Shown: positions 1 to 64,000 of the stretch, piece by piece
How positions within the stretch are numbered: the stretch's first letter is position 1
How the letters are laid out: every line of letters starts with the position of its first letter
Assembly: GCA_963722655.1 (NCBI GenBank)
Contig: CAVRNT010000001.1
Span: forward strand, 98,612-162,611
Source: an uncultured bacterium
Lineage (GTDB): Bacteria; Patescibacteriota; Minisyncoccia; UBA6257; GWB1-50-10
Direction of reading: 5' to 3'
DNA: 64,000 bases
The notes under the pieces: model-generated
What the model was told of the DNA's origin: nothing
The model's input: the letters and a program-made list of their open reading frames with translations, nothing else
Databases searched by the model: none
Translations under genes and position numbers: made by a program

Positions 1-110
1 GGCTTTACATCGCGAAGAACATCGTCGAAGGCCACGGCGGAAAGATCGGCGTCACGTCCGAGCCGGGACGCGGTAGCGAGTTTTGGTTCACCCTCCCGGT
101 CAAGAGATAG
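1..110 (+). CDS. Sensor histidine kinase, C-terminal end (5' partial)
   Basis: Frame 3 reads ...[35 protein letters not shown], which matches a HATPase_c G2-box tail; stop at 108-110. Confidence 0.5.
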
Positions 111-113
111 ATC

Positions 114-653
114 ATGTCTGGTCACAGCCATTGGAAGCAGATCAAGATCCAAAAGGCGGTCACGGACAAAAAGAGGGGCGCCTCCTTCGGGAAGCTCTTG
201 AACGCGGTCTCAATCGCCGCTCGGGGGGAATCGAACCCGGACTTCAATCCCCGCCTCCGGACGCTCGTCGCGAAGGCCCGCGGGATCCAAGTCCCGCAGG
301 AGAACATCGACCGGGCGATCCAAAAGGCCAAGGATAAAAGCGCGAACCTGGAGGAGATTGTTCTAGAGTGCTATGGCCCGGGCGGGATCGCCGTTTTGAT
401 CAACGCGATCACCGACAACAGTAACCGGACTGTGAACGAGGTTAAGTTGACTCTCAAGGATTTCGGCACCAAGCTCGCCGAGCCGGGCAGCGTCCGTTGG
501 GGCTTCGAACCCAAAGGCGACGAATTCGGGGCCGTGCAGCCCAAGTTCACCCAAGACCCCGGCGCGGAGCGAGGTAAACTAGAGGCCATGATCGAGGCGC
601 TTGAGTACCTAGAAGATGTTCAGGCGGTCACGACGAACGCTTCACCACAATGA
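114..653 (+). CDS. YebC/PmpR-family probable transcriptional regulator (short form)
   Basis: 179 aa with N-terminal MSGHSHWKQIKIQKAVTDKKRG and YebC-like GPGG region; sits immediately upstream of ruvC with a 4-nt overlap, as is typical. Confidence 0.65.
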   Translation: MSGHSHWKQIKIQKAVTDKKRGASFGKLLNAVSIAARGESNPDFNPRLRTLVAKARGIQVPQENIDRAIQKAKDKSANLEEIVLECYGPGGIAVLINAITDNSNRTVNEVKLTLKDFGTKLAEPGSVRWGFEPKGDEFGAVQPKFTQDPGAERGKLEAMIEALEYLEDVQAVTTNASPQ

Positions 654-1129
654 AGGTCAGGATACTGGGCATCGATCCCGGCACGACCCGCATCGGCTAC
701 GGCCTCATTGAAAAGACCGGGATGGATCTGCGGCACGTCGAAAGCGGGCTTCTGCCTGTCCCGCCGAGCGGTCTCTCGCCGGCTGACCGGCTGTTGAAGA
801 TCGAATCCGCCCTCGGGGCGCTCATCGAAAGGGCGAAACCTAACATCGTGGGCGTCGAGAAGCTGTTCTTCACCAAGAACAAGAAAACGGCGATGCGGGT
901 CGCCGAGGCGCGCGGGGTCATATTGAAGACCGTGGCCCAAGCCGGGGTCCTCCTCGCCGAGGTGTCGCCCTCGGCCGTGAAGATCGCTGTCACGAGCGAC
1001 GGTCGGGCCGACAAGAAAGCGGTCGCCAAGATGACGAACCTGATTTTGCACATCCCGCCCCGCAGGGTGGTGGACGACGTGACGGACGCTCTCGCGATCG
1101 CCGTTGCCGCGAGCTCGAGCTACCCTTAA
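650..1129 (+). CDS. ruvC: Crossover junction endodeoxyribonuclease RuvC
   Basis: N-terminus MKVRILGIDPGTTRIGYGLIE; about 159 aa; follows yebC as expected. Confidence 0.8.
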   Translation: MKVRILGIDPGTTRIGYGLIEKTGMDLRHVESGLLPVPPSGLSPADRLLKIESALGALIERAKPNIVGVEKLFFTKNKKTAMRVAEARGVILKTVAQAGVLLAEVSPSAVKIAVTSDGRADKKAVAKMTNLILHIPPRRVVDDVTDALAIAVAASSSYP

Positions 1130-1131
1130 GA

Positions 1132-3603
1132 TCAGTGGTAAACGATTATATTGACTGAATTCGAGACCCCGGAAATATCCGTGGCCTTTATTGTTATCAG
1201 GTTTTGCGCCTCCAGGGAGTTGGCGACCACGTAGTTCAACGAGTAGTTCGTTCCTGCGACCTGAATGGTCTTCAGAACGGCGCCGTTCAGATCGATCTCC
1301 ACCGACGTGAGGTTAGTGACCGAAGAGATGTCGGCTCTCACATTGAGCGGTGAGGCGGCGAAAGATCCGTTCGTCGGGTAGACGTTCCCGATCGTCGCGC
1401 CGCTCCCTCCGCTTTGACTTCCCCAAGCGGCGGCTGGAACGGGTTTGTTGTACGTGGTGGCGAAGTCCGGAATGTTCGCTGCGGCCCAACTTAAGACCCC
1501 CGTCTCCCAATTGGTAAACTGGGGATCGTTAGCTGGATTCTGGGGTACCGGGCCCAAGGGGTCGCTTTTGTCAACGTAATAGAGCAGATCGTGGATCTGG
1601 GGGTAATTCACCCCGCCCACGGAAGGGTTCGCGATGTAGCTGCCGTTCAGCATCGGCTTGGACGATGGCGGGAGCGGGTCGGGGTGATTGAAGAGCTCCG
1701 GCGGATAGTTCGGGAGCACCTGGTTCAAGAAGGCGCTCCACATCGGGACGGCGGCCAAGATGCTGCTGCCGCTCCGCTGCATCGGCGTATTATCGCTGTT
1801 CCCCGCCCAAACGCCGACGGCGAGCGACGGGGTGTACCCGAAAGCCCAAGCGTCGCGATAATCGTTCGTGGTACCGGTTTTGAGGGCCACGTCGCGCCCC
1901 GGAAACACGGTAAGGGGCAAACTGGCCCCCATGAGCCCTGCCCGAAGGTCGACGTCGGAGAGGATCTGGTTCACGAGCCGGGGATACTCCAGGTCGACGA
2001 CGCGGGAAGAGCTATCGTTGTACGATTCAAGGACGTTGCCGCTGCTGTCCTTGACCTCAAGGACCATCGCCTGGGCGTGATGGACCCCCTCCGTGGCCAA
2101 GGTCGAGTAAGCGCCGACAAGGTCGGCCAACTTCACTTCCCCGCCACCGAGGACTAGGGAGAGGCCGTAGCGCCACGGCTCGGTGAGCGTCGTGACGCCG
2201 AACTGATTAAGGGTGTTGATGAGGTTTTGGAGACCGACGAGGTAGAGGACCTTAACGGCGGCGACGTTCACTGACTGGGCCAAGGCTTGGGCGAAGGGGA
2301 TGGGCCCTTGGAACGGATCGAAATCCTGGGGATGGAAGCATTCGCTGTTCGGGTCCGCCGGTGCGTCGAAGTTCGGAATGGCCGGGCAGTTGGGATCGTT
2401 CGAGACGAACTCGGTCGGGACGTCGAAGACCATTGTACTCGGCGAATAACCCTTCTCGAAGGCTAGGGTGTAGGCGAATGGTTTCAAACTCGATCCGGGC
2501 TGGCGCAGACCCTGGAGGGCGACGTCGAAGTTACCGTCAATGGCCGCGTTGAAATAATCGGCTGAACCGACGAGGGCGAGAATCTGACCGGTCTTCGGGT
2601 CTTCAGCCACCAAACTCCCGTTCGTGCTCGCGTAAAGTTTGGTGTTTCGGGCGACCCCGTCCGTCACCGCCTTCTCGGCGGCCTGCTGCATCGGCCAATC
2701 GAGCGTCGTCGTGACCTTGAGCCCGCCGTTCAGGACCTCGTCCTCGCCGTACTTGCCGACGAGATAGTCTTTGACCGCGAGAACGAAGTGGGGGGCCTTG
2801 ATGGTCCCGAGGGAGGCCGGCGCGAAGGTTATCGTTTGGGCTTTGGCCGCATCGCGCTCTTTGGCCGTGATGTAACCCAACTCGGCCATTCGGTCTAAAG
2901 CGTAATCCTTCCGGGCCAAGAGCTCCGAAACATGGTCGCCCCAAGGCGAGTAATAGCTCGGAGCTTGGGGAAGGGAGGCGAGGACGGCGGACTCGGCGAG
3001 CGTCAGGTTATTGGCGGATTTGTTGAAATAGGTCTGGCTGGCGGCCTCGATACCGTAGGCATTCGAGCCATAAGGAATCTGGTTAAGGTAAAAATCAAGT
3101 ATCTGGTCCTTGGAGTATTTCGTCTCGAGCTCGAAAGCGAGGATTATCTCGTTCACCTTGCGGGTGATGGTCTTCTCCGGGGAAAGGAAGGCGTTTCGGG
3201 CGAGCTGTTGGGTGATGGTCGACGCGCCCTGGACGAAGCCGCCGGCCCGAACGTCGGCCCAAACGGCTCGGAGAATACCAAGAGGGTCGATGGCCGGTCG
3301 GGTGTAGAAGCTAGCGTCTTCAAGGGCGATGGTCGCCTCCTTGACGGTGGAGGGGATGTCGGTGAATGGGACCACCGTCCGCTTCTCCTCACCGTGAATC
3401 TCGTAGAGAAGGGTGGTGTCGGTGCGATCGTAGATCTTGGTGGACTGGCTGACTTCCCGAGTGGAGAACTGCTCCGGCGTCGGGAGGGTTCTGATCGCGA
3501 TCACGACGTAAACCGTGCCAGCGACGGCCACGCTCACGGCGAAAAAAAATCCCAGAACTAGGATTGAGAGCCAGAGCTTGCGACGGTTACCAAATCGTTC
3601 CAC
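1132..3603 (-). CDS. Class A penicillin-binding protein (transglycosylase/transpeptidase) with extra C-terminal domain
   Basis: 823 aa. N-terminal TM helix, a GT51 motif region (EDASFYTRPAIDPLGILRA...QGASTITQQLARN) and a transpeptidase region (KTGTTND). The C-terminal ~200 aa are Ser/Thr/Asn-rich. Confidence 0.8.
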   Translation of the reverse strand: MERFGNRRKLWLSILVLGFFFAVSVAVAGTVYVVIAIRTLPTPEQFSTREVSQSTKIYDRTDTTLLYEIHGEEKRTVVPFTDIPSTVKEATIALEDASFYTRPAIDPLGILRAVWADVRAGGFVQGASTITQQLARNAFLSPEKTITRKVNEIILAFELETKYSKDQILDFYLNQIPYGSNAYGIEAASQTYFNKSANNLTLAESAVLASLPQAPSYYSPWGDHVSELLARKDYALDRMAELGYITAKERDAAKAQTITFAPASLGTIKAPHFVLAVKDYLVGKYGEDEVLNGGLKVTTTLDWPMQQAAEKAVTDGVARNTKLYASTNGSLVAEDPKTGQILALVGSADYFNAAIDGNFDVALQGLRQPGSSLKPFAYTLAFEKGYSPSTMVFDVPTEFVSNDPNCPAIPNFDAPADPNSECFHPQDFDPFQGPIPFAQALAQSVNVAAVKVLYLVGLQNLINTLNQFGVTTLTEPWRYGLSLVLGGGEVKLADLVGAYSTLATEGVHHAQAMVLEVKDSSGNVLESYNDSSSRVVDLEYPRLVNQILSDVDLRAGLMGASLPLTVFPGRDVALKTGTTNDYRDAWAFGYTPSLAVGVWAGNSDNTPMQRSGSSILAAVPMWSAFLNQVLPNYPPELFNHPDPLPPSSKPMLNGSYIANPSVGGVNYPQIHDLLYYVDKSDPLGPVPQNPANDPQFTNWETGVLSWAAANIPDFATTYNKPVPAAAWGSQSGGSGATIGNVYPTNGSFAASPLNVRADISSVTNLTSVEIDLNGAVLKTIQVAGTNYSLNYVVANSLEAQNLITIKATDISGVSNSVNIIVYH

Positions 3604-3638
3604 AGATTTATCTTATAACGCTTTATCGCGACTGACCA

Positions 3639-3674
3639 GAGAAAAGAAAACACCGCCGGGGAGCGGTGTTTTCG
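3639..3674. terminator. Hairpin ACACCGC-cgggga-GCGGTGT flanked by T/A tracts (bidirectional terminator candidate)
   Basis: 7-bp GC-rich stem read directly; T-tract on the + side and A-tract (U on the minus transcript) on the other. Lies between the small acidic ORF and the PBP gene. Confidence 0.35.
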
Positions 3675-3685
3675 TGGGGGTCGTT

Positions 3686-3868
3686 TTAATATTCCTCCGG
3701 TTCTATGTCGTCGCCTTGGTAATCGTTGCTCCCGACGCTCGAACCGGAATCCTCTCCCGGCAAGCCGATCTCTTCGGGCGTTTCCACCACTTCGTCCCCA
3801 CCTTCCTCAATGAGATCGTCGTCGTTTTTCGCTGACATCTTAGGGGGATTTAAAACAAACGTTTCCAT
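3686..3868 (-). CDS. Small acidic hypothetical protein
   Basis: 60-aa ORF, highly acidic (DDDLIEEGGDEVVETPEE); only the ORF supports it. Confidence 0.25.
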   Translation of the reverse strand: METFVLNPPKMSAKNDDDLIEEGGDEVVETPEEIGLPGEDSGSSVGSNDYQGDDIEPEEY

Positions 3869-3945
3869 AGTCGCTGATATTCTCGACCTTTTGAACTCAA
3901 TGGGGAGAGTATAGGAAAGTATTTTAAATTGTCAACGGTCCGGCC

Positions 3946-5049
3946 CTAGCCCTTGATGGGCATCGCGACGTAGGTGGTGGTTTTGTCGCCTTCGCCGCTC
4001 AAGACGATTGGTTTTTCCGATGAGTTGAAGCCTAGGACGACGTTCCCGGTCCTTTGGATCTTCAGCCCGTCCAAGATGTAGCGCCAATTGAAGACGATTG
4101 AGAACTTGTCGCCGGAAAGCTTCACCGGAACTTTGTAGTTGTTCTCGCCGACCGAGGCGTCCGCCGCGTAGATCTCGAGGAACTTTTTATTCTCTCCGAT
4201 CCGGATTGTGATGTCATTGCTTTTACCCGAGAAGGTGCTCGCCAGTTTCACCGCGTTCAATATCTCCTGCTTGTCCAGAACGACCTTCGTCTTGCAGTCC
4301 TTCGGCACCACCGCCTTATAGTCCGGGAATTTTCCGTCGATGAGACGGGAGACCAAACGCCTGTTTTGGTCCTTGAACATCGCTTGGTTCTGATCGAGGA
4401 ACACTTCAATGGGTTCGCTGTCGCCGAAAACCCTCGGTATCTCACTCGCGGTCTTGAGGGGGAGGATAACAGAAAAATCGGAGCGTTTCCCCTCAATCTT
4501 CTCGCCGCTCAAGGTCCTTTCCGCCAAACGAAAACCGTCGGTCGCGACGAACTCGATCTCTTCGCCGTCGAACGCGATGAGCACGCCGCTGATCTCCGGC
4601 CGGATTTCCGAATACTGGGCGGAGGTGATCACGCTCCCAATCGCCTCCCGGAGCTCCTTGGCGTCGATCTTGAACGGCTCCCCGCCGTCGACGGCGGGAA
4701 TAATCGGGAAGTCGCCGGCATCCTGACCCTGGATTACCGCCTCGTAGTTGTCGGTGGTGACGGTGATTTTACCGCCCTTCTCCTCGATCGCGACCCGTTC
4801 GGCGGCGAGATTTCTCAAGATCGAGCTGAAGACCGAGAACGGTGCCGCCACCGCGCCGGATTCTATAATTTTTCCCGGGACGACGCACTCGACCGCCAAC
4901 TCGAGGTTCGTCGAGGTGAGAATGATCCTTCCGCCGTCGGTCTTGAAGAGGAAACTTTTAAGGATCGGCAAATTGGAATTTTCCCCGACGCCGCGCTCAA
5001 TAACCCCAAGGGCCTCTATTAAGTTCGTTCTTAGTATTATTAACTTCAT
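3946..5049 (-). CDS. dnaN: DNA polymerase III beta subunit (sliding clamp)
   Basis: 367 aa, MKLIILRTNLIEALGVIERGVGENSNLPILKSFLF...; lies immediately downstream of dnaA in the canonical dnaA-dnaN order. Confidence 0.85.
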   Translation of the reverse strand: MKLIILRTNLIEALGVIERGVGENSNLPILKSFLFKTDGGRIILTSTNLELAVECVVPGKIIESGAVAAPFSVFSSILRNLAAERVAIEEKGGKITVTTDNYEAVIQGQDAGDFPIIPAVDGGEPFKIDAKELREAIGSVITSAQYSEIRPEISGVLIAFDGEEIEFVATDGFRLAERTLSGEKIEGKRSDFSVILPLKTASEIPRVFGDSEPIEVFLDQNQAMFKDQNRRLVSRLIDGKFPDYKAVVPKDCKTKVVLDKQEILNAVKLASTFSGKSNDITIRIGENKKFLEIYAADASVGENNYKVPVKLSGDKFSIVFNWRYILDGLKIQRTGNVVLGFNSSEKPIVLSGEGDKTTTYVAMPIKG

Positions 5050-5212
5050 AGTAGTCGTAGTAGATGAGCCGTTTATGTGGAAAAGTCTTCTTCTTCTGAT
5101 TTTTATTGAGGTTTCGAGTGTTTTATATTTTGAAAACTGTTGATAATCGGTTGCGCTGTGTTGATGCTTTTACGCCACCTCCCCGAAAGCTCAGTTTTTC
5201 AAAACAGGACAT

Positions 5213-6595
5213 TCACATCTTATACAGCCGCTCCTTGATCAAAAGTATCTTCTGGTTCAACCCTGGATTTTGGCTCACCTCCCTGGTTATTTTATCGCAG
5301 GCGTGGATGGCAGTCGTGTGATCCCGTTTCCCCAACCGATCACCGATGTGAGGATAGGACATTTTAAGTATCTCGCGCATCAAATACATCGATATTTGAC
5401 GCGGCTCCACCACTTCTTGTTTGCGGCTCCTCTGGGTCATATCACCGACCGGCACCTCGAAGAATTCCGCAACCGTCTTTACGATGTCGTTCGGGGTGAT
5501 GTTCTTTGGTGTCACCTGGACGGCTTCGTTGATTATTTCATCCAACTTCTTGCCGTCCAAGCCACCCTTTTTATACTGGCTGTAGAAGGCCACCTTGTTC
5601 AAGACCCCCTCGAGCTCTCGGATGTTCTTTTGAACCCGGGCGGCGATCTGTTCCATCACCTTGTCCTCCACCACAACGCCCATCCCCTTGGATTTAGTCT
5701 TGAGTATTGCGAGGCGCATCTCGTAATCCGGATAGCCGATGTCGATGATCATCCCTCCTTCAAACCTCGACCGGAGACGCTCCTCGAGGGTGGGAATTGC
5801 GGAAGGCGGCCGGTCCGAGGAGATGATGATCTGTTTGTTGTTTTCGTAAAGAGTATTGAAGGTGTAGAAAAACTCCTGTTCGGTGGCGGTCTTGCCGCCG
5901 ATGAACTGGATGTCGTCGACGATGAGGACATCGATGTCGCGGTATTTTTTCTTCACGTCGTCCATCCGCTTGTTCCGGACCGCCCAAACGACGTCGTTGA
6001 TGAACTTCTCCGATGAGACGTAAAGGACCGCCACTTGATTCTTGTAGGTGTTCAAGATCTCGTTGCCGGTCGCTTGAATGATGTGGGTTTTACCGAGTCC
6101 GACGCCGCCGTAGAAAAAGAGCGGGTTGTACTTCTTCCCGACGTTCCTCACGACCGCCTGGGCGGCGGCGTAAGCCAGCTCGTTCGAGGAACCGACGATG
6201 AACGTCTTGAAGTCGTAGCGGGGGTTCAGGTTGGTCTTCGGGTCCGTCTTGAGCTCGATGAGCTCGGCTTGCGGCGCGACCACCTCTTGGGCGTCGCTCC
6301 GCGGTCTCTTGTTGGGGGCGCTCGCGGCCGGATTCGGATTGTTCTGGTTCACCACGACGTAGTCGATGTTCTTGATCGATCCGTCGAGGTTGCGCAGCGA
6401 CCCGAGGATGATCTTGTGGTACCGGCTCTTTACCCACTCTTTGGCGAAGTTGTTCGGCAAACCCACGAGCGCCACCCCCTCCCTGTCGTCCTTCCCGAGG
6501 AACTGGCTGTTCTTGAGCCAAGTTAAAAAATTCGGTCGGGAAATCTGAAGCTCGATATCTCCGAGAACTGTTTGCCAAACGTCTTTAGGATTCAT
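5213..6595 (-). CDS. dnaA: Chromosomal replication initiator DnaA
   Basis: 460 aa. Walker A GGVGLGKTHI, AAA+ region (IDVLIVDDIQF) and a C-terminal DnaA-box-binding HTH (SMYLMREILKMSYPHIGDRLGKRDHTTAIHAC). Confidence 0.9.
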   Translation of the reverse strand: MNPKDVWQTVLGDIELQISRPNFLTWLKNSQFLGKDDREGVALVGLPNNFAKEWVKSRYHKIILGSLRNLDGSIKNIDYVVVNQNNPNPAASAPNKRPRSDAQEVVAPQAELIELKTDPKTNLNPRYDFKTFIVGSSNELAYAAAQAVVRNVGKKYNPLFFYGGVGLGKTHIIQATGNEILNTYKNQVAVLYVSSEKFINDVVWAVRNKRMDDVKKKYRDIDVLIVDDIQFIGGKTATEQEFFYTFNTLYENNKQIIISSDRPPSAIPTLEERLRSRFEGGMIIDIGYPDYEMRLAILKTKSKGMGVVVEDKVMEQIAARVQKNIRELEGVLNKVAFYSQYKKGGLDGKKLDEIINEAVQVTPKNITPNDIVKTVAEFFEVPVGDMTQRSRKQEVVEPRQISMYLMREILKMSYPHIGDRLGKRDHTTAIHACDKITREVSQNPGLNQKILLIKERLYKM

Positions 6596-6835
6596 CCTGT
6601 TATTAGAAGCTTGGTTTTGGGAAAACTTCGACTGGTTTCAATAAATCGATTTGGAAAATTGAGTTCAAGTTTATTTTTACCAAAGCCTCTAACAGGATTC
6701 ATGATCTTTTAACGGTTTGCACTTCAGGTTCATCATAGTGATATTTTGGGACGGCGCAACGTTGCGATAAGACCCTAACTGTGCTTTAATTGTGCATTAT
6801 CTGTTGATAGTCGCAACGGGGTATAATCAGAAAAG
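6596..6835. promoter_or_regulatory. Candidate oriC/divergent promoter region between dnaA and rpmH
   Basis: AT-rich 240-nt intergenic region with DnaA-box-like 9-mers (TGTTGATAG, a 1-2 mismatch variant of TGTGGATAA) and TATAAT at 6822-6827 just upstream of rpmH. Confidence 0.3.
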
Positions 6836-6970
6836 ATGAGCGTCACTTATCAGCCGAAAAAGAGAAAGCGAGCGCGGACCCACGGGTTCATTCGCCGGAA
6901 GGGGTCGGCGACCGGCCGCGGCGTCCTTAAGGCTCGCCGCCGCAAGGGCCGCCGCCGGCTCACGGTTTAA
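6836..6970 (+). CDS. rpmH: 50S ribosomal protein L34
   Basis: 44-aa basic peptide [44 protein letters not shown]; not in the ORF track (<60 aa) and found by hand upstream of rnpA. Confidence 0.8.
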
Positions 6971-6972
6971 GC

Positions 6973-7230
6973 GTGGAACTCTCGCTTAAATCGAGGGCTT
7001 GCCGGAGCGGCCGGCCGAAGGTCTTGGTGGTGGTCGGAAAGGCGACCCTTAAAAAGGCCTCGGCGCGCAATCTCCTCAAAAGGCGCCTCCGGGCGCTCCT
7101 CGCGCGGCAGGCGCTCGCGAACCGGACGGACCTGACTATCTACATCAAAGGGAGAGCGGGAAAGATCGGCTTCAGCGAGCTTAAAGAGAGATTGGCTGGA
7201 GCATTTAAAAAACATGGGAGCGATTTTTGA
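6973..7230 (+). CDS. rnpA: RNase P protein component
   Basis: Small basic protein in the rpmH-rnpA-yidC context; KVLVVVGKATLKKASARNLLKRRLRAL resembles RnpA. May use an alternative start. Confidence 0.55.
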   Translation: MELSLKSRACRSGRPKVLVVVGKATLKKASARNLLKRRLRALLARQALANRTDLTIYIKGRAGKIGFSELKERLAGAFKKHGSDF

Positions 7231-7873
7231 CGCCATAATCTATCAACCGATCCTCTGGGTATTGGTCTTTTTGTATCAAAACGCCTCTTTCGGCGACCTC
7301 GGAGTCGCGATTATCCTCCTTACGATAATTGTCCGGTTGATTCTCCTTCCGCTTTTCTACAAGGGGGCCAAAGACCAGACTGTCCTCCAGCGACTTCAGC
7401 CACACATCAAGAAGATCCAGTTGGACCACAAGGACGACAAGGAGAAACAGGCGCGGGCGATGATGGAACTCTATAAGACGAACAAGGTCAATCCGTTCTC
7501 CGGTTTTCTCCTCCTTCTTCTCCAGCTTCCCATCTTCATAGCCCTCTTCGAGATATTCACCAAAGGGATAACGTCGGTCGGTTTCGCTAACCCAACCCTC
7601 TTCGGGATGGACTTGGCGGCGAAGAGTATCGTCCTCGCGGCGGTCGCGGCCGCCCTCCAGTACCTTCAGGCGCGTCTTACGATGCCGACGAAGAGCATGG
7701 AGACCGCCCAGCGGATGATGGTGTTTTTGGGACCGGCAGTGACGATTATTGTCCTTTGGAACCTCCCGGCGGCCCTCAGCCTGTACTGGAGCGTCTCAAA
7801 CTTGTTTTCCTTGGGCCAGCAGGTCTATATTAATAAAAAACTCGCTCCCCTGCCGGACGAGCCGAAGAAATAA
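7214..7873 (+). CDS. yidC: Membrane protein insertase YidC (short form)
   Basis: 219 aa, polytopic, YidC/Oxa1 core; position follows rnpA. Confidence 0.8.
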   Translation: MGAIFDAIIYQPILWVLVFLYQNASFGDLGVAIILLTIIVRLILLPLFYKGAKDQTVLQRLQPHIKKIQLDHKDDKEKQARAMMELYKTNKVNPFSGFLLLLLQLPIFIALFEIFTKGITSVGFANPTLFGMDLAAKSIVLAAVAAALQYLQARLTMPTKSMETAQRMMVFLGPAVTIIVLWNLPAALSLYWSVSNLFSLGQQVYINKKLAPLPDEPKK

Positions 7874-7878
7874 CGACA

Positions 7879-8307
7879 ATGGACCTCAAAGAACAGGTAC
7901 AATCACTGGTTGAGAAAATGGGCTTCCCGGAAGCCCAAATTTCCGTCGATGACGAACACCACAAGGTCTCGATCGTTATTGATGACGAAGCGGTGCGGGC
8001 CCAACTCCCCAATCTCCTGCCGGCCCTGGAGCATCTCGTGAACCTCATCCTCCGCAAAGTGAAATCCCCGGCCTACGTCGTGGATTTGAATTACTACCGC
8101 CGCGAGCGCGAGCGGCTCATCGTCGAGCTAGCGAAGGCCGCCGCGAAGAAGGCGGCAATGACGAAGGGCGAAGTGGCCCTGCCCCCGATGAACGCCTACG
8201 AAAGGCGTTTGGTCCACGTGGAGATATCGACGAACCCCGACCTTAAGACCGAGAGCGTCGGCGCCGGCAAGGACCGGCACATCGTCATCCAGCCGACGAA
8301 CCTTTAA
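7879..8307 (+). CDS. Jag/KhpB-like R3H-domain RNA-binding protein
   Basis: 142 aa with C-terminal R3H-like region (YERRLVHVEIS...DRHIVIQ); follows yidC as is typical. Confidence 0.7.
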   Translation: MDLKEQVQSLVEKMGFPEAQISVDDEHHKVSIVIDDEAVRAQLPNLLPALEHLVNLILRKVKSPAYVVDLNYYRRERERLIVELAKAAAKKAAMTKGEVALPPMNAYERRLVHVEISTNPDLKTESVGAGKDRHIVIQPTNL

Positions 8308-9518
8308 TCCCCCGTTACGGGGATACTCCCACTTGCATTAGGCGTGGCGGGCAGCGGCAGCGGATTATTTCCGATATTGAGTGCATAGAGGTAGTTATCG
8401 AATCGGTTAATGAAATAAAGATTACCGCCGGCGATAGCCGGTTTTCCCGCGTCTAGCGGACCGCTGTTTGCGGCGAGCGGCAGAAGAGTGGAGACACCAC
8501 TTACGGTATCAACGCCGTAAAGGACGTCGTTGGAGTAGACCTTCCTCTCGAGATAATCGTCGGGCAGTGAGGCGCTCTTGAAATTGCTATTCGTCGGAAC
8601 GAAGCAATAAACGATCGAGCCGGAGTTCAGCGAGCACTTTGAGGGAAGAGTGATGAAAGGTATCGGCGCGACGTTCTGCAGGGTTTGACTCTTGAGGACC
8701 TGGAACCCGCTCGCCGAGGAATAGGTTATGAGAGTTGAACCATCATTCGTGAGTTCGGTGATTAGGCCGTTTAGCGGACCCATTAAGAGATTGATCGCGG
8801 ATGTTTTAATGTTAAAACTCCAAATCCTTCCACCATAGTTCGCGTTCCCCTTCTCCTTGATGAGGAGCGTGCTTGGCGGAACGAAATCAAATGAGGTGTC
8901 CAGTAATCGGAGGTCGTTCACAAGTACCCTTGGTTTCGGGGGCGTTTTTGTGAGGTCGAGCGTCACCAAATTGACATTAGACCCGTTCTGCTCGGTCGCC
9001 ACGAGCGTGTCGGAGTCCGCTCCCCAGGTCGCGTTCAAGATGTTAGCTGGCAGGGGTCGCCAAACCTGGTCAATGGCGTCGTAAATTCCCCAACTCGGCA
9101 GACGCGGGTCGCCGAAGGCGGCCAGGATGGATTTCCCATCCGGACTTTGTTTGATGAAGTTCACGGCGCTCACACCCTGCTGGGTGATCTGGGGATTCTT
9201 CTCTCCCGACTCGGCCTGCCAGACGATGCCACCTTGGTCCAAATAGAAGACCTCGCCCGTTCCTGGGTCGGTCCAGAAGAACGAAACCGGTTTATCCGAT
9301 ACCCTAATTAGAGCTCCGATAGTCGTCGTTGCTCCCACCGAGGGAATGCCACCGCCGCTAGTACTGGTACTGGTCAATCCGGCGAGGGGGAAATAGGGTG
9401 CGCTCGTCGGGCTGACCGGAGTCGGTTTCGTCGTAGTGCTCGTCCAGATAAAGTAAATTAAGAGACCAACAATTATAATCGCACTGACGACAATAATTAA
9501 TTTTACATAAGGTTTCAT
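8304..9518 (-). CDS. Secreted/membrane-anchored hypothetical protein, beta-propeller-like (first gene boundary of T4SS-like operon)
   Basis: 404 aa. N-terminal TM helix (LIIVVSAIIIVGLLIYFIW), then a Thr/Ser-rich linker, then PD40/TolB-like repeat character. Confidence 0.4.
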   Translation of the reverse strand: MKPYVKLIIVVSAIIIVGLLIYFIWTSTTTKPTPVSPTSAPYFPLAGLTSTSTSGGGIPSVGATTTIGALIRVSDKPVSFFWTDPGTGEVFYLDQGGIVWQAESGEKNPQITQQGVSAVNFIKQSPDGKSILAAFGDPRLPSWGIYDAIDQVWRPLPANILNATWGADSDTLVATEQNGSNVNLVTLDLTKTPPKPRVLVNDLRLLDTSFDFVPPSTLLIKEKGNANYGGRIWSFNIKTSAINLLMGPLNGLITELTNDGSTLITYSSASGFQVLKSQTLQNVAPIPFITLPSKCSLNSGSIVYCFVPTNSNFKSASLPDDYLERKVYSNDVLYGVDTVSGVSTLLPLAANSGPLDAGKPAIAGGNLYFINRFDNYLYALNIGNNPLPLPATPNASGSIPVTGD

Positions 9519-9533
9519 GGCGATGATACGTCG

Positions 9534-10937
9534 TTAATTTTGACAACCCTGGCCATCCGTCGGGTGCTTTCCTCCACTGCACAGCTCCACGTGCAAATTA
9601 CTGCCCGTTGTGGTTTCAAAAGTGGATCCGCCGCACTGGCTGTATTCATTAAGGACGCCTAAACCCTGATTGAAGAAACTTTGCATGACGTTATTGAGGT
9701 AACCGCAATCAAGCGGCGTTTTCGTTAAAACAACATCAGCGCAGGTTCCGATGTTGTGGCAGAGGGAAGCATGAACGACGGTCGGCGGCCAGGCCTCACT
9801 GATTTGCCAGCCGTTATACGGAGACCTGTAAGCTGCTTGCATTTTTATGACTAAACCAGAATTTAACAAACAAAGGCTATCATTGCATGCTCTAAGAGGT
9901 CCCTTGTTCGGCAATCCAGTGCTGGATAGATCCAAACATTGCAGGGCAGAGCAACCGCATTGGCTGTATATCGGATTACAGAAAGCCTTTGGGTCAGAGG
10001 ACGGAGCAATAGCACCCATGGATTGGTTGTGGGGGTAGCAGAGTTCCAGGGACGGGTTTAATCCAATCATACTCGTGCCCGAACTATTCATTTCCTGATA
10101 AGCGTAGATTAAACATCTCGCTCCAACAGCGACAGCACCGCTCGTCGTGGCCGACCCCGGGAAATAGGGGTACTGCCAAATTTCAGATCCGGGATTGATA
10201 ACCACGGTTCCCGACTTGAAATTGAGTAAGTTTACGATATTACCAAGTCCCAAGCTATAGTAATCTTTGTCACTGGTAAGGGTGAGCGTCGAACGCGTAT
10301 AAAATACTCGATTTTGGCAATTCGCCGTGGCCGGGTCGTCTGCACTAGATCCGGAATCGTAGTTACCACCCCCCAGGTAAGTGGTGGGATTGGCCATGCT
10401 GGCATAAGTGGCGTCGGCTGAGAGTGTAGAAGAGTTGTTGGGGTCGGCAGTTTGTGCGTTGAGGGGGATACATTCCGTGATTGGGACAGACACGCCGGAG
10501 CTTGTCGCGACTTGATTGAACCCCACTCCAGGGAGGGTGAGGGTAGTGATTTGCGGGTTGATGGTGTTCAGGATCAAGTAAGAGGCGAGGAGCAACGCCA
10601 CACCGTAGATGGCGGAAAGGATGATATCCCGTGCATCCTCCTGCCCTCCGGCGTTCCCGGCGGAGATCGTGTATTTGACCCCGCCGTAGACGATCATTAG
10701 AAGCGCTAGAATGCCGGAGAGGCCAAGGGCGATTTGGTAGAACGAGTTCAAAAATGTGCCGATGGGATTTGAAGAAGAAGCTGCGTCGGATAATTGTACG
10801 CAATTGCCGAAGCTAGAAGGACACGGGAAATTGAGATTCACGAGCTGGCTGTTGGGTCCGGCGTGGACGAAAGCCACGGGTATAACGAGCGTTAGTACGG
10901 CCAGTGAGCCTATCGCCATTATCTTGTATTTATTCAT
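9534..10937 (-). CDS. Pilin-like (VirB2/TrbC-type) N-terminal domain fused to large Cys-rich extracellular domain
   Basis: 467 aa. Signal peptide, then helix-AGNAGGQEDARD-helix (LGLSGILALLMIVYGGVKYTISAGNAGGQEDARDIILSAIYGVALLLASYLILNTI), the same architecture as the pilin paralogs at 31.5-33.1 kb. The C-terminal ~330 aa carry many Cys. Confidence 0.5.
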   Translation of the reverse strand: MNKYKIMAIGSLAVLTLVIPVAFVHAGPNSQLVNLNFPCPSSFGNCVQLSDAASSSNPIGTFLNSFYQIALGLSGILALLMIVYGGVKYTISAGNAGGQEDARDIILSAIYGVALLLASYLILNTINPQITTLTLPGVGFNQVATSSGVSVPITECIPLNAQTADPNNSSTLSADATYASMANPTTYLGGGNYDSGSSADDPATANCQNRVFYTRSTLTLTSDKDYYSLGLGNIVNLLNFKSGTVVINPGSEIWQYPYFPGSATTSGAVAVGARCLIYAYQEMNSSGTSMIGLNPSLELCYPHNQSMGAIAPSSDPKAFCNPIYSQCGCSALQCLDLSSTGLPNKGPLRACNDSLCLLNSGLVIKMQAAYRSPYNGWQISEAWPPTVVHASLCHNIGTCADVVLTKTPLDCGYLNNVMQSFFNQGLGVLNEYSQCGGSTFETTTGSNLHVELCSGGKHPTDGQGCQN

Positions 10938-10944
10938 ATGCCGT

Positions 10945-11646
10945 TTATTGGATATTGAAAATGCTTATCGTTTTGCTGAACTCCAGCGGATTTGCCGTGT
11001 TCTGCGTCGTGAGCGTCACCGGCAGCATCTGCTGGCTGGGCGATTGGGGCGAACCGATCTGAAGCGTGAGCTGGTTTTGGTTGCTCGTCGTGTTTTGGCC
11101 GTTCGTCTGCCAGGTAAACTGCAGCTGATCCAGGGAATCGACGTTGAAGAAATAAGGCCAAGCCGTCAGGGTGACCGTCCCGCCTGCGGGAACGGTCTTG
11201 CCGATTGAAGGATAATCGATGATCGCGAATGGCGCCGAGGCGAGGATGGAAACGGCGTTTTGGAATTGGGCGCCACCCGCCGCTTGGACTTGGACGCGGA
11301 CGGTGATGAGTCCGGACGGGTCGGGGTTGGCCGTGAAGGAGATGCTCTTTAGCCCCGTGCCGCTCTGGACCAGCTGGTCGTTCACGAACCAGCCGATTTG
11401 GGCGCCGCTCAAGTTGATGAGCTTGTTCCCGGCGATCTCCTCGACCGCAGCCATCACCTGCGTCCCGGGCGTGATCATCGCCTTTCCCGGAAAGTCGGCC
11501 GGGAAGTAATTATTGGCCTCCCAGGTGATGACGAGCGGATTGATCGTTTGAGCGTTGGCCGGCCCGACGGAAGCGCCGAAGAGCAGTGTCGCGGTGAGAG
11601 CCCCTAAAAAGGCGCACAGAATTATTTTTTGGAAAATATTTTTCAT
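10945..11646 (-). CDS. Secreted hypothetical protein
   Basis: 233 aa with signal peptide (MKNIFQKIILCAFLGALTATLLFGASVGPANA). Confidence 0.4.
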   Translation of the reverse strand: MKNIFQKIILCAFLGALTATLLFGASVGPANAQTINPLVITWEANNYFPADFPGKAMITPGTQVMAAVEEIAGNKLINLSGAQIGWFVNDQLVQSGTGLKSISFTANPDPSGLITVRVQVQAAGGAQFQNAVSILASAPFAIIDYPSIGKTVPAGGTVTLTAWPYFFNVDSLDQLQFTWQTNGQNTTSNQNQLTLQIGSPQSPSQQMLPVTLTTQNTANPLEFSKTISIFNIQ

Positions 11647-11981
11647 TTCGTTACCGGTATTTTTGCCACGACAGCGCTGGCCGCTTTGGGGTGATTGTGA
11701 AGATAGACCTTGATGGCAAAGGTCAGAACCGGTGCGGGGATGAAGGGGATCGCGTCGCCGACGACTTGAACGAGCAGAGAAACGGGCTTACTGGCCGTCG
11801 TATCCCCCTTTTCTTTGAAGAAGAACCAGGTGCCGCCAGTGCAGGCGAAGTTGATGATTGGGGCGATCACGAGACCTATCGCCAGCCCGTCCAGTATGTC
11901 GTTCAGGGTATAAAGGCCCAAAAGGAAGATGACCCAAATCACTACTTCCGCCTCGTTGATTTTTTTGTAATCCCGCGTCAT
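11643..11981 (-). CDS. Small membrane protein
   Basis: 112 aa, 2-3 predicted TM helices; overlaps neighbours by 4 nt at both ends. Confidence 0.4.
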   Translation of the reverse strand: MTRDYKKINEAEVVIWVIFLLGLYTLNDILDGLAIGLVIAPIINFACTGGTWFFFKEKGDTTASKPVSLLVQVVGDAIPFIPAPVLTFAIKVYLHNHPKAASAVVAKIPVTK

Positions 11982-13738
11982 TTTTCTTGTAATCCTTTTA
12001 TCTCGAGCATCTGCTCCGGATTCGTCGTGATGATCTGGTCCTCGGTGTAGGAGGCGATGATTTTGATCGCAACGTGCTTCAGCCCCGCGAAGAAGAGTCC
12101 CTCGCCGACCGCGGCCTCCAAAAGGAAGGCCTTCTCGCCCTCGGTGAGGCCGAAGGCCTTGGCGACGGCCTCGATGCTCGTCGGGGACTGTTTTAATAGT
12201 AGCTGAAGCGATGAGTTGGAGATGATCGGCGCGCCGTATTCCGACTTAATGAAGTCGTCCACGTCCTGGGTGATGGTCGTGACGCCGAGGAAGTACTTGC
12301 GGGCGCGCTTCACGAGCCCGAAGAGGAAGGAAGCACTGTCCTTGTATTTCATCATCCACCAGGCCTCGTCGATCACGAGCATCCGCTGTTTCAAAGACGA
12401 CCGGATGAGGTTCCAGACGAAGTTCAATACGATGTACATCGCGATCGGCCGGAGCTCTTCCTCGAGATCGCGGATTGAGAAGACGATGAGGCGGTTCTTG
12501 ATATCCACGTTCGTTGGGGCGTTCGTGAAGCCGGAGTAGGAGCCGTTCACGTATTTATCCAAACGCGCCGCCATTCCCCGGCCGCCCTCGCTGCTTTGGA
12601 GGACGGTCTGAAGATCGCCGAGGAGGGGCGGATTCAGTTCTTTGAGCGAACCGAAGTTATCGGCCGTGATGTCGCGGGAGGCGTAGGTCTCGGTGATCGC
12701 CCGGTCGAGCATCGCCTCCTCCTCCGGCGTGATCTTGCCGAGCATCAGCTTCACTAATCCGGTGAGGTTCAGGATATGCGACTTAAAGACGTCGGCCGGC
12801 TCCTCTCCCTCGGGGATGATCGGGATGTCGAACGGGTTCACGTGGCTTTCGGAAGTGAGGGAGATCTTGAAATAGCTGCCGCCGATCGCGTTCGCGAGGT
12901 TCTGGTACTCGTTCTCCGGATCGATGACGAGGACGTCCGTGCCCATCATCATCGAGCGGAGTATTTGGAGCTTGGTGGCGTAGGACTTGCCCGAACCGGA
13001 TTTGGCAAAGACAACCATATTGGCGTTCTCGAGCGAGAACCGGTCGAAGATGATGAGCCCGTTGTTATTCAAATTAATGCCGTACATCGTGCCAGTCTCA
13101 GAAGAGAGGTCCGGCGAGACGAAGGGGAAAAGCGACGAGGCCGGACCGGTGTTTAGGGGCGTCCGCAAGGCGAGTTTGTCCTCCCCGAGGGGCAGAACGG
13201 AGGTCAATCCTTCGGTTTGGCGGAAAAGCGCCGGTTTGGCGTAGACCAGCTTGCTTTCCAGGGCGTTCACGACAGTCTCCTCAAGAGTCTTGAGGTCCTC
13301 TTGGGTCGAGGCGTAGAGGGTGATGTAAACCCCGACTTCGAAAAGCCGCTCCCGCGCCTGCTGAAGGGAGTCCCGGAGGGTCTCTACGTCCTCGTGGGCG
13401 GTCTCAAGGACCGGGTCGCGGACGATGCCCTTCGCCTCCTTCTCATTCATCTCGGCCTCGATCTGGGCCACCTTCTTCCGCAGGTTCCGAAGGGCGAGCG
13501 CCGTGTCCATCGGATGCATGAAGATCGAGATGTCGATCATCGCTGGCAAATTTATAATGGACGAGAACCAACCGCTCGTGACGAATCGCGGATAGGTGAA
13601 GATGAAGATTGTCTTCGTGAAGTAATCGCCGATCTTCAAATAGTTGCTCCCCACCTCTAATCCGGCGGGGGCGATGATGTTCGGCAGGTCCTCTTCGCCC
13701 GGCTTGTAGGCCTTGGGTATTTTGATCTCGTCGCTCAT
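11978..13738 (-). CDS. VirB4/TrbE/CagE-family type IV secretion ATPase (C-terminal ATPase part)
   Basis: 586 aa. Walker A VVFAKSGSGKSYATK, Walker B LVIDEAWWMM and VirB4-like overall organisation. Confidence 0.75.
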   Translation of the reverse strand: MSDEIKIPKAYKPGEEDLPNIIAPAGLEVGSNYLKIGDYFTKTIFIFTYPRFVTSGWFSSIINLPAMIDISIFMHPMDTALALRNLRKKVAQIEAEMNEKEAKGIVRDPVLETAHEDVETLRDSLQQARERLFEVGVYITLYASTQEDLKTLEETVVNALESKLVYAKPALFRQTEGLTSVLPLGEDKLALRTPLNTGPASSLFPFVSPDLSSETGTMYGINLNNNGLIIFDRFSLENANMVVFAKSGSGKSYATKLQILRSMMMGTDVLVIDPENEYQNLANAIGGSYFKISLTSESHVNPFDIPIIPEGEEPADVFKSHILNLTGLVKLMLGKITPEEEAMLDRAITETYASRDITADNFGSLKELNPPLLGDLQTVLQSSEGGRGMAARLDKYVNGSYSGFTNAPTNVDIKNRLIVFSIRDLEEELRPIAMYIVLNFVWNLIRSSLKQRMLVIDEAWWMMKYKDSASFLFGLVKRARKYFLGVTTITQDVDDFIKSEYGAPIISNSSLQLLLKQSPTSIEAVAKAFGLTEGEKAFLLEAAVGEGLFFAGLKHVAIKIIASYTEDQIITTNPEQMLEIKGLQEK

Positions 13739-14385
13739 TGGGTTATCACCTCTTTCTTTTCGACCAGCTGCGGGTTGTAGAGATTGTAGAAAAGTTCCAC
13801 GAGGTCATCGTCCTCCAAAGGCACTGCCCGGAGGCCGATCTGATTCAAGCCGGTGATGACCTGCTCGGTGCGGCGGCGGAGCTGTTCCAAGTTCTCTTGG
13901 AGCGAGGCCTCTTCCGCGGCCTTCGCGGCCGATTTACCTCCCGAAAAGAGCGAGAGCAGCCCCTTGGAGCCGCCGCCGGGGACGACCACCGGGTCGTAAG
14001 GCACAACGGCGAAGAAAGTCTTCGTAATAATGGCGTTCTGTTCAACGAAGTTCCGGATGAAGTTGACATACTCGTCAATCTGGATCTTCAAGAGCTCGTT
14101 CGTTTCCTCGGCCTTGCGCGCCTCCATCAGCTTCAGGTATTTTTCCACGTTCACCTTCCGCGAGTGGATGAAGAACTGAACGGCGAAATCCAGTGCGTTC
14201 AGGAAATTTTGGAAGCCGCCGAGGATAAGGTTCTGCTCCTCCTCGGATTTGAGCTCGAAGTTGACCCCGCCGACGATGAGGACCTGCCGGAGGGATTTGT
14301 TCTTGAGGTAGACGACGCCGTCCTTGATGGATTTCACCTCCACGAACTCCTGCGACGGTTTGGTTGGCTGTTGTTTCTCCGCCAT
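13735..14385 (-). CDS. VirB4 N-terminal-domain-like protein (split VirB4?)
   Basis: 216 aa. VEVKSIKDGVVYLKNKSLRQVLIVGGVNFELKSEEEQNLILGGFQNFLNALDFAVQFFIH resembles the VirB4/TraC N-domain. Overlaps the ATPase ORF by 4 nt; 216 + 586 aa is about full-length VirB4. Confidence 0.45.
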   Translation of the reverse strand: MAEKQQPTKPSQEFVEVKSIKDGVVYLKNKSLRQVLIVGGVNFELKSEEEQNLILGGFQNFLNALDFAVQFFIHSRKVNVEKYLKLMEARKAEETNELLKIQIDEYVNFIRNFVEQNAIITKTFFAVVPYDPVVVPGGGSKGLLSLFSGGKSAAKAAEEASLQENLEQLRRRTEQVITGLNQIGLRAVPLEDDDLVELFYNLYNPQLVEKKEVITQ

Positions 14386-14399
14386 TTTATCTTATTTTA

Positions 14400-14891
14400 T
14401 CAGTAATCTATCCTTTTTGCTTGCTTGCGCTCGCCCGTGAGATAGACGACCGTCTCGTATCCCTGCTCCTCGCCCTTTTGCGCCTTCAGCGCAAAGAACT
14501 TACCGGTCGTGATGTTCAAAGCGACGTTCTTGAGCCGTTCCTCCAGGCCCATCTTGTGCCGGAGGTTCTCGATGTCCGTCAACTTGTTCAGGTCGATCGT
14601 GGTCGTCGGGTTGATCCTTTGCCAGGTGTAGACCCGGGGTTGCCAGAAATAAGTGAGTGCCGAGGTAACAATCTTCGGGAACTCCTGGCCGTTGATCTTC
14701 AAAAAAGCGAAAGCGAGGCCGATCATGCCGACGATCACCGTCACAATGACGGCGAAGAAGAGATTGAAGATTTGGAAGGAGATGTAGCCCAGAAGGGCCG
14801 CCCCGCCCACGTAGAAGAACTGTTGGAGAGTGAGGAAGCCGACGATCTTCGGCTTCTGTTCTATGAATTGTGGAATTTGGAAATTAGCCAT
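14400..14891 (-). CDS. Small two-TM membrane protein, VirB3-like candidate
   Basis: 163 aa with two hydrophobic helices (FFYVGGAALLGYISFQIFNLFFAVIVTVIVGMIGLAFAFL); sits directly upstream of the VirB4 parts. Confidence 0.35.
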   Translation of the reverse strand: MANFQIPQFIEQKPKIVGFLTLQQFFYVGGAALLGYISFQIFNLFFAVIVTVIVGMIGLAFAFLKINGQEFPKIVTSALTYFWQPRVYTWQRINPTTTIDLNKLTDIENLRHKMGLEERLKNVALNITTGKFFALKAQKGEEQGYETVVYLTGERKQAKRIDY

Positions 14892-16305
14892 TGCTCAAGT
14901 CGACGGTGTTGCCTTCGATTTTCGGCTCCGGCTTTTTGATGGCGCCGAGTATCGCCGGCGTTGCCACCCCCGCGGGAGACGTTTGTGGATCGGAGGACGC
15001 GACCATCGGCTTCACCGCGGTCGGCGCCGCGAACGTCTTTTCCGGCATGTTCTCCGCCTTAGGTTTGATGGTCATGGCCGGCTTTCCCATCGTTTCGGAG
15101 AGCGTTCCTGCGGCCGCCGGTATCGGCATTTCTTCCGGAAGCGGTTTTACCTCACCAACGTTCAGAAAAGCTGGTTCCTCCAAGGCACCGAGGGGCGTGC
15201 GGGTCTCGCTATAATGTACGACCCGTTTCTCTTCCGATTTGATCCCCGGTATCTCCAATTTCGCGAAGGCCGACCTCGGTTCCCCGGTCGCCGGTCTCTT
15301 CTTGAGGAAGAATCCACCGAGGGGCGCGGTAACGCTCCGGAAGACGGACTTCTGGGAAGCGATGTTCCCCTCCGGCACAATCTCTTCGTGGAGAATGAAC
15401 GGCGTCTCCGTTTTTTGTTCCTTGAGCGTGACGGACGACGTTTCTACTGGGATCGATTCTTCTTCCTCGGCACCGCCGATGTTCTCCAAAGAAACTACTC
15501 TTTCAGCCGTCGGCTTTATTTCACCCATAGGTTCATAGATGGAACTAATTGAACCGGTCAGACCACCGACGATGCCGGCTTCGATATCGGATGCTATTTC
15601 ATCGCATATCCTTTGGTCGATGCCAAGTTTCTCTTGCAAGGTCTTAAGCAGGTCGTCGGGGTGAACGAAACCTAAGATCACTTGCCCTACCACTGCTGCC
15701 ACTTGACTGGTTTTGTCATCGCTCAGATGGTGGTTAATGCACGTTCTATATGTGGTTTCCGCTCCCTCGTACGAATACATCGCGCGCCGGAGGTTGTCCG
15801 GAATAAAACGGTACCTTTTGAGGGTTTTCTCGAGATTGCTGTCACCGAGGGATTTCGGGTAAAGTCCGATATCCTGGCCGGGTGCCGCGATGACGAAATT
15901 GTAAATTGACTGTCTTTGCGTTTTGAGCCACCCCAACTTGCTGTTGTCCGTTTGACCGGGAATAGATCGCCAGAAAAGCCTTTCGAACCTGTCTTGGGAA
16001 TCCGGCGACAGGTTTTGTAGCACGATGCTAAATGCCTTGCCGTTCGCGCTGTTCAGAACCGCTCGCACGAGCGCCGGCTGGGCGTTCTTCGTCCAATCAT
16101 CATCACTTAGATCGCCCAAGACCATTGGGAGGCCGGAGAAAACGCCCTCCCAATAGACCGCTTCCCAATCCTCTAATGAAAAACCGCTTAGCAAACTCTC
16201 CAAGCCCCGCTCGGCTGCTGTAAACTGTTTCTTTTGGAGTGGTGCCCAAATAGACTCGTCCCAAGTCGGGAGCACACTCAATATTGTTTGAATATCTTCT
16301 TCCAT
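14884..16305 (-). CDS. Hypothetical protein of T4SS-like operon
   Basis: 473 aa with a Pro/Ala/Glu-rich C-terminal half; no recognised motifs. Confidence 0.4.
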   Translation of the reverse strand: MEEDIQTILSVLPTWDESIWAPLQKKQFTAAERGLESLLSGFSLEDWEAVYWEGVFSGLPMVLGDLSDDDWTKNAQPALVRAVLNSANGKAFSIVLQNLSPDSQDRFERLFWRSIPGQTDNSKLGWLKTQRQSIYNFVIAAPGQDIGLYPKSLGDSNLEKTLKRYRFIPDNLRRAMYSYEGAETTYRTCINHHLSDDKTSQVAAVVGQVILGFVHPDDLLKTLQEKLGIDQRICDEIASDIEAGIVGGLTGSISSIYEPMGEIKPTAERVVSLENIGGAEEEESIPVETSSVTLKEQKTETPFILHEEIVPEGNIASQKSVFRSVTAPLGGFFLKKRPATGEPRSAFAKLEIPGIKSEEKRVVHYSETRTPLGALEEPAFLNVGEVKPLPEEMPIPAAAGTLSETMGKPAMTIKPKAENMPEKTFAAPTAVKPMVASSDPQTSPAGVATPAILGAIKKPEPKIEGNTVDLSNG

Positions 16306-16310
16306 AACCG

Positions 16311-18167
16311 TTATTTTTTACCGCCACCCCCTCTGCCACCGCTGGGTGGTTTCGGTGCGCCGCCTTCCTTTTCTTCCCCCCCATCCTCTTCGTTGATCGC
16401 TTTTATCGCCTCCTCGACCTTCTCCGTTTTGCCTGGCGTGGCGAGGTATTCTTTACCGACCTGACCATAAGCCTTGCCAAGTTTTGTATTCTTGAGTTCA
16501 AAGCCGGCATCTTCGAATGTTTTTCGAGCACTCTTTGGTAATTGAGCCATAATATCTTCCATTGCCGCCGCCGCCTTTAGCGCATCATCGACGTTTTTAT
16601 CGATTTTAACCTTGTTCGCCTTCGCCGCAGCCAGCTCTCTCTCTGCGGCGCTAATTTCCTTAATATCTTTGCCTCGCTCGGCGATCCTAAGATTTTTTTG
16701 GGCAGTATCCACGGCATCGCCCGCATCTTCTTGATTTTTAAGTAGGGGATCTACTGCATCTTTCCGTTTCTTCTTCTCCTTCAGAAGGTCGGAAGCAATA
16801 GCCACACGCTCAGCATTGTTGGCATGAGCGTATCGCTGTGCCTTATCTTTTAGATTCTTCGGCAGTTTTTTGGTGGCATCCGCTATTTGTTTTTCAACTT
16901 TGGCTCGCTGCTCGGCCAAAGCATTGCCGGCTAAACGCACCTGTCCGGTGATCGGGGCAGCGATCGGTTTGAGCCACGACGGAAGATTTTGGCCGAATTT
17001 CTGCATTCCGCCGACAATATTGCGGCCCGCCTGAGTGCGGAGAGGTGCCGTCGCCATTCTGGCCGATGCTTTCCCGGCCCATCCCCTAACTTGTTTGCCT
17101 GTGCTTTTAGCGATATTAATCGCCCCCGCCGCGCCCGCGATGCCCATGCTCTTCGCGGCGATGAGTCCGCCGAGAAGGATACCGGCGAGGACCACCATCT
17201 GGGCGCCCTGGCTGAAGGTCGTCTCGAGGACCGAGCCGACGGAGCCACCCGTTGAGATCTGGGCGGAGCCCAAAAATTGGGCGCCGGTCAGGGCCACGTA
17301 GATGAAAAACGAGACGGCCGGAGCGAAGAAGACCCAGTCCAAGAACTTGCTCCACCATTCGTTGAAGAGCTTATTGAGCGGCGGAAAGACCCAGAAGAGC
17401 CAGACTAGAGGCGCGACGATGAGAAGGAAAGAAAGATACACGTAGCGGATGAGGAGCATTAAGGCGAGTGCGATCATCACGAGTGCAGCGATGGCGGTAA
17501 AGGCCGTCGTGAAGATCAGCCCCGCGATGCTCGTGAGGGCCGCCGCCGTCACCCCGCCCGCGGCGCTACCCTGATCCGCCGGGTTCGGCGGTTCCGGGTT
17601 TTCCGGCGGGAGAAGGAGCTTCTGCGGCGCGAAAGCGTTGTCGATCGCCGAGACCATATCGCCACTCATCTTGCCGTTAAGAAAAACGTTCGTGAGGGAG
17701 TTCGAGAAGGTGATGAAGATGCCGGCGATGGTCAAGCTGAAGTTGACGATGATCGCGGCGCCGATGAGCTTCGGCAATAAGCTCTTGGCGCTGAATCTCT
17801 CGTAGCGGACGATGGTTGCGACCGCGACGATGATCATCATGAGGACGAAGCCAAGGTTCGCCACGTCGCGGGCGATCGTCCAGCCGACGCCGACGAGCGC
17901 GTTGTTCTGGTTCAAAATGTCAGCGTTCAAGTGCATCATCAAGTTCACCAAGAAGCCGCCGAGGATGAAGAGCAGTCCGAAGACGAAGTTCAGGATGAAG
18001 GCCAGGATGCGGAAGACCATCGTGGCGACGCCGGCCGGGCTGAGGTCGAGGAGGCCGAAAAGCGCCGCGTGGGTCGTCTGCGGCATCACCAAAAGCGGTA
18101 GGGCGATCAGGGCGCCGATCAGGGCAATCTTCAAAATTCTTGTCACTTGTTGCTTATTTCCTGTCAC
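16311..18167 (-). CDS. Polytopic membrane protein, VirB6/TrbL-like, with C-terminal Lys-rich coiled-coil tail
   Basis: 618 aa; the first ~330 aa have at least 6 TM helices; the C-terminus is charged coiled-coil ending GGRGGGGKK. Confidence 0.5.
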   Translation of the reverse strand: MTGNKQQVTRILKIALIGALIALPLLVMPQTTHAALFGLLDLSPAGVATMVFRILAFILNFVFGLLFILGGFLVNLMMHLNADILNQNNALVGVGWTIARDVANLGFVLMMIIVAVATIVRYERFSAKSLLPKLIGAAIIVNFSLTIAGIFITFSNSLTNVFLNGKMSGDMVSAIDNAFAPQKLLLPPENPEPPNPADQGSAAGGVTAAALTSIAGLIFTTAFTAIAALVMIALALMLLIRYVYLSFLLIVAPLVWLFWVFPPLNKLFNEWWSKFLDWVFFAPAVSFFIYVALTGAQFLGSAQISTGGSVGSVLETTFSQGAQMVVLAGILLGGLIAAKSMGIAGAAGAINIAKSTGKQVRGWAGKASARMATAPLRTQAGRNIVGGMQKFGQNLPSWLKPIAAPITGQVRLAGNALAEQRAKVEKQIADATKKLPKNLKDKAQRYAHANNAERVAIASDLLKEKKKRKDAVDPLLKNQEDAGDAVDTAQKNLRIAERGKDIKEISAAERELAAAKANKVKIDKNVDDALKAAAAMEDIMAQLPKSARKTFEDAGFELKNTKLGKAYGQVGKEYLATPGKTEKVEEAIKAINEEDGGEEKEGGAPKPPSGGRGGGGKK

Positions 18168-18180
18168 TTGTTTAATTTAC

Positions 18181-19776
18181 CTATCTGTTGGCTTCGCACT
18201 GCTGTTGTTTGTTTTGGGCCGCCGCAAGGGTTATTTGAATGCCAGAGAGCATAATCTGGACGTTGCTATCTAAGTTGGCCGCAGTCATTGTGAGGTTGGC
18301 GACATTGCTAGAATCAACGCTATTTAGCGTACTGGACGTGACATTCGGGTCACCGATGATGCCAATCAGCGTGTTGACCGAAACCGTTGAAGAAGTAACC
18401 TGAACCGCCGCTTGTTGTAACGCGGCGGGCGTCGAACTCACGGCGATCGTCAGATTCTCCTGAGCCCAGCCGTAGTCGGGGTTGACGGGATTAGTGCCCA
18501 AGCAACCAATGAGCCCGGTAATTGGCCCGCCCAACGTCGTTATTAGGGTTTGATTGGTGCTAGAAGCGGTCGCGAGCGTCGTTGATGCGTCGGCGAGCGA
18601 ACTTGCGGCCTGGTTCAGTTGGGTCATGTACTGGCTCTGGAGCGCCGTGTTTATGGTATTAGTGTAGTTATTTGCCGCTGTGATCGTCGATGTGTTATTG
18701 GTCAGTGATTCCGGAGACGGCGCGTTTGGACCGCTAGACGGCTGGCCGCCGTTCGTCGCCGAAAGGATGACCCCTTGCAGGCCCTGCACCCCCGCCTTGA
18801 TCAGTCGGTTAAAGGCGGCGTCGGCGATCATTGCGATCGCGTTCGTTATATCCGGATCGCTGATGGTGAGATCGAGGTTAGCGTACAGCGATTTATTCAA
18901 GCCCTCTGCGAGAGCGGCGCCCGGCGTGGAGATCTTAAGATCGGCGCACTTCCACTGAAGTGTCGTTGGGTCCACGCCCGGCGCGACCAATGCTGGATCG
19001 AGGAAGTTCGGGGTGCCGCTGATGGGCGACGGCGGATTGTCCTGATCGGTGAGATTAGAAGGGGCCGGTACTGTCTGGGAGCCGACGGGCGTTCCACCTT
19101 GGATCTTGATGAGCCGCCAGCTGACGCATGACTGTGATTGGAACCCGACGTTCACTTGGGTTTGGAGGACGTTCTGAGCCGTAACCTGCTGAGCGTTGTT
19201 GTAAAGGGTGTCTTGGGTGATGATGTCTACGCCGTACTGGTTGTTCTGCGGCGCAAGGAGTTCGTAGTAGCCGATGACGCCGCCGGCGTCGAACCTGTTC
19301 CAGAAATCGTTGAAATTCGCGACGATGGAATTGAGCGTGCAGGAGCTCGGCTGGACCTGCGGGCTGGGGGCGGTTAGCTCCAGATTGACCTTGAAGCTGA
19401 ACGGGGAACAAAGGGTCGGCAGGATCGCCTGGGCCGTGTCCCCGACCGCTTGGTTCAGCGCTGGCTGGAAGACCCCTTGGCCGAAATTCTGGATGAACTT
19501 CGGGCTGCCGCCGCCGTTTATCCAGGTGATTATCTGATCGGTCATCGTGTCGATAATCCGCTTTTTAAGTGCGGACAAGGCAACTTTCAAGAGATTATCT
19601 TGCACCCATTGCCACACGCTTTGCGTTTTAGCCGCAGTGGTTATGTTTTGTAATGTTGGGTCGGAAACCAACATCACTCCAGCTACTTGAGCTTTTGCTG
19701 TTGGCGTAAAAAAACCGGGAGCCGAAATAACAGTAACAATGCCAAAAATTAAAACTGCGGTAAGAAATTTTTTCAT
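18181..19776 (-). CDS. Secreted Thr/Ser/Asn-rich hypothetical protein
   Basis: 531 aa with signal peptide (MKKFLTAVLIFGIVTVISAPGFFTPTAKA) and low-complexity T/S/N/Q-rich regions. Confidence 0.4.
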   Translation of the reverse strand: MKKFLTAVLIFGIVTVISAPGFFTPTAKAQVAGVMLVSDPTLQNITTAAKTQSVWQWVQDNLLKVALSALKKRIIDTMTDQIITWINGGGSPKFIQNFGQGVFQPALNQAVGDTAQAILPTLCSPFSFKVNLELTAPSPQVQPSSCTLNSIVANFNDFWNRFDAGGVIGYYELLAPQNNQYGVDIITQDTLYNNAQQVTAQNVLQTQVNVGFQSQSCVSWRLIKIQGGTPVGSQTVPAPSNLTDQDNPPSPISGTPNFLDPALVAPGVDPTTLQWKCADLKISTPGAALAEGLNKSLYANLDLTISDPDITNAIAMIADAAFNRLIKAGVQGLQGVILSATNGGQPSSGPNAPSPESLTNNTSTITAANNYTNTINTALQSQYMTQLNQAASSLADASTTLATASSTNQTLITTLGGPITGLIGCLGTNPVNPDYGWAQENLTIAVSSTPAALQQAAVQVTSSTVSVNTLIGIIGDPNVTSSTLNSVDSSNVANLTMTAANLDSNVQIMLSGIQITLAAAQNKQQQCEANR

Positions 19777-20573
19777 GAAGCCAATGATTGATATTGCGCT
19801 TGCATGGTTTGTTGAACCGTCAAATTCTCATTGAGAATATCGTTGATTTGGTTCAAACCGATAACCGCCTTAGCTGGATCGTTCGCGAGGTCGGCGATGG
19901 CCGAGAAGACAGTTATTTTCTCTTCCCAAAGGTTGATGTTAGAAAGGTGCCAGGCCGCCCAGTTGTTCGGCGCGCGCAAAGCCAAGAGGTCCACGACCTC
20001 CTGGTTTGCGATCGCGATGTACTGGTTTAGGGCTGAAGTGTCGTTGTTGTTAAAAAAGTTCGATACCATCTTGTCCATCGGCGTCTTAAAAGAGCCGAAA
20101 TCCTTTTGGGTGATCGCTCCTACGGCGGCGAGGTATTGGAGCTGGCTCGTTGTCGAAACATCGTCCGATGTCAGAATATCCTCCGGAGCGTAGGTTTTGT
20201 ATTGGAGCTTTTGGTTGATGGCTTGAGAGAGGAGTTGACTCGTCTCGTCCACGGACGGGAAGCTGATAGGGTTGGAGCCGGTCGCACTCGCGCCGGCGAA
20301 GCCGCTGTTCATCTGGAAAACGGTTTGGGCGTAGTTTTGCGTCAAAAGGTCGGTGAGATTATCCGTTACCGCTGCGGTCCCGCTCGCAGTGCCGCCGTTG
20401 TTCATCGGTCCGCGGTTCGCGCTCACGGTGTAGTCCAAGCTGCCGTCTGCACCAGCGCCAGTCTTGGCCGTGACCAAGGGTGCGTTACTTGACGAAGACG
20501 CCCCGATGATGACGAAAAATAGAGCGATTCCGCCCAAAAGAACGATCGCGGCGATGATTTTTCGTCTTTTCAT
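19773..20573 (-). CDS. Membrane-anchored/secreted hypothetical protein
   Basis: 266 aa with N-terminal TM helix (IIAAIVLLGGIALFFVIIGAS); first gene of the operon in transcription order. Confidence 0.4.
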   Translation of the reverse strand: MKRRKIIAAIVLLGGIALFFVIIGASSSSNAPLVTAKTGAGADGSLDYTVSANRGPMNNGGTASGTAAVTDNLTDLLTQNYAQTVFQMNSGFAGASATGSNPISFPSVDETSQLLSQAINQKLQYKTYAPEDILTSDDVSTTSQLQYLAAVGAITQKDFGSFKTPMDKMVSNFFNNNDTSALNQYIAIANQEVVDLLALRAPNNWAAWHLSNINLWEEKITVFSAIADLANDPAKAVIGLNQINDILNENLTVQQTMQAQYQSLAS

Positions 20574-20628
20574 ATTCGCTTTCCTATCAGTATACTACAT
20601 TAGGAGCGAATTTTTAATGTTTTGGCGC

Positions 20629-21441
20629 CTATTTTAGCCCCCGAGCCAGCTTAATTATCGTAGGTAGGTCCAAGTTCTGAGGTCGATCGGCCGGGTCGAT
20701 GCCGAAACGCTTTAATTTTTCGGTCAACCTCTCTCTTGTCTCTCGTCCCCGGTCTCTTGCCGCTAGGTTATTCAATATGGTTTTACGCGGTTGTTTGAAG
20801 AGGGCAGTGATAAATAGGTAGAAAACATCGGATTTTATCGGCGTTTTGGGCAGAGGGACAACCTCGATGATCGCCGAATCCACTTTCGGGGCCGGACGGA
20901 ACGATTTTCGGTCCACTTCGGCCAAAGTCCGCGGCCGCGCCCAAAATTGGACGCTTGCAGCGAGGAGATTCATTTCCGGTGGGCAAGCGCAGAGCCGATT
21001 CGCCACCTCCTTTTGGATCAAGAGGACGATCTTTTTCGGTTTCGGGTCCAATTCCGACAAGATCCGCAAAAGATGGCCGGTCAGGTAGTAGGGAATATTG
21101 CCGACCAGTTTGTAGTGAGTAGTGAGTAGTGAGTAACTCTTATTTTTGATCATCTCCGGCAAGACACTTAAAACGTCGCCGCCGATAATTTCGACATTTT
21201 TATCATTCTTAAATTTATCCCTCAGTAAACTAACCAGCTGCCCATCCTTTTCAATGGCCAGTATTCTTGATTCTCTATTCTTAATTCTCAATTCCCGCGT
21301 AAGCTCCCCGTGCCCCGGGCCGATCTCGATGACGGTGTTGCCCCCTCCGAGCACCAATGCGGCCGCAATCTTTTTGAGCGCGCTTTTGTCTTTGAGGAAA
21401 TTCTGGCCGAGAGATCTTTTAGGTTTCATTTGTGTTCGCAT
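20629..21441 (-). CDS. rsmA: 16S rRNA (adenine1518-N6/adenine1519-N6)-dimethyltransferase
   Basis: 270 aa with LGQNFL, SAM-binding VIEIGPGHGELT and NIPYY motifs. An in-frame heptamer-repeat insert lies at 21118-21147. Confidence 0.85.
   Translation of the reverse strand: MRTQMKPKRSLGQNFLKDKSALKKIAAALVLGGGNTVIEIGPGHGELTRELRIKNRESRILAIEKDGQLVSLLRDKFKNDKNVEIIGGDVLSVLPEMIKNKSYSLLTTHYKLVGNIPYYLTGHLLRILSELDPKPKKIVLLIQKEVANRLCACPPEMNLLAASVQFWARPRTLAEVDRKSFRPAPKVDSAIIEVVPLPKTPIKSDVFYLFITALFKQPRKTILNNLAARDRGRETRERLTEKLKRFGIDPADRPQNLDLPTIIKLARGLK
21118..21147. repeat. 30-nt (ACTCACT)n-containing repeat, in frame inside rsmA
   Basis: Reverse complement TTACTCACTACTCACTACTCACTACAAACT is identical to 44652-44681 in folD. 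Confidence 0.8.
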
Positions 21442-21496
21442 CTGTCTGTGCTATAATCGGAGCATCAGTAAGATTCTATCCAATCTCGCGCCTCAA

Positions 21497-21820
21497 ATGA
21501 AGGGGGTTTTGAAGGTGCCCATGTTCTGGCCGCTCTTTTTAGTTACCCTTCTGGTCGGCGCCAATCTCGTTGCCGCGCAGTTCCCTTCTCGGACCGACCT
21601 GGAACACGTTCAGTCCGCGCCCGTCGCCCGGAGCGTTGACAGCTCATTCCTGGCCACCTTGCCGGTGGCAATCGCGAGCGGCGTGCCCGGGATGCCGACC
21701 TCTTCAGCGGATGCCACGGTTGTCTCGAACACCAACGATATCTTTTGGGTAAACGCCACCGCCATATTGGGCGGGAACGGCCCTTTTCACTGTCCGAAAG
21801 CGGCGAAAACCTCGAAATAA
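21497..21820 (+). CDS. Small secreted hypothetical protein
   Basis: ORF with signal-peptide-like N-terminus (MKGVLKVPMFWPLFLVTLLVGANLVAAQ); only the ORF supports it. Confidence 0.25.
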   Translation: MKGVLKVPMFWPLFLVTLLVGANLVAAQFPSRTDLEHVQSAPVARSVDSSFLATLPVAIASGVPGMPTSSADATVVSNTNDIFWVNATAILGGNGPFHCPKAAKTSK

Positions 21821-21950
21821 CTTCACTTGTTGACCCTTAACCGGTACTGGAACGCCTCGGCGAGGTGGTCCCTTTTGACGTTCGATTCTCCGGCGAGTTC
21901 CGCCGAATAGATCTTCCGTACCACCCCCCCCATTAAGCTACTTTAACACA

Positions 21951-22295
21951 CTAGCGGCGCGGGGCAGCCTTAAGCTTGCATTTGCGGCAGAGGAGCGATT
22001 CGGGGTTCGCCGCCAAAACCTCCTTTTCAATGATCGCGCCGCAGTTTTCGCAGACGCCGTAACTGCCGTCCTTGATCTTCCCCAAGGCCTTTTCGATCTG
22101 CTCGAGCCGGGCATCCTGCGATTTCTTGACGCTCAAGTAATTGCCCATCTCCTCGGATTCGTCAGACTCCTCTTCACCGTGGTCGATGTCGTCGCCGAAG
22201 TCCAACGTCTCTTTGAAGCGCGCCATATCCTTTTCGATGGCCACCTTTTCCGCGATGAGGCGCTTTTCCGCCTCCTTGAGCTCCTCCTTGTTCAT
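21951..22295 (-). CDS. DksA/TraR-family C4-type zinc-finger protein
   Basis: 114 aa with acidic coiled-coil and CxxC-x17-CxxC (CENCGAIIEKEVLAANPESLLCRKC). Confidence 0.6.
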   Translation of the reverse strand: MNKEELKEAEKRLIAEKVAIEKDMARFKETLDFGDDIDHGEEESDESEEMGNYLSVKKSQDARLEQIEKALGKIKDGSYGVCENCGAIIEKEVLAANPESLLCRKCKLKAAPRR

Positions 22296-22332
22296 AAAGA
22301 AGATTTTAGCATCCTCGCCCGCTTAAATCAAA

Positions 22333-22367
22333 AACCCGCCTCTGCGGCGGGTTTTCCTTTTTTTTCG
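22333..22367. terminator. Rho-independent terminator hairpin (AACCCGCC-tctgc-GGCGGGTT) with flanking T-run
   Basis: 8-bp GC stem followed by TTTTCCTTTTTTTT on the + strand and an A/T run on the other side. Confidence 0.5.
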
Positions 22368-22371
22368 GCTT

Positions 22372-23529
22372 TTAAAGTTTGCTCAAGACGTCCTTGAAAC
22401 CGTTGTAGGACGTGCTGATGACTAAAGTGTTGCCGGACCAGGCGTAGTTAATGGAAGCTCCGCTGCTCAAGGGGAGATAGCGGGTTGGAACGCCGGAGAC
22501 ACTGCCGCTCTTCCAGGTGCCGGGCGTGCCGGGATCGGTCGCGAAGGCGCCGACCCAGCTGGTATTACTCTCGAAAGCTTGGGTGAAAGCAGCTTGAATG
22601 TCGCTCAAATTCGCGTTTGAGGTGATGGCGGTCACGTAGCCGAGCCACTCCTTGCCGCTGCTATCCACATAGACGAAGCCGGCTGTTCCTTGATCGTCCC
22701 AGGTGTTCTGGAGAGCGGGGGCGTTCAAGCTCAAGCCGAAGACGGTATGCATCACGCTCGCGAAGCCGACCGGGTTGCCAGTTTGGTCTTGATAAGTTAC
22801 CTCAACGAGCTGCGGTGCGGTCGAGGTTTGGATGTTGAGACTTGCAAGCGTCGCTCCGGTCGTGATGGTCGTCGCGGTAAGGCTCGCGTCGGCCGGGGTC
22901 TTGAAGAGCGAGACGTGAGGCTGGACGGCCGGGGGGGTCGTGGATGCGGTCGAGGTCGGTGCCGGAACTATTTCGGTGGAGGTCGGCGTGACCGGTGGGG
23001 GCGTCGGATTTTCCGCGACGGGCGCCGGCTGAAGCGTCGGCGTCGCGAAGAACATCGGATAGATGACGAAGTAGCCGAGGACCGCGAGGCCCACGATGAT
23101 GATGACGGTGATTATCCCGACGAAGACCCCCCTGCCACCCCTTTTCTTCGGAGGAATCGGCGAGGGAGAGCTGGTGCCGCTGCCGGGTGCTCCCACGACG
23201 GGCGGCGTCGGCGGGTTGAAATCCATTTTCGGGAGATCGAAGCTCGGAGCGCCGCCGCCCATGTCCTTGGTCGCCATACCCGCCGGAGGCGGAGGCGGGA
23301 TCAGTGCGCCTGAGGGGACGTAAGGTTTCGGCGTCTCACCGGTCTTCACCGCATTCAGATCGGAGCCCATCGTGCGGACGCCGAAGCTGGGCGTTCCGCC
23401 CTGGTTCGGGACGATCGGCGACTCCCCTTCGCCGGTACCGATATTGAAGTTATCGTTTGGCATTGGTCTCATTATAACAAACCCGCCGGTCGGGCGGGTT
23501 GTGGACAGTCCCTCACCCTCGATTTTCAA
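22372..23529 (-). CDS. Membrane-anchored protein with Pro-rich disordered N-terminus
   Basis: 385 aa with a Pro/Gly-rich N-terminal 140 aa, a central TM (VFVGIITVIIIVGLAVLGYFVIYPMFF) and a C-terminal globular region. Confidence 0.4.
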   Translation of the reverse strand: MKIEGEGLSTTRPTGGFVIMRPMPNDNFNIGTGEGESPIVPNQGGTPSFGVRTMGSDLNAVKTGETPKPYVPSGALIPPPPPAGMATKDMGGGAPSFDLPKMDFNPPTPPVVGAPGSGTSSPSPIPPKKRGGRGVFVGIITVIIIVGLAVLGYFVIYPMFFATPTLQPAPVAENPTPPPVTPTSTEIVPAPTSTASTTPPAVQPHVSLFKTPADASLTATTITTGATLASLNIQTSTAPQLVEVTYQDQTGNPVGFASVMHTVFGLSLNAPALQNTWDDQGTAGFVYVDSSGKEWLGYVTAITSNANLSDIQAAFTQAFESNTSWVGAFATDPGTPGTWKSGSVSGVPTRYLPLSSGASINYAWSGNTLVISTSYNGFKDVLSKL

Positions 23530-25583
23530 GGGTGAGGGATCTCTTTTAATTGTTTGACGGAGAGCGCCAATTTCCCCTCCTCGGCGCGGATGACCCTGGC
23601 CCGCACCACGTCGCCGATCTTCGCGACGTCGCCGATGGTCTTCACAAAGCCTTCCTTGAACTCGGAGATGTGGATCATTCCGTCCTTCCCGCCGCCGAGA
23701 TCGACGATCGCGCCGAAGTCCAGCAGTTTGATGATAGGGCCTTCGACGATCTCACCCACCTTGTATTCTTTGGTGATGCCTTGGACCGCCTTGATCGCCC
23801 GGTCGACGAGCGCCTGGTCGACGCCCGAGATGAAGACGGAGCCGTCCTCCTCAATGTCGATGCCGACCCGGTTCTCGCAGTCGGCGATGATGCCGTTGAT
23901 GACCTTGCCTCCGGGGCCGATGAGCTCCCCAATCTTCTCGGGGTTGATGTGGAGGGTCACGATCTTCGGGGCGAAGGGCGAAAGTTCGGCTCTGGGATGA
24001 GCGATGGTCCTTTCCATCGCGTCCAGGATGTGGAAGCGGGCCTTCCTCGCGGCCGCAAGGGCCTCGACGAAGATCTTTTCGTTTATGCCGCCGATCTTCA
24101 CGTCCATCTGGATGGCGTTCACACCGTCCCGCGTCCCCGCCACCTTGAAATCCATGTCACCGTAGTGGTCCTCTGGTCCTTGGATGTCGGTCAAGATCTT
24201 GTACTCACCCTTGTCGTTCGACATGAGCCCGATCGCGATGCCCGCCACATGCTTTTTGATCGGCACGCCGGCGTCCATAAGTGAAAGGGAAGAGGCGCAG
24301 GTCGAAGCCTGCGACGATGAGCCGTTCGAAGAAAGAGTCTCGGCGACGATGCGGATCGTGTAAGGGAAGTCTTCCATCTTCGGGATCATCGGGGCGATGG
24401 CCTTGGCGGCCAAGGCGCCGTGGCCGATCTCGCGCCGGCCGGGACCCCGCGAGCGGCCCGCTTCGCCGGTCGCAAACTTCGGGAAGTTATAGTGGAGCAT
24501 GAAACGCTTCTTGCCGGTCGTCTCCATGGTCTCGATAAGCTGCTCGGCGCCGGGGCTCGCCAAGGTCGTGATAGCGAGGACATGCGTCTCGCCCCGTACG
24601 AAGACGGCCGATCCGTGGGTGCGCTTGAAAAGACCTACCTCGGCCAGAAGGTCGCGGACCTCGTCCAGGGCGCGGCCGTCTGCGCGGCGGTCATGTTTTA
24701 TCGCCTCTTCATGGACGAAGTTGTCCACGTACTCTTCGAAGACAATCTCGGCGATCGGGAAAACCTCCTCCGATTCACCGCTCTGAACCAAGTGTTCAAA
24801 AAGCCGCGCCTTCAAGGCGTCGGCCGTCCTGGTCTTTAATGTCTCGGCGACCACCGGTTTCAAGAAATCCTCGATCTTTTTGTGCAGTGCCGGTTCGGCT
24901 TCGGCCCAAGCGACGTTTGCCTTCGGTTTGCCCATCTCCTTCGCAACCTTCGTTTGAAAGGTGGTCAAGGCCCTTATTTTTTCAAAGGATCGGCGGAAAA
25001 CGTCCGCGGCCTCGCTTTCCGAGACCTCCTTGCCGCCGAACTCGATCATATTCATGAACTTCTCCGTGCCGGCGAAGAAGGCCTGATACCCACCCTCTTC
25101 GACGGGCTTTTCGGAGACAATCTTCACGCCCGCGACCGGCCCGCTCCACGGAACGTCGGAGGTCACGAGAGCGGCCGAGGTGGCGAGAAGACCGATTACG
25201 TCGGGGTCGTTCTTTTCGTCGTAAGCGAGGATGGTGATCGTGACCTGGACCTCCCGGCGGAGACGCGGGTCAAAGAGCGGCCGGATGGTCCGGTCGATGA
25301 GGCGGGCCGAGAGCGTCGCCTCGTCCGAGGGGCGGCCTTCGCGCCGGACGTATCGACTGCCGATGATCTTGCCGGCGGCGTAGAAGCGCTCCTCGTAGTC
25401 CACGGTCAAGGGGAAGAAGTCGCCCGGTTTGTCCTCGTTGCTCATCACGACCGTCGCGAGGACGGCGGTCTCGCCGTAGCGCCCGAGGACAGAACCGTTC
25501 GCCTGCCCGGCGAGCTTCGAGAACTCCAATGAGACCTCCTCTCTGTCCAAGGTCGTCTTATATAATTTTCTCTGCAGATCCAT
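23526..25583 (-). CDS. pnp: Polyribonucleotide nucleotidyltransferase (PNPase)
   Basis: 685 aa with two RNase PH-like cores plus C-terminal KH and S1 domains (GEIVEGPIIKLLDFGAIVDLGGGKDGMIHISE). Confidence 0.9.
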   Translation of the reverse strand: MDLQRKLYKTTLDREEVSLEFSKLAGQANGSVLGRYGETAVLATVVMSNEDKPGDFFPLTVDYEERFYAAGKIIGSRYVRREGRPSDEATLSARLIDRTIRPLFDPRLRREVQVTITILAYDEKNDPDVIGLLATSAALVTSDVPWSGPVAGVKIVSEKPVEEGGYQAFFAGTEKFMNMIEFGGKEVSESEAADVFRRSFEKIRALTTFQTKVAKEMGKPKANVAWAEAEPALHKKIEDFLKPVVAETLKTRTADALKARLFEHLVQSGESEEVFPIAEIVFEEYVDNFVHEEAIKHDRRADGRALDEVRDLLAEVGLFKRTHGSAVFVRGETHVLAITTLASPGAEQLIETMETTGKKRFMLHYNFPKFATGEAGRSRGPGRREIGHGALAAKAIAPMIPKMEDFPYTIRIVAETLSSNGSSSQASTCASSLSLMDAGVPIKKHVAGIAIGLMSNDKGEYKILTDIQGPEDHYGDMDFKVAGTRDGVNAIQMDVKIGGINEKIFVEALAAARKARFHILDAMERTIAHPRAELSPFAPKIVTLHINPEKIGELIGPGGKVINGIIADCENRVGIDIEEDGSVFISGVDQALVDRAIKAVQGITKEYKVGEIVEGPIIKLLDFGAIVDLGGGKDGMIHISEFKEGFVKTIGDVAKIGDVVRARVIRAEEGKLALSVKQLKEIPHP

Positions 25584-25588
25584 AATTG

Positions 25589-26158
25589 TTATTTTCTATA
25601 GTTCCTATCCCTGGTCTCCTGTCTCCGGTCGCTTGTCTCTTGACCCCGGTCCTTGATCTTAAGGAGGGCCCGCGGCATCCGCTCGATCTCCGTGAACTTC
25701 GTCGCGATCTCCTTGAGCTTGCCCGAAGAGGTGTGACCGAAGCCGGCTACCTCCACGTCGCGGCCCATCCCCGTCTTCAAATACTCCACGAGCGGAATGA
25801 AATCACCGTCGCCGGTCACGAGGACCACGACGTCGAGCATCGGCGAGTAGCGAACGGCGTCTACAGCGAGACCCACGTCCCAATCCCCCTTCTTCGTGCC
25901 GTCGGGATAGACCTGGAGGTCCTTCACCCGGAGGTCGAAACCGCTTTTCTTTAAGGCCTCGAAGAAGGAATCCTCCCCGAGGGCCGTATCGCTCTTCGCG
26001 ACGTAGGCGAAGGCGCGGATGAGGGACCGGCGGCCGACGACGTTCCGGAGCAGTTCCTTGAAGTTGACCCGAGCGCGATAGAGGTTCTTCGCGGAATGGT
26101 AAACGTTCTGGACGTCCACGAAGACGCCCACCCGTTGAGAGGGATGTTCGTAAGACAT
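25589..26158 (-). CDS. NYN-domain (LabA/PIN-like) protein
   Basis: 189 aa; VGVFVDVQNVYHS...LVTGDGDFIPLVEYL matches the NYN/DUF88 pattern. Confidence 0.6.
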   Translation of the reverse strand: MSYEHPSQRVGVFVDVQNVYHSAKNLYRARVNFKELLRNVVGRRSLIRAFAYVAKSDTALGEDSFFEALKKSGFDLRVKDLQVYPDGTKKGDWDVGLAVDAVRYSPMLDVVVLVTGDGDFIPLVEYLKTGMGRDVEVAGFGHTSSGKLKEIATKFTEIERMPRALLKIKDRGQETSDRRQETRDRNYRK

Positions 26159-26421
26159 TAGTCTAATTCCAACTTCTTTGCGATGCGATCGTAGGCCTTC
26201 TCGTTCTTGTCCTTCAGGTTCTGGAGGAAACGGCGGCGCTTACCCACCATCATCAAAAGCCCCCGGCGGGAATGAAAGTCCTTCGGGTTCTTTTTGAGAT
26301 GATCGGCCAAGGCCTTGATGCGCCTCGAGAGGAGCGCGATCTGCACCGGGCTCGAGCCGGTGTCGGATTCGTGGACCTGGAAATCGCTGATCGTATTCTG
26401 TTTCTGCCTCTTCTTGAGCAT
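26158..26421 (-). CDS. rpsO: 30S ribosomal protein S15
   Basis: 87 aa (TGSSPVQIALLSRRIKALADHLKKNPKDFHSRRGLLMMVGKRRRFLQNL); canonical position upstream of pnp. Confidence 0.85.
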   Translation of the reverse strand: MLKKRQKQNTISDFQVHESDTGSSPVQIALLSRRIKALADHLKKNPKDFHSRRGLLMMVGKRRRFLQNLKDKNEKAYDRIAKKLELD

Positions 26422-26568
26422 TTTTCAGATTCTACCGCAGGATTAGCCGCTTGGCAAGCGGCCGTGGAGGTCGAACTTCCTTGGGGAGGTTCGACCCCCT
26501 AATTTTCTCGTTGGTTGTATAGCCAATATCTATTTTGCGACGCGAGTGATAAACTAAGATGATAAACT

Positions 26569-27453
26569 ATGCCCAGTGCGGAAAAACTTTTGAACGACTA
26601 TCTCGCCTATCTCGAGGTGGAAAGGAATCGTTCGCCGAAGACGCGTGAGAACTATGAGCGTTATCTCCGACTTTTCCTCAAGGAGTCGGGCGTGAAGGAT
26701 ATAACCGATCTCACCGAGACCGCCGTCCGCGACTTCCGCGTCGCCCTGGCCCGCCGGAACATCAAGAAGAACACCCAGAGCTATTACGTGATTGCCATTC
26801 GGAACTTCCTTAAGTTCCTCCTGAAGCGCGACTACGACGTCTTGGCGCCGGACAAGATCGAGTTGCCCAAGGTCTCGCGCCGGGACATCGAGGTCCTGGA
26901 CTATGCCGAGCTCGAGTGCCTCCTCGCCGCCCCCAAAGGAAACTCTTTGCGGGCTCTTCGCGACCGGGCGATTTTGGAAACCTTCTTTTCGACCGGCCTC
27001 CGTCTCGCCGAGCTCTGTTCCCTCCCCCGCTACATCGATCTGGGCCGCGGGGAGATCTCCGTGCGCGGGAAGGGCGATAAGCTGCGCATCGTTTTTCTTG
27101 CCGACTCCACCAAGAAGGCCATTAAGAACTATTTGGAAAAGCGCACCGACACCGAAGAGCCGCTCTTTGTGAGTTTGACAAAGACCGGCAAGGTCATTGG
27201 CCGCATCACGCCGAGGGCGGTCCAGAGGTTGGTCGACCATTACGGCCGGGCGGCGGGAATTCCGAAAAAGTTGCATCCGCACCAGCTCCGGCACAGTTTT
27301 GCCACCGACCTTTTGATAAACGGCGCTGACATCCGCTCCGTCCAGGCGCTCCTCGGCCACGCGAACATCGCAACCACCCAGATCTACACTCATCTAACCA
27401 ATAAAGAGCTCCGCGAAGTACACCAGGCCTTCCACGGCCGGAGGAGAAAATAA
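26569..27453 (+). CDS. Tyrosine recombinase XerC/XerD family
   Basis: 294 aa; catalytic residues in RLAEL...HQLRHSFATDLLINGADIRSVQALLGHANIATTQIYTHL. The stop is 5 nt from the tRNA-Leu 3' end. Confidence 0.8.
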   Translation: MPSAEKLLNDYLAYLEVERNRSPKTRENYERYLRLFLKESGVKDITDLTETAVRDFRVALARRNIKKNTQSYYVIAIRNFLKFLLKRDYDVLAPDKIELPKVSRRDIEVLDYAELECLLAAPKGNSLRALRDRAILETFFSTGLRLAELCSLPRYIDLGRGEISVRGKGDKLRIVFLADSTKKAIKNYLEKRTDTEEPLFVSLTKTGKVIGRITPRAVQRLVDHYGRAAGIPKKLHPHQLRHSFATDLLINGADIRSVQALLGHANIATTQIYTHLTNKELREVHQAFHGRRRK

Positions 27454-27457
27454 TCTG

Positions 27458-27539
27458 TGCCCTCGAGAGGATTTGAACCTCTAACCCTTGCGGGACAGCG
27501 TCCTAAGCGCTGCGCGTATGCCAATTCCGCCACGAGGGC
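27458..27539 (-). tRNA. tRNA-Leu (anticodon UAG), type II with long variable arm
   Basis: Hand-folded cloverleaf: acceptor GCCCTCG/CGAGGGC, anticodon loop CTTAGGA, variable arm TCCCGCAAGGGTT, T-loop TTCAAAT; CCA is not encoded. Confidence 0.8.
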
Positions 27540-27569
27540 AACACTACGATTTTATCAGGTTTTTCTGAT

Positions 27570-27598
27570 TTGACAAATCACCGGTTTTCTGCTAGTAT
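27570..27598 (+). promoter_or_regulatory. Sigma70-type promoter TTGACA-17nt-TAGTAT
   Basis: Read directly; lies upstream of the three-gene operon; shares the ATTTGACAAAT motif with three other promoters in the window. Confidence 0.4.
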
Positions 27599-27668
27599 TT
27601 AGGCAGAATTATTGTCACAATTAAGACTATCGGAATTGAAAGAAACTCGGAATAAAAGCGGAGGTTGT

Positions 27669-27887
27669 ATGTCTATACCAGAAACGCCGGCAGAAGAGGT
27701 CAAGAGAAAACTGAAACAGATCGGCAAGACGGTCGGCCGAGTTGTCAGAAATCTTGACGACGACCTCATCCACGGCATTGCTTCTCTGCATGAAAACAAG
27801 AAGGTCCAGAGTTTTACGAAAGGACTCCTCAAGACGTGGAGAGATGTCCTGAAAGAGCTTGATAACGAAAAGAAAGAAAAACCTTGA
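27669..27887 (+). CDS. Hypothetical small protein (gene 1 of 3-gene operon)
   Basis: 72 aa from the ATG after RBS GGAGG (MSIPETPAEEVKRKLKQIGKTVGRV...); low-GC codon usage; the ORF-track start at 27612 is less likely. Confidence 0.35.
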   Translation: MSIPETPAEEVKRKLKQIGKTVGRVVRNLDDDLIHGIASLHENKKVQSFTKGLLKTWRDVLKELDNEKKEKP

Positions 27888-27907
27888 AACTTGAAAGGAG
27901 GTTTATT

Positions 27908-28306
27908 ATGCAAATGGGTTTCGCGATCCCCTCGAAAGGCAAAAAACATCGAGGTGAATCGGACGGCGACAAGCAAAAGCCGAGAGAGGTTCTTAACGTT
28001 GAGGTGGTTGGGCCGAAAGGCAGACAAAAACTATTCATCTCCGTTAGCATGGAGAACGGTGGTCTGATAGCAGACGCCGAAGGTGTCTTGATCGACGGCT
28101 TGATCTCTAAAGAATTCACAACCGGACAAAGCGGAATTTATGTCCACGAAGTTAAGTTCGATGGAAACGAACCAACTCGCGTTATCAGAGTTAAAATTGG
28201 CGATGGACCGATTCATAACTGGGAATCAGTCATTATGAACACAAAACCGCCGCGACTTCAACTAAGTCCAATAACAGCCGAACTAGAAAGGAGGTTTCCC
28301 GTATGA
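27908..28306 (+). CDS. Hypothetical protein (gene 2 of 3-gene operon)
   Basis: 132 aa from the ATG after RBS AGGAGG (MQMGFAIPSKGKKHRG...); the stop of gene 1 overlaps this region; no recognised motif. Confidence 0.35.
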   Translation: MQMGFAIPSKGKKHRGESDGDKQKPREVLNVEVVGPKGRQKLFISVSMENGGLIADAEGVLIDGLISKEFTTGQSGIYVHEVKFDGNEPTRVIRVKIGDGPIHNWESVIMNTKPPRLQLSPITAELERRFPV

Positions 28307-28872
28307 ACCTGAAATCGATTTGGCAATGGATCATTACATTCGGTGGTGATGTCCTCGCCGCCATTTGGGGCAGTAAGCTTGCTGCCGAAGATGGTAACAA
28401 ACCTGTTGGTGGTGCAAGCCCGGGTAAGATTCTTGGAGGATACCTCCAAGAAAAACTAGCCGAAAAGCTTGATCGCGGCACTCTACTCCATGAACTTCAT
28501 ACCATAAACGCTGATACCCAAGGCGGCATCCAGAAACTTATGGAACTCTACCTCGAACTCCAGGTGAAACACGTCATCTTCGTCGGGAATCAGGCCTACA
28601 CGGAAGACGAACTGGGGTTGATGCTTATGCAGATACCAGTAGATGAACGTAGCACGGAGTATGTTATTTTGAACGACGTGCTTGTAGAACAGGGCCGTGA
28701 AGCCTTATTCTCTCAATTGGAAATACTGCGCAACAACAAGCTCCAACAAAAACTCGAAAAATTCGACGCCGTGGCCAAAAAGAAGATCGGCGAAGTTGCG
28801 GAGCCGATTAAAAATGCGGCCCGCAAGAACAGGGAGAACAAGGGCTATGTCATCCCTTCATACCTCGAATAG
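28303..28872 (+). CDS. Hypothetical protein (gene 3 of 3-gene operon)
   Basis: 189 aa; start overlaps the gene 2 stop (ATGA coupling); no recognised motif. Confidence 0.4.
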   Translation: MNLKSIWQWIITFGGDVLAAIWGSKLAAEDGNKPVGGASPGKILGGYLQEKLAEKLDRGTLLHELHTINADTQGGIQKLMELYLELQVKHVIFVGNQAYTEDELGLMLMQIPVDERSTEYVILNDVLVEQGREALFSQLEILRNNKLQQKLEKFDAVAKKKIGEVAEPIKNAARKNRENKGYVIPSYLE

Positions 28873-28893
28873 GTAGTTGTAATCATTCAAAAA

Positions 28894-28922
28894 CCCGCTT
28901 CATCGGAAGCGGGTTATTATTT
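28894..28922 (+). terminator. Rho-independent terminator CCCGCTTC-atcg-GAAGCGGG + TTATTATTT
   Basis: Perfect 8-bp stem, 4-nt loop and T-rich tail, read directly. Confidence 0.7.
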
Positions 28923-28949
28923 GACAAATTACATATATTATGCTAATAT
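28921..28949 (+). promoter_or_regulatory. Sigma70-type promoter TTGACA-17nt-TAATAT
   Basis: Read directly; lies upstream of the membrane-protein gene at 29027. Confidence 0.45.
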
Positions 28950-29026
28950 TCACCCAGTTTCTCATAATAGAAAATTAGTGGGATTGATAGAAAAACCTAA
29001 ATAAACCCTTAATAAGGAGGTCTAAA

Positions 29027-30109
29027 ATGCTTTCCGAATTGCTGAAAATGATCGCCTCTATCGGCGACAAGCCGGTGGTCGATTTTGTCGATATGGCGAG
29101 AAAGCTCGCCTTCATCAAAAAACCGCAAGAGCGATCGGTTTGGTCTGTGTATCTTCAGGCGTTGCTACGCTATGCCCTAGCGATTACCATCGCTCCGATG
29201 GTGTTGCTGGCCATAGGCATCGCAACCGACTGGAACTGGTTGATTGGGATCGTCGGCGTATTTTGGTCAATCTGCACTATCTTGATCTTCGTGATTGCCG
29301 CGCCTGTCGGGGTCCTAATTGAAATGATTGCTGACTACCCTTCCGGATTCGGTAAGAATTATGTCCATACGGTCGGTAAGGTGCTGGCCATGGAAACAGC
29401 GTTTGCTTTCGGCGCAATGATCGTTCCTGTCGGCAATAATCCGAATATTTTGCCGGTGGCGATCGTCGCGGTGATACTGCTCGCTTGGTTTTCTTGGTCT
29501 GGATCACAGGTGATAAAGGGTAAGAAGCCGAATAAGTTGGCAACGAAGCTCGTTGGCTCGGTCCTGACTATCACCATACTCGCTTTCTTCTTTCCGAATA
29601 TCCTTCCGGTCGGAAGTAGTTGGATTCGTTGGGCAAACGAAAAAGTCTTGGATCTTAAAAAACCAGGACTTCCTCTCGCTCCGTTGGCCACTAGCCAAGC
29701 CGAACTGAACCAAGCGATAGCGCAGGCGCAACAAACGCAGAGCCCAATGCCTCCGGGAATGCAGGCAAACGTGTCTGCACAACCGATACAGCCGGCGGAT
29801 ATCCGTTTCGCTGGCAACGAGACATCAAAGGATGTTCCCTACACAACCGCCAGATGCACTCCCTGGGTTTATCTTCCCAGGACCACTGGTAGCTGGTCTA
29901 CGGATTTGACCCCCGCTCTTACTACACCAGGACAATCGATATCCATCTATTGTCTTGATGGTAGGAAGTTCACGAGGACGTACGATCATAATCCGGTCAT
30001 CTACCCAACACCTCAGGCCATCTCCATCGTCGGGGATAACTGCGAGGGGACGGCGACGATAAACATCCTACGTCTAGGTCATGGACAAGTGGCAATGTTG
30101 AGCCACTAA
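29027..30109 (+). CDS. Polytopic membrane protein with C-terminal extracytoplasmic Cys-containing domain
   Basis: 360 aa; 5-6 TM helices in the first 200 aa, then a Gln/Pro-rich linker and a C-terminal domain with 4 Cys; RBS AAGGAGG. Confidence 0.45.
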   Translation: MLSELLKMIASIGDKPVVDFVDMARKLAFIKKPQERSVWSVYLQALLRYALAITIAPMVLLAIGIATDWNWLIGIVGVFWSICTILIFVIAAPVGVLIEMIADYPSGFGKNYVHTVGKVLAMETAFAFGAMIVPVGNNPNILPVAIVAVILLAWFSWSGSQVIKGKKPNKLATKLVGSVLTITILAFFFPNILPVGSSWIRWANEKVLDLKKPGLPLAPLATSQAELNQAIAQAQQTQSPMPPGMQANVSAQPIQPADIRFAGNETSKDVPYTTARCTPWVYLPRTTGSWSTDLTPALTTPGQSISIYCLDGRKFTRTYDHNPVIYPTPQAISIVGDNCEGTATINILRLGHGQVAMLSH

Positions 30110-30174
30110 GTCCAAGTTCATCGAGCGCGAGCTCGGCGGGCGCGAGAAAACAAAACCTCGCGCCCTTTTATTTT

Positions 30175-31512
30175 CTAAATTCCGTACGTGTATGGGGCGA
30201 CAATAAGAAATCCTGTGACGGTCAAAACCGCTATCGCGATGAGCGCGAGGCGCGCGGCGAAGTCGTTTTTCTCAATCAGCTTTCCGACGAAGATTCCGGC
30301 GAGGGCGATGGCGAAAAGCAGCGCCGGGAAGTAGTGATAGAGAAATGTGGCGCGATGGACAATGGTGAAAAACGGCATGAGACAAAAAATATAACCGACC
30401 ATAAGAAGCAAGGCCGGTTTCATTTTTTCGTCAAAAAATCGCTTAACCCCGCTTTTGATCGTGAGCCAAAGCGCACCGATGACCGCGGTCGTCGAGGCGA
30501 GCCAGACGAACGGATTGCCGACGAGAACGATCCGCTTCGTGAATTCCATTGGTTTCCACATAAAAGGCCAGGCGTACCACGGGCTCATTAGTGGGTGAGA
30601 GGCCCCGCTCGTGTAGCCGGTTACCATTAAAAGTCCATTAACTATTACCGCTTTGACCGCCGCAATCGTCCGCGGAACGTTTTGATAAGCCCCGGTGATC
30701 TTTTGGAGTATCGGCCAGCCGAAAAGCCCAACGTCATAGCTTAAATACGCATTCGGGCGGGCGACGATACCACTCAAGCCTAATTCGGCAAAAACGAGCA
30801 CGATGAGCGCGGCGACGGCGAACTTCCAGAAAACGCTCTTAACGTCCTCTTTCGGGATTCTCGACCAGCCAATTAAAAGTGCAGCGACGATCGGGCCGAT
30901 AAAAACTATCGCCGTGAGCTTAACACTCAAAGCAAGGCCGAAAAGCAGTCCGGCAACGGTGGGTCGCGGTCTTTCTTTGAGAAAAAAATAGAGGGACCAT
31001 AGACCGAAAGCAATGTACATTCCGTCCATTAGGACCAGGCGAGTGTCCAAAAGTAGCGCGTTTTCGAATATCAAAAGGAACGTGCCGGCGATGGCGGCAA
31101 TGGGGCCGGCGAGCGCTCGTACGAGAAGATAGAAACCGGCGATCATCAGCAGGCCGAAAAGGACGCTGACGACTCTTAGGGGAACATAGGGGAATTGGCC
31201 GTACGGCACCGGGTTATAGTTGGTTTGGAGATTATCCGTCGCGACATTGTGATTGAAAGTAACATAATCGGCACCGGCCAAATCCACCCGCGGATAGAAG
31301 AGAAGCGGCAAAGCGTAGATCCATTTACCGAGGGGTGGATGGACATCGAAAAATATTTTTCCCGTAGCGTTATCAGCGGCGTAGGTCGTAAAATAGGCCT
31401 CGTCAAAGACCGGTTCGGCTGGCAAGACGATGCGATAGAGATGCAGAAAGGCGCTTAGAAGGACCAAAAAAATAAAAGCGACTGTTTCATATCGCTTCAA
31501 AAAATCCGCCAT
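30175..31512 (-). CDS. GT-C family glycosyltransferase (GT39 PMT / ArnT-like)
   Basis: 445 aa, polytopic; N-terminal loop carries EPVFDEAYF, consistent with the DE motif of PMT/ArnT-type GT-C enzymes. Confidence 0.6.
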   Translation of the reverse strand: MADFLKRYETVAFIFLVLLSAFLHLYRIVLPAEPVFDEAYFTTYAADNATGKIFFDVHPPLGKWIYALPLLFYPRVDLAGADYVTFNHNVATDNLQTNYNPVPYGQFPYVPLRVVSVLFGLLMIAGFYLLVRALAGPIAAIAGTFLLIFENALLLDTRLVLMDGMYIAFGLWSLYFFLKERPRPTVAGLLFGLALSVKLTAIVFIGPIVAALLIGWSRIPKEDVKSVFWKFAVAALIVLVFAELGLSGIVARPNAYLSYDVGLFGWPILQKITGAYQNVPRTIAAVKAVIVNGLLMVTGYTSGASHPLMSPWYAWPFMWKPMEFTKRIVLVGNPFVWLASTTAVIGALWLTIKSGVKRFFDEKMKPALLLMVGYIFCLMPFFTIVHRATFLYHYFPALLFAIALAGIFVGKLIEKNDFAARLALIAIAVLTVTGFLIVAPYTYGI

Positions 31513-31515
31513 ATT

Positions 31516-31836
31516 TTATTGCGCCTTGATGACGTTGGTGACTATCGTCTGGACGCCGCTTGCTAGAAGCGCCACGGCCGCCGCGATCACGGCGTAGAGG
31601 ATAATCCTCTTCGCTTTGGTAATCTTTTCGTCGTCGCCGCCGGCCGTGACGAAAAGTATCGCCGCCCAGATGAGCATCCCGACCGCGATTATCCAAAAGA
31701 TGCCAAAAAGGTAGTTCACCCAGTTATTGAGGGTGTTTTTAACGTCCGTAATCGATGTAATGGGCGGTGTTTGAGCGGCGGCGATCGCTGGGAGGAAGAA
31801 AACCGTGAGTGCGCCGAGCGTCTTTTTGATCATCAC
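31516..31836 (-). CDS. VirB2/TrbC-like pilin paralog 1
   Basis: 106 aa; signal peptide ending AIAAAQ, then helix-AGGDDEKITKAKR-helix. Confidence 0.55.
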   Translation of the reverse strand: MMIKKTLGALTVFFLPAIAAAQTPPITSITDVKNTLNNWVNYLFGIFWIIAVGMLIWAAILFVTAGGDDEKITKAKRIILYAVIAAAVALLASGVQTIVTNVIKAQ

Positions 31837-31901
31837 TTTTATAATACAACTTTATGTAAAAAAACAAACCCCGCTTGGCGGGGTTTGTTCATCGATCGAT
31901 T

Positions 31902-32261
31902 TTAGGAGGTTGAACCAAGCAAGAGCCGTGTGACAATCGCTTGTAGACCGGTCGAAAGGAGGGCGATGGCCGCCGCGATGATCGCGCCGATAACGCGCTT
32001 CTTCGCTTGGCCGATCTTTTCTTCGTCGCCGCCAGCCGTGAGGTATAGGACCGCCGCCCAGATCAGGAATAATACAGTGATTATCCAGAAGATGGTGATG
32101 AGCCAGTTGATGATGTTGGTCAAACTGCCCTGCGCTTGGCCCAAGGATGTAATCGGGGCCACCGCCGTGATTCCCGGCGGTTGCTGAGCCAGCGTCGCGA
32201 GCGGCGTGACGATGGCCATCGTCATTACCGCAACGCTCACGATTTTTTCGAATTTCGTCAT
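31902..32261 (-). CDS. VirB2/TrbC-like pilin paralog 2
   Basis: 119 aa from the internal Met (MTKFEKIVSVAVMTMAIV...LTAGGDEEKIGQAKKR...); the 210-aa ORF-track version has an implausible Arg-rich extension. Confidence 0.5.
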   Translation of the reverse strand: MTKFEKIVSVAVMTMAIVTPLATLAQQPPGITAVAPITSLGQAQGSLTNIINWLITIFWIITVLFLIWAAVLYLTAGGDEEKIGQAKKRVIGAIIAAAIALLSTGLQAIVTRLLLGSTS

Positions 32262-32293
32262 TTCGGTAGGTTGTGCTTTGTAAGCTCGACCTT

Positions 32294-32701
32294 TTATTGA
32301 CTTAACAGACTTTGGATGATGGAAGTTATCCCCCAACCGATAAGAATTATAGCATAGCCGATGACGGCGTAAAGAACAGTCCTTTTGCCCGTCGCGAACT
32401 TCTCCTCGTTTCCGGCGGCGGTCACCATTTGTAACGCCCCTATAATAATCATACCGACTGCAATCGGTGTCGCGATGATCCATAACCAGTGGACGATGGA
32501 TTGTATGAGTCCTTCTACGGTGCCGTTCTGGCAATTGGTGCTCCCGCTCGTGCAGAGAGGGTTAAGTAAGGAAATTGCTGTGGGACCAGGCGAAAGTGGC
32601 CCAGCTTGGGCTAAAACAGTCGATACACCGGTACCAACCGCTAAGACACACAAAGCTCCACTTAGTCCCAAAACAATCAATTCTCTTCTCATTCGTTTCA
32701 T
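32294..32701 (-). CDS. VirB2/TrbC-like pilin paralog 3
   Basis: 135 aa; signal peptide, Cys pair (CTSGSTNC), then helix-AAGNEEKFATGKR-helix. Confidence 0.5.
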   Translation of the reverse strand: MKRMRRELIVLGLSGALCVLAVGTGVSTVLAQAGPLSPGPTAISLLNPLCTSGSTNCQNGTVEGLIQSIVHWLWIIATPIAVGMIIIGALQMVTAAGNEEKFATGKRTVLYAVIGYAIILIGWGITSIIQSLLSQ

Positions 32702-32702
32702 T

Positions 32703-33140
32703 TTAGCACTGAATTTGGGCCCACGGGAAGTCCAGCCGGCCGGTCAGGACCTGGAAGAGCGTGTTCACAATGAGCCACCCGCAGAGGATGATGATGAGGC
32801 CGATGATCGCGCTCGTCATTATCTTTCTCGCCTCGCCGAAGTTGCTCTCAGAACCGAAGGAGACCATCATCCGGATCGCGCCGTAGACGATGAAGACGAC
32901 GGCGATGATTATCCCGAGGGGTACCGCGATGTTGTTTATGATGTTCCCGGCGACGATCACGGCATCGCAGGTCGAGCAGCCAATCGTGGAAGTGCCGGTC
33001 GTCGCGTTGCAGGTCTGGCCGCCCTGTCCCGTTCCCTGCCAGATGTTGAAGCTGAAGTTCGGCATCGCGGCCGAGGCCGTTTGGGCGAGAGCGCTGGAAA
33101 CGGCGATGATGGCGAAAGCGACGATTAAAATTTTATGCAT
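32703..33140 (-). CDS. VirB2/TrbC-like pilin paralog 4
   Basis: 145 aa from the internal Met (MHKILIVAFAIIAVSSALAQTASA...); Cys-rich mature N-terminus; helix-FGSESNFGEARK-helix. Confidence 0.5.
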   Translation of the reverse strand: MHKILIVAFAIIAVSSALAQTASAAMPNFSFNIWQGTGQGGQTCNATTGTSTIGCSTCDAVIVAGNIINNIAVPLGIIIAVVFIVYGAIRMMVSFGSESNFGEARKIMTSAIIGLIIILCGWLIVNTLFQVLTGRLDFPWAQIQC

Positions 33141-33157
33141 TTCAATATTGGGGAGGT

Positions 33158-34468
33158 TTAACCTCCTATGTTCTGCGCGAGCTGGTAGATCTGGTTTTGA
33201 GCTTGAGTCAGAGCCGCTTGAACAGTCGTTTGGCCCGTGAGGACACTCTGGATCGTTTGAGAAAGGATCTGGGCATCGGCGGCCGGGTCGGCCTCGTACC
33301 ACGACTTCGCGATCAGGGCCTGTCTCGCGAAAGCGCTCAAGGTCGGGTCGCTTTCCTCATTATATATCACCTGGTTCAGGGCTGGTGGCTTGCCGGTCGC
33401 GGTCACGTAGGCGGCGGCGTTCGTCTGGTTCGTCGTCATATCCAGAATGAGGGTCCAGGCGAGAGCGGCGTGGGTGCTCTGTTTGGAGACGACGTAAGCC
33501 CAGTAGTTCGGGTAGGCCGCCACGACTCCGTTTTTGACCTGCGGCACCGGTACCGTCTCGATGTCGAGGAAAGGCTTCTGCGACTTTATCTGCGGAATGG
33601 CCGATTCGTAGTCGAAGATCATCGCTGTTTTGCCTTGGGCGAGGGCGTCAACTGGGTCGGGGAGCGTCGAGCTCCAGGTATAAACGGACGAGTTCGGTGA
33701 GCCGAACTGGACGTAGAACTGAAGGGCGTTCTGAGCCGCTTGGGAATTGAGGTTGAAGTTACCCGCGCGCGAGTCCAGGGCGACGCCGTTCTGGATCAAG
33801 AGAAGCGCCAGAAGATCGGAGGCGCGGGGAACGCTGTCGTTCGGGCCGCCGATCGCCGCCGCCGCTTGAATGATGTTCCCGGCCGCGTCCTTTTGCGTGA
33901 GCTTCGGGACGTTCGCCGTGAAATCGTCCCAACTCTGCCAGGTCGATGGGAGCGGCACGCCGGCCTGGTCGAAGAGCGAGCGGTTGTAGATCAAGGCGAG
34001 GGTGTCGATCGAGAGCGGCAGGCCGTAGACCTGACCTTGAGAAACGAAGTCCTGGACCACGACGGGCGGGAAAAGTTGTTGCAGGTTGAGGAGTGCGAAC
34101 TGGGTCTGGGGAACGGGCGTGATCTTGTTCAAATTTGGCTGGAGGTCCGTGTTCGGGACCATAAAGATGTCCGGTCCTTCGTTCGCCGCGAGGGCGTTCA
34201 AGACGGCCGCCTCGTACGTCTTAGCGTCGGGGAAGCTCCGGTAGTTCACCGTGACGTTCTTATATGTCTGGTTGAAACTTTGGATGGCGGCACCATAGGC
34301 CGATGACGGGTCGCCGACGCCCCAGAAGTTCAAAGTCGCCTTGATGTTCTGGGGGTTCGTCTGCTGATTTTGAAGTCCTGGCAGGATGCCGATGAAGACC
34401 AAGGCGAATATCAAAACCACGCCGCCCCCGACAGCGATCATTATGATTTGATTGTGAGAGAATTTCAT
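33158..34468 (-). CDS. ABC transporter extracellular solute-binding protein (family 1, sugar-type)
   Basis: 436 aa with N-terminal TM/signal anchor and SBP_bac_1-like composition; no cognate permease or ATPase in the window. Confidence 0.6.
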   Translation of the reverse strand: MKFSHNQIIMIAVGGGVVLIFALVFIGILPGLQNQQTNPQNIKATLNFWGVGDPSSAYGAAIQSFNQTYKNVTVNYRSFPDAKTYEAAVLNALAANEGPDIFMVPNTDLQPNLNKITPVPQTQFALLNLQQLFPPVVVQDFVSQGQVYGLPLSIDTLALIYNRSLFDQAGVPLPSTWQSWDDFTANVPKLTQKDAAGNIIQAAAAIGGPNDSVPRASDLLALLLIQNGVALDSRAGNFNLNSQAAQNALQFYVQFGSPNSSVYTWSSTLPDPVDALAQGKTAMIFDYESAIPQIKSQKPFLDIETVPVPQVKNGVVAAYPNYWAYVVSKQSTHAALAWTLILDMTTNQTNAAAYVTATGKPPALNQVIYNEESDPTLSAFARQALIAKSWYEADPAADAQILSQTIQSVLTGQTTVQAALTQAQNQIYQLAQNIGG

Positions 34469-36916
34469 TTAAAGGCAAACTATGCCCACTAACTTATCCC
34501 CCTTCTCCAGGTTCATGATCTTCACTCCCTGGGTCGCGCGGGAAAGGACGCGAATGTCCTTCAAGGCCGTCCGAAGGGCTTGGCCCTTGGTCGAGAAGGC
34601 GAGCACCTCCGTTGTCGCGTCGTCCACGATGTGGGCGCCGATCACTGGACCGGTCTTTCCAGTGATTTTCGCGGTCTTGATGCCCGAGCCGCCGCGCTTT
34701 TGGACCTTGTACTCCTTGAGGAGCGTCTGCTTGGCGAAACCGTTCGCCATCACGGCGACCAACCTCCCCCTTTCCGCATCCTCTTTCTTTATTATATCAA
34801 GCCCGCTCACCATATCCCCCTTGCCGAGGCGCATGGCCTTCACACCCGAAGCGCCGCGGCCCATCGCCCGGATGTCCTTTTCCTTGAAACGGATGGCCTG
34901 GCCGAGGGCCGAGGAGATGATGATCTGGTCCTCCCCGCCCGAGAGCCGGACCCAACCCAGCGAGTCCCCCGCCGTAAGCTTGATGGCGATGATGCCGTTC
35001 CGGCGGACGTTGCCGAAGTCGCTCAAAGCCGTCTTTTTGACGATACCTTCCTTCGTGACCATCACGAGGAAGTTCTTGCCGCTCGCGAGCTCGTTCGAAT
35101 AAGCCACGATTGCGCTCACCTTTTCCGTCCCCGGCATCTCGAGGAAGTTGTAGATCGCCCGGCCCTTCGCGGTGCGGCTCGCGACCGGGATCTCGTAGAC
35201 CTTGGTCTGGAAGACCTTGCCTTGGTTGGTGAAAAAGAGGATGTTGTCGTGCGTGTTCGCGGAAAGGAACTGATAGATCAAGTCCTCCTCCTTGAGGTCG
35301 AAGCCGATGAGGCCTTTGCCGCCGCGCTTCTGGACGCGGAAGGTGTCAGGCGGCATCCGTTTGATGTAGCCGTCCTGGGTCAAAGTGATGAGCGCCTCTT
35401 CGGAAGCGATCAAATCCTCCTCCTTGAACTCCTTGAGACCGCTCGCGACGATCTTCGTCCGGCGGCCCTCCGGGAAGGTTTTTTGAAGAAAGGCTAGGTC
35501 CTCCTTGATGATCCCGAGGATCTTCTTCGGCTGTTTCAAAATAAGCTCCAGTTCGGCGATGAGCTTCCGCTTTTCCACGAGCTCGTCCTCCAGTTTCTGG
35601 TGTTCAAGGGCGGCCAGGGTCTGGAGGCGCATCTCGAGGATCGCGTCCGCTTGGAGCGCCGTGAGCTTGAAGCTCTTCATCAAGTTCTGTTTTGCGTCCT
35701 CGCGGTCCTTTGATCTCTTGATGGTCGCGATGACCTTATCGATGACGTCCAAGGCCCTAACAAGACCTTCCAAGATGTGCTCGCGCTCCTTAGCCTTCTT
35801 GAGATCGAACTCGGTCCGGCGGCGGATGACGATCTTCCGGTGCTCCAGGTAAGCCGCAAGCACTTCCTTGAGCGAAAAGATCTGCGGCTGGATGCCGTCC
35901 ATAAGGGCCAGCATGTTCAAATAGAAGTTCTTCTGGAGCTCGGTGTACTCGTAGAGCTGGTTCAAGATCTTCTGGGGCGCGGCATCGGATTTGAGCTCGA
36001 CGACGATGCGCAATCCTTCGCGGTCGGATTCGTCCCGGAGGTCGCGGATGCCGTCGATCTTCTTCTCGGTCACGAGCTCTGCCATTTTGGTGATGAGGTC
36101 GGATTTGTTCACTTGGTACGGGATCTCCGTAATGATGATCTGGAAAGCGCCGGACTTGCGTTCCTCGACCTCGGCCTTGGCCCGCATTGTGATAGAGCCC
36201 TTGCCGGTCGCGTAGGCCTCTTCAATGCCCTTTTTGTTGTAGATCACACCACCAGTCGGGAAGTCCGGTCCGGGCAGGAACTCCATCAGCTCTTTGACGG
36301 AGGCGTCGGTATGGTCGATCAAATAGGCCGTCGCGTCGGCGACCTCGCCCAAATTGTGGGGCGGGATGGACGTCGTCATGCCGACCGCGATGCCGGAGGC
36401 GCCGTTCAAAAGTAGGTTCGGGAGCTTGGCCGGGAGGTAGCGGGGTTCATCGCGCGTCGCGTCATAGTTGGGTTGCCACTCCACGGTCTCCTTCTCGATG
36501 TCCTGGAGCATCTCCTCGGCGATCTTCGAGAGGCGCGCCTCGGTGTAACGCATCGCGGCGGGGCTGTCGCCGTCAATCGAACCCCAATTCCCTTGGCCGT
36601 CGATCAACGGGTAACGCAAAGAGAAGTCCTGGGCCATTCTGGCCAAGGCGTCGTAAACCGAAAGGTCGCCGTGGGGATGGTATTTGCCAAGCACTTCGCC
36701 GACGACGTTCGCTGACTTCTTGAACTTCGCCGCGTGGGTGAGGCCCGAGTCCCACATCGCCCAGAGGATGCGCCGCTGGACGGGCTTCATGCCGTCGCGG
36801 ACGTCCGGCAGGGCGCGCGAGACGATGACGGACATAGCATAGTCCAAATAGGATTCCTTGAGCTCCGCCGTGATCTCCCGGTCCTTGATGTTCTCCTTTT
36901 TGATGTCGTCCTCCAT
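34469..36916 (-). CDS. gyrA: DNA gyrase subunit A
   Basis: 815 aa with active-site region [18 protein letters not shown] and a C-terminal beta-pinwheel. Confidence 0.9.
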
Positions 36917-36947
36917 TGTGAAATATTAAATATTTAATGTTTAAACA

Positions 36948-37355
36948 TCACTGCGTCGTGCTCGTCGCCTCCAATTGGAGTGTATTCGTCCTTTGTATCT
37001 GGTTTTGGAAATCCTGCCAAGCCCCGCCAATCACGTTCCCAATGTTTTGGAAGCCGCTCCCGAGGTCCTGCCAGACGATACCGAAACCCCGACCCAGCGT
37101 TCCGAAGAAAGAGCCAGTCTTGGTCTCGCCCGAGGCGCCAGGGAAAGACGTCGTCGCGCTCGAGGTGGCGGTCGCCACCTCCGGCGCCGCTTGCGGTAGG
37201 GTCATATTGAGGTAAACCAGCCAGAGGAAGACGACGACGATCATTAATACGGCGGAGACGCCGTACAGATACCGCCTTTTGGTCTTGTCGTCGGCGCGCT
37301 GGAGGCGCTTTATGAAATCGCGGGTCTTAGTGGCCGTTTCTTTGATGTTCGGCAT
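36948..37355 (-). CDS. Small membrane-anchored hypothetical protein
   Basis: About 135 aa from the internal Met (MPNIKETATKTRDF...) with one TM; the ORF-track start at 37439 would overlap the upstream gene by 80 nt. Confidence 0.3.
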   Translation of the reverse strand: MPNIKETATKTRDFIKRLQRADDKTKRRYLYGVSAVLMIVVVFLWLVYLNMTLPQAAPEVATATSSATTSFPGASGETKTGSFFGTLGRGFGIVWQDLGSGFQNIGNVIGGAWQDFQNQIQRTNTLQLEATSTTQ

Positions 37356-37357
37356 CG

Positions 37358-37927
37358 TTAGACGGAAAGGCACTTGATCGCCATCGCCTTTGGCACCAAG
37401 TCCTTCTTCTTGAAGACCAATTTCTCCTCCGGGGAGCACTTTTCCTGCCCCATCTCTTTGAGGAGGTTCTTTGGATTCTCCGGGAAGGAGATGAGGACGA
37501 TGCTCGGTTCGAGCTGGCGGATGAGCTTCGCGGCCGCGGCCGCCTCCATGAAGGACTTGCCGCCCGCGGGAATGATGAGGACGTCGCAGTCCGTCAAAAA
37601 TTCTTGGACCTTCGGTTCAGGCTCCTTCGTAATCTGCCCCAAGACGGCGAAAGAGATTTCGTCCATCTCCATCCGGTAGACGGTCCGCTCGACGCCCTTA
37701 TCGTTTCCGGCGCTCCAGCCCGTCACGTGGATGCCCTGCACTTCGTATTCCCCTTGGTGCGAGATGACGGCCGGACCCTCGTCCGATACCTCGACCGGCG
37801 CCGGCATTATTGTGTTCAAGACTAAGGCCGCTCCGCGGAGGGAGCGCTGATTTTCCGGGTCGAGGAGGACGGCGAGCCCCCCCGACGATATCTTGAAGTA
37901 GTCGTTGCCGAGAAAATTAATGACCAT
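37358..37927 (-). CDS. Hypothetical protein, possibly degenerate MBL-fold hydrolase-like
   Basis: 189 aa; N-terminal MVINFLGNDYFKI resembles UPF0173/MBL starts but no HxHxDH motif is seen. Confidence 0.3.
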   Translation of the reverse strand: MVINFLGNDYFKISSGGLAVLLDPENQRSLRGAALVLNTIMPAPVEVSDEGPAVISHQGEYEVQGIHVTGWSAGNDKGVERTVYRMEMDEISFAVLGQITKEPEPKVQEFLTDCDVLIIPAGGKSFMEAAAAAKLIRQLEPSIVLISFPENPKNLLKEMGQEKCSPEEKLVFKKKDLVPKAMAIKCLSV

Positions 37928-37956
37928 TAAGCTCTCTTATTTTACCTTAAAATGAC

Positions 37957-39087
37957 TTGCTTTTCAATGCGGCCTCGTGTAGATTATTTACACTAATGAA
38001 CGTCATCAAGGACAGTCCATCCACGGAACCGGTGCCGGTCTGGAAAAGCAATCCGGCCATTTTGCCGACGCTCCGCCAAGGCGACCTCGTCGAGGGCGTC
38101 GTTTTGGAAAAGGGTTCCAAAGAGATCGTCATCGACCTCGGCCGCTACGGCACGGGCGTCGTCTACCGTGGAGAATTGCAGAACGCCCGCGAGATTGCGC
38201 GGGACCTCGAGGTCGGGAGCCCCGTCCACGCCAAGGTGGTGGAGGTGGACAACGATGACGGCCTCGTGGAACTATCGCTCTCTGAAGCGGACAAGCAGCG
38301 CGCTTGGGCGGCCGTCGCCGAGCTCAAGGAAAAGGACGAACCCCTCAAGGTGAAACCGACCGGCTTCAACAAAGGGGGGCTCATGATGGACATCGAGGGA
38401 TTGCACGCCTTCCTTCCCATCTCCCAGCTCTCCGCCGAGCACTACCCCCGCTCGGAATCGGCCGAACCAGGCCGGGCTGCCCAGATTCTCCAAACCCTCG
38501 TCGGGACCGAGATCGAAGCGAAGATCATCGACGTTAATCCGCGGACGGGTAAGCTCATCGTCTCCGAGCGCGCCGCGAAGGAAATCAGCGCCAAAGAACT
38601 GGCCAAGAACTACGCCGTCGGCCAGGAGATCGAGGGCGTCGTCTCGGGCGTCGCCGATTTCGGCGCTTTCATCCGCTTTACCGACAATCCGGCCGTCGAA
38701 GGTTTCATTCACGTTTCGGAGATCGACCACCGCGTCTTGGAGCATCCGAAGGAGATCGTCAAAGTGGACGACGTCGTGAAGGCCAAGATCGTGGACATCA
38801 AGGACGGTCGTATCTCCCTTTCGCTCAAGGCCTTGAAGGAAGACCCGTGGCTCACAGCCGCCGAGCATTATAAGGAGGGCGAGACCGTGCGCGGCATTGC
38901 TTATTCCTTCACGCCTTTCGGCGCGCTCATCAATTTGGACCACGGCCTCCAGGGGCAGCTCCCGGTCACCGATTTTGGCGGCGTGGCCGAGATGAAAAAG
39001 GCACTCGTCGCGGGCGACACCTACCCATTCACCGTCTTGAGCGTGAAGCCCGAAGACCACCGGATCATCTTGAAGTTCCAGAAATAG
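37957..39087 (+). CDS. rpsA: 30S ribosomal protein S1 (multi-S1-domain)
   Basis: 376 aa with four S1-like repeats (GDLVEGVV..., GSPVHAKVVEVD..., EIEGVVSGVADFGAFIRF..., GETVRGIAYSFTPFGALINL). Confidence 0.7.
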   Translation: MLFNAASCRLFTLMNVIKDSPSTEPVPVWKSNPAILPTLRQGDLVEGVVLEKGSKEIVIDLGRYGTGVVYRGELQNAREIARDLEVGSPVHAKVVEVDNDDGLVELSLSEADKQRAWAAVAELKEKDEPLKVKPTGFNKGGLMMDIEGLHAFLPISQLSAEHYPRSESAEPGRAAQILQTLVGTEIEAKIIDVNPRTGKLIVSERAAKEISAKELAKNYAVGQEIEGVVSGVADFGAFIRFTDNPAVEGFIHVSEIDHRVLEHPKEIVKVDDVVKAKIVDIKDGRISLSLKALKEDPWLTAAEHYKEGETVRGIAYSFTPFGALINLDHGLQGQLPVTDFGGVAEMKKALVAGDTYPFTVLSVKPEDHRIILKFQK

Positions 39088-39150
39088 ATAAAAATCACTC
39101 TAGGTCAGCGGTTTTGCTCCCGCCGACTTTTTGCATATAATTAACTCGCT

Positions 39151-40995
39151 ATGAAGAATATCGGAAAAAACCTCTTGGGCGCCTTCACGCTTCTCCTCGT
39201 CATCGTCTTCATCTTTTCGCTCTTCGTGAACTTCGGCGGTCCCTCGCCGAAGAACTTGGACATTTCGCAGGTCGCGGCCGATGTCACTGCCGGCACGGTC
39301 AAAAGCATCACGGTGAACGGCAACGATCTCGCGATTACCCTCATGGACGGCTCGCAGGCCGTCTCGCAGAAAGAGACCGAGGCGAGCTTGAGCGACACCT
39401 TGAAGAACTATGGCGTGACCCCCGGAGCCCTTTCCAAGGTGGATGTAAGCGTCCAAGCCCAGAGCGGCTTCGATTATTGGCTGGGCCTGCTCCTCACGCC
39501 CGTCCTCACCATCGTCGCGATGCTCGTTCTTTTCTGGTGGATCTTCCGCCAAGCGCGGACGGGCGCGAACCAGGCGATGAACTTCGGCAAGATCAACATC
39601 CGCCTCTTTTCGGCGAATCGCGATAAGGTGACGTTCAAAGACGTCGCCGGACTCAAGGAATCCAAGGAGGAGTTGGAAGAAGTGGTTGATTTCCTCCGCC
39701 ACGCCAAAAAGTTCTTGGACATCGGTGCCCGCATCCCGCGGGGCGTGCTCCTAATGGGTCCGCCCGGGACGGGTAAGACGCTCCTTGCGCGCGCCGTCGC
39801 GGGCGAAAGCGGCGTGCCCTTCTTCCATCTCTCAGCCTCGGAGTTCGTCGAGATGTTCGTGGGCGTGGGCGCCTCGCGCGTCCGCGATCTCTTCGCCACG
39901 GCCAAGAAAGCCGCCCCGTCCATCATCTTCATCGATGAGATCGACGCCGTCGGCCGCGAACGCGGGGCGGGCTTGGGTGGCGGCCACGACGAGCGCGAGC
40001 AGACGCTGAACCAGATTCTCGTCGAGATGGACGGCTTCGAGCGCGATTCGAACGTCATCGTGATGGCGGCGACGAACCGGCCCGACATCCTGGATCCGGC
40101 GCTTCTCCGTCCCGGCCGCTTCGACCGGCGCGTAATTCTGGACATTCCCGACATGAAGGACCGCGAGGACATTTTGAAGATCCACTCCAAAGGAAAGCCC
40201 TTTGACAAGAATGTCGACCTCAAAACCGTCGCCGTTCGGACGCCCGGGTTCTCCGGCGCCGATCTCGCGAACCTGATGAACGAAGCGGCCATCTTCACGG
40301 CCCGCAACGATCGGAAGACCATCACCCAGGAGGACATTTTGGATTCCATCGAAAAGGTGATGCTCGGCCCGGCGCGGAAGAGCCGCGTCATATCGACTAA
40401 AGAGAAAGAGATCACCGCCTACCACGAGGCCGGTCACGCCTTGGTCGCCGTCTCTTTGAAGGACGCCGACCCGATACATAAAGTATCCATCATTAGCCGC
40501 GGCATGGCGGGCGGTTACACCTTGAAGTTGCCGATCGAAGAACGGCACCTCAAGACCCGGGCGGAATTCCTGGCCGATCTCGCCGTCTCCTTCGGCGGCT
40601 ACGTCGCGGAGTCGCTGGTCTTCAAGGACGTTTCGACCGGCTCCTCGAGCGACATCAAGGAGGCGACCGATCTCGCGCGGCAGATGGTCACGCGGTATGG
40701 CATGAGCGAAAAGCTTGGCACGCGTACCTTCGGAGCGACGCAAGAGATGATCTTCCTCGGCCGCGAGCTCACGGCGGAGAAGGACTATTCGGAGAGCATC
40801 GGCACGGAGATCGATGCCGAGATTAACAAGCTCATCAAGAAGACCTACGACTTCGCGAAGAAGGCGATCTCCTCGCGCCGCGACGCCCTGGACAAGATCG
40901 CGAAGGCGCTCATCGAGAAAGAGACCCTGGAAAAGGACGAGTTCTACGCCCTGCTCAAGAACCTCCGCTTGAAGCCGGCCGCCATCACGGCCTAA
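39151..40995 (+). CDS. ftsH: ATP-dependent zinc metalloprotease FtsH
   Basis: 614 aa with Walker [12 protein letters not shown] and HEAGH zinc motif. Confidence 0.9.
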
Positions 40996-41038
40996 ATTTG
41001 ACGCCGCCGTTCTTTTGGCGGAAACTTTGGAAAGATAC

Positions 41039-41114
41039 GGGCCAGTAGCATAGCGGCTAATGCAACGAGCTTATACCTCGTAGACCGAGGGTTCGAGTCC
41101 TTCCTGGCCCACCA
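41039..41114 (+). tRNA. tRNA-Ile (anticodon UAU) with encoded CCA
   Basis: Hand-folded: acceptor GGGCCAG/CTGGCCC, D-stem GCAT/ATGC, anticodon stem ACGAG/CTCGT with loop CTTATAC, T-loop TTCGAGT, discriminator A, CCA. Confidence 0.55.
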
Positions 41115-41116
41115 GA

Positions 41117-41188
41117 GGGCGATTAGCTTAGTGGTAGAGCGTCTCGTTTACACCGAGAAGGTCGGGGGTTCGATCCCCTCATCGCCCA
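41117..41188 (+). tRNA. tRNA-Val (anticodon UAC)
   Basis: Hand-folded: acceptor GGGCGAT/ATCGCCC, anticodon loop TTTACAC, T-loop TTCGATC; starts 2 nt after the preceding tRNA; CCA not encoded. Confidence 0.7.
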
Positions 41189-41237
41189 CAAAAAGTTCGT
41201 TTGACACGCCCGCCCGCCGGGCGTAGTTTCTATATGT

Positions 41238-41738
41238 ATGACCGACGTTTTCAACACCTCATACGGCTTGAAGATCGAGCTCCAAGAGATCGTCCAGGAG
41301 ATAATCTCCTTCATGCGGGCCAAGCCGAATTCGGAGTACAAGGTGATCATCGGGAGCGACTCGGAGCTTTTGGAGGACAAATCCGCCGACTTCGTGACGG
41401 CGATCGTCGTTCACCGTAGAGGGAACGGCGGCCGCTATTTCTGGCGCCGGATGAAACTCGGTAAATTCTACAACCTCCACGACCGCATTGTGCGGGAGGT
41501 GATGCTCTCTTTGGACGCCGCAAAGATTTTCTTCACGGCCTTGAAGACCGAGACGGCAAAGCAAGACCCGGAAAATTCTCTCCATTGGAGCTTCGAGATC
41601 CACATCGACGCGGGCGAGAACGGTCCGACGAAGACCCTCATCCAAGAGGTCGTCGGCATGGTCCGGGCCTCGAACTTCGAGGCAAAAACGAAGCCCGAAA
41701 GCTACGCGGCCAGCAACGTGGCGGATCGCTACGTTTAG
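41238..41738 (+). CDS. DUF458/YkuK-like RNase H-fold protein
   Basis: 166 aa; IIGSDSE...IHIDAGENGPTKTLIQEVVGMV...KPESYAASNVADRY matches the conserved DUF458 pattern from memory. Confidence 0.45.
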   Translation: MTDVFNTSYGLKIELQEIVQEIISFMRAKPNSEYKVIIGSDSELLEDKSADFVTAIVVHRRGNGGRYFWRRMKLGKFYNLHDRIVREVMLSLDAAKIFFTALKTETAKQDPENSLHWSFEIHIDAGENGPTKTLIQEVVGMVRASNFEAKTKPESYAASNVADRYV

Positions 41739-41792
41739 GAAGCCCGACTTTCAAATTTTTTCGTCGGTGTTACAATACACCTCACCTATTTA

Positions 41793-42358
41793 TGGACAAA
41801 TTGGTAATAGATATTGAAACCAAGAACTCCTTTGAAGACGTGGGCGGCCGCGAAGGCCTGAAGAAGCTGGATGTCTCCGTCGTCGGCGTTTATTCGTACG
41901 AAAAGGACGAATACATTGCCTTCGACGAGCACGAGCTCGCCGCCTTGGGCGAGCTCCTCCAAAAGTCGCATCTCATCGTGACCTTCGCCGGAGTGCGATT
42001 CGACATTCCCGTCCTCGAGAAATATTTCCCCTGGAACATCAATGCCATCAAGCACTACGACATTTTGGAGGACGTGGAAAAGCGCCTCGGCCGGCGTATC
42101 GGATTAGGCATCCTCGCCGAGGCGAACTTGGGCGTCGGCAAGACCGGCCACGGGATGGACGCGATCGAGTTCTACCGGAACGGTGAGATGGAGAAGCTAA
42201 AAAGCTATTGCCTGAACGACGTGAAGATCACGAAGGACCTTTACGAGATGATAAAAAAACAGGGCTATCTTTGGATACCGGAGCGCAACACTTCACAAAT
42301 GACCAAACTGGTGCTACCGTATACGGAAGAAGAACCGCCTCAAAACCAATTATTTTAA
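41793..42358 (+). CDS. DEDD-type 3'-5' exonuclease domain protein
   Basis: About 188 aa from MDKLVIDIETKNSFEDVGG (Exo I motif DxE), ...YCLNDVKITKDLY (Exo III YxxxD-like). The longer ORF-track start is unlikely. Confidence 0.55.
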
Positions 42359-42360
42359 AT

Positions 42361-42696
42361 ATGTTCAATCTCGGTAAAAACAAATATTTTGTCGCTGGAT
42401 TCGCCATATTGATGGCGGTGGGACTCATGGCTGCCTACATTCCGATGCTCTTTCCGCAGGTCCCGGCCGGGAATACCGGCGTCGTCTCGGGCGACATTTT
42501 GGGCAACGTCTCCGGCGACATCTCCGGCACGGCCCAGCTTAACCAGAACGCCTTAAGCGGCACCGACGTCCAGACGGCGACCTCAACGCCGACCTCGACT
42601 GATAAATCGGCCAGCTTGCCGTCGAGCTTATCCGGTCTTCAGGACGAACAGAACTCTCTGAACGACATCAACAATCTCCTGAACCAGAGCCAATAG
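42361..42696 (+). CDS. Small membrane-anchored Ser/Thr-rich hypothetical protein
   Basis: 111 aa from MFNLGKNKYFVAGFAILMAVGLMAAYI with one TM and a low-complexity tail. Confidence 0.35.
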   Translation: MFNLGKNKYFVAGFAILMAVGLMAAYIPMLFPQVPAGNTGVVSGDILGNVSGDISGTAQLNQNALSGTDVQTATSTPTSTDKSASLPSSLSGLQDEQNSLNDINNLLNQSQ

Positions 42697-42792
42697 ATCG
42701 GATTTGGAGAAAAACCGTCCTGAGCTTGCCGAAGGATGTTTTTTTGTTTTCTGGAAATTAAATTGCTTCTAGCTTACATTTAAGATAATCAA

Positions 42793-43950
42793 ATGAAGGA
42801 TAAAGAGATTCAAAAATTGATTGGAGCCGAAGAAAAACGCCAGAAAAGGACGGTCAATCTGATCGCCTCGGAGAACTTCGTCTCCGGAGACGTTTTGGAA
42901 GCGCTCGGTTCGGTTTTCACCAACAAATACGCGGAAGGTTATCCCGGCGCGCGGTATTACGGAGGCAACAAATTCGTTGACGGGCTCGAAAAGCTCGCGC
43001 AAAACCGCGCCTTAAAACTGTATAAATTGAGCCCCAAAACCTGGTCCGTTAACGTCCAGCCCTACTCCGGTTCCCCGGCCAACCTCGCGATTCTTTACGC
43101 CCTTGTACCTGTCGGAGAAAAGATAATGGGAATGGACCTTAATATGGGTGGCCACCTGACGCACGGATACAAGGCGAGCATCACTGGAAAATTATGGAAG
43201 CAGGTGCCTTATGGTGTGGATAAAAAAACCAAAAGGATCGACTATAATGAACTTTCAAGGATTGCCAGAAAAGAGAAGCCGAAGCTCATCATTGCCGGTG
43301 GGAGCGCCTATTCGCGGGCTATTGATTTCAAAAAATTCAGAAAAATAGCCGACGCGGCCGGAGCCATTTTACTCGTGGATATGTCCCACTTTGCCGGTCT
43401 CGTCGCTGGCGGCGTTTATTCTTCACCCTTTCCGTACGCTGACGTCGTGATGACGACAACGCACAAAACGCTTCGCGGTCCGCGCGCGGCGCTCGTCTTT
43501 TCAAAAAAGGAATATTCTCCGGCGATAGACAAAACGGTCTTCCCCGGCCTTCAGGGCGGACCGCACGCGAACGCGATTGCGGCCGTCGCCGTAGCGCTAA
43601 AAGAAGCTAGTGAACCGAGTTTCAAAAGATACGCGCGGCAGGTAATCAAAAACGCCCAAGCTCTCGCGGCGGGACTCCAAAAGCGCGGCTGGCGTATCGT
43701 CTCCGGCGGCACGGACACACACCTATTTTTGGTTGATACGATGAGCCGCGGTATGAGCGGTAAGACGGCGAGCGAGAAACTGGAGAAGGCCGGGATTATC
43801 GTGAACAAAAATATGCTCCCCTACGATACGCGCAAGCCGTCCGATCCCTCCGGCATCCGTCTCGGCACCGCGGCTATGACGACGAGAGGAATGAAGGAAA
43901 AGGATATGAAGAAGCTAGCAGAAAAGATAGATAAGGTCTTGGGAAAATGA
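42793..43950 (+). CDS. glyA: Serine hydroxymethyltransferase
   Basis: 385 aa; PLP-site region TTTHKTLRGPR and N-terminal LIASENFVS. Confidence 0.85.
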   Translation: MKDKEIQKLIGAEEKRQKRTVNLIASENFVSGDVLEALGSVFTNKYAEGYPGARYYGGNKFVDGLEKLAQNRALKLYKLSPKTWSVNVQPYSGSPANLAILYALVPVGEKIMGMDLNMGGHLTHGYKASITGKLWKQVPYGVDKKTKRIDYNELSRIARKEKPKLIIAGGSAYSRAIDFKKFRKIADAAGAILLVDMSHFAGLVAGGVYSSPFPYADVVMTTTHKTLRGPRAALVFSKKEYSPAIDKTVFPGLQGGPHANAIAAVAVALKEASEPSFKRYARQVIKNAQALAAGLQKRGWRIVSGGTDTHLFLVDTMSRGMSGKTASEKLEKAGIIVNKNMLPYDTRKPSDPSGIRLGTAAMTTRGMKEKDMKKLAEKIDKVLGK

Positions 43951-44774
43951 TTATAGATGGTAAACAAATAGCGGCGGAGATAATCGCCGAGCTTAAGAAA
44001 AAGCCGAAGCCGAAAAAATTCTTCGCGGCTTTTCTGGTCGGCAACGATTTTGCCTCGGCGAGTTTCCTGAACCAAAAGAAAAAGATCGCAGAAGAATTGG
44101 GTATTGATTTCCGTTTGTATAAGTTTCCGGAGGCGGTCTCACAAGACGAACTGCGGAAGGAGGTTTTGAAGACCGCCGAACACAAAAATTGCGGTGGCGT
44201 TATCGTCCAATTACCACTCCCCGCTTCGATAAGCGCCCAGTATGTTTTGAACGTCATTCCGCGCGATAAGGACGTGGACGTGCTCGGTGAAAGAGCGCTC
44301 GGTGCCTTCTATGCCGGCCGAAATTCGGTTTTGCCTCCAGCCGTTGGAGTTGTAGAAATCGTTCTACAAACTACTCACCACTCACTACAAACTAGTGCCG
44401 TAGCCGTGCTCGGTGCCGGGGCTTTAGTCGGCAAGCCGATAGCGGCCTGGCTCACGGGTAAGTGCAAAGAGGTTTTTATTTTGGACAAAGGCAACGATTT
44501 AAGTACTTTGAAGAACGCCGATGTAGTCATCTGCGGCGCAGGCGTTTCCGGTCTTGTGAAGCCGGAGATGCTCAAGGAAAACGCGCTCGTCATAGATTTC
44601 GGCTACAGACTAAAGGATGGCAAACCCTCCGGAGATTTTGATTCGTCAGGTTTACTCACTACTCACTACTCACTACAAACTATTTCGTATACTCCCACTC
44701 CCGGTGGCACCGGGCCGATTCTCGTCGCGAAACTATTCGAGAACTTTTTTACTCTTCTTCGGCCGAAGGATTAG
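43947..44774 (+). CDS. folD: Bifunctional methylenetetrahydrofolate dehydrogenase/cyclohydrolase
   Basis: 275 aa with MIIDGKQIA..., VGKPIA and TPTPGGTGP motifs. Two heptamer-repeat blocks are embedded in frame. Confidence 0.85.
44365..44393. repeat. (ACTCACT)-type repeat variant CTACAAACTACTCACCACTCACTACAAACT in frame in folD
   Basis: Read directly; CTACAAACT is duplicated at both ends; encodes [10 protein letters not shown]. Confidence 0.7.
44652..44681. repeat. 30-nt TTACTCACTACTCACTACTCACTACAAACT, in frame in folD
   Basis: Identical to the reverse complement of 21118-21147 in rsmA; encodes [10 protein letters not shown]. Confidence 0.8.
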
Positions 44775-45804
44775 TGCTTGGGCTAGAGATGACGGTCTTC
44801 TTCTCCGAGGCCTCGATGGTGGCTTTTTTGATCGCCTCCAATAGTTTTTTATCCTCCTTGAGTTTCAATCGGACGTTGTCGAACCCAACTCCCAGTTTTT
44901 CCTCCCCAAAATAGAAGGTTGCGCCGTTCTTCTTCACCACCTCGTATTTGATGGCGGTGTTCAAGACGTCGGCTTCGTAGGAAATGCCCTCGCCGAACAT
45001 AATGTCGAACTCGGCGATCTTGAAGGGCGAGGCCACCTTGTTCTTCACGATCTTGGCCTTCACCCGATTGCCGATGGATTCATCCCCCTTCTTGATCTGG
45101 GCGATGCGGCGAATGTCGATGCGGACCGAGGCGTAGAACTTAAGGGCCATGCCGCCCGGCGTCGTTTCGGGGTTCCCGAACATTATGCCGATCTTCATCC
45201 TCGTCTGATTGATGAAGATGATGATGGTGCCGGATTTGTCGGCGATTGCCGTCAGTTTCCGCAGGGCTTGGGACATCAAACGCGCCTGGAGGCCCATATG
45301 CGACTGGCCCATCTCGCCCTCGATCTCCGCCTTGGGCGTGAGGGCCGCGACGGAATCCACGACGACGATGGCGATGGAATTGGAGCGCACCAAGCTTTCC
45401 AGGATGTTCAGCGCCTCTTCGCCGTTATCCGGCTGGGAGATGATGAGGTCCTTCACCTTGACCCCGATGCGGGCGGCGTACTCCGGGTCCAAGGCGTGCT
45501 CGGCATCGATGAAGGCCGCCTTGCCGCCGCGCTTTTGGGCCTCCGCCACGGCGTGGAGGGCGAGCGTCGTCTTACCGGAGCTTTCCGGCCCGAAGATCTC
45601 GATCACCCGGCCCTTAGGCAGCCCGCCCGTGCCGAGGGCGAGGTCCAGCGAAAATGAGCCGGAAGGGATGGTCTCAACCTTGCTGTGGCGCGCGTCGCCC
45701 AAGCGCATCACCGCCCCTTCGCCGAAGCGCGACTGGAGTGATTCGATGAGGGAATCGATGCTGCTCTCCCCGCTTTTAACCTCTTTTTTCTTTGAATTAG
45801 CCAT
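44749..45804 (-). CDS. recA: Recombinase RecA
   Basis: 351 aa; Walker [10 protein letters not shown], loops L1/L2 and [22 protein letters not shown]. Confidence 0.9.
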
Positions 45805-46486
45805 TGGTAGTTGAAGTTCCGTTAGTGCTGGTCGGCGCGTTATAGAAAACCTGTTTGGTCTCGGTGAAAGTTTGGCCGACGAGCTTTTTGAGTTCGAACT
45901 TGAGCGTATTGAAACCGGGTTGGAGGACGAGATCGGCCTGGAAACGGCCGGACCTGTCTGGGTAAATCTCCTCGCCGTTCAGGATCAATTGATCCGCCGG
46001 ATTCATTGTACCTTGGACCGGGAGATTTGGCGACGCGACGGTCGCCGGGAGCGGACCCAAATTGAAGGACGGCGCGCCCAAAAATCCTGGCAGGCGCAGG
46101 ATGATGTAGCCGAAGACGATGATGATGAGGATTATGATCGCGACGACCTTCTTATTGACCTTCCCCGCCCGAAAGCGGTTCTGGGGCAACACGTCCGCCG
46201 GACCGGGGCGCTTGATGCCGCTCTTGTCCTTCAAGTATTCCGACCAAAGTTTCTGGCCGTCCAATCCGAGGACCTCGGCGATCTTCACTAAATAACCATG
46301 GATGTAGGGCGCGGCTGGAAGTTTTTCGTACTTCTCGTCCAAGAGAGCGGCGAGCATGCTCTCTTGGATGCCGGTCGCTTCCGAAAGGCGGGCCAGGTTC
46401 AGGCCCTTGAGCCGCAAGGCCTCGATTATCAAATTGGCCAGGTTATGCTGGGGTTCCTGAGGTTCCACACCGCCATTATACCCCAC
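45797..46486 (-). CDS. RodZ-like HTH (XRE-family) membrane protein
   Basis: 229 aa; N-terminal HTH ([27 protein letters not shown]), central TM ([17 protein letters not shown]), C-terminal DUF4115-like region. Confidence 0.5.
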
Positions 46487-46540
46487 CTCCCGCCGATTTA
46501 TCCACCGGAATTATCGAGGTTCAACCTCGATAATTTTTGA

Positions 46541-48613
46541 CTAATTCCCTTCCTCGTAAACATCGCGCGGCTTGGCGCCTTCGCCTGGGCCGATGATGCC
46601 GCGCTCCTCCATTATGTCCAACAGCCGGGCGGCTCGAGCGTAGCCGACCTTGAGCCGGCGCTGGAGCAATGAGGCCGAGGCCTTCTTCGCGGCCCGGACG
46701 GTCTCGATCGCCTCGCCCAAAAGTTCGTCATCGTCGCCGCTCCCGTCCAAGGCGTCGAGGTCCAAGGCGATCTCCCCGCCGTTCCCGTTCTCGAAAGCTA
46801 CCTCGTCCCCTTCCACAGATTCGTTGTTGTCGCGGATGAAGTTCGCCACCTTTTTGATCTCCTCTTCGGTGATGAAGGCGCCCTGCACGCGGAGCGGTTT
46901 CGAGGTGTCGGCCGCGACGAAGAGTGCGTCGCCGTGGCCCAAGAGCTTTTCGGCGCCGGCGGTGTCCAAGATCGTCCGCGAATCGATCTGTGAGGCGACC
47001 TGAAGGGCGATGCGCGTCGTGATGTTCGCCTTGATGAGCCCGGTGATGACCTCGACCGAGGGCCGCTGGGTCGAGACCACGAGGTGGAGACCCGTCGCCC
47101 GGGCCATTTGGGCAAGGCGGATGATGGAACTTTCGACCTCGTGGCCGAAGGAAGTCATCAGGTCGGCCAATTCGTCGATGACGATCACGATGTAAGGCAG
47201 ACTGCGGCCGCTTGAATTGTAGCTTTTAATGTCGCGGGCGCCGGCCTCGAGGAGGAGCTGGTAGCGCCGGTCCATTTCCTGGATCGCCCAGCGGAGGACG
47301 CCGATGGACCTCTTGTTCTCGGTGATGACGGGGGCGAGGAGATGCGGAATGCCGGTGTAGACCGAAAGCTCCACCCGCTTCGGGTCGATCATCAGGAGCC
47401 GGAGCATCTCCGGCGAGTTCTTATAAAGGAGCGAGATGATGAGCGAGTGGATCATTATGGACTTGCCGCTTCCGGTCGCGCCGGCGACGAGAAGATGGGG
47501 CATCGTCGCGATGTCCTTGAAAATTGGTTCGCCCGAGACGTTCCGGCCGATGGGAAAGGCAAGATCGCCGGCCTTCTGGAATTCGGGGTAAAGGAGAACA
47601 CTGCCAAGGCGGACGACGGCCGCCGCCTTGTTCGGTACCTCGATGCCGACGAGCGACTTACCCGGGATGGGCGCTTCGATCCTGATCGGATGGGCGGCGA
47701 GAGCCAAAGCGAGGTCTTGGTGGAGCGCGGTGATGCGCGAAAGTTTCACCCCTTCGGCGGGCTTCAAGGTGTAGCGGGTGACGGTGGGGCCGACATTGAT
47801 CTCTCCCATCTCGACCGGGATGCCGAAGCTGTCCAGGGTGCGCTTGATGACGTTCGCGTTCGCCCGCAGATCGCCGATCGTGGGCTTCTCGGTCGTCGAG
47901 GAAAGGAGCGACAAGGGCGGCGGGACGTAATTTTTGATGTGTTTCGGGACCGCGCTCATTCTCGGCATTGGGATATCCGCCAAAACCTCGGGTTCTCTCT
48001 TTTTTTTCTCCTCCTTCGGCGCCTCTTCCGCTTTTTCTTCCATCGGCTCCGGCGGGAGGCTCACTTCCGGCATCTCCTCCTCTTCCGGCGTTTTCCGAGA
48101 GAGCTTCAAAGGCCTGTTCACGATGATGAGGAAGGAGACGATCATCGCGACGATCGTGATGATGAGGGCGACCGGGATGCCGAAAGGCGTTTTTAGCGCC
48201 CCCACGATATTGCCGATCCATCCGCCATTCCCCGGTGCGACGATGTCGATAAAGCCGAGGGCGGAGAGGATGAAAATGCCGCCGCCGATCAGCGTGGACC
48301 GGAAAAGTTTCTTCCGGTCAGGCGCGAGAAGGGCGAAGACGATTATGAGAGCGACGGCCGGGAGGAGAAAATAACCCCAGCCGAAGAGCTTGTCGAAGAG
48401 CGAATAGAAAGCGGCACCCCAAGGACCGGCCTCCCCGGTCGCGGCCAGCGTGAAGATGACGGCTAATCCGGCGAAGACGACGACCCAGATGCTCTTCTTG
48501 GTCTCGGGGTGGAGGGGCGAGACATTCTCCTTCCGATCGAAATTCCGTTCCCGGCCTTCCGAATTCTTTTGTTCGGACCTTCTCTCACCGTTCTTCTTTT
48601 TCCTCCGTGCCAT
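46541..48613 (-). CDS. ftsK: DNA translocase FtsK/SpoIIIE
   Basis: 690 aa; N-terminal TM helices, Walker A GATGSGKS and a C-terminal gamma/winged-helix domain. Confidence 0.85.
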   Translation of the reverse strand: MARRKKKNGERRSEQKNSEGRERNFDRKENVSPLHPETKKSIWVVVFAGLAVIFTLAATGEAGPWGAAFYSLFDKLFGWGYFLLPAVALIIVFALLAPDRKKLFRSTLIGGGIFILSALGFIDIVAPGNGGWIGNIVGALKTPFGIPVALIITIVAMIVSFLIIVNRPLKLSRKTPEEEEMPEVSLPPEPMEEKAEEAPKEEKKKREPEVLADIPMPRMSAVPKHIKNYVPPPLSLLSSTTEKPTIGDLRANANVIKRTLDSFGIPVEMGEINVGPTVTRYTLKPAEGVKLSRITALHQDLALALAAHPIRIEAPIPGKSLVGIEVPNKAAAVVRLGSVLLYPEFQKAGDLAFPIGRNVSGEPIFKDIATMPHLLVAGATGSGKSIMIHSLIISLLYKNSPEMLRLLMIDPKRVELSVYTGIPHLLAPVITENKRSIGVLRWAIQEMDRRYQLLLEAGARDIKSYNSSGRSLPYIVIVIDELADLMTSFGHEVESSIIRLAQMARATGLHLVVSTQRPSVEVITGLIKANITTRIALQVASQIDSRTILDTAGAEKLLGHGDALFVAADTSKPLRVQGAFITEEEIKKVANFIRDNNESVEGDEVAFENGNGGEIALDLDALDGSGDDDELLGEAIETVRAAKKASASLLQRRLKVGYARAARLLDIMEERGIIGPGEGAKPRDVYEEGN

Positions 48614-48654
48614 AGCTTTTTAATTAAAGTGTAAATTGAGCTAAAATTCAAATC

Positions 48655-49413
48655 ATGGAATTCAAATTGTCCGGGAAGAAGGTGGTCATACTCGACTTAG
48701 ATGGGACGCTCGCGAAAAGCAAACAGCCGCTGGACCGGGAAATGGCGCCTCTCCTCGCCGCGCTGACCAAAAAGACCGTGGTCGCCGTTATCGGCGGAGG
48801 CAAGATCGCCCTTTTCCGCAGGCAGGTCCTTGCTCCCCTGCGGCCTTTCCGACCAGATCTGCGGGACCTTCGCCTTTTCCCGACGAACGGGGCCGCGCTT
48901 TACCGCTGGAACGGCAGCTGGAAGAAGGTTTATGAGTCGGAACTCTCAAAAGCCGACGCGGCGCGCATCAAATCGGCCGTAAAAACCGCTCTTACGGAGA
49001 TCCATTTCAAGCATCCTAGGCGCCGTTACGGCCCATTGGTTGAGGACCGCGGAGCACAGATCACGTTTTCGGCCCTCGGCCAACGCGCACCCCTCTTGGC
49101 CAAAATGAAATGGAACCGCAAAAGTGACATCCGGCCGGTATTGGCCAAAGAACTCAAGAAACTTTTGCCGGGATTCAACGTTCAAGAAGCCGGCCTCACG
49201 TCCGTGGACGTCACGAAGGAGGGCATTGATAAAGGTTATGCCATCCGTCGGCTGATGCAGTACCTTCATTTAAAGAGAAGCGAGGCTCTTTTCGTGGGTG
49301 ATGCCATTTCCCCCGGTGGTAACGATTACCCGGCCAAAAAAACCGGCATCCCCTGTCTCAAAGTTTCGGGGCCGGAGGAAACGAAGCAGATGATCAAACG
49401 GCTCCTTGATTGA
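48655..49413 (+). CDS. HAD-superfamily hydrolase (Cof/IIB-like)
   Basis: 252 aa; motif I ILDLDGTL at the N-terminus and GDAISPGGND near the C-terminus. Confidence 0.55.
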   Translation: MEFKLSGKKVVILDLDGTLAKSKQPLDREMAPLLAALTKKTVVAVIGGGKIALFRRQVLAPLRPFRPDLRDLRLFPTNGAALYRWNGSWKKVYESELSKADAARIKSAVKTALTEIHFKHPRRRYGPLVEDRGAQITFSALGQRAPLLAKMKWNRKSDIRPVLAKELKKLLPGFNVQEAGLTSVDVTKEGIDKGYAIRRLMQYLHLKRSEALFVGDAISPGGNDYPAKKTGIPCLKVSGPEETKQMIKRLLD

Positions 49414-49467
49414 CATTTTTATAGCTTTGTGCTAGATTAAAAGGCACTTAACAAAAGAATAAGGAGG

Positions 49468-49815
49468 TTGATTATGTTTGCTATTTTAATAGCAACTACA
49501 CTGTTCATGATTGGGCTGGCATCCATGACCGTAGCTCATGGATTATGGCTGGAAGGTAAGGGGCATAACCAGCTTAAGTTCAAAATGGTTCTCGGTGGGC
49601 TTATCAGTTTGACGATCGCCATCATCCTAACGATCGTCTATTATCCTCTACCGATACCCTCGCACTGGAAGGTGATCTTTACCGTACTGGTCGCCCTGTT
49701 CATTTGGGACATCCTGAGGTTAAGAATCGCCGCCGGACACCCATCGATTCGCTCGGAAATCATCAAGAGAATATGGGTGAAACACGTCGTTTCCGGCATG
49801 TACAGGAATAGGTAG
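49468..49815 (+). CDS. Small membrane protein
   Basis: 115 aa with 3 hydrophobic helices; RBS AAGGAGG; lower GC than neighbours. Confidence 0.35.
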   Translation: MIMFAILIATTLFMIGLASMTVAHGLWLEGKGHNQLKFKMVLGGLISLTIAIILTIVYYPLPIPSHWKVIFTVLVALFIWDILRLRIAAGHPSIRSEIIKRIWVKHVVSGMYRNR

Positions 49816-49827
49816 TCAGGTTTAATA

Positions 49828-49870
49828 CCGGGTCGTTGTCTAAAAGAACAACGGACCCGGCTTTTATTTT
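49828..49870 (+). terminator. Rho-independent terminator CCGGGTCGTTGT-loop-ACAACGGACCCGG + CTTTTATTTT
   Basis: 12-bp stem (one bulge) and T-rich tail, read directly. Confidence 0.6.
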
Positions 49871-50197
49871 AAAAACCAGTAAACCGGCTTAGATCAAAAA
49901 ACTTGAAAAACCTGTAAAACCTGTTTAATCAGATAATGCGACAAAACCTACACCTGCTATTAAACACGCATATTTACTGACTTATCAGGTTTTTTAATTT
50001 AATGGTGCGATTATTTCGGCCTAAATTTGACATAAAAGTGTAAAACATGTGAAATGCTGCTCAATATGTCAGAAGCCGATAATGCGATGGTTATTGTATT
50101 ATTAGGTTTTTGATTAAAAAATATGTTTCGCGGCAAACATATTTAAAATGAGGTTTCTCTGAAATATTTGCTCTTAAAAGTGCTAAAATTATCTCAA

Positions 50198-50566
50198 ATG
50201 ACCCAAAAGTCGAATCTTGGGCGCAAGGGAGAAGAATTTGCTGTTACTTACTTGAAGAAGAACGGCTATTGGATGGTTGATCGGAATGTGAAGATCTACC
50301 ATGACGAGCTGGATATCATCGCCGAGGCACCAAACAAGACGCTGGTTTTCGTTGAGGTGAAGACGGTGACGGACCCGGGGGATTTTGGGGCTCGGGCCGA
50401 AGAGCATATGACGAAGGAGAAACGTGAAAGATTCGAACGGGCGGCCTCGCTCTATGCCGGGAGTCATCCGAAGGAGATCAGCAACAAGAGGGGTTGGCGC
50501 TTGGACGTGATCGCGCTCACTGCCTACGACAATTCATTCACCTCGAAGCACTACGAGAACATTTGA
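50198..50566 (+). CDS. YraN-family (UPF0102) endonuclease-like protein
   Basis: 122 aa; LGRKGEEFAVTYLKKNGYWMVDRN...DELDIIA...LVFVEVKT...WRLDVIAL is the typical YraN pattern. Confidence 0.6.
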   Translation: MTQKSNLGRKGEEFAVTYLKKNGYWMVDRNVKIYHDELDIIAEAPNKTLVFVEVKTVTDPGDFGARAEEHMTKEKRERFERAASLYAGSHPKEISNKRGWRLDVIALTAYDNSFTSKHYENI

Positions 50567-50624
50567 CAATAAGATAATTTAGTTTTATTATATCAATCAA
50601 GAAACTTAAAAAGAGAGGCAGATT

Positions 50625-50891
50625 ATGGGGCGGTATAAGGATGAAAGATTAGACACGCTAGTACGGCGTGCGGAAGAGTACGAACTAGCCTGAGAAGACA
50701 ATAAGGTTTACACCTTCCACGACGAGACGCTGGTTTTGAAGGAGAACGGCGCCGAGATTAAGGAAGACAAAGATTCGTTGGCCACCAACTTCGGTGGACG
50801 CATGTTCGAGCTCACGTTCGAGAATCACCACTTCGTGCACGTTTGTACGCCAAACAGTGATATTTGTACGAAATCGAAACCGATCTTATAG
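50625..50891 (+). pseudogene. Small ORF (89 codons) interrupted by in-frame TGA at codon 23
   Basis: MGRYKDERLDTLVRRAEEYELA*EDNKVYTFHDETLVLKENGAEIKEDKDSLATNFGGRMFELTFENHHFVHVCTPNSDICTKSKPIL*; RBS AGAGAGG; TGA is a genuine stop elsewhere in the window. Confidence 0.3.
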
Positions 50892-50917
50892 CCGCGCCCC
50901 GCGCGGCTTCTGTATTT
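50889..50917 (+). terminator. Hairpin GCCGCGC-ccc-GCGCGGC + TTCTGTATTT
   Basis: 7-bp GC stem with T-rich tail, read directly after the interrupted ORF. Confidence 0.5.
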
Positions 50918-50946
50918 ATAGTCCCGGGGTGCCCCCGGACTTATAT

Positions 50947-50975
50947 TTGACAAATATATCCTGTTGAAGTATAAT
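50947..50975 (+). promoter_or_regulatory. Consensus sigma70 promoter TTGACA-17nt-TATAAT
   Basis: Perfect -35 and -10 hexamers with 17-nt spacer, preceded by ATAT (ATTTGACAAAT motif); lies upstream of the 51049 ORF. Confidence 0.5.
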
Positions 50976-51048
50976 ATGCGCAGAAATGGTTGAAAACTGG
51001 ACATGTAAATAAACCCGCGCTGGCCGGATAACGCCAGAAGGAGATTGT

Positions 51049-51399
51049 ATGAATTTCCAAGGATTCCTGCAGGTGGTAAAGGGCTATTCGCAATATCTGG
51101 AAGTAGCGAAACCGTATTTGCCGGGGATAGTGACCGTAGTCACACTGCTTTTACTGAACTACTTGTACATCACAAAGTTCTTCTTAAGGAAGATCTTTGT
51201 GGATTTTGTCGTGTTTGCAGTGCTGGCTATTGGCGTATCTTTCGCCGGCTTAAGCTGGGTCTCGTACGCATCGATTGTAAACCCCAGTTTCAGCACGGTG
51301 GGTTCGATTGAAACGCTGGCAATAGTGGCTGGAGTGATACTGAGCGTCGTTGCCAACCTGTGCTTGTCATTTGCCTATCACGACCCCAATCTTAGGTAG
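51049..51399 (+). CDS. Small membrane protein
   Basis: 116 aa with 3 TM helices; RBS GAAGGAG. Confidence 0.4.
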   Translation: MNFQGFLQVVKGYSQYLEVAKPYLPGIVTVVTLLLLNYLYITKFFLRKIFVDFVVFAVLAIGVSFAGLSWVSYASIVNPSFSTVGSIETLAIVAGVILSVVANLCLSFAYHDPNLR

Positions 51400-51407
51400 A
51401 AATTTGA

Positions 51408-51457
51408 GCCCGGTGGAGAAAATTGAAAATTCTCCGCTGGGCTTGTCTTTTTTCTTG
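51408..51457 (+). terminator. Rho-independent terminator (13-bp stem GCCCGGTGGAGAA/TTCTCCGCTGGGC) + TTGTCTTTTTTCTT
   Basis: Long stem with 2 G-U pairs and a T-tract, read directly. Confidence 0.65.
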
Positions 51458-51518
51458 AATGTGCTATAGTGCTTGCGTACTTGACCGCTCCTTGAGAGCG
51501 GCAAAATTTTAAAGGGAT

Positions 51519-52742
51519 ATGGATCTCAAATCATTGGCCGTCGCGGTGGACCAGATCGCTGCGGAAAAGGGGATACCGGCGGAGAAAGTGATGGGCGCCA
51601 TCGAGGCCGCCATCGCCGCCGCCTATAAGCGCGAATACCGCAAGCGCTCCGAGGTCGTCCGGGCCAAATTCGACCCGAAGACGGGGGATATGGAGTTCGC
51701 CCAAGTGAAGACCGTCGTCGAACCGTCCGAAGTGCGCATCGTCGCCGAGGGAGAGGAAGAACCGCAGACGGCCGCCGACAGCGAGGAACTTCTGCCCCGG
51801 TACAACGAGGACCGCCACATTTTTTTGGCGGAGGCGAAGAAGATTAAAAAGGACGCCAAATCCGGCGACGAGCTGGAATTCCCGTTGGAATCCCACGCCG
51901 ATTTCGGCCGCATCGCCGCCCAAACGGCGAAACAGGTCGTTTTGCAGAGCCTGCGGGATGCGGAGCGAGCCTCCGTTAAGGAGGAGTTCGCCGACAAGGA
52001 AGGGGAGATTGTCTCGGGCGTCGTCCAGCGCTTCGAGCGCGGCAACGTCTACGTGAACCTCGGCCGGGCGATAGGCATCATGTATCCGAACGAAAGCATC
52101 TCTGGCGAGCACTACCGCCTCGGCGACCGGATGCGCTTCTACGTTTTGGCCGTCCAAGACGACGTCCGTCGGCCGGGCATCGTCCTTTCTCGCTCGCACC
52201 CGAACTTCGTGAAGAAGCTCTTCGAGCTCGAAGTGCCGGAGATTGCGGAAGGGACCGTTGAGGTCAAGGAAATCGCCCGCGAAGCGGGGAGCCGGACCAA
52301 GATCGCCGTCGCCTCCAAGGAGGAAGGCGTGGACCCGGTGGGTTCGGCCGTCGGCCAGCGCGGCACGCGCGTAATGGCGGTGACGAACGAACTGGGGAAC
52401 GAGAAGATTGATATCATCGAATGGTCCGACGACCCGGAGAAGTTCATCGGTAACTCCATCTCGCCGGCCAAGGCCAAGCTCGTCGAGATCCTGCCGCGGC
52501 GCGAGGCGCGGGTCCTGGTTTCCGAAGATCAACTCTCGCTCGCAATCGGCAAGGGCGGGCAGAATGTCCGTTTGGCCGCGAAACTCACGGGGTGGAAGAT
52601 AGACGTGCGCTCGCAATCCAATCCCGACGCGGTCCTCGAGGGCGGCGTTGCGGCGGCCGAGGCTGAGTCCGCGGACGAAGGCACCGCTGATTTCGGCGAA
52701 GCGGAAGCGCCCAAGGAAGCGAAAAAAGAAGTCGCAGAATAG
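51519..52742 (+). CDS. nusA: Transcription termination/antitermination factor NusA
   Basis: 407 aa with S1-like and tandem KH regions (GSRTKIAVASKEEGVDPVGSAVGQRGTRV...) and an acidic tail. Confidence 0.85.
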   Translation: MDLKSLAVAVDQIAAEKGIPAEKVMGAIEAAIAAAYKREYRKRSEVVRAKFDPKTGDMEFAQVKTVVEPSEVRIVAEGEEEPQTAADSEELLPRYNEDRHIFLAEAKKIKKDAKSGDELEFPLESHADFGRIAAQTAKQVVLQSLRDAERASVKEEFADKEGEIVSGVVQRFERGNVYVNLGRAIGIMYPNESISGEHYRLGDRMRFYVLAVQDDVRRPGIVLSRSHPNFVKKLFELEVPEIAEGTVEVKEIAREAGSRTKIAVASKEEGVDPVGSAVGQRGTRVMAVTNELGNEKIDIIEWSDDPEKFIGNSISPAKAKLVEILPRREARVLVSEDQLSLAIGKGGQNVRLAAKLTGWKIDVRSQSNPDAVLEGGVAAAEAESADEGTADFGEAEAPKEAKKEVAE

Positions 52743-52744
52743 TT

Positions 52745-53167
52745 ATGAAATTCAAATTCGGCGGAGTATTGATTTGGAAGAACGGGAAAGTCCTTTTGGT
52801 GCAGGAAAAACACAAAGCGGCGAGGGGCCTCTGGTCGCTTCCTTTGGGTTTTGTCGAGAAAAACGAGACCTTGAGGGAAGGAACGGTCCGGGAAGCGAAA
52901 GAAGAAACCGGTTACGCTGTGCAGCTCAAGAAGAAGATGAGATCCATCTTCGTAAAGGCGCGGGACTTCCATAGCGCCCACCCTTTCCTTCGGGGGAGAG
53001 TGCATCTCACCGTGTTTTACGCGGAAACGGTCGGCAAGCGGTCGCGGAAGACCGAGCTTAAAACTGGCTGGTTTTCCAGGCGGGAGATCGAAGCGCTAAA
53101 TTTGCGAGGCGACTGGGAGAAAAAAATTCTTTTGCCAAAGCAGCGAGTTTCTGACAAAGTACGTTAA
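52745..53167 (+). CDS. NUDIX hydrolase
   Basis: 140 aa; Nudix box GFVEKNETLREGTVREAKEETGY. Confidence 0.7.
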   Translation: MKFKFGGVLIWKNGKVLLVQEKHKAARGLWSLPLGFVEKNETLREGTVREAKEETGYAVQLKKKMRSIFVKARDFHSAHPFLRGRVHLTVFYAETVGKRSRKTELKTGWFSRREIEALNLRGDWEKKILLPKQRVSDKVR

Positions 53168-53178
53168 ATTCTAAAAAA

Positions 53179-53205
53179 ACGGCTCGTCATTCGACGGGTC
53201 GTTTT
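53179..53205. terminator. Bidirectional terminator hairpin between convergent genes
   Basis: 10-bp stem (2 G-U) ACGGCTCGTC-attc-GACGGGTCGT, preceded by AAAAAA and followed by TTT. Confidence 0.4.
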
Positions 53206-53226
53206 AGTTAAGATAGATAGATTAAC

Positions 53227-53868
53227 TTATTGTTTGTTGCTCGGCCAGATCATCCTTAGTGCTCGGAAACCGATGCACGCCCAGGGTTTTCGGAGAAGAA
53301 ATCGGTACAGTTGCATCCGCCTCTTCTCGTATGAAGCAAATGATTCTTCGGTCGCCCAATATGGTTGGCCGGGGACGTCTTTGTCGTACGGACCATCCGA
53401 GGACACCCCGAACATCTTGAGCTTCCCGCCATAATACAGCCTGTTCACCGTAAGGAAAGATAATTCAGTCCTCTTGATGTGCAGTGGGTGATCTACTATC
53501 GCAATGGCATTTTGCTCGCCGCCATCGCAGTGCAGACAAAGGGTCGCGGCCCTAAGTGCCTCAAAGGCGTTATTGTGCGTCCGGTAGGACGCGTTCTCAA
53601 TAATCGTTGGCACTGCCCCACTTGCACTTCCATTGTAAGCGGGTTTGGTCCAATAGAGATTATTCATTGAATCGGCCTCTGTCACACCGTTGACCTTATA
53701 ACCTCCAGAGAAGATAATCCTGATACCGTTTTTCGCCGCAGCGAGCATTTTGTAACGGATGCTAGGTTTATTTGCGATCTGCCGGCACGTTTCGACTACC
53801 GCGTCACTCATTTTACTCGGCGTTCCGTCGGCGTGCAGGCCGTTCCCAATCCCTATGATAATCAGCAA
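53227..53868 (-). CDS. DUF218 (YdcF/SanA/ElyC-like) domain protein
   Basis: 213 aa; MLIIIGIGNG...IRIIFSGG pattern resembles DUF218. Confidence 0.45.
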   Translation of the reverse strand: MLIIIGIGNGLHADGTPSKMSDAVVETCRQIANKPSIRYKMLAAAKNGIRIIFSGGYKVNGVTEADSMNNLYWTKPAYNGSASGAVPTIIENASYRTHNNAFEALRAATLCLHCDGGEQNAIAIVDHPLHIKRTELSFLTVNRLYYGGKLKMFGVSSDGPYDKDVPGQPYWATEESFASYEKRRMQLYRFLLRKPWACIGFRALRMIWPSNKQ

Positions 53869-53975
53869 TTGCTTACACCTCCTTTTGTTAATTTTATCCT
53901 GGCAATAGATTATAACTATCGAGTCATTTCGTCAAGAAAAACCCCGCCTTGGACGGGGTTTGTGATTATTTACAT

Positions 53976-54425
53976 TCAATCGCTCTTCACTTTTAGCTTT
54001 TTCGCCTTGGCCCGGTCGAGCTTCGGCATCCGGATCGTCAGAACGCCGTTTTTGAGTGTCGCCGCGGAATGCTCCGGGTCCACCTCGTGCGGGAGGATGA
54101 CGGTGCGGGAGAACGTTCCCCAGAAAAGTTCTTGGTAGAAGTAGTCCTTGTCGCTCACCTTGTCGCTCCGCTCGCGCTCGCCGCGGATCGTGACCGATTC
54201 GGTCGTGATGTTCACCTCGAGTTTGTCGTCCTCGACGCCCGCGACCGTGGACTGAACAATGATGTCATCGCCGTCCTCGTAGACGTCGACGGTGAGGGTT
54301 CCTTCGCCTTCGTCAGCGCCGACTGCCGCCTCTTCCCTTATCTTAAGCGGCGTCGGGGCGCTCTTCACTTTGGCGAGCTCGACGAAGATATCCTTTTTCT
54401 CGTTGTTCTCTTCCATCCCGCTCAT
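53976..54425 (-). CDS. Hsp20/alpha-crystallin small heat-shock protein
   Basis: 149 aa; alpha-crystallin domain (LTVDVYEDGDDIIVQSTVAGV...GVLTIRMPK). Confidence 0.8.
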   Translation of the reverse strand: MSGMEENNEKKDIFVELAKVKSAPTPLKIREEAAVGADEGEGTLTVDVYEDGDDIIVQSTVAGVEDDKLEVNITTESVTIRGERERSDKVSDKDYFYQELFWGTFSRTVILPHEVDPEHSAATLKNGVLTIRMPKLDRAKAKKLKVKSD

Positions 54426-54429
54426 TATA

Positions 54430-55140
54430 TCAGAAATGGGGACGCGCGACCTCTTCCCGCTTCAGGACGTCGAAATCCTTGAGGACGAAGAGGGCCGCCA
54501 GGGCGAGGAAGAGCGAAGGGTAGAGCATGTTCACGTCCTGGAACTGGTAGATGAGGAGATTGAAGGCGGCGTGGAGCGCGGTCGCGGCGAGGAGGCTGAA
54601 GGCGACGTACTTTCCGACTTTCTTTTTGATTTTCCCCTGCGCCCAAGCGAAGCCGACGAGGCCCGAGGCCAAGCTGTGGAGGAGGGTCGCGCCGATGAAG
54701 CGGAAGCCGAGCGTGGAGACGGCCGAAAGGACGGAAGCGACACTCACGTAACCGAGCTGTCCGCCCACAATGAAAAGGTTCTCAATCGTCGCGAAACCGA
54801 GGGCCGCCGTGATCATGTAGATCATCGCGTCCACCGGTTCGTCGAAGGCGGGATTGTCCCCGATGCTCCAACGCGCGGCGAAGAACTTGAAGACCTCCTC
54901 GATGACGGCCAATCCGACGATGAGGAGGAGAAAATTGTGGAGCGGCGAGGCGACGAGGTTCTGGAAGAGGAGCTGGAGGCCGAGGACCGGGACGCTGGCG
55001 ACGGCGCCGGCCATAAAGACGAGGGCAATGAGCTTCTTGGGTTCCGGGTGGATATCCTCGCGGAGGAAAAAGACGAGCCAGATTAGGGCCGGCACGGCCG
55101 CGAGGAAGAAGGTCAAGATGTAGCTTAAGACGACCTCCAT
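54430..55140 (-). CDS. PrsW-family intramembrane metalloprotease
   Basis: 236 aa, polytopic; EEVFKFF and FxxxHSLASG motifs typical of PrsW/YpdC. Confidence 0.55.
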   Translation of the reverse strand: MEVVLSYILTFFLAAVPALIWLVFFLREDIHPEPKKLIALVFMAGAVASVPVLGLQLLFQNLVASPLHNFLLLIVGLAVIEEVFKFFAARWSIGDNPAFDEPVDAMIYMITAALGFATIENLFIVGGQLGYVSVASVLSAVSTLGFRFIGATLLHSLASGLVGFAWAQGKIKKKVGKYVAFSLLAATALHAAFNLLIYQFQDVNMLYPSLFLALAALFVLKDFDVLKREEVARPHF

Positions 55141-55141
55141 T

Positions 55142-57253
55142 TCAGTCCCAATTTTCCACCATAAGTAGTCCTTTTTCTTCCGGCATCTCTTTCCAAAGCG
55201 CCTCCGTGATGAAAGGCATGAAGGGATGCAGCATCTTGAGGGAATCCTTGAGGACCGCGAGCAAGATATTTTGCGTCGAGGTCCTCGTTCTTTCGTCGGC
55301 GAGCTGCTTTTTTGCCGTTTCCAGGTACTTATCGCAAAGGTCGTGCCAGAAGAAATCGTAAAGCCCTTGGAGCGCCTTGCTGAACTCGAATTTCTCTATG
55401 AGCTTCTCCGTTCCCTTTTTGGTTTTGGCGAGTTTGGTCAATATCTCCTTGTCGGCCGCCGTCACTGGCTTGGCCTTCCCGCCCGCCCTGCCGTTCTCGA
55501 TGACGAAGCGGGCCGCATTCCAGATCTTGTTACAGAACTTCCTCCCGGCCGCGACCGCCGCCTCGTCCCAGCGGATGTCCTGGCCCGTCGCCTGCCAGAC
55601 CACGGCGAAGCGCGCCGCGTCCGCGCCGAACTGGTCGATGTATTTCAGGGGGTCGATGCCGGTGCCCAAGCTCTTGGACATTCTTTTTCCGTCCTTCGTG
55701 AGAATGGTCCCATGGATCAGGACGTCTTTGAAGGGGACCTTGTCCATGAACTCCAGTCCGGAAAATATCATCCGGGCGACCCAGAGGTTCAAGATGTCGC
55801 GGGCGGTGATCAATGTGTTGCCGGGATAATATCTTTTCTTGTCGCTTTCGGAAAGCCCCGCGAAAGGCCAAAGGGCGGATGAGAACCAAGTATCCAAGAC
55901 GTCGGGTGCCTGTTCCATCTCGCACTTCCCGCAGACCGGGCACTTCTTCGGTCTTTCAGTGGCCACAATGAACTTCTCCTTCTCGTTCTTGCAAAAATAA
56001 ACGGGAAGTTGATGCCCCCACCAGATTTGGCGTGAGATCGTCCAGTCGCGGATGTTCGAGAGCCAGTCAAAATATATCCTTTGGAAATTTTTCGGTTGGA
56101 TGTTCACCTTACCGCTTTTGACCGCTTTCAAGGCGTTCTTGGCAAGCGTGCCCATCTTGAGGAACCACTGGGTGGAAGGAATGGGTTCGATGACATGGCC
56201 GCACCGCGAGCAGATGGAAACGTTGTGGACGTACGGCTCCTCTTTTTCCAATAATCCCTCCGCCTTGAGCTTCTTGATGATGGCGGCGCGGGCCTCTTCG
56301 GTCTTCAATCCGGCGTATTCTCCGGCATTCGAGTTCATCTTCCCGCGCTCATCGATCACTTGGATCGTCTGGAGCTTGTGACTTTGGCCGATCTCGAAGT
56401 CCAAGATGTCGTGGGCGGGCGTCACCTTCACCGCCCCCGTGCCGAAATCTTTGTCTATCTTGGGGTCGGCGATGATGGGTATCTCGCGGTCCGTGAGCGG
56501 AAGTTTCACGGTCTGACCGACGAGCGCCGCGTACCTCTTATCCTTCGGGTTCACTGCCACGGCCGTATCGCCGAGCATCGTCTCCGGTCTCGTCGTCGCC
56601 ACGATGACGAACCTGCCGCTTTGAACGGGATATTTTATGTACCACAGCGTTCCCTCCTCCTCCTCCTTATGTTCCAGCTCTAGGTCGGACAAACTCGTGC
56701 CGCAACGCAGACACCAGTTCACCGTCCGAAAGCCGCGATAAATCCAGCCCTTCTCGTAGTAGTGGACGAAGGCGGAGGTGACGTCCTTGGCGTAGGCCGG
56801 ATCCATCGTGAAGCGCAGGCGTGACCAATCGGCCGAGATGCCAATCCTTTTAAGCTGGCCGAGGATGATGCTCCCGTACTCTTCTTTCCATTTCCAGACG
56901 CGCTCAACGAACTTATCGCGGCCGAGATCGAAGCGCGACACCCCTTCTTTGCGCAGCTGTTTTTCGACGACGTATTGCGTGGCGATGCCGGCATGGTCCG
57001 TGCCGGGGAGATACAATGTCCTGAACCCCTTCATCCGGTGGAACCTAATCAGGATGTCCTGAAAGGAGTTGTTCAAAAGATGCCCCATATGGAGTGTCCC
57101 CGTCACGTTGGGGAGAGGCATATAGACGATGTAGTTCTTCTTCCTCTTCCCCGGCAGTTTGTCCGGATTGAAATAGCCGGAATTGAGCCACTTATGGTAT
57201 ATCTCCGGTTCAACCAGTTTCGGGTCGTAGGGTTTGGAGAAATCGGCCTTCAT
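55142..57253 (-). CDS. valS: Valine--tRNA ligase (short, no long C-terminal coiled-coil)
   Basis: 703 aa; HMGH, TRPETMLGDTAVAVNP and KMSKS motifs, with a ValRS-like N-terminus. Confidence 0.8.
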   Translation of the reverse strand: MKADFSKPYDPKLVEPEIYHKWLNSGYFNPDKLPGKRKKNYIVYMPLPNVTGTLHMGHLLNNSFQDILIRFHRMKGFRTLYLPGTDHAGIATQYVVEKQLRKEGVSRFDLGRDKFVERVWKWKEEYGSIILGQLKRIGISADWSRLRFTMDPAYAKDVTSAFVHYYEKGWIYRGFRTVNWCLRCGTSLSDLELEHKEEEEGTLWYIKYPVQSGRFVIVATTRPETMLGDTAVAVNPKDKRYAALVGQTVKLPLTDREIPIIADPKIDKDFGTGAVKVTPAHDILDFEIGQSHKLQTIQVIDERGKMNSNAGEYAGLKTEEARAAIIKKLKAEGLLEKEEPYVHNVSICSRCGHVIEPIPSTQWFLKMGTLAKNALKAVKSGKVNIQPKNFQRIYFDWLSNIRDWTISRQIWWGHQLPVYFCKNEKEKFIVATERPKKCPVCGKCEMEQAPDVLDTWFSSALWPFAGLSESDKKRYYPGNTLITARDILNLWVARMIFSGLEFMDKVPFKDVLIHGTILTKDGKRMSKSLGTGIDPLKYIDQFGADAARFAVVWQATGQDIRWDEAAVAAGRKFCNKIWNAARFVIENGRAGGKAKPVTAADKEILTKLAKTKKGTEKLIEKFEFSKALQGLYDFFWHDLCDKYLETAKKQLADERTRTSTQNILLAVLKDSLKMLHPFMPFITEALWKEMPEEKGLLMVENWD

Positions 57254-57293
57254 TTATTCGATTATCGCCGATTTTAGGCCCGAAAGGAAGTGT

Positions 57294-58334
57294 TTAAAGG
57301 GTCAAATTCGCCTGAGCCGTTATACGGCGATTTTTCTTTTTGAGGATTTGGATGTAAGCGGCGGCGGCGATCATCGCGGCATTGTCGGTATTGAACTCCA
57401 TCCCCGGCGCGAAGAAGTTGATTTTCAGCTCGTGGCTTTTTGCTTTCAGTGCTTCACGCAAAGATTGATTGGCGGCCACGCCTCCGGCGAGGATGATGGA
57501 CCCGGCCTTGTACGCCTTGGCGGCCTTGATCGTTTTGTAAACTAGTGTGTCGACGGCGGCTTTCTGGAAAGAGGCCGCGACGTCGTTCACGGAGGCATTC
57601 TTGTGGTCGCGAAGGTAATAAAGGACGGAGGTCTTGAGTCCGGAGAAACTGAAGTCGTAGTTCTTGTCGTGCATCATCGGCCGGGGGAAATTGATCGCCT
57701 CGGGGTTCCCGGAAGCGGCGTCTTTCTGGATCTCCGGCCCGCCGGGGTAGGGCAGGCCGAGCATCCGGGCCACCTTATCGAAGGCCTCGCCCACGGCATC
57801 GTCGCGCGTCTCGCCCAACTTCTTCCACTCGGTGAGCGACTTGAGGAGAAGAAGTATTGTATGCCCGCCGGAGACCACGAGGCCTATGGCCGGGAAAGTC
57901 CGTTTAGGAATTAGAAGTTTGTCATTAGAAATTCCAGTTTTCTGCATGAGCAGAAAACTGTAAAGATGACCTTCCATGTGATTCGTCCCGACGAGCTTCG
58001 CTTTAGGGAATTTGTTTTTACGGAGTTCCTTGGCGAATTCAATACCCGTCCAAAGCGCCGGCTCGAGGCCGGGGCCGACGGTGACGGCGATCGCGTCCAC
58101 TTGTCCCTTGTTTCCTGTCTCTTGTAGCTCCCGAAAAACCAGCGGAAGGTTTTTCAGGTGTTCGCGCTTCGCGATGTTGGGAACGACCCCACCGAAGGGC
58201 GCGTGGAGGGCCACCTGGGAGGAGACGACGTTCTTCAAAACCTTGAACCGCGGGTCTTTGAGACCGCCCGAGGCCTCGACGAGCGCCATGGCCGTTTCGT
58301 CGCAACTCGTTTCTATTGATAGTATCTTCATCAC
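57294..58334 (-). CDS. tsaD: tRNA N6-adenosine threonylcarbamoyltransferase TsaD
   Basis: 346 aa; HMEGH and SGGVAAN motifs. Contains a low-GC in-frame insert with a perfect palindrome at 57935-57960. Confidence 0.85.
   Translation of the reverse strand: MMKILSIETSCDETAMALVEASGGLKDPRFKVLKNVVSSQVALHAPFGGVVPNIAKREHLKNLPLVFRELQETGNKGQVDAIAVTVGPGLEPALWTGIEFAKELRKNKFPKAKLVGTNHMEGHLYSFLLMQKTGISNDKLLIPKRTFPAIGLVVSGGHTILLLLKSLTEWKKLGETRDDAVGEAFDKVARMLGLPYPGGPEIQKDAASGNPEAINFPRPMMHDKNYDFSFSGLKTSVLYYLRDHKNASVNDVAASFQKAAVDTLVYKTIKAAKAYKAGSIILAGGVAANQSLREALKAKSHELKINFFAPGMEFNTDNAAMIAAAAYIQILKKKNRRITAQANLTL
57935..57960. repeat. Perfect 10-bp inverted repeat CAGTTTTCTG-catgag-CAGAAAACTG inside tsaD coding sequence
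   Basis: Read directly; embedded in an AT-rich ~60-nt stretch encoding extra residues (LLMQKTGISNDKLLIPKRTFP) relative to the usual TsaD loop. Confidence 0.7.
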
Positions 58335-58372
58335 TTGAAATTAGGACTGTATAATATAAGAATAATAGTACT

Positions 58373-58777
58373 ATGATTCAACCTCTTTGGATTTGGAGCG
58401 ATTGGGGACTGCTCGTCTTGCGGGTTATTTTAGGCCTCATTCTCATCAAGCACGGTTGGCCGAAGCTGAAGGACCTGAAGCAGGCCGGCAATGGTTTCGC
58501 TCAAATGGGCTTCAAGCCCGGCGTCTTCTGGGCGACCGTCGTTTCGCTCCTGGAGGTCTTCGGCGGGTTGCTTCTCATCCTCGGATTTCTCACCCAAATC
58601 GTCGCCTTCTTCGTCGCCATTGAGTTCATTGTCATCCTCATCAAGGTGAAGCGGAAGGCCGGCTTCGTGGGTGGGTACGAGTTCGAGCTCTTGATTTTGG
58701 CCGCCGCGCTCGCCCTTATCGTCTTGGGCGCCGGCCGCGTGAGTTTGGACACCGTTTCCGGGCTCATAATTTATTAA
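58373..58777 (+). CDS. DoxX-family membrane protein
   Basis: 134 aa with 3-4 TM; LIKHGWPKL...GLLLILG pattern. Confidence 0.5.
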   Translation: MIQPLWIWSDWGLLVLRVILGLILIKHGWPKLKDLKQAGNGFAQMGFKPGVFWATVVSLLEVFGGLLLILGFLTQIVAFFVAIEFIVILIKVKRKAGFVGGYEFELLILAAALALIVLGAGRVSLDTVSGLIIY

Positions 58778-58783
58778 CCTTCA

Positions 58784-60268
58784 ATGCGTCGATTTTGGGA
58801 GATCCTCCCCGGTGCGGCGGCTTGGTTCACCCTCCTCGTTCTTCTTTTCTTTTCCTGGTATTTACCGGTCGCGGTCGTCATCTTCATCCTGCTCTACGAT
58901 CTCTATTGGTTGCTGCGCATCATCTATTTCTTCTTCCACCTCACTTTCTCCTTTCGGCGGATGCGGTCGAACATGAAGGTGAATTGGCTGGGGCGGCTCG
59001 GTTCCGAAAAAGGCGGGGAGTGGGAAAAGGTCTTCCACTTGGTCATCTTGCCGGCCTACCACGAACCTTTCACACTCGTTCGCCGGACGTTTTTGACCTT
59101 GGCCGAGGCGAACTATCCCAAAGAGAACTTCCTCGTCGTCCTCGCGACCGAAGAGCGGGGCGAAACGGAGGACGCGCTCGTGGCGGAAAAGATCGCCGCG
59201 GAGTTCGGCCGGACCTTCGGCGGCTTCTTGATCACCCGCCATCCGGCGAACGTTTCCGGGGAGATGCCGGGCAAGGGCTCGAACGAGACCTGGGCCGCTC
59301 ACGAGGCCGTGAAGAAGCTCGTAGAGGCGAAGGGCCTCGACCCCCGAAACGTCATCGTCTCGGTCTTCGATGCCGATACGCGGCCCGGCCCGGATTATTT
59401 TGGGCTCCTCGCGCACGGATTCTTGAGTTCGCCGGAGGGCGCCCGGTCGAGCTACCAGCCGATACCGATCTTCGTGAACAATTTAGAAGGAGCACCCTTC
59501 TTCGCATACATCGTCGGTTTCTCCTCCACCTTCTGGCAGCTGATGCAGGGATCGCGGCCGGAACAGCTCGTGACCTTTTCCTCCCACAGCATGCCGCTTG
59601 CGGCCTTGATCGAGGTCGGCTTTTGGGAGACGGACCTCGTCTCCGAGGACTCGCGAATATTCTTCGAGTGCCTCGAGCGCTTCCGGGGCGATTGGCGGAC
59701 CGTGCCACTCTTTTATCCGGTCTACATGGACGCAGTCTCCGGTCCGGATATTTGGAGCGCGGTGAAGAACCTTTACAAGCAGCAGCGGCGCTGGGGTTGG
59801 GGAGCGGAGAACCTAGGACGCTTCGCGGCAGGCACGAAAACGGAAAAAGATTTTCCCCGGAAATTGCGCTGGTTCTGGCTCTGGGTGCTCTTTGACGGCT
59901 TCTACTTTTGGGCGACGAGTGCGCTTGTCATCTTCCTCTTCGGCTGGCTGCCGAACGTCTTGGGCGGCACGGCCTTCACCACCTCGATCGTCTCCTACAA
60001 CCTGCCGCGGATGACCGGACTCATCTTGAACTTTAGCTTGATCGGCGTAATCGCCCTCGCCATTTGGAGCGCGGCGATACTCCGCACGGAAAAGGGCGGT
60101 ATGCCAAAAATGAACTATTTGCTTTACGTCCTGGGTTGGGTCCTCACGCCCCTCACGACTATCATCTTCGGTGCCATCCCCGCCCTTGAAGCCCAGACCC
60201 GGCTCATGCTCGGCGGCAAATACCGCTTGGGATTTTGGAAGACGCCGAAATTGGCGGCAAAAAAATGA
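58784..60268 (+). CDS. Membrane-bound family 2 glycosyltransferase (cellulose-synthase-like architecture)
   Basis: 494 aa; N-terminal TM pair, cytoplasmic GT-A region (DxD-like FDAD, QQRRWGWG resembling the QxxRW motif), C-terminal TM bundle. Confidence 0.55.
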   Translation: MRRFWEILPGAAAWFTLLVLLFFSWYLPVAVVIFILLYDLYWLLRIIYFFFHLTFSFRRMRSNMKVNWLGRLGSEKGGEWEKVFHLVILPAYHEPFTLVRRTFLTLAEANYPKENFLVVLATEERGETEDALVAEKIAAEFGRTFGGFLITRHPANVSGEMPGKGSNETWAAHEAVKKLVEAKGLDPRNVIVSVFDADTRPGPDYFGLLAHGFLSSPEGARSSYQPIPIFVNNLEGAPFFAYIVGFSSTFWQLMQGSRPEQLVTFSSHSMPLAALIEVGFWETDLVSEDSRIFFECLERFRGDWRTVPLFYPVYMDAVSGPDIWSAVKNLYKQQRRWGWGAENLGRFAAGTKTEKDFPRKLRWFWLWVLFDGFYFWATSALVIFLFGWLPNVLGGTAFTTSIVSYNLPRMTGLILNFSLIGVIALAIWSAAILRTEKGGMPKMNYLLYVLGWVLTPLTTIIFGAIPALEAQTRLMLGGKYRLGFWKTPKLAAKK

Positions 60269-60798
60269 ACGAATATGTCACGGAGGGGATAGTGCTCCAC
60301 GTGCGCAACCAGCGTGAGACAGATCGGAGCGCCGACGTCTTCGCCCGCAAGCTCGGCCGCGTCGAGATCAAGGTCACGGGTGGCCGCAAACCGCTCTCGA
60401 AGCTCTCGCCCCACTTGGACGTCCTAGTTCTCGTGAAACTCCGGCTCGTCGAGAAGAACCAGATCACGGTCGTGGACGCGCTCCAAGGAGAGAGATTCGA
60501 AAAGTTGGAGAAGGACTCGACCTTGCGGGCTCGGGCGCTCACCCTCATCTATCTCTTGCGATCGCTCTTGCCCAAGGGCGAACCGGACGAAGCGCTCTGG
60601 CATTATCTCCTGCGCGCCTTCCGCTCTGGCGAGTGGGAGACTGGCGAGGTCCTGCGCATTTTGGGCTACGCGCCGGAGGGAGCGAGCTGCGCTGCGTGCG
60701 GTCGCCGACCGGTCGCCGCTTTCCATCTGAAGGACCAGGAATTTTTCTGCTCGCGGTGCGTTTCAAAGGCGCCCCCGAACGAGGTAGTATACTTATAA
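60265..60798 (+). CDS. recO: DNA repair protein RecO (short form)
   Basis: 177 aa from MNEYVTEGIVLHVRNQRETD (OB-fold N-terminus) with C-terminal Cys4 zinc motif (CAACG...CSRC); 4-nt overlap with the upstream gene. Confidence 0.5.
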   Translation: MNEYVTEGIVLHVRNQRETDRSADVFARKLGRVEIKVTGGRKPLSKLSPHLDVLVLVKLRLVEKNQITVVDALQGERFEKLEKDSTLRARALTLIYLLRSLLPKGEPDEALWHYLLRAFRSGEWETGEVLRILGYAPEGASCAACGRRPVAAFHLKDQEFFCSRCVSKAPPNEVVYL

Positions 60799-60828
60799 AA
60801 TATTTAAAGATTTGAAGATCTAAAAAGA

Positions 60829-62667
60829 ATGGCTTTAGAAAATTTGGAAAAAAGATTGCGCTCCCGGGCGAAAGCGAGCGCGAAGCGCTCCGGCCTCCCT
60901 CGGAAGGAAACGCTCAAAAGAAGACTCTTCACCAAGGACGACGAGGAATTCCCGTCCTGGCTGAAGCGCCTAATGGTCCTGGGCGGCGGTTTCACTCTTC
61001 TCGTGATTGTCGTCGGCCTCGGTCTCATCCTCTTCTACACGGGCGGCGGGCGGGACGTGACCGTGACGCTCACCCTTCCCCAGACCGTGACGCGCGGCGA
61101 ACCCTTCGATGCCCAAATGGAAATAATGAACTCGACCGCCGCGCCGCTCCAAGGAGGAGCGGTCGAGATCGACCTGCCCGCCGGGATCGTGAACTACAAC
61201 GGGCCGAGTGCGCACATCCTTTCGGACCAGATCGGGGACGTCGGCGTCGGCAGTTTGAGCAAAAAGACCTATTCGCTCCTCCCCGTTGGGCCGATCGGCG
61301 AGAACGAGTCCATCGCCGCCGTTTTCAATTACTCGACGGGCGGCGGCGCCCAGTTCCAAAACCGGGCGACGGCCGAAACGGCCGTAAAGGATGAAGCGCT
61401 CGCTTTGACCGCGACGCCCCCGACGCAGATCCTCTCCGGCTCCACCTTCCAGGTCCCGATCGTCTACGAGAATGACTCCGATTTCGATTTCCCGGCGATG
61501 ACCCTCTCGGCCGACTACCCGGACGGTTTCAAGTTCGACGCCTCGGACGTTCCGCCGGCCTCGCTCAATGACTATTGGCAGCTGGGTGACCTCAAACCCC
61601 ATGCCTCGGGGACGGTGACGATCACCGGACACCTCATGGGGAACGCCTCAGCCGCGGTTTTGCCCTTGAAGCTCTCCGCGACCTTCGGCGGCGAGGATTT
61701 CCCGCTCGCCGAAACGAGCGTGTCCTTGAACCCCTCGCCCTCGCCCGTCTCTTTGAATGTCCTCGTGAACGGCGGCAACGCCTACGTCGCCCGCGTCGGC
61801 GACGCGTTGAACTATCAGATCCAGTATCAGAACGGGAGCGGCGTCGCCCTCGCGAACGTCATCATCAAAGCGACCATCGTCGGCGATATGTTGGACCTTT
61901 CGACTCTTTCAACGGACGGTCAGTTCGACTCGGGCGCCCAGACCGTGACCTGGAGCGCAGCGAACCTACCCGCTCTCGCGCTCGTTCCGCCAGGCGGGGG
62001 CGGTACGGTGAACGTCACGGTCAAGCTGAAGAATCAGTTCAACGCGGCGCGCTTGAACGACAAGAACTACTCCGTCCAGATGAGCGTCGTGATGACCTCG
62101 CCCACCGTGCCGCCCTACGTTTCCGCGACCCGCACGACGGCTCAGGCGATCGTGGCGACCAAGATCTCCGGTATCGTCGACGTCTCGGCCCAAGGTTACT
62201 ACCGCGATGCGCCGAGCGGCATCGTGAACCCCGGGAGCCTGCCGCCCAAGGTGGGCCAAGCGACCGATTTCACCATCCATTGGGACATCACGAACTATTC
62301 GACCGACCTTTCGGGCGTCACGGTTTCGGCGCCGCTCCCGCCCGGCGTTTCCTGGACGGGTCAGGTGAAGAGCAATATCACGGAAGCTCCGATCTATGAT
62401 CCGAGCACGGGTGACGTCGTTTGGACCATCGCGAGCGTCCCGGCCGGCCGGGGGGTCTTGAGCGACCCGGTCGAGGCCGTCTTCCAAGTGGCGGCGACGC
62501 CTACCTCCGACTACACCGGGCAATTCGAGCCGCTCCTCGGGGCGACCTCGCTCTCCGCGACCGACAGTTTCACGGGCCTCGCGCTCGCGAGCCAGGACGC
62601 GCCCGTCACGACCGCCTTGCCGGACGATCCGACGGTCGGCCAGAGCCAAGGGATCGTGGCGCCTTAA
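60829..62667 (+). CDS. Large surface protein with DUF11-like repeats
   Basis: 612 aa; N-terminal TM anchor, then repeated beta-rich segments resembling the DUF11 conserved repeat domain common in CPR/archaeal surface proteins. Confidence 0.4.
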   Translation: MALENLEKRLRSRAKASAKRSGLPRKETLKRRLFTKDDEEFPSWLKRLMVLGGGFTLLVIVVGLGLILFYTGGGRDVTVTLTLPQTVTRGEPFDAQMEIMNSTAAPLQGGAVEIDLPAGIVNYNGPSAHILSDQIGDVGVGSLSKKTYSLLPVGPIGENESIAAVFNYSTGGGAQFQNRATAETAVKDEALALTATPPTQILSGSTFQVPIVYENDSDFDFPAMTLSADYPDGFKFDASDVPPASLNDYWQLGDLKPHASGTVTITGHLMGNASAAVLPLKLSATFGGEDFPLAETSVSLNPSPSPVSLNVLVNGGNAYVARVGDALNYQIQYQNGSGVALANVIIKATIVGDMLDLSTLSTDGQFDSGAQTVTWSAANLPALALVPPGGGGTVNVTVKLKNQFNAARLNDKNYSVQMSVVMTSPTVPPYVSATRTTAQAIVATKISGIVDVSAQGYYRDAPSGIVNPGSLPPKVGQATDFTIHWDITNYSTDLSGVTVSAPLPPGVSWTGQVKSNITEAPIYDPSTGDVVWTIASVPAGRGVLSDPVEAVFQVAATPTSDYTGQFEPLLGATSLSATDSFTGLALASQDAPVTTALPDDPTVGQSQGIVAP

Positions 62668-62706
62668 AGATTTCAAATTGGGGATTTCTCGTTTAGAATT
62701 AGACGA

Positions 62707-64000
62707 ATGGACATTTGGGAGAAGATAACCAGCTTGGCCAAGCGCCGAGGTTTCATCTATCCGGGCTCCGAGATCTACGGCGGTCTTGCCGGCACCTGGG
62801 ATTACGGCCCCTTAGGCACGGAGCTCAAGCGCAACATTAAAAGTGAGTTCTGGAAGACGATGGTCCAGGAGCGTGAGGACGTCGTCGGATTGGATGCCGC
62901 GATCATTATGAACCCGAAGGTCTGGGAGGCCTCGGGACACCTCACGTCATTCTCCGACCCGCTCGTCGAGTGCAAGAAATGCCATCACCGTTTCCGCGCC
63001 GACCAGCCCCCCGGGGAAAAATGCCCGGACTGCGGCGGCGAGCTCACGACCCCGAAGCAGTTCAACTTGATGGTCGAGACGTACTTGGGCGTCATCGAGG
63101 GCGAGAAGCTCAAAACGTACCTGCGCGGTGAGATTACCCAGGGCGTCCACGTCAACTTCAAGAACGTCTTGAGCTCCACGCGGGTGAAGATCCCCTTCGG
63201 CGTCGCCCAGATCGGCAAGGCCTTTCGGAACGAGATTACGCCCGGCGGGCTCACCTTCCGTTCCCGCGAGTTCGAGCAGATGGAGCTCCAGTTCTACGTG
63301 AGACCCGAAGAGAAGGAGTCGATGAAATGGCTCGATTACTGGAAGAAACAGAGGATGGATTGGTACCTCGCGCTCGGGATGAAAAAGGGGAATCTGCGCT
63401 TCAAGGAGCACGGGAAGGACGAGTTGGCGCACTATGCCAAAGCCGCCTTCGACATTGAGTTCAATGCCGAAGGGGATTGGAAGGAGATGGAGGGTGTTCA
63501 TCACCGCGGCGACTGGGACGTGCGGCGGCATCAGGAATTCTCGGGCGAGGATATGACCTACTTCGACGAAGAGACGAAAGAGAAATACCTGCCCTACATC
63601 ATCGAGACCTCGGGCGGCGTTGACCGCGCGGCCCTCTTCTTCCTGATGAACGCCTACGAAGAGGAGAAGACGAAGGACGGCGAGGAGAGGACGGTCCTGC
63701 ATCTCCATTCGAAGCTCGCGCCATACAAGGTGGCGGTCTTCCCGCTCCTCGCGAACAAGCCGAAACTCGTGGAGTTGGCCCAAGAGATCGCGGGCGATTT
63801 GCGCAAGGACTTTATGGTCGCCTGGGACAGCCGGGGGAACATCGGCAAGCGCTACCGCGCCCAGGACGAAGCCGGCACGCCCTATTGCGTCACGGTTGAC
63901 TTTGAAAGTTTGGAAAAGAACGACGTCACGGTCCGCGACCGGGACACGATGAAACAGGAGAGAGTGAAGATAAAGGAGCTACCGGCCTATTTCGCCGAGT
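62707..64000 (+). CDS. glyQS: Glycine--tRNA ligase, class II dimeric type (3' partial)
   Basis: MDIWEKITSLAKRRGFIYPGSEIYGGLAGTWDYGPLGTELKRNIK... is a canonical GlyRS N-terminus; continues past the window end. Confidence 0.85.
   Translation, partial: MDIWEKITSLAKRRGFIYPGSEIYGGLAGTWDYGPLGTELKRNIKSEFWKTMVQEREDVVGLDAAIIMNPKVWEASGHLTSFSDPLVECKKCHHRFRADQPPGEKCPDCGGELTTPKQFNLMVETYLGVIEGEKLKTYLRGEITQGVHVNFKNVLSSTRVKIPFGVAQIGKAFRNEITPGGLTFRSREFEQMELQFYVRPEEKESMKWLDYWKKQRMDWYLALGMKKGNLRFKEHGKDELAHYAKAAFDIEFNAEGDWKEMEGVHHRGDWDVRRHQEFSGEDMTYFDEETKEKYLPYIIETSGGVDRAALFFLMNAYEEEKTKDGEERTVLHLHSKLAPYKVAVFPLLANKPKLVELAQEIAGDLRKDFMVAWDSRGNIGKRYRAQDEAGTPYCVTVDFESLEKNDVTVRDRDTMKQERVKIKELPAYFAE

Follow-up and report, generated by a model that had tools for sequence, protein, structure and literature searches.

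Closest described systems

T4SS and arrays of VirB2 genes have been described in Patescibacteria, VirB6 homologues being reported as hard to detect in some of their classes (PMC12102498). In a Saccharibacterium, the one genetically tractable member studied, epibiotic growth requires T4SS genes and pilins (PMC10633639). A trio of the kind analysed here is mentioned neither in section 13 of PMC12102498 nor in the T4SS passages of PMC10633639. The trio, composed of genes g2, g3 and g4, is located beside an array of PF18895 pilin genes in the window (the whole 64-kb stretch of DNA analysed), and the same adjacency is found in five other lineages. It differs from the described Patescibacterial (CPR) T4SS loci in that none of its proteins matches a T4SS component profile in Pfam.

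Conjugative T4SS loci encode, or have beside them, membrane proteins that vary strongly between close relatives, namely entry-exclusion or polymorphic surface determinants (e.g. TraS/TraT, Eex/TraG). The trio likewise comprises a strongly variable membrane protein encoded beside T4SS genes, but the analogy is functional only: there is no homology, the architecture of the trio is different, and no conjugative function is evident for CPR T4SS. Another comparison is offered by VirB6/TrbL. As with these proteins, g4 is polytopic (~5 TM helices) and encoded beside T4SS genes, a combination expected of VirB6/TrbL (at least 5 TM helices, T4SS locus). No sequence match of g4 to this family (PF04610) was found at E ≤ 1. 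As further differences, the evolution of g4 is far more rapid than that of the pilins nearby, and the protein carries a C-terminal Q/P-linker and beta domain, a feature that, to our knowledge, is not typical of VirB6.

A further resemblance is with the Big_1 domains of the intimin/invasin adhesins, since g2 orthologues match intimin domains in their N-terminal part. In contrast to these adhesins, the g2 family has no signal peptide, beta-barrel, LysM anchor or long repeat array, and the g2 of the window is devoid of the Big_1-matching domain.

Organization of the locus

The original prediction described a self-contained three-gene operon. The flagged interval is in fact the first of two transcription units, P1-g1-g2-g3-T1, the second being P2-g4-T2, all on the forward strand. 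The anticipated promoter was found at 27570..27598 (P1; TTGACA at 27570-75, a 17-nt spacer, TAGTAT at 27593-98), with a TG extension of the -10. Sites scoring at least 10/12 number 11 in the window, P1 included, as compared to 3.5 ± 1.8 in shuffles. A promoter-like site on the reverse strand (27549..27576, TTGTCA-16-TAAAAT) faces the neighbouring tRNA-Leu gene; its -35 overlaps that of P1, and the two promoters are thus back-to-back. The 5'UTR gave no Rfam match and no stable fold.

Three ORFs of the predicted sizes follow, each preceded by a GGAGG Shine-Dalgarno: g1 (27669..27887, 72 aa), g2 (27908..28306, 132 aa) and g3 (28303..28872, 189 aa). As proposed, g2 and g3 are coupled by a shared ATGA (28303-28306). 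The stop-start overlap suggested for g1 and g2 was not found: the ATG of the 132-aa g2 (27908, after AAGGAGG) lies 20 nt past the g1 stop (27885-87), and the two genes therefore do not overlap. To note, an overlap exists solely for an alternative TTG start at 27884, with which g2 is 140 aa long.

The strong terminator predicted after g3 is present at 28892..28915 (T1; CCCGCTTC-ATCG-GAAGCGGG, then a T-rich tail). Its folding energy is -18.6 kcal/mol (z = -6.4), and the stem is kept in two related loci, L017 and L020. The unit is not self-contained, since a second promoter, P2 (28921..28949, TTGACA-17-TAATAT, TG-extended), drives g4 (29027..30109), which accompanies g2 and g3 elsewhere as a conserved third partner. 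A 44-nt repeat (D2) at P2 is 73% identical to the P1 region, which makes P2 a relative of P1. P1 is kept in two relatives, and P2 in L017 and L020. The g4 gene ends in a terminator of its own, T2 (30138..30174; GGGCGCGAG-N10-CTCGCGCCC, then TTTTATTTT), an equivalent of which likewise closes the g4 homologue of L020, dn345.

Proteins encoded by the locus

As the original prediction stated, no recognisable motif is found in g1-g3 with Pfam, NCBIfam, PHROGs or PADLOC. When the PDB is included and the search extended to g4, no consistent match was obtained for g1, g3, g4 or the domain proper to g2, and scans of the family alignments against domain libraries likewise gave nothing consistent.

The g1 ORF encodes a basic protein (pI 9.5) that forms a singleton cluster and for which neither tblastn nor HMMs found a counterpart in the related loci. 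In its 5'UTR and start position, g1 is homologous to the start of up209, the g2 homologue of L020, and it stands where the orthologous gene has an N-terminal Ig-like domain. The ancestral g2 gene had an Ig domain at its N-terminus, the place of which was taken by g1, a small ORF specific to this genome. A frameshifted remnant of that domain was considered and rejected, as no trace of it exists in any frame; nor does the g1/g2 junction contain a canonical slippery heptamer. HMMs ruled out both g1 and the a146 protein of L017 as g3 paralogues.

The g2 protein corresponds to the C-terminal beta domain of a conserved family, termed 'up', and lacks the N-terminal Big_1/intimin-like domain of this family. 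It matches the upstream genes of 10 loci (blastp 1e-10 to 1e-28), and a leave-one-out HMM retrieves it with E = 6.5e-18 over profile positions 102-194 of 199. For the N-terminal domain of the family, matches were obtained to intimin (PDB 6tpl, E = 5e-7) and, in one of nine members, to Pfam Big_1 (2.7e-5). The C-terminal domain kept by g2 has no significant PDB or Pfam match, and its hhalign probability against the N-terminal domain is 6%. It does bear a similar 'T-D-x-x-G-x-A-x-Y' hairpin motif. The domain appears to be all-beta, as far as can be told from an unreliable single-sequence AF2 model (pLDDT 36.6, unusable). No signal peptide was found in g2 or its orthologues, an odd absence for an extracellular Ig-like protein.

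The g3 protein ('mid' family) is helical, with a conserved hydrophobic N-terminal helix rich in Gly and Asp and a confident helical core (residues 57-150). The AF2 model (pLDDT 76.7, above 90 in the core) is all-helical except for a hairpin at residues 91-100, and the fold has no match in the PDB or BFVD. Residues R58, E101, L108, F136, L139, E140 and Q149 are invariant family-wide, and the leave-one-out HMM retrieves g3 with E = 1.2e-18. Comparison of the g3 profile with PDB sequences gave nothing significant. The hydropathy of the N-terminal helix, 1.0-1.5, is under the usual TM threshold; this, together with the all-helical fold, led to the rejection of g3 as a VirB8 (bitopic, NTF2-like). 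An analogy with MotB/ExbD-like ion motors, based on the invariant Asp of this helix and the polytopic partner g4, was discarded, since the acidic residue in the TM region of g4 varies and the helix of g3 shows weak hydrophobicity.

The g4 protein ('dn' family) is a 360-aa polytopic membrane protein. Hydropathy and charge analysis places its N-terminus in the cytoplasm, followed by ~5 TM helices; a Q/P-rich linker then leads to a beta-rich C-terminal domain, which is probably located outside the cell. All full-length members of the family show 5-7 hydropathy peaks, and the homologues, like g4, start with a K/R-rich segment and end in a long tail. The relationship of g4 with dn345 is evident by blastp (1.5e-36), and its leave-one-out HMM E-value is 8e-6. 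Pfam gave no family for g4 at E ≤ 1 and none consistent among eight family members; the g4 profile retrieved nothing significant among PDB sequences.

Conservation and divergence of the module

The conserved module is g2-g3-g4, identified in ~12 related metagenome and MAG loci. The co-occurrence suggested as a check was observed: g2 and g3 homologues are found together in other genomes. In every locus recovered (L003-L015, L017, L020-22), a g2 homologue precedes the g3 homologue and a g4 homologue follows it, the latter always as the very next gene; pairwise and leave-one-out scores back these assignments. The genes of the trio overlap in most loci, which indicates translational coupling. The proteins are uncharacterised, as proposed, and since g2 and g3 are conserved and co-occur, an undescribed module does exist. 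Its boundaries are not those proposed: g1 has no homologue, and the third partner, g4, lies outside the interval initially delimited.

The family is very rare, with ~40 sequences among 15 billion, and its impact is consequently confined to a narrow lineage. Word-indexed protein searches with g2 and g3 returned self-matches only, and an exhaustive HMMER search of 1.84 billion representatives yielded 18 relatives of g3 at E ≤ 1e-3. No relative was found among GTDB species representatives, and JGI metagenomes contributed a single, already known, locus. Neither a second copy of the trio nor paralogues among the T4SS genes were found in the window. The module is chromosomal and syntenic in a small clade of Parcubacteria-type Patescibacteria.

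Comparison with L020 illustrates the uneven divergence of the region. The identity between proteins of the window and of L020 is 94% for NYN, 90% for rpsO, 86% for PNPase, 69-83% for the pilins and 69% for PMT, as compared to 44% for g2, 35% for g3 and 31% for g4. At the nucleotide level, the coding sequences of the trio show no similarity, while the P1 region (27569-27620) is 85% identical and the T1-P2 segment 69%. From one relative to another, the trio proteins are hence far less similar than the neighbouring proteins, whereas promoters and terminators are conserved. The GC3 of the locus (0.47-0.58, against ~0.8 in the flanks) includes the lowest values of the window, 0.47-0.55. A similar dip at the orthologous locus of L020 (0.51-0.61 against 0.67-0.78) suggests that low GC3 belongs to the locus itself rather than marking a recent import. 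The regulatory DNA and the flanks are conserved to the same degree, and fast evolution in situ accounts for the dip better than import does. The fast divergence may reflect relaxed constraint instead of diversifying selection.

The region offers, in a reduced genome, a clean example of a hypervariable locus whose regulatory anchors are conserved.

Pilin genes and the possible role of the trio

Downstream of T2, on the reverse strand, are genes for a PMT-family glycosyltransferase (30175-31512) and four VirB2-like T4SS_pilins (31516-33140), as derived from the Pfam annotation of an identical Logan contig. The four-gene PF18895 array is 1.4 kb from the trio, and the arrangement of PMT and pilin array is also observed in L020-L022. 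PF18895 pilins are encoded within three genes of the trio in the window, L003, L005, L008, L011/12 and L020-22, so that the adjacency to these VirB2-like pilins extends to six lineages including the window; L004 has a weak pilin match. Further away, the 9.5-14.9 kb segment of the window contains VirB4, TrsD-like and PrgI (PrgI/VirB3) genes.

We tentatively propose, with somewhat less than even confidence, that the trio encodes a fast-evolving envelope complex acting with the T4SS/pilus at the cell surface, the link to the T4SS being drawn from gene neighbourhood. Its envelope character is suggested by the hydropathy profile of g4 and its homologues and by the intimin-like Ig domain of the 'up' family. 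The three proteins would form a membrane-anchored assembly in which g4 would be the anchor displaying a variable domain outside the cell, g3 may dock to g4 through its N-terminal helix, and g2 would be produced in a fixed ratio with g3 by virtue of translational coupling. This complex might work with the T4SS/pilus in contact, recognition or exclusion of the host or partner. Points against this explanation are that no function-bearing homology was found for g3 and g4, that signal peptides are missing from the g2 family, that the N-terminal helix of g3 is weakly hydrophobic, and that several loci on short contigs (L006/7, L010, L013) show no pilin gene. Patescibacteria depend on other cells. 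The trio is always kept together, is located by pilin arrays, and has diverged past nucleotide recognition between genomes in which the adjacent genes are 70-90% identical; it is on this account a concrete candidate for a determinant of host interaction or exclusion. In a more specific and more doubtful form, the trio would be an unrecognised, rapidly diversifying and membrane-anchored specificity module of the Patescibacterial T4SS/pilus, setting which host or partner cell is engaged, by recognition or by self/non-self exclusion, and the conserved promoters and terminators would act as 'anchors' framing hypervariable coding cassettes.

A fast-evolving membrane complex may also exist with no tie to the T4SS, as a lineage-specific envelope or transport-related module residing in a variable, surface-gene-rich region. 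This is possible, if rather unlikely. It accords with the absence of homology to any T4SS component, with a distance of ~14 kb, including housekeeping genes, between the trio and the VirB4 cluster of the window, and with the short contigs L006/7, L010 and L013, in which no pilin gene is seen. It is at odds with the recurrence of pilin adjacency in six lineages that share no more than 25-35% identity in g3 and in which the trio has otherwise different neighbours (rpsO/Xer, dnaA/rnpA/yidC or HicAB/ABC transporter). Even if unrelated to the T4SS, the trio represents three uncharacterised protein families, for two of which the libraries searched contain no relative in fold or sequence.

The tRNA gene, the recombinase and defence-related readings

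The adjacency of a tRNA and a recombinase was correctly noted in the original prediction: a tRNA-Leu(TAG) gene (27457..27539, reverse strand; ARAGORN, Rfam tRNA 56.5 bits) and a XerC/D-type tyrosine recombinase gene (26569-27453) adjoin the cassette. With its compact operon, strong promoter, coupling and terminator, the locus resembles the TA or defence cassettes found by a tRNA and an integrase, and TA genes neighbour some homologous loci. It differs from them in having no toxin, antitoxin or defence domain and no att repeats, in the conservation of its Xer orthologue, and in being syntenic and non-mobile. As a signature of an island the adjacency is not supported. The recombinase has a 90% identical orthologue in L020 within the same PNPase-NYN-rpsO-Xer synteny, the Xer-tRNA-cassette order is also that of L017 and L020, and the cassette lies 5' of the tRNA. 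No repeat of the tRNA sequence was found within 26-34 kb. A tRNA-integrated island was rejected on these grounds: the trio is at the same place in both relatives, 5' of the tRNA, and there is no direct repeat.

The suggested defence or TA signature fares no better. PADLOC-DB v2 gave no match for g1-g4 at E ≤ 1, and a single chance-level match (capH, 0.023) among 20 g3-family members. A type II TA module was discarded, as no toxin or antitoxin family was found in Pfam or NCBIfam; the best TA-type match of g1 in these libraries is a FitA-like RHH (E = 0.11, 10 residues). PHROGs returned isolated matches only (E of at least 0.006) with no shared family, and no g3 relatives were found in IMG/VR or, by tblastn, in a phage genome collection and a plasmid collection. 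A phage structural or accessory protein was likewise eliminated, with no shared PHROGs family, no relatives on viral contigs and no BFVD match for g3. The readings of the trio as a TA pair, a catalogued defence system or a tRNA-integrated island are not supported.

An undescribed anti-phage defence, abortive-infection or exclusion system, close to the original prediction, in which a membrane protein and its partners would be strongly expressed and shaped by an arms race, is unlikely. Such a system would be in keeping with strong protein divergence under preserved promoters and with a variable insertion slot beside a tRNA. TA-type genes adjoin the trio in three related loci, and the neighbours include HicAB on the other side of the trio in L005, Fic and HTH in L006, an AbiEii-like gene in L013 and, in L010, a ResIII helicase gene plus one weakly matching rve (integrase core). 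Against it stand the PADLOC results, the lack of any nuclease, NTPase, protease or toxin domain, the lack of phage, plasmid or IMG/VR homologues, and a locus anchored among syntenic housekeeping genes rather than carried by a mobile island.

A possible secretion substrate or decaying locus

Many T4SS substrates have basic C-terminal signals and small cognate chaperones, as exemplified by VirE1/VirE2. The g2 family could be a secreted or pilus-associated adhesin, with g3 as coupled chaperone or adaptor and g4 as membrane dock. The family does comprise an adhesin-like protein with two Ig domains and no signal peptide, whose last 20 residues contain 3-5 K/R; g2 and g3 are tightly coupled in translation, and the locus adjoins T4SS pilins. 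We nevertheless consider this improbable, as the basic tail is compositional only, no coupling protein is encoded nearby, and g3 exceeds the size of a typical secretion chaperone and has a hydrophobic N-terminus of its own.

That the locus is decaying or largely non-functional, its operon-like signals being leftovers of relaxed selection, would agree with its GC3 minimum, the loss of the N-terminal domain of g2 and the absence of g1 homologues, but is likewise improbable given that all ORFs are intact with consensus Shine-Dalgarno sequences, promoters and terminators are kept, the invariant g3 residues persist, and an identical sequence was also recovered from other samples.

Architecture of the locus

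A tyrosine recombinase gene (Xer, 26569-27453; Phage_integrase and SAM-like N-terminal domains) and the tRNA-Leu(TAG) gene it adjoins (27457-27539, minus strand) border the locus, as the original prediction had noted. The plus-strand unit next to them comprises a TG-extended promoter, P1 (27570-27598; TTGACA at 27570-75, 17-nt spacer, TAGTAT at 27593-98), three ORFs each preceded by a GGAGG-type Shine-Dalgarno (SD) sequence, g1 (27669-27887, 72 aa), g2 (27908-28306, 132 aa) and g3 (28303-28872, 189 aa), and a terminator, T1 (28892-28915; CCCGCTTC-ATCG-GAAGCGGG with a T-rich tail), as strong as predicted (hairpin -18.6 kcal/mol, z = -6.4 versus shuffles). The ATGA overlap joining g2 and g3 is also present and couples their translation. 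The claimed overlap of the g1 stop with the g2 start does not hold for the 132-aa product, whose ATG, with a good SD, is located 20 nt downstream of that stop; the one g2 start that the stop (27885-87) does overlap is an alternative TTG at 27884, giving a 140-aa version.

A second transcription unit, also on the plus strand, runs from promoter P2 (28921-49) through g4 (29027-30109, 360 aa) to terminator T2 (30138-74). Over 44 nt, the regions of P1 and P2 share 73% identity. Consensus promoter sites (>=10/12) number 11 in 64 kb versus 3.5 +/- 1.8 in shuffles, and three of the 11 cluster here: P1, P2 and a divergent site facing tRNA-Leu. This architecture is conserved: -35/-10 boxes, terminator stems and SDs are kept in all three aligned genomes, those of the window and of the related loci L017 and L020 (the latter a 60-kb contig of NCBI GCA_009712145.1).

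The divergent promoter (27549-27576, minus strand) and P1 stand back to back, with overlapping -35 boxes (TTGTCA and TTGACA). The same two promoters are separated in L020 by an inserted gene, each retaining a TTGACAAA box (13-bp inverted repeat, L020 9227-9259). Another inverted repeat, TTCTGC-N10-GCAGAA (27587-27608), overlaps the P1 -10 box and is a possible operator; L020 keeps it with a single change, and L017 lacks it.

Three conserved, uncharacterised families

No recognisable motif had been seen in the flagged ORFs, and scans of Pfam, NCBIfam, PHROGs and PADLOC are indeed blank for g1 to g4. Each of the four is a singleton cluster, and in word-indexed searches of 5.8 billion proteins g2 and g3 retrieve nothing but themselves. 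Exhaustive HMMER against 1.84 billion representatives brings relatives of g3 to light: 18 at E <= 1e-3, of 166-231 aa save one 625-aa match, with about 20 more from a profile search. DR..F/V, Y.ENW and FF..LEIL.ND.Q are among the conserved motifs. One relative is labelled "Parcubacteria group bacterium Gr01-1014_107", which, taken with the gene content, points to a Patescibacteria (CPR) genome for the window.

At every recovered locus (L003-L015, L017-L022), the g3 homologue is located between an upstream gene of 175-320 aa and a downstream gene of 267-390 aa, usually with gene overlaps. The downstream genes are homologous to g4 (closest 1.5e-36; leave-one-out 8e-6), and the upstream ones resemble g2 only through a C-terminal domain of ~90 aa (blastp 1e-10 to 1e-28; g2 leave-one-out HMM 6.5e-18, profile positions 102-194 of 199). 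It is therefore g2-g3-g4 (the trio), and not g1-g2-g3, that is conserved as a module: g4 is beyond the flagged interval, and g1 has no match at any related locus in any frame. The idea of an undescribed module survives in spirit, with three uncharacterised conserved families, two of them without sequence or fold relatives in the libraries searched; its g1-g2-g3 composition does not. Likewise, the expected co-occurrence in other genomes is observed for g2 and g3 homologues, together at every recovered locus, and nowhere for g1.

In both 5'UTR and start position, g1 can be aligned with up209, the full-length g2 orthologue of L020, so g1 occupies the place of the N-terminal domain missing from g2. 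A hypothetical g1+g2 fusion of ~211 aa would have the orthologue's size; no canonical slippery site was found at the g1/g2 junction.

A resident, hypervariable locus

The window and L020 share the order KsgA...PNPase-NYN-rpsO-Xer-tRNA-[trio]-PMT-4 pilins-SBP, and L017 has Xer-tRNA-[extra gene]-trio. In the window, PNPase, an NYN-domain gene, rpsO and Xer lie on the left of the cassette; on the right are g4, a PMT-family glycosyltransferase and four VirB2-like T4SS-pilin genes (PF18895), these five on the minus strand, then a solute-binding protein (SBP) and GyrA. Protein identity with L020 is 94% (NYN), 90% (Xer), 90% (rpsO) and 86% (PNPase) on the left and 69-83% (pilins), 75% (SBP) and 69% (PMT) on the right, versus 44% (g2), 35% (g3) and 31% (g4) in the trio. 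Nucleotide identity by blastn is 73-81% in the flanks, 85% in P1 and 69% in T1-P2-5'g4, with no similarity over the trio coding sequences. The trio GC3 is 0.47-0.58 versus about 0.8, with the same dip at the L020 locus. No att-like repeat was found, and the cassette is on the 5' side of tRNA-Leu. Synteny, identities, conserved anchors and the lack of att thus mark the trio as resident and hypervariable between regulatory anchors that are kept, and the tRNA/recombinase island reading finds no support. A recently integrated cassette is rejected, as the locus is syntenic in relatives and the recombinase is a conserved Xer orthologue.

Low GC3 (0.54-0.63 versus about 0.8) also marks other genes, at 42793-44774 (plus), 53227-53868 (minus) and 8304-10937 (minus); window composition is patchy, and the flagged cassette is not alone in this trait.

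What truly varies among relatives is the slot separating tRNA-Leu from P1. Empty in the window, it is filled in L020 by a 207-aa gene (8527-9150, minus strand, GC3 0.36) without Pfam match and in L017 by a 146-aa gene (249-689, plus strand) that has a promoter and a terminator to itself. At its C-terminus the L017 protein carries a tail resembling that of g3 (window 28735-28848) and its closest relatives (..A.NR.N.GY; blastp 9e-5); the remainder of the L017 protein is unrecognised by g3-family HMMs. An independent assembly of identical sequence (L001, Logan ERR10755942; window 27505-38872) ends within tRNA-Leu at 27505, which may reflect chance or strain variation at the tRNA-side slot.

Features of the encoded proteins

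The N-terminal domain absent from g2 but carried by its family matches intimin Ig-like domains (PDB 6tpl, E = 5e-7; Pfam Big_1, 2.7e-5), and in some members the domains are separated by an inserted helical linker rich in K and E. The domain retained by g2 has no significant match of its own, and a low-confidence model gives it beta strands only. The AF2 model of g3 (20-sequence alignment; pLDDT 76.7 overall, >90 for residues 57-150) predicts a helical protein with one hairpin and a long C-terminal helix; this fold has no match in PDB or BFVD. The N-terminal helix of the g3 family has invariant D16, G19 and G23 and only moderate hydrophobicity. Proteins of the g4 family exhibit a K/R-rich N-terminus and, in most full-length members, 5 or 7 hydropathy peaks. 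Their Q/P-rich linker leads to a beta-rich, Cys-containing tail of ~100 aa, which a predicted N-in topology with an odd transmembrane count would place outside the cell.

Type IV secretion and possible roles

PF18895 pilins are found at most three genes from the trio in L003, L005, L008, L011/12 and the lineage of the window, and a weak pilin match is near that of L004. These six lineages differ in their other neighbours, and identity among their g3 proteins is only about 25-35%. In L003, the pilins are directly followed by VirB4, TraC-like and PrgI genes. The T4SS core cluster of the window (8304-20573, minus strand) encodes a 467-aa T4SS_pilin-domain protein (9534-10937), a VirB4-like ATPase (11978-13738), a TrsD/TraC-like protein (13735-14385), PrgI/VirB3 (14400-14891) and four proteins of 266-618 aa without Pfam match. 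The T4SS sections of two papers document monoderm-type Patescibacterial T4SSs with VirB2 arrays (PMC12102498) and a Saccharibacterium whose epibiotic growth depends essentially on T4SS genes and pilins (PMC10633639), and do not mention the trio. The context is of an already known kind, lineage-specific accessory genes at T4SS/pilin loci.

For this very rare family, we infer function as follows. The three proteins may form a membrane complex that g4 anchors and that acts together with the T4SS/pilus in contact, recognition or exclusion on the cell surface, and their divergence would result from diversifying selection; this is our tentative preference. That the trio is a new specificity or exclusion module is more doubtful. 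Some loci speak against the T4SS link: the short contigs L006/7, L010 and L013 show no pilins, and the trio there neighbours Fic/HTH, an AbiEii-like gene, or a ResIII helicase accompanied by a weak rve (integrase core) match, and in L005 HicAB is on the other side of the trio. An envelope module without T4SS relation, set against the adjacency in six lineages, is rather unlikely. The predicted defence or toxin-antitoxin role finds no PADLOC, Pfam or NCBIfam match for g1-g4, and an undescribed defence or exclusion system seems distinctly unlikely. The g2 family has basic C-terminal tails and a signal peptide in no member; that the trio comprises a substrate of the T4SS along with a chaperone and a dock for it is very improbable. 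Just as improbable is a decaying locus. Being hypervariable with conserved anchors, the locus offers a useful lead, open to testing, on how CPR bacteria interact with hosts.

Several minor observations concern these regions. The L003 T4SS cluster harbors a bAvd gene (9268-9636, minus strand; DGR accessory, 23S_rRNA_IVP family) adjoining the PrgI and TraC-like genes. L021 and L020 have the g3-family protein, gene order and gene sizes in common, and L021 carries a GIY-YIG endonuclease gene (4532-4789, minus strand) inside its pilin array, an insertion absent from L020. Elsewhere in the window, an ORF-poor stretch (~50600-51049), with no Rfam match at gathering threshold, might hold an unannotated small RNA. 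Three consensus sigma-70 sites, at 49410, 50563 and 50947 (perfect 12/12), lie among small membrane-protein ORFs (49410-51520).

Follow-up and report, generated by a model that had tools for sequence, protein, structure and literature searches.

Introduction

Among protein O-mannosyltransferases, the eukaryotic PMT1/2/4 subfamilies, but not bacterial GT39 enzymes, are defined by a MIR domain that lies in the lumen between TM7 and TM8. To our knowledge, bacterial O-mannosylation has so far been studied almost exclusively in Actinobacteria. The actinobacterial Pmt glycosylates many Sec substrates from polyprenol-phosphate-mannose (PMC5882110, PMC11727336). Structures are available for fungal Pmt4 and Pmt1-Pmt2 (9i5k, 9e61, 6p25).

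Pilin glycosylation is described for other enzyme families. TfpO and PglL are Wzy_C/O-antigen-ligase-like oligosaccharyltransferases, which transfer preassembled Und-PP-glycans onto type IV pilins. In P. aeruginosa group IV pilin loci, the GT-C arabinosyltransferase TfpW is encoded directly downstream of pilA and is proposed to use a polyprenyl-phosphate-monosaccharide donor for periplasmic O-glycosylation of pilin Ser/Thr residues (bioRxiv 10.1101/2020.04.19.049825). With its gene directly 3' of a pilin gene, TfpW is the best functional analogue for the pilin-glycosylation idea considered here, although it belongs to a different GT-C family, transfers D-Araf and acts on a type IV rather than a VirB2-like pilin.

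For attachment to host bacteria and their exploitation, Patescibacteria depend on surface appendages, and we know of no post-translational modification of their VirB2-like pilins. Between 2 and 11 divergent pilin genes of PF18895/PF04956 make up each array (Quinonero-Coronel et al. [quoted passage not shown] The terms "mannosyl" and "PMT" do not occur in the text of PMC12102498, and neither the pilin-PMT linkage nor the w1-PMT bicistron described below is reported there.

A patescibacterial PMT with a conserved active site

The open reading frame at 30175..31512 on the minus strand of the window (the whole 64-kb stretch of DNA analyzed here) is uninterrupted and encodes a protein of 445 aa. 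By its sequence and predicted fold, this product is a genuine bacterial PMT/GT39 protein O-mannosyltransferase of Patescibacteria (CPR), hereafter PMT. Two Pfam domains account for most of its length: PMT (PF02366; 74.8 bits against a cut-off of 22.7) spans residues 15-240 and PMT_4TMC (PF16192; 78.6 bits against 32.4) spans residues 304-444. PMT_2 (PF13231) also matches, at 35.5 bits, but is weaker and lies within the stretch covered by PF02366; a GT87 match is likewise weak and overlapping. In searches of PDB sequences with phmmer and with a profile of 24 homologues, the only strong matches are to fungal Pmt4, Pmt1 and Pmt2, the best profile match being ctPmt4 (9i5k, E 9e-52). The AlphaFold2 (AF2) model (pLDDT 87.6, pTM 0.90) agrees with this assignment, as fungal PMTs take all of the top seven Foldseek places (E 8e-15 to 9e-10), with TMq values of 0.72-0.78 to Pmt4, Pmt1 and Pmt2. 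No ArnT structure is present among the profile matches at E<=1e-3 or among the top 50 Foldseek matches, and an ArnT/GT83 identity is ruled out because the strong matches are to PMT structures and models only. Similarly, no Wzy_C/O-antigen-ligase domain is matched in Pfam at E<=0.1, and the best matches do not fall in this or any other unrelated polytopic family. An earlier note on this DNA, made from the sequence alone, had described a PMT/ArnT-like GT-C enzyme and had named PF13231 and PF02366 as the profiles to search. The GT-C assignment and the PMT half of that description hold, whereas the ArnT half is not retained. Given the E values and the conservation among relatives, neither the open reading frame nor the motif is a chance occurrence.

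Relatives of PMT occur in 484 or more species-level genomes, with Patescibacteria contributing most of the best 80; no paper was retrieved in a literature search on PMT from CPR bacteria. As in M. tuberculosis Rv1002c and S. coelicolor Pmt, the protein is a MIR-less GT39 enzyme composed of PMT and PMT_4TMC. It differs from these enzymes in its patescibacterial source, shorter length, origin-proximal location and position beside VirB2-like pilin genes. The transmembrane fold and the catalytic and donor-binding residues are shared with the fungal enzymes, which carry a luminal MIR beta-trefoil between TM7 and TM8. In PMT, no MIR domain is matched in Pfam, and in the AF2 model residues ~251-280 alone, a stretch of ~30 residues, lie between the corresponding helices. 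This places PMT outside the eukaryotic PMT1/2/4 subfamilies and fits the MIR-less bacterial PMTs.

To compare the active sites, residues were mapped onto ctPmt4 using phmmer and profile alignments, conservation was counted across 84 homologues, and the roles of the ctPmt4 residues were taken from PMC12705809. The EPVFDEAYF stretch highlighted in the earlier note corresponds to residues 33-41, in which F36-D37-E38 align with F83-D84-E85 of ctPmt4 and D37-E38 form the DE motif. This motif is invariant in all 24 aligned sequences and in 82 of the 82 homologues, out of 84, in which the stretch is covered. The TM1-TM2 loop is luminal in the solved PMTs (PMC12705809). By homology to these structures, and given K6 and R7 on the N-terminal side, the DE loop of PMT is predicted to be extracytoplasmic, in agreement with the earlier proposal; a loop-1 DE motif and an extracytoplasmic active site would thus be common to PMT and actinobacterial Pmt. 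The remaining equivalences are H58 with H105, D163 with D197, K198 with K244, R387 with R666, F390 with F669 and H393 with H672. These mapped residues are near-invariant across the 84 homologues, with D163, a putative metal ligand, replaced by Asn in some. The putative donor-phosphate residues H58, K198, R387 and H393 are all conserved, as are R387, F390, Y392, H393 and Y394 of a C-terminal R-x-x-F-L-[HY]-H-Y motif. In ctPmt4, the acceptor threonine is contacted by F83, D84 and F669 (PMC12705809), which are retained in PMT as F36, D37 and F390. In contrast, the acceptor-contact residue H87 of ctPmt4 is replaced by Tyr40. In the w1-coupled clade described below, 12 of 13 PMTs have Tyr at the equivalent position, where most others have His. 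Judging from these residues, the patescibacterial PMT is apparently active as an enzyme.

Four VirB2-like pilins upstream of PMT

Directly upstream of PMT, and in the same orientation, lie four genes for predicted secreted, pilin-like proteins: w1 (31516-31833, 105 aa), w2 (31902-32261, 119 aa), w3 (32294-32701, 135 aa) and w4 (32703-33140, 145 aa), all on the minus strand. The arrangement is as the earlier note had described it. Each product exceeds the Pfam gathering threshold of 26.6 bits for T4SS_pilin (PF18895), with 48.9, 32.8, 43.8 and 33.5 bits, respectively, and the NCBIfam Mbov_0395 pilin-like model matches them only below its cut-off. By these profile matches, the four proteins are VirB2/TrbC-like T4SS pilins, and a type IV pilin identity is ruled out. 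The analogy to TfpO/PglL drawn in the earlier note is therefore loose, as those enzymes act on type IV pilins. PMT, which lacks their Wzy_C domain, has only the concept in common with them, that of a membrane enzyme beside the pilin gene whose product it O-glycosylates.

In w1, a signal peptide precedes the exposed tail QTPPITS, which is followed by two long helices and a basic loop (GGDDEKITKAKR) on the cytoplasmic side. In its AF2 model (pLDDT 77.8), a helix at residues 3-19 is followed by coil at 20-27 and helices at 28-63 and 68-104. This model has no significant Foldseek match in the PDB (best E 1.1), as expected of a plain helical hairpin, and the pilin profile matches no PDB sequence. 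With this architecture, both termini of the mature pilins are predicted to be extracytoplasmic. The search for Ser/Thr-rich acceptor segments suggested in the earlier note was productive, as the pilins carry short, exposed N-terminal tails rich in Ser, Thr and Pro. In the short tail of w1, an [IL]TS[ILV] motif is invariant, with T26-S27 kept in 13 orthologues. In the AF2 model, however, this T-S pair coincides exactly with the helix 1 N-cap, as part of an S-x-x-D capping box, so its conservation may be structural. Orthologue alignments further reveal a conserved P-[IV]-[TS]-S-L in the tail of w2, a Cys pair (CTSGSTNC) in that of w3, and in w4 a long tail that is rich in Ser, Thr and Gly and contains Cys residues, together with a conserved FPWAQIQC at the C-terminus.

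A probable w1-PMT transcription unit

The w1 stop codon and the PMT ATG are separated by 3 nt, and the two genes form an apparent two-gene operon, or tight bicistron, in the clade to which the window belongs. An intrinsic-terminator-like hairpin (31862..31890, minus strand; a 13-bp stem with seven GC pairs, then a T-run) lies directly 3' of the w2 stop codon and splits w4-w3-w2 from w1-PMT. The 65-nt w2-w1 spacer that holds it has an RNAfold energy of -22.5 kcal/mol, and equivalent hairpins are found in 11 related loci. On the same strand, a -10-like box, TATTAT (31841..31846), precedes the w1 start codons by 4-7 nt, and a TATAAT-like box occupies the same place in most of the 11 related loci, one of which (L016) has no clear box. 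Terminator and box are thus kept together in 12 loci, with the box unclear in L016. Lacking a -35 element, the box was missed by a sigma-70 scan. An "extended -10" was ruled out, since the TG is off the canonical spacing. From its sequence and position, we infer that the box is a putative promoter of a leaderless w1-PMT transcript. A second promoter-like site, a 10/12 match with TG, lies upstream of w2 (32373-32346, minus strand). Because w2 has this site upstream and the terminator downstream, it is a candidate major pilin. Beyond PMT, the 65-nt convergent spacer to a 360-aa gene contains a GC-rich hairpin at 30138..30165 (GGGCGCGAG-10 nt-CTCGCGCCC). With a T-run on its plus-strand side, the hairpin is the terminator of the plus-strand gene and possibly of PMT too.

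Gene order in relatives

Gene order was compared across 34 species-level loci with at least 33% PMT identity and at least 1 kb of upstream sequence. A pilin gene ends less than 500 bp upstream of PMT, on the same strand, in 21 of these loci, and pilins lie within 10 kb of PMT in 29. Five loci, at 35-40% PMT identity, have no pilin within 5-10 kb. The linkage outlasts local rearrangements in seven loci. However, it is embedded in a conserved backbone of ~20 kb that includes housekeeping genes, in the order S1-MBL-u163-gyrA-SBP-pilins-PMT-XerC-S15-NYN-PNPase-u385-ksgA. Because this whole block is conserved, adjacency alone could be historical, and the value of synteny as proof of PMT function is weakened. 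The synteny that the earlier note proposed to check is conserved, as part of this longer block.

The w1 gene is confined to a clade with PMT identity of at least 42%, in which PMT is directly coupled to w1. The 3-nt spacing is kept in ~12 species-level genomes at 42-70% PMT identity. In relatives at 40% identity or below, a strong terminator instead follows the last pilin, and in six loci a tRNA-Leu(tag) gene lies between the array and PMT. From these arrangements, the ancestral order was probably w4-w3-w2, terminator, (tRNA-Leu), and PMT with its own start signals. A separate PMT lineage (L060, L071) lies 3-54 nt downstream of a pilin-domain gene cluster, and this paralogue also adjoins a beta-propeller gene and SecDF. 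As one event among ~35 non-block loci, where about one would be expected by chance (an estimate), it is not significant and was dropped as independent evidence.

Proposed function

We propose that PMT is a MIR-less GT39 O-mannosyltransferase of Sec substrates, with the four pilins as probable targets, though probably not the sole ones. This reading is tentative and falls a little short of an even call. By homology, the enzyme would be a cytoplasmic-membrane protein whose active site faces outward. There, a hexose, most probably mannose, would be moved from a polyprenyl-phosphate carrier to Ser/Thr hydroxyls in an inverting reaction, with D37 of the DE motif as the base and the donor phosphate bound by H58, K198, R387 and H393. 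By analogy with actinobacterial Pmt, the donor is expected to be polyprenol-phosphate-mannose, on a bacterial polyprenol rather than the dolichol of fungal PMTs, and the acceptors unfolded extracytoplasmic segments of Sec-exported proteins. In the window's clade, PMT would be co-transcribed and translationally coupled with w1, which would make the four pilins probable substrates, with acceptor sites in the S/T/P-rich tails left after signal-peptide cleavage. Glycosylation of the pilins by PMT may thus occur, a reasonable idea that is unproven.

It is also conceivable, if somewhat unlikely, that PMT is a general envelope O-mannosyltransferase functionally unconnected to the pilins, its adjacency being the inherited order of an origin-proximal backbone and w1 a hitch-hiker, a w2-related duplicate that landed between PMT and its promoter. 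The plainly unrelated housekeeping genes within the S1-to-ksgA block fit such an enzyme, as do the ancestral terminator between w2 and a separately started PMT and the orthologues without nearby pilins (L007, L021, L024, L027, L031 and L047). A hitch-hiker accounts less readily for the persistence of the 3-nt coupling across the w1-bearing genomes, or for the inversions in L051 and L056 after which PMT still adjoins the array. Moreover, a membrane pilin with an exposed S/T/P tail is a substrate that a Sec-associated PMT would meet anyway. The converse, an enzyme dedicated to the pilin array and as pilin-specific as TfpO/PglL or TfpW on type IV pilins, had been suggested in the earlier note and appears decidedly improbable. 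The tight bicistron, the invariant T-S of w1 with a similar motif in w2, the Tyr40 substitution in the w1-coupled clade and the L060/L071 lineage argue for it. Yet the substitution is a single phylogenetic event and Tyr is also found in two PMTs without nearby pilins (L061, L077), L060/L071 carries little weight for the reason given above, most lineages separate PMT and pilins transcriptionally, and other S/T-rich envelope proteins are encoded nearby, such as u163 (36948-37355), a gene of the conserved block whose product has a classic A/T/S-rich ectodomain. All GT39 enzymes known to us are, in addition, of broad specificity. Overall, the interpretation in the earlier note is partly supported.

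A PMT-fold enzyme with a non-protein acceptor, such as a cell-wall polymer or glycolipid, or with a sugar besides mannose, in the manner of ArnT or YfhO, is very improbable. It would accommodate the weak PMT_2 and GT87 matches, the poorly known envelope chemistry of Patescibacteria and the result that no polyprenol-phosphate-mannose synthase (Ppm1-like GT2) was found among the scanned proteins of the 64-kb window, but by sequence and by fold the best matches are protein O-mannosyltransferases without exception, and the acceptor-threonine residues are conserved. Compared with these alternatives, Sec-substrate O-mannosylation that includes the pilins is preferred. A bolder version of it, in which one Paceibacteria lineage recruited a GT39 PMT into a VirB2-like pilin operon and O-mannosylates the exposed T4SS pilin tails, is unlikely. 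No glycosylation is reported for solved bacterial conjugative pili (PMC9905601), which counts against pilin mannosylation. The failure to find a Ppm1-like synthase among the scanned window proteins likewise counts against the preferred reading.

Pilin modification by PMT, if it does occur, would extend what is known of T4SS pili and of O-mannosylation in bacteria. On the assembled pilus the tails would face outward, which would make this the first glycosylated conjugative-type pilus, and its sugars would modulate either host recognition or protection against the host bacterium on which these episymbionts depend. The w1-PMT pair would then offer an experimental handle, as the cassette has two genes and its T-S site is defined. 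Were PMT a general enzyme, the result would be useful yet ordinary, in that Sec-coupled O-mannosylation machinery reaches CPR bacteria.

Neighboring genes

A T4SS cluster (8304..20573, minus strand), identified by TraG P-loop, AAA_10 and T4SS_pilin Pfam matches, lies 10-20 kb from the PMT-pilin locus and near dnaA (5213-6595). It encodes a VirB4-like ATPase (11978-13738) with a TraG P-loop and a match to NF045971 (CD1110 family; 375.7 bits against a cut-off of 325), a 467-aa protein (9534-10937) with an N-terminal PF18895 pilin domain, and several large proteins without assigned function. An MPF-FATA-like VirB4 T4SS near dnaA is described in PMC12102498, and the arrangement in the window is the same. 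Elsewhere in the window, a HAD-IIB/PMM-like protein (48655-49413) and a membrane GT2 (58784-60268; weakly PgaC-like) were considered as donor-pathway genes, and neither is convincing. Between gyrA and the pilin array, a gene for an orphan membrane-anchored solute-binding protein (SBP_bac_8/SBP_bac_1; 33158..34468, minus strand) is conserved, with no adjoining permease or ATPase gene.

Finally, three fast-evolving genes on the plus strand (27884..30109), encoding proteins of 140, 189 and 360 aa, are convergent with PMT in a region of low GC (0.48). They have no Pfam, NCBIfam or PHROG match, and the 360-aa protein is polytopic with a C-terminal ectodomain. Counterparts of similar size are present in relatives and, in some clades, are located between the pilins and PMT.

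Family assignment and predicted active site

The intact 445-aa open reading frame at 30175-31512 (- strand), here called PMT, carries the motif EPVFDEAYF at residues 33-41, from which the earlier note had proposed a PMT/ArnT-like GT-C enzyme. Pfam matches are found to PMT (PF02366, 1e-20, residues 15-240) and PMT_4TMC (PF16192, 5.7e-22, residues 304-444), with weaker ones to PMT_2 and GT87 over the same stretch; no NCBIfam model matched. When all PDB chains were searched with phmmer, every match was to a fungal protein O-mannosyltransferase (9i5k, chains A and B of 6p25, 9e61), with motifs aligned (PMT/fungal) as paepvFDEayf/pdqvvFDEvhf and ffDvHPPlGK/ffDvHPPlGK. A 24-homologue profile strengthened this to E 9e-52 for fungal ctPmt4 (PDB 9i5k); outside these enzymes its sole match was a weak one to a GPI mannosyltransferase. 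An AlphaFold2 model (pLDDT 87.6, pTM 0.90), built on a 24-sequence alignment, ranked Pmt4, Pmt1, and Pmt2 at the top of a Foldseek comparison with the PDB (E 8e-15 to 9e-10, TMq 0.72-0.78), followed by STT3/AglB/PglB and the ALG mannosyltransferases. The GT-C family and the DE motif are thus borne out by domain, sequence, profile, and fold matches, and an ArnT-like identity is ruled out by the leading Pmt ranks and the absence of ArnT from the top 50 Foldseek matches. Pfam detected no MIR domain, and the helices that flank MIR in eukaryotes lie only ~30 residues apart in the model. PMT is therefore best described as a MIR-less GT39 enzyme, predicted to be catalytically competent. As such it resembles the actinobacterial Pmt and adds to a class already known in bacteria; GT39 genes occur in thousands of bacterial genomes, yet work on them has been all but confined to Actinobacteria (PMC11727336). 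Where sources name the organisms of its homologues, these are Patescibacteria/Parcubacteria only, and the proteins are publicly named 'dolichyl-phosphate-mannose-protein mannosyltransferase' or 'phospholipid carrier-dependent glycosyltransferase'.

Residue roles were taken from ctPmt4, in which F83, D84, F669, and H87 contact the acceptor Thr, H105, K244, R666, and H672 hold the donor phosphate, and D197 is a putative metal ligand (PMC12705809). By phmmer and profile alignments, these map to F36, D37, F390, and Y40; H58, K198, R387, and H393; and D163, respectively. The mapped positions are near-invariant among 84 homologues, and the sole residue to differ in PMT is Y40 (codon at ~31393-31395), the equivalent of H87. 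Tyr occupies this position in 12 of the 13 enzymes of the clade in which pilin gene w1 is coupled to PMT, and His in most others; Tyr also occurs in L056, L060, and L071, three relatives whose PMT genes adjoin pilin-like genes. Within the w1-coupled clade, Tyr represents a single phylogenetic event, and its occurrences are not phylogenetically independent. Finally, the DE loop (TM1-TM2) is predicted to be extracytoplasmic, as had been claimed, because it is luminal in solved homologues (PMC12705809), K6 and R7 precede TM1, and loop 1 is acidic.

A VirB2-like pilin array precedes PMT

Four secreted pilin-like ORFs lie upstream on the same strand (-), as the earlier note had described, in the order w4 (32703-33140), w3 (32294-32701), w2 (31902-32261), w1 (31516-31833), PMT. 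Each matches PF18895 (T4SS_pilin) above the gathering score and begins with a signal peptide whose end reads x-L-A↓Q, followed by an S/T/P/G-rich tail and two long hydrophobic helices with a short basic loop (AGGD[DE]EK..K.K[KR]). In an AlphaFold2 model of w1, the signal peptide forms helix 3-19, residues 20-27 (AQTPPITS) are coil, and two further helices span 28-63 and 68-104. The proteins are classed from sequence as VirB2/TrbC-like pilins; the PF18895 matches rule out the type IV pilin identity implied by the proposed TfpO/PglL analogy. The best functional analogue of the pilin hypothesis would be TfpW, a GT-C enzyme encoded beside pilA (bioRxiv 10.1101/2020.04.19.049825).

The array and the origin-proximal stretch (3946-20573) agree with the T4SS and VirB2-like pilin arrays described near the origin in Patescibacteria (PMC12102498), a paper that nowhere mentions PMT or mannosylation. 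In this stretch, after dnaN (3946-5049), dnaA (5213-6595), and YidC (7214-7873), comes a T4SS cluster (-) in which the products are, in order, a 404-aa protein; a 467-aa protein (9534-10937) that combines an N-terminal PF18895 pilin domain with a long, Cys-rich ectodomain; a 233-aa protein; a VirB4 ATPase (11978-13738) belonging to the CD1110 (monoderm) family; and, at 14884-20573, four large proteins without family matches.

Gene order and predicted transcription units among relatives

With one genome scanned per GTDB species, at least 484 PMT relatives were found, and the best 79 loci were analysed, with a pilin HMM from 30 pilins searched against all their ORFs. A same-strand pilin ends <500 bp upstream of PMT in 27 of the 71 loci having at least 1 kb upstream; at PMT identity of at least 33%, the count is 21 of 34, with pilins within 10 kb in 29 and none in five. 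The adjacency reported for the window thus recurs, and the whole backbone recurs with it (S1< MBL> u163> gyrA> SBP> pilins> PMT> ... XerC< S15> NYN> PNPase> u385> ksgA>), so that adjacency alone could be inherited gene order. PMT remains beside the array, convergently and at 240-270 bp, after inversions in L051 and L056. Two reversed uncharacterised genes separate the two in L008, L023, L036, and L053, array and PMT lie apart in L029 and L052, and no pilins were found near PMT in L007, L021, L024, L027, L031, and L047. L047 (9983-11366) and L052 (8088-9438) carry PMT as two overlapping ORFs, possible pseudogenes or assembly frameshifts. L003 carries a GIY-YIG endonuclease ORF between two pilin genes (2264-2521), an insertion missing from L002, which encodes an identical PMT protein.

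In the window, a strong terminator-like hairpin (31890-31862, -; 13-bp stem, then a T-run) directly follows w2. Beyond it, 4-7 nt separate a TATTAT box in the spacer (31836-31901, -) from the w1 start codons downstream, and the trinucleotide aat lies between the w1 stop and the PMT ATG. This layout suggests a leaderless w1-PMT mRNA. Hairpin, short spacer, and w1 recur in 11 loci (L001, L002, L004, L005, L006, L012, L014, L016, L019, L039, L048), most with a TATAAT-like box (not clearly so in L016). When pilins were classified by their best match to w1-w4, the common array was w4-w3-w2; w4-w3-w2-w1 with w1 abutting PMT is confined to the clade of at least 42% PMT identity, and best matches to w1 (26-51% identity) also occur among pilins of more distant loci. 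In more distant relatives, a terminator follows the last pilin, and in six a tRNA-Leu(tag) comes next, its 3′ end 5-12 nt before the PMT ATG (L020 9411-9493; L033 9627-9709; L038 9881-9965; L042 9869-9951; L045 9657-9738; L049 9858-9940); a tRNA-mRNA co-transcript is possible there. The window's own tRNA-Leu(tag) (27457-27539, -) adjoins XerC, beyond three low-GC uncharacterised genes. PMT thus seems generally to have formed a unit of its own, immediately behind the array. The bicistron of the window's lineage would have arisen when a short paralogue of the pilins came to lie between PMT and its start signals, an arrangement that fits functional recruitment or simple hitch-hiking alike.

Candidate acceptors and function

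With the signal peptide cleaved, a VirB2-like pilin is predicted to have both ends outward and its basic loop in the cytoplasm, which puts the N-terminal tails and the PMT active site on one side of the membrane. Candidates for the Ser/Thr-rich acceptor segments sought in the pilins are the S/T/P-rich tails of w1-w4, with an invariant [IL]-T-S-[ILV]-x-[DQ]-V in w1 orthologues and P-[IV]-[TS]-S-L in w2. The w1 conservation may be structural, since in the model helix 1 is N-capped by S27, with D30 as the other end of an S-x-x-D capping box. A distinct PMT lineage (L060 605-7380, L071 418-7830) has the order hypothetical gene, 192-aa PF18895 pilin-like gene, beta-propeller-like gene, PMT, SecD, SecF, with 3-54 nt before PMT; this neighbourhood is suggestive, with about one such case expected by chance among ~35 loci. 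The backbone gene u163 (36948-37355, -), conserved upstream of gyrA, encodes a small single-pass membrane protein whose Ala/Thr/Ser-rich ectodomain (PEVATATSSATTSFPGASGETKTGS) looks like a typical O-mannosylation acceptor region, which would imply a broader substrate range.

We tentatively favour a broad-specificity O-mannosyltransferase of Sec substrates that would use a polyprenyl-phosphate-hexose donor, with the pilins, especially w1, among its substrates. That the same enzyme leaves the pilins unmodified and lies beside them for historical reasons is somewhat unlikely: the conserved S1-to-ksgA backbone and a hitch-hiking bicistron fit such a history, and the persistence of adjacency through the L051 and L056 inversions argues against it. 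A dedicated pilin glycosyltransferase, as the earlier note proposed, is distinctly improbable. The acceptor-like ectodomain of u163 argues for wider substrates; the family, DE motif, and adjacency on which that proposal was built stand, and the ArnT likeness and TfpO/PglL analogy do not. A non-protein acceptor or a different sugar is the least probable reading. No Ppm1-like synthase was found within the 64-kb window. As a polyprenol-phosphate-mannose synthase, neither an HAD-IIB hydrolase (48655-49413, +; eukaryotic-type phosphomannomutase Pfam match at 44.7 bits, generic HAD-IIB only in NCBIfam) nor a 494-aa membrane GT2 (58784-60268, +; Glyco_trans_2_3) is convincing.

A literature search yielded no publication that connects PMT with CPR bacteria or with VirB2-like pilins, and the latter linkage is apparently unreported so far. 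Glycosylation is absent from solved bacterial conjugative pili, and the archaeal structures show no more than diffuse extra density (PMC9905601). The enzyme itself is ordinary; its neighbourhood is of interest, and the linkage to VirB2-like pilins offers a testable lead.

Other features of the neighbourhood

Between gyrA and the array, a membrane-anchored sugar-type solute-binding protein (SBP, 33158-34468, -) is kept in nearly all related loci, with no ABC permease or ATPase gene beside it in the window. Convergent with PMT, the low-GC (0.48) stretch 27600-30109 (+) holds three or four fast-evolving uncharacterised genes without matches in Pfam, NCBIfam, or PHROG, one encoding a polytopic protein of 360 aa that carries an ectodomain at its C-terminus. 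In L008, L023, L036, and L053, counterparts of these genes separate the pilins from PMT.

Follow-up and report, generated by a model that had tools for sequence, protein, structure and literature searches.

Four divergent VirB2-like pilin genes form a conserved array between genes for a substrate-binding protein and a putative protein O-mannosyltransferase in a Patescibacteria genome

Patescibacteria, which live attached to other microbes, account for a substantial part of bacterial diversity. Arrays of VirB2 genes in these bacteria contain 2-11 pilin genes, in tandem or with one non-pilin gene between them, and the encoded proteins share a mean identity of 25% and a maximum of 54% (Quinonero-Coronel et al., 2025; PMC12102498). 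The array of S. epibionticum lies within the T4SS cluster, and it is essential (Wang et al., 2023; PMC10633639). In this species, the sole one that has been genetically tested, both the T4SS and the pilin array are essential, and their function has been described as completely unknown (PMC11665869, PMC12857230). A homologous array in TM7x, termed a ‘Sec-secreted array’, was likened to the pertussis toxin ptx/ptl locus (McLean et al., 2020; PMC7427843). No Patescibacteria T4SS pilin has been observed to form a filament or to carry a glycan or disulfide, and reviews mention a pilus as a possibility (PMC12857230). Linkage of the arrays to a substrate-binding protein (SBP) or a protein O-mannosyltransferase (PMT) is not mentioned in the main text of the 2025 survey, and a keyword search found no paper combining both.

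We analyzed a 64,000-nucleotide stretch of DNA (the window) from an uncultured member of this group. The array in it is a further example of the VirB2-like arrays published in 2020, 2023 and 2025, and the kind of element is already known. By the definition of the 2025 survey it is an array of four adjacent genes, with 22-45% pairwise identity. Four consecutive minus-strand ORFs of 145, 135, 119 and 106 aa (pilins D, C, B and A) were found where the original prediction had placed them. For the last, given as 31516-31836, the ATG at 31833 is the more likely start, because it matches database protein P0003 and gives the conserved spacing to the promoter. With scores of 34-49 bits against PF18895 and orthologs in the same order in at least ten other contigs, the four ORFs are, on this evidence, real genes and not chance ORFs. 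Some of the relatives carry the label ‘uncultured Candidatus Saccharibacteria’.

Table 1. Features of the array, its neighbors and the T4SS-like operon in the window.
Feature	Positions	Strand	Description
T4SS-like operon	8304-20573	minus	Chromosomal; adjoins dnaA/dnaN/yidC; also holds further membrane proteins
467-aa protein with N-terminal pilin domain	9534-10937	minus	PF18895 39.4 bits
VirB4 ATPase	11978-13738	minus	NCBIfam VirB4 CD1110 family, 375.7 bits (cut-off 325)
TrsD-like N-terminal ORF, separate	13735-14385	minus	In the T4SS-like operon
PrgI/VirB3-like	14400-14891	minus	In the T4SS-like operon
Protein O-mannosyltransferase (PMT; GT39, GT-C fold)	30175-31512	minus	Starts 3 nt past the pilin A stop codon
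Pilin A, 105 aa (ATG 31833)	31516-31833	minus	Shortest paralog; PF18895 48.9 bits; identical to database protein P0003
-10-like element TGTATTAT (relatives: TGTATAAT)	31841-31848	minus	Ends 7 nt before the pilin A ATG
Intrinsic terminator between pilins B and A	31862-31890	minus	13-bp stem (7 GC pairs), then a T7 run (terminator scan)
Pilin B, 119 aa	31902-32261	minus	PF18895 35.2 bits
Pilin C, 135 aa	32294-32701	minus	PF18895 43.8 bits, profile positions 3-71 of 71
Pilin D, 145 aa	32703-33140	minus	Longest paralog; PF18895 34.0 bits; identical to database protein P0001
Membrane-anchored substrate-binding protein (SBP; SBP_bac_1, oligosaccharide-binding type)	33158-34468	minus	Directly upstream of pilin D

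The array belongs to a conserved gene block in the order gyrA, SBP, pilins D, C and B, terminator, putative promoter, pilin A and PMT. It had been placed in a lower-GC segment; a dip does exist but is modest, at 51-53% compared with about 56% for the window. We rejected a low-GC island or recent transfer, because the dip is small and gene order in the block is retained between genomes whose proteins share 42-75% identity. Synteny that persists at PMT identities as low as 42% likewise speaks against a recent island. When the five copies were used to build an HMM, the window yielded no members of the family other than the four genes and the 467-aa protein.

The terminator between pilins B and A has a fold energy of -22.5 kcal/mol (z = -5.2). 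A hairpin with a T-run is found at the equivalent position in four related genomes, with differing stem sequences. The -10-like element and its 7-nt spacing to the pilin A ATG are conserved in five genomes, and no Shine-Dalgarno sequence is present between the two. We infer that the element functions as a promoter and that the mRNA is leaderless. Because the terminator and the -10 box before pilin A are conserved, pilin A and PMT probably form a separate, leaderless transcription unit.

All four pilins pass the PF18895 T4SS_pilin gathering threshold of 26.6 bits, and all 75 aligned homologs match the same profile. With PF04956 TrbC/VirB2 none of the four attains the threshold of 27.9 bits; only pilin D was reported, at 11.5 bits (E 0.35). 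Weak PF04956 matches are found in 30 of the 75 family members at E≤0.01, the best at 3.9e-10. Judged from these profiles, the relationship of the array to TrbC/VirB2 is transitive, through homologs that match PF04956. The identification of the four as VirB2/TrbC pilins is thus upheld as T4SS pilins through PF18895, but not as a direct PF04956 match. Weak matches were also obtained with NF045849, a mycoplasma ICE pilin-like conjugal transfer protein family, and NCBI names the homologs ‘pilin [Patescibacteria group bacterium]’. The family profile found nothing below E 0.5 among PDB sequences. Fold searches were uninformative, since a helical hairpin is indistinguishable from thousands of unrelated hairpins.

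The four pilins share one architecture. A Sec-type signal peptide, ending in a conserved AxA with Q as the next residue, is followed by an N-terminal segment rich in Ser, Thr and Pro and then by a pair of long hydrophobic helices with a short charged loop between them. The PxxAxAQ consensus is near-invariant across the 75 sequences. The AF2 models contain a hairpin in pilin A (H28-63/H68-104, pLDDT 78) and a signal-peptide helix plus hairpin in pilin D (H57-93/H98-133, pLDDT 73), and Kyte-Doolittle hydrophobic stretches agree with this arrangement. The loop motif described for all four is present in A (TAGGDDEKITKAKR), B (TAGGDEEKIGQAKK) and C (TAAGNEEKFATGKR), but degenerate in D (VSFGSESNFGEARK).

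The exposed segments carry paralog-specific features. Both predicted Cys clusters were found, CTSGSTNC in pilin C and TCNATTGTSTIGCSTC in pilin D. In pilin C an NPL motif and the C-x6-C loop formed by this cluster precede helix 1. Of 11 database C-class homologs, 10 have a C-x5/6-C loop; L004_C, a second exception, is without the loop at this site and has two Cys further upstream instead. Pilin D has three cysteines in the exposed N-terminal segment and one in helix 2, and its C-terminal tail is FPWAQIQC. This pattern of three N-terminal and one C-terminal cysteines is kept in 16 of 16 orthologs. The mature N-terminus of pilin A is QTPPITS, and the PITS motif is common to A and B. Ser and Thr make up 17-43% of the exposed segments, compared with 12-16% of the mature proteins.

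The SBP, absent from the original prediction, is the most consistently linked partner of the array. Its orthologs carry SBP_bac_1/SBP_bac_8, and in the PDB it is related to proteins that bind arabino-, malto- and manno-oligosaccharides (E 2e-12 to 1e-7). An SBP relative is followed directly by pilin ORFs at 56 of 56 informative metagenome loci, and pilins precede it at 0 of 46. The pairing also occurs outside the gyrA context, at loci L019 and L020. No ABC permease or ATPase was found beside the SBP or among the Pfam-scanned window ORFs, a set from which a few near the window start were left out. We infer a role for the SBP in the pilus system. The strict pairing and the lack of neighboring transporter subunits are also consistent with another device. 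The hairpin proteins could be membrane partners of the SBP in VirB4-independent capture, uptake or adhesion, with no T4SS pilus being made.

As predicted, the array is separate from the main operon, which ends near 20573, about 10.9 kb away. The monoderm-type VirB4/PrgI apparatus is therefore encoded 11 kb from the array, not adjacent to it. The operon is also matched by PF19044 and PF12666, and itself has only one pilin-domain gene, that of the large fused protein. VirB4/PrgI was not found within 5 kb at any of 80 SBP-linked arrays, which agrees with a VirB4-independent device, and so the T4SS link of SBP-type loci is one of homology. Other findings speak against such a device. Members of the same protein family lie inside T4SS clusters, beside VirB6-like genes at L103 and as SEML1_0014-0019; one is fused into a gene of the window’s own T4SS operon; and the family resembles the TrbC/VirB2 and ICE pilin-like profiles. 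In addition, we know of no SBP-dependent transporter with two-helix hairpin subunits. We consider it improbable that the hairpin proteins serve only as partners of the SBP. The L020 SBP-linked array encodes a 477-aa protein with two pilin domains. Homology of the 467-aa protein to it beyond the pilin domain was rejected, as only the pilin domains match.

The original prediction took the divergence of the paralogs as a sign of antigenic or partner-specific variation. The VirB2 paralogs of Bartonella and Anaplasma were proposed to be antigenic or host-range variants, and the 2025 survey (PMC12102498) suggests such variation for Patescibacteria arrays. The four pilins would then be swapped to evade recognition or to suit different host strains. 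The within-array identity of only 21-49% could be explained in this way, as could exposed N-terminal segments that differ most in length and composition, and array sizes of 2 to 8 across SBP-linked loci (2-11 genes at 25% mean identity in the survey). Comparison with relatives argues against it. All clade loci have four genes in constant order. Positional orthologs are 60-69% identical in five genomes, compared with 21-49% between paralogs within a genome; class B has 69% mean identity to its positional orthologs and 43% to class A. The exposed segments, at 53-69% identity, are nearly as conserved as the hairpins at 70-78%. In these between-genome identities, the array does not have the Bartonella/Anaplasma pattern, in which number and sequence vary and exposed regions change fastest. 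Motifs that set the paralogs apart are strictly conserved (in D the Cys pattern and FPW..C, in C the NPLC..C loop, in A and B PITS), and one of the paralogs is served by a conserved promoter and terminator of its own. These conserved orthogroups, motifs and control elements speak for fixed roles that differ between the paralogs, not for variants that can replace one another, and we regard variation as unlikely. Judged from the identities, the four genes are fixed positional orthogroups that diverged anciently.

Another proposal, made for the homologous TM7x array (PMC7427843), is that the genes code for Sec-exported cargo or for effector subunits which the T4SS releases. This would fit the four signal peptides and the T4SS in the genome, but is very improbable: past the signal peptide the proteins are mostly two long hydrophobic helices, as in integral-membrane or filament subunits and not soluble toxins, all of them score as pilins with PF18895, and the quoted similarity to pertussis toxin S1 is 11% identity.

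The glycosyltransferase of GT-C type predicted next to the array is a GT39 PMT. Its two domains score above threshold (PF02366 PMT, 74.8 bits; PF16192 PMT_4TMC, 78.6 bits). The motifs FDEAYF and DVHPPLGK do not vary among five orthologs, and the Asp-Glu motif in loop 1 has a catalytic role known from the literature. A phosphomannomutase-like gene is present within the window. Wherever a related locus offers enough sequence, PMT is the gene immediately downstream of the four pilins, at PMT identities down to 42%. Across SBP-pilin loci it follows the array in 7 of 33, the linkage being restricted to one clade, and PMT was rejected as a universal partner of pilin arrays. A PMT with 29% identity, at L017, has no pilins nearby. 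General synteny in the clade is high, with gyrA, rpsO, NYN and PNPase likewise conserved. Given this synteny and the 7 of 33 loci, adjacency by itself says little about whether the pilins are PMT substrates. Together with probable co-transcription and substrate-like composition, it suggests that PMT may transfer mannose from polyprenol-phosphate-mannose to Ser/Thr of the adjacent pilins. In the Sec substrates of GT39 enzymes such as actinobacterial Pmt, mannose is attached to Thr/Ser within segments rich in Pro/Ala. The probably co-transcribed enzyme would add O-linked mannose to Thr/Ser exposed in the N-termini of the pilins, or of pilin A at least, during Sec translocation. To our knowledge, no glycosylated VirB2-type pilin has been described.

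Our preferred reading is that the array encodes fixed, diverged VirB2-like pilins with distinct roles, which the T4SS would build into a filament or conduit, with O-mannosylation and a disulfide in pilin D. We assign this joint reading a probability of roughly 0.6. After Sec export and signal-peptidase cleavage, the hairpins would rest in the membrane with the charged loop on its cytoplasmic side. The VirB4 machine would pull them out and polymerize them into a pilus-like filament or conduit for contact with a host bacterium. The paralogs would have distinct structural roles. Pilin A, for example, could be the separately and strongly expressed major subunit, an assignment made solely because of the promoter and terminator architecture. 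Pilins B, C and D would be minor subunits, produced together with the SBP. In pilin D, a disulfide would link the N-terminal segment with the C-terminal tail.

A more tentative extension combines these elements into one device, an O-mannosylated, T4SS-assembled pilus whose SBP captures or docks on host-derived glycans. If this is true, a conjugative-type pilin would for the first time be known to be glycosylated. Pilus-linked nutrient capture or adhesion would then be a concrete lead to the reason that the T4SS and pilins are essential to epibiotic life. The locus type is widespread, and its pilin array shares an operon with an oligosaccharide-type binding protein and, in some cases, with a protein mannosyltransferase. 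Its operon structure and its fixed, differentiated paralogs provide specific leads on the composition, modification and use of the pilus.

The closest known systems are the other Patescibacteria arrays (PMC12102498, PMC10633639, PMC7427843). They share with the window PF18895, tandem small divergent genes with signal peptides, and a monoderm-type VirB4/PrgI near dnaA. In S. epibionticum ML1 the array (SEML1_0014-0019) is inside the T4SS cluster, whereas the window array is 11 kb away, in a gyrA-SBP-pilins-PMT block. Unlike in the published arrays, the window paralogs are demonstrable as fixed positional orthogroups. Bartonella and Anaplasma phagocytophilum also carry families of divergent virB2 genes in tandem (as cited in PMC12102498), but the order, number and sequence of the window paralogs are conserved across genomes. 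Among conjugation proteins of monoderms, Mbov_0395 (NF045849) and pLS20_p028 (NF045890) pilin-like proteins have weak profile similarity over the whole hairpin (E 9e-7 to 4e-3). The layout of pLS20_p028, a pilin domain plus a large extension, is resembled by the 467-aa protein of the T4SS operon. However, scores are under the curated cut-offs (28.6 vs 40 bits), and these proteins are single-copy and located on mobile elements, whereas the window genes form a chromosomal array.

Some Pseudomonas aeruginosa type IV pilin genes are followed by their own glycosyltransferase gene (pilA-tfpO/pilO, pilA-tfpW). The window likewise has a pilin gene immediately followed by that of a GT-C-fold membrane glycosyltransferase, and the substrate composition of actinobacterial GT39 Pmt matches the pilin N-termini. 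The P. aeruginosa pilus belongs to the unrelated type IV (T2SS-like) class, however, and the PMT link is found in one clade only. The TrbC/VirB2 pilins (PF04956; Agrobacterium T-pilin, RP4 TrbC, F TraA) are similar in having a signal or leader peptide, two hydrophobic helices, a short basic loop and VirB4-encoding genomes, in addition to the weak PF04956 matches in the family. They are pilins of diderms, whereas the window host is monoderm and its four pilins are below the PF04956 threshold. Polymers of TrbC/VirB2 pilins are extracellular conjugative pili that contain bound phospholipid. T-pilin and TrbC are cyclized head to tail, and F pilin is N-acetylated. In pilin D, the conserved Cys set may instead staple the N- and C-termini, and such a disulfide, if formed, would be the topological equivalent of the cyclization of T-pilin and TrbC.

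The four consecutive minus-strand reading frames of the original prediction are present in 31516-33140 and are transcribed in the order D, C, B, A. All four proteins exceed the 26.6-bit gathering threshold of the Pfam family PF18895, T4SS_pilin (A, 48.9; B, 35.2; C, 43.8; D, 34.0 bits), which is matched by 75 of 75 members of the family alignment. Their proposed identity as VirB2/TrbC pilins is supported through this family. None of the four reaches the threshold of Pfam PF04956 (TrbC/VirB2), the sole score reported being that of D (11.5 bits, E 0.35). However, 30 of the same 75 members also match PF04956 at E<=0.01 (best 3.9e-10); this makes the tie to classical VirB2/TrbC genuine, though transitive. 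Several homologs carry the NCBI name 'pilin [Patescibacteria group bacterium]', and a weak, sub-threshold likeness is found to the NCBIfam family Mbov_0395, a 'pilin-like conjugal transfer protein' of mycoplasma ICEs. A near-invariant PxxAxA|Q closes the signal peptide. In AlphaFold2 models of D (pLDDT 73) and A (pLDDT 78), the signal-peptide helix is followed by a non-helical N-terminal segment and then by a hairpin of two ~35-residue helices, in agreement with hydrophobicity. Fold searches were uninformative for the pilins, as the fold is too simple. Both predicted Cys clusters are present, the predicted loop motif is found in A, B and C but is degenerate in D, and the lower GC content is a modest dip (51-53% in the array vs about 56% for the window). 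The four genes almost certainly encode PF18895-type pilins.

Features of the pilin array, the T4SS-like operon and other parts of the window
Feature	Coordinates	Strand	Description
SBP gene	33158-34468	-	membrane-anchored substrate-binding protein
Hairpin at SBP stop	33150-33170		GGAGGT-TAA-ACCTCC
Pilin D	32703-33140	-	ORF, 145 aa
Pilin C	32294-32701	-	ORF, 135 aa
Pilin B	31902-32261	-	ORF, 119 aa
Strong intrinsic terminator between B and A	31890-31862	-	13-bp stem, T7 run, -22.5 kcal/mol, z = -5.2
Pilin A	31516-31836	-	ORF, 106 aa; 105 aa from ATG 31833
PMT gene	30175-31512	-	GT39 protein O-mannosyltransferase
Genes convergent to PMT	28303-30109	+	189 and 360 aa
T4SS-like operon	8304-20573	-	VirB4, TrsD-like ORF, PrgI/VirB3-like protein, 467-aa protein
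TrsD-like ORF	13735-14385		216 aa, N-terminal part of VirB4
VirB4 ATPase	11978-13738		586 aa
467-aa protein	9534-10937		N-terminal PF18895 domain
dnaN, dnaA, yidC, Jag/R3H gene	3946-8307		directly beside operon
tRNA-Ile	41039-41114		anticodon TAT (UAU), ARAGORN
HAD-family protein	48655-49413		eukaryotic-type phosphomannomutase (PF03332) match

As predicted, the array is separate from the main T4SS operon, starting 10.9 kb away. The 467-aa protein, product of the sole pilin-family gene inside the operon, carries a fifth PF18895 domain at its N-terminus, and its C-terminal extension of ~330 aa has no family match. An HMM built from these five copies found no further family member in the window. 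The VirB4 ATPase belongs to the monoderm CD1110 family (375.7 bits vs a cut-off of 325), and VirB4 is divided between two ORFs with a 4-nt overlap. Seven operon ORFs of 112-618 aa (14884-20573, 8304-9518 and 10945-11981) lack a meaningful match in Pfam or NCBIfam; for one of them the sole hit, in Pfam, was far below threshold. These ORFs may include the expected VirB6- and VirB8-like components. The operon adjoins yidC, dnaA and dnaN. This neighborhood indicates that the window spans the replication origin region and that the T4SS is origin-proximal, in agreement with the origin-proximal, MPF-FATA-like T4SS of some Patescibacteria (PMC12102498). ARAGORN also calls a UAU tRNA-Ile in the window. 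Most bacteria instead decode AUA with a lysidine-modified CAU tRNA.

Our analysis also revealed a linkage between the pilins and the SBP_bac_1 protein (SBP) encoded directly upstream of D, whose gene is preceded by gyrA. SBP has PDB relatives that bind arabino-, malto- and manno-oligosaccharides. We scanned metagenomes with an SBP-ortholog alignment and identified 80 loci (73 distinct, 34-75% identity). Where at least 700 bp of downstream sequence is available (56 loci), SBP is always followed on the same strand by one to eight PF18895-like ORFs; in the 46 loci with 2 kb or more of upstream sequence, no pilin-family ORF precedes it. The commonest array size in SBP-linked loci is three or four genes, and all 80 loci lack VirB4 and PrgI genes within 5 kb. 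gyrA lies upstream in 59 of the 80, so the majority have a neighborhood of common ancestry. The SBP-pilin pair occurs without gyrA in two distant lineages sampled through pilin matches, L019 (an Azambacteria-type contig) and L020. Other homologs sampled likewise are a VirB6-linked array (L103), singletons (L102, L021) and a locus cut by the contig end (L104). The SBP link is mentioned neither in the main text of PMC12102498 nor in literature found by keyword searches.

Additional genes accompany some related loci. In distant SBP-linked arrays (L020, region 4086-5519; L019, region 5100-5978), an unannotated 230-290-aa gene lies between SBP and the pilins. L020 also encodes a 477-aa protein in which two pilin domains stand in tandem, and L019 a sortase (8738-9343) two genes downstream of its SBP-linked pilin pair. 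Metagenome arrays of 5-6 genes contain a recurrent mid-array non-pilin ORF of ~180-300 aa. In L021, a 1.2-Mb contig, a lone 127-aa PF18895-family protein is located inside the cell-division (dcw) cluster (5617-8145), in the order mraZ, rsmH, a 123-aa gene, the PF18895 protein and an ftsI-type PBP.

The predicted GT-C glycosyltransferase neighbor is PMT, 3 nt downstream of A, which has both PMT and PMT_4TMC domains; its FDEAYF and DVHPPLGK motifs are invariant. Of the 33 informative SBP-linked loci, 7 have a PMT-like gene after the array; most of these belong to the closest relatives, and one, L096, is distant. In another locus (L017), a 29%-identical PMT has no pilins nearby. The exposed pilin segments are rich in Ser/Thr and Pro/Ala/Gly. 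It is reasonable to hypothesize that the pilins may be O-mannosylated in the PMT-bearing clade, and the HAD-family protein could supply PMT with activated mannose. The two proteins encoded convergently to PMT have no assigned function; in the larger, several stretches are hydrophobic and the C-terminal part contains Cys. Similar-sized genes occupy this position in three related loci (L001, L004, L006), and phmmer linked the pair to just 1-2 of the 80 metagenome loci.

The paralogs had been proposed to reflect antigenic or partner-specific variation. The block of SBP, four pilins and PMT is present in five related genomes and in every further genome locus with enough upstream sequence, down to 42% PMT identity, with no variation in paralog number. 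Positional orthologs are 60-69% identical, whereas paralogs are 21-49% identical. All 16 of 16 D orthologs keep the three Cys of the N-terminal segment and the FPW...C tail at the C-terminus. The NPLC-x5/6-C loop of C is found in 10 of its 11 homologs in the database, and the C ortholog of L004 likewise lacks this loop at the corresponding position. A P-I-T-S motif is common to A and B. The exposed N-terminal segments are 53-69% conserved, compared to 70-78% for the hairpins. Antigenic or interchangeable variants are thus not supported: gene order, orthogroup identity and paralog-specific features are kept, which argues for differentiated structural roles of the paralogs. The array of GCA_027310975.1 (L002 = L008) contains an 85-aa GIY-YIG gene between C and B (2264-2521), absent from the otherwise near-identical L001 array.

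A hairpin and T-run are found at the same B/A position in four related genomes, with different stem sequences. The terminator is followed by a conserved TGTATAAT-like box, a putative -10 element. It ends 7 nt ahead of the ATG of A, and the interval contains no Shine-Dalgarno sequence. The ATG at 31833 is most likely the start of A, because the 105-aa product is identical to a database protein (P0003) and the 7-nt distance to the -10 box is conserved. We infer two transcription units: one comprises SBP-D-C-B and may continue from gyrA, and the other, A-PMT, is separate and probably leaderless. Just upstream of the D start, a short and perfect hairpin holds the SBP stop codon in its loop; its GGAGG, 21 nt from the D ATG, is too distant for a normal Shine-Dalgarno sequence.

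Small signal-peptide protein arrays beside the Saccharibacteria T4SS were first read as possible effectors (PMC7427843, 2020), then recognized as pilins essential in S. epibionticum by Tn-seq (PMC10633639, 2023). A 2025 survey of Patescibacteria found 441 VirB2 arrays, each with 2-11 genes, across 383 assemblies; within-array identity averaged 25% (PMC12102498). Arrays of such pilins are therefore already known in Patescibacteria, and the window array belongs to this known kind. A 2025 review considers a T4SS pilus in monoderm Patescibacteria an intriguing possibility (PMC12857230). We favor, at a probability of roughly 0.6, a mechanism in which the pilins would be exported by Sec, cleaved from their signal peptides and stored in the membrane as hairpins. 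VirB4-dependent assembly would then produce a pilus-like structure with differentiated subunits, with SBP and PMT as operon partners of putative roles. If all four extracytoplasmic Cys of D are oxidized, a disulfide would connect its N-terminal segment to its C-terminal tail. Such an N-to-C linkage would be a topological analogue of T-pilin/TrbC cyclization.
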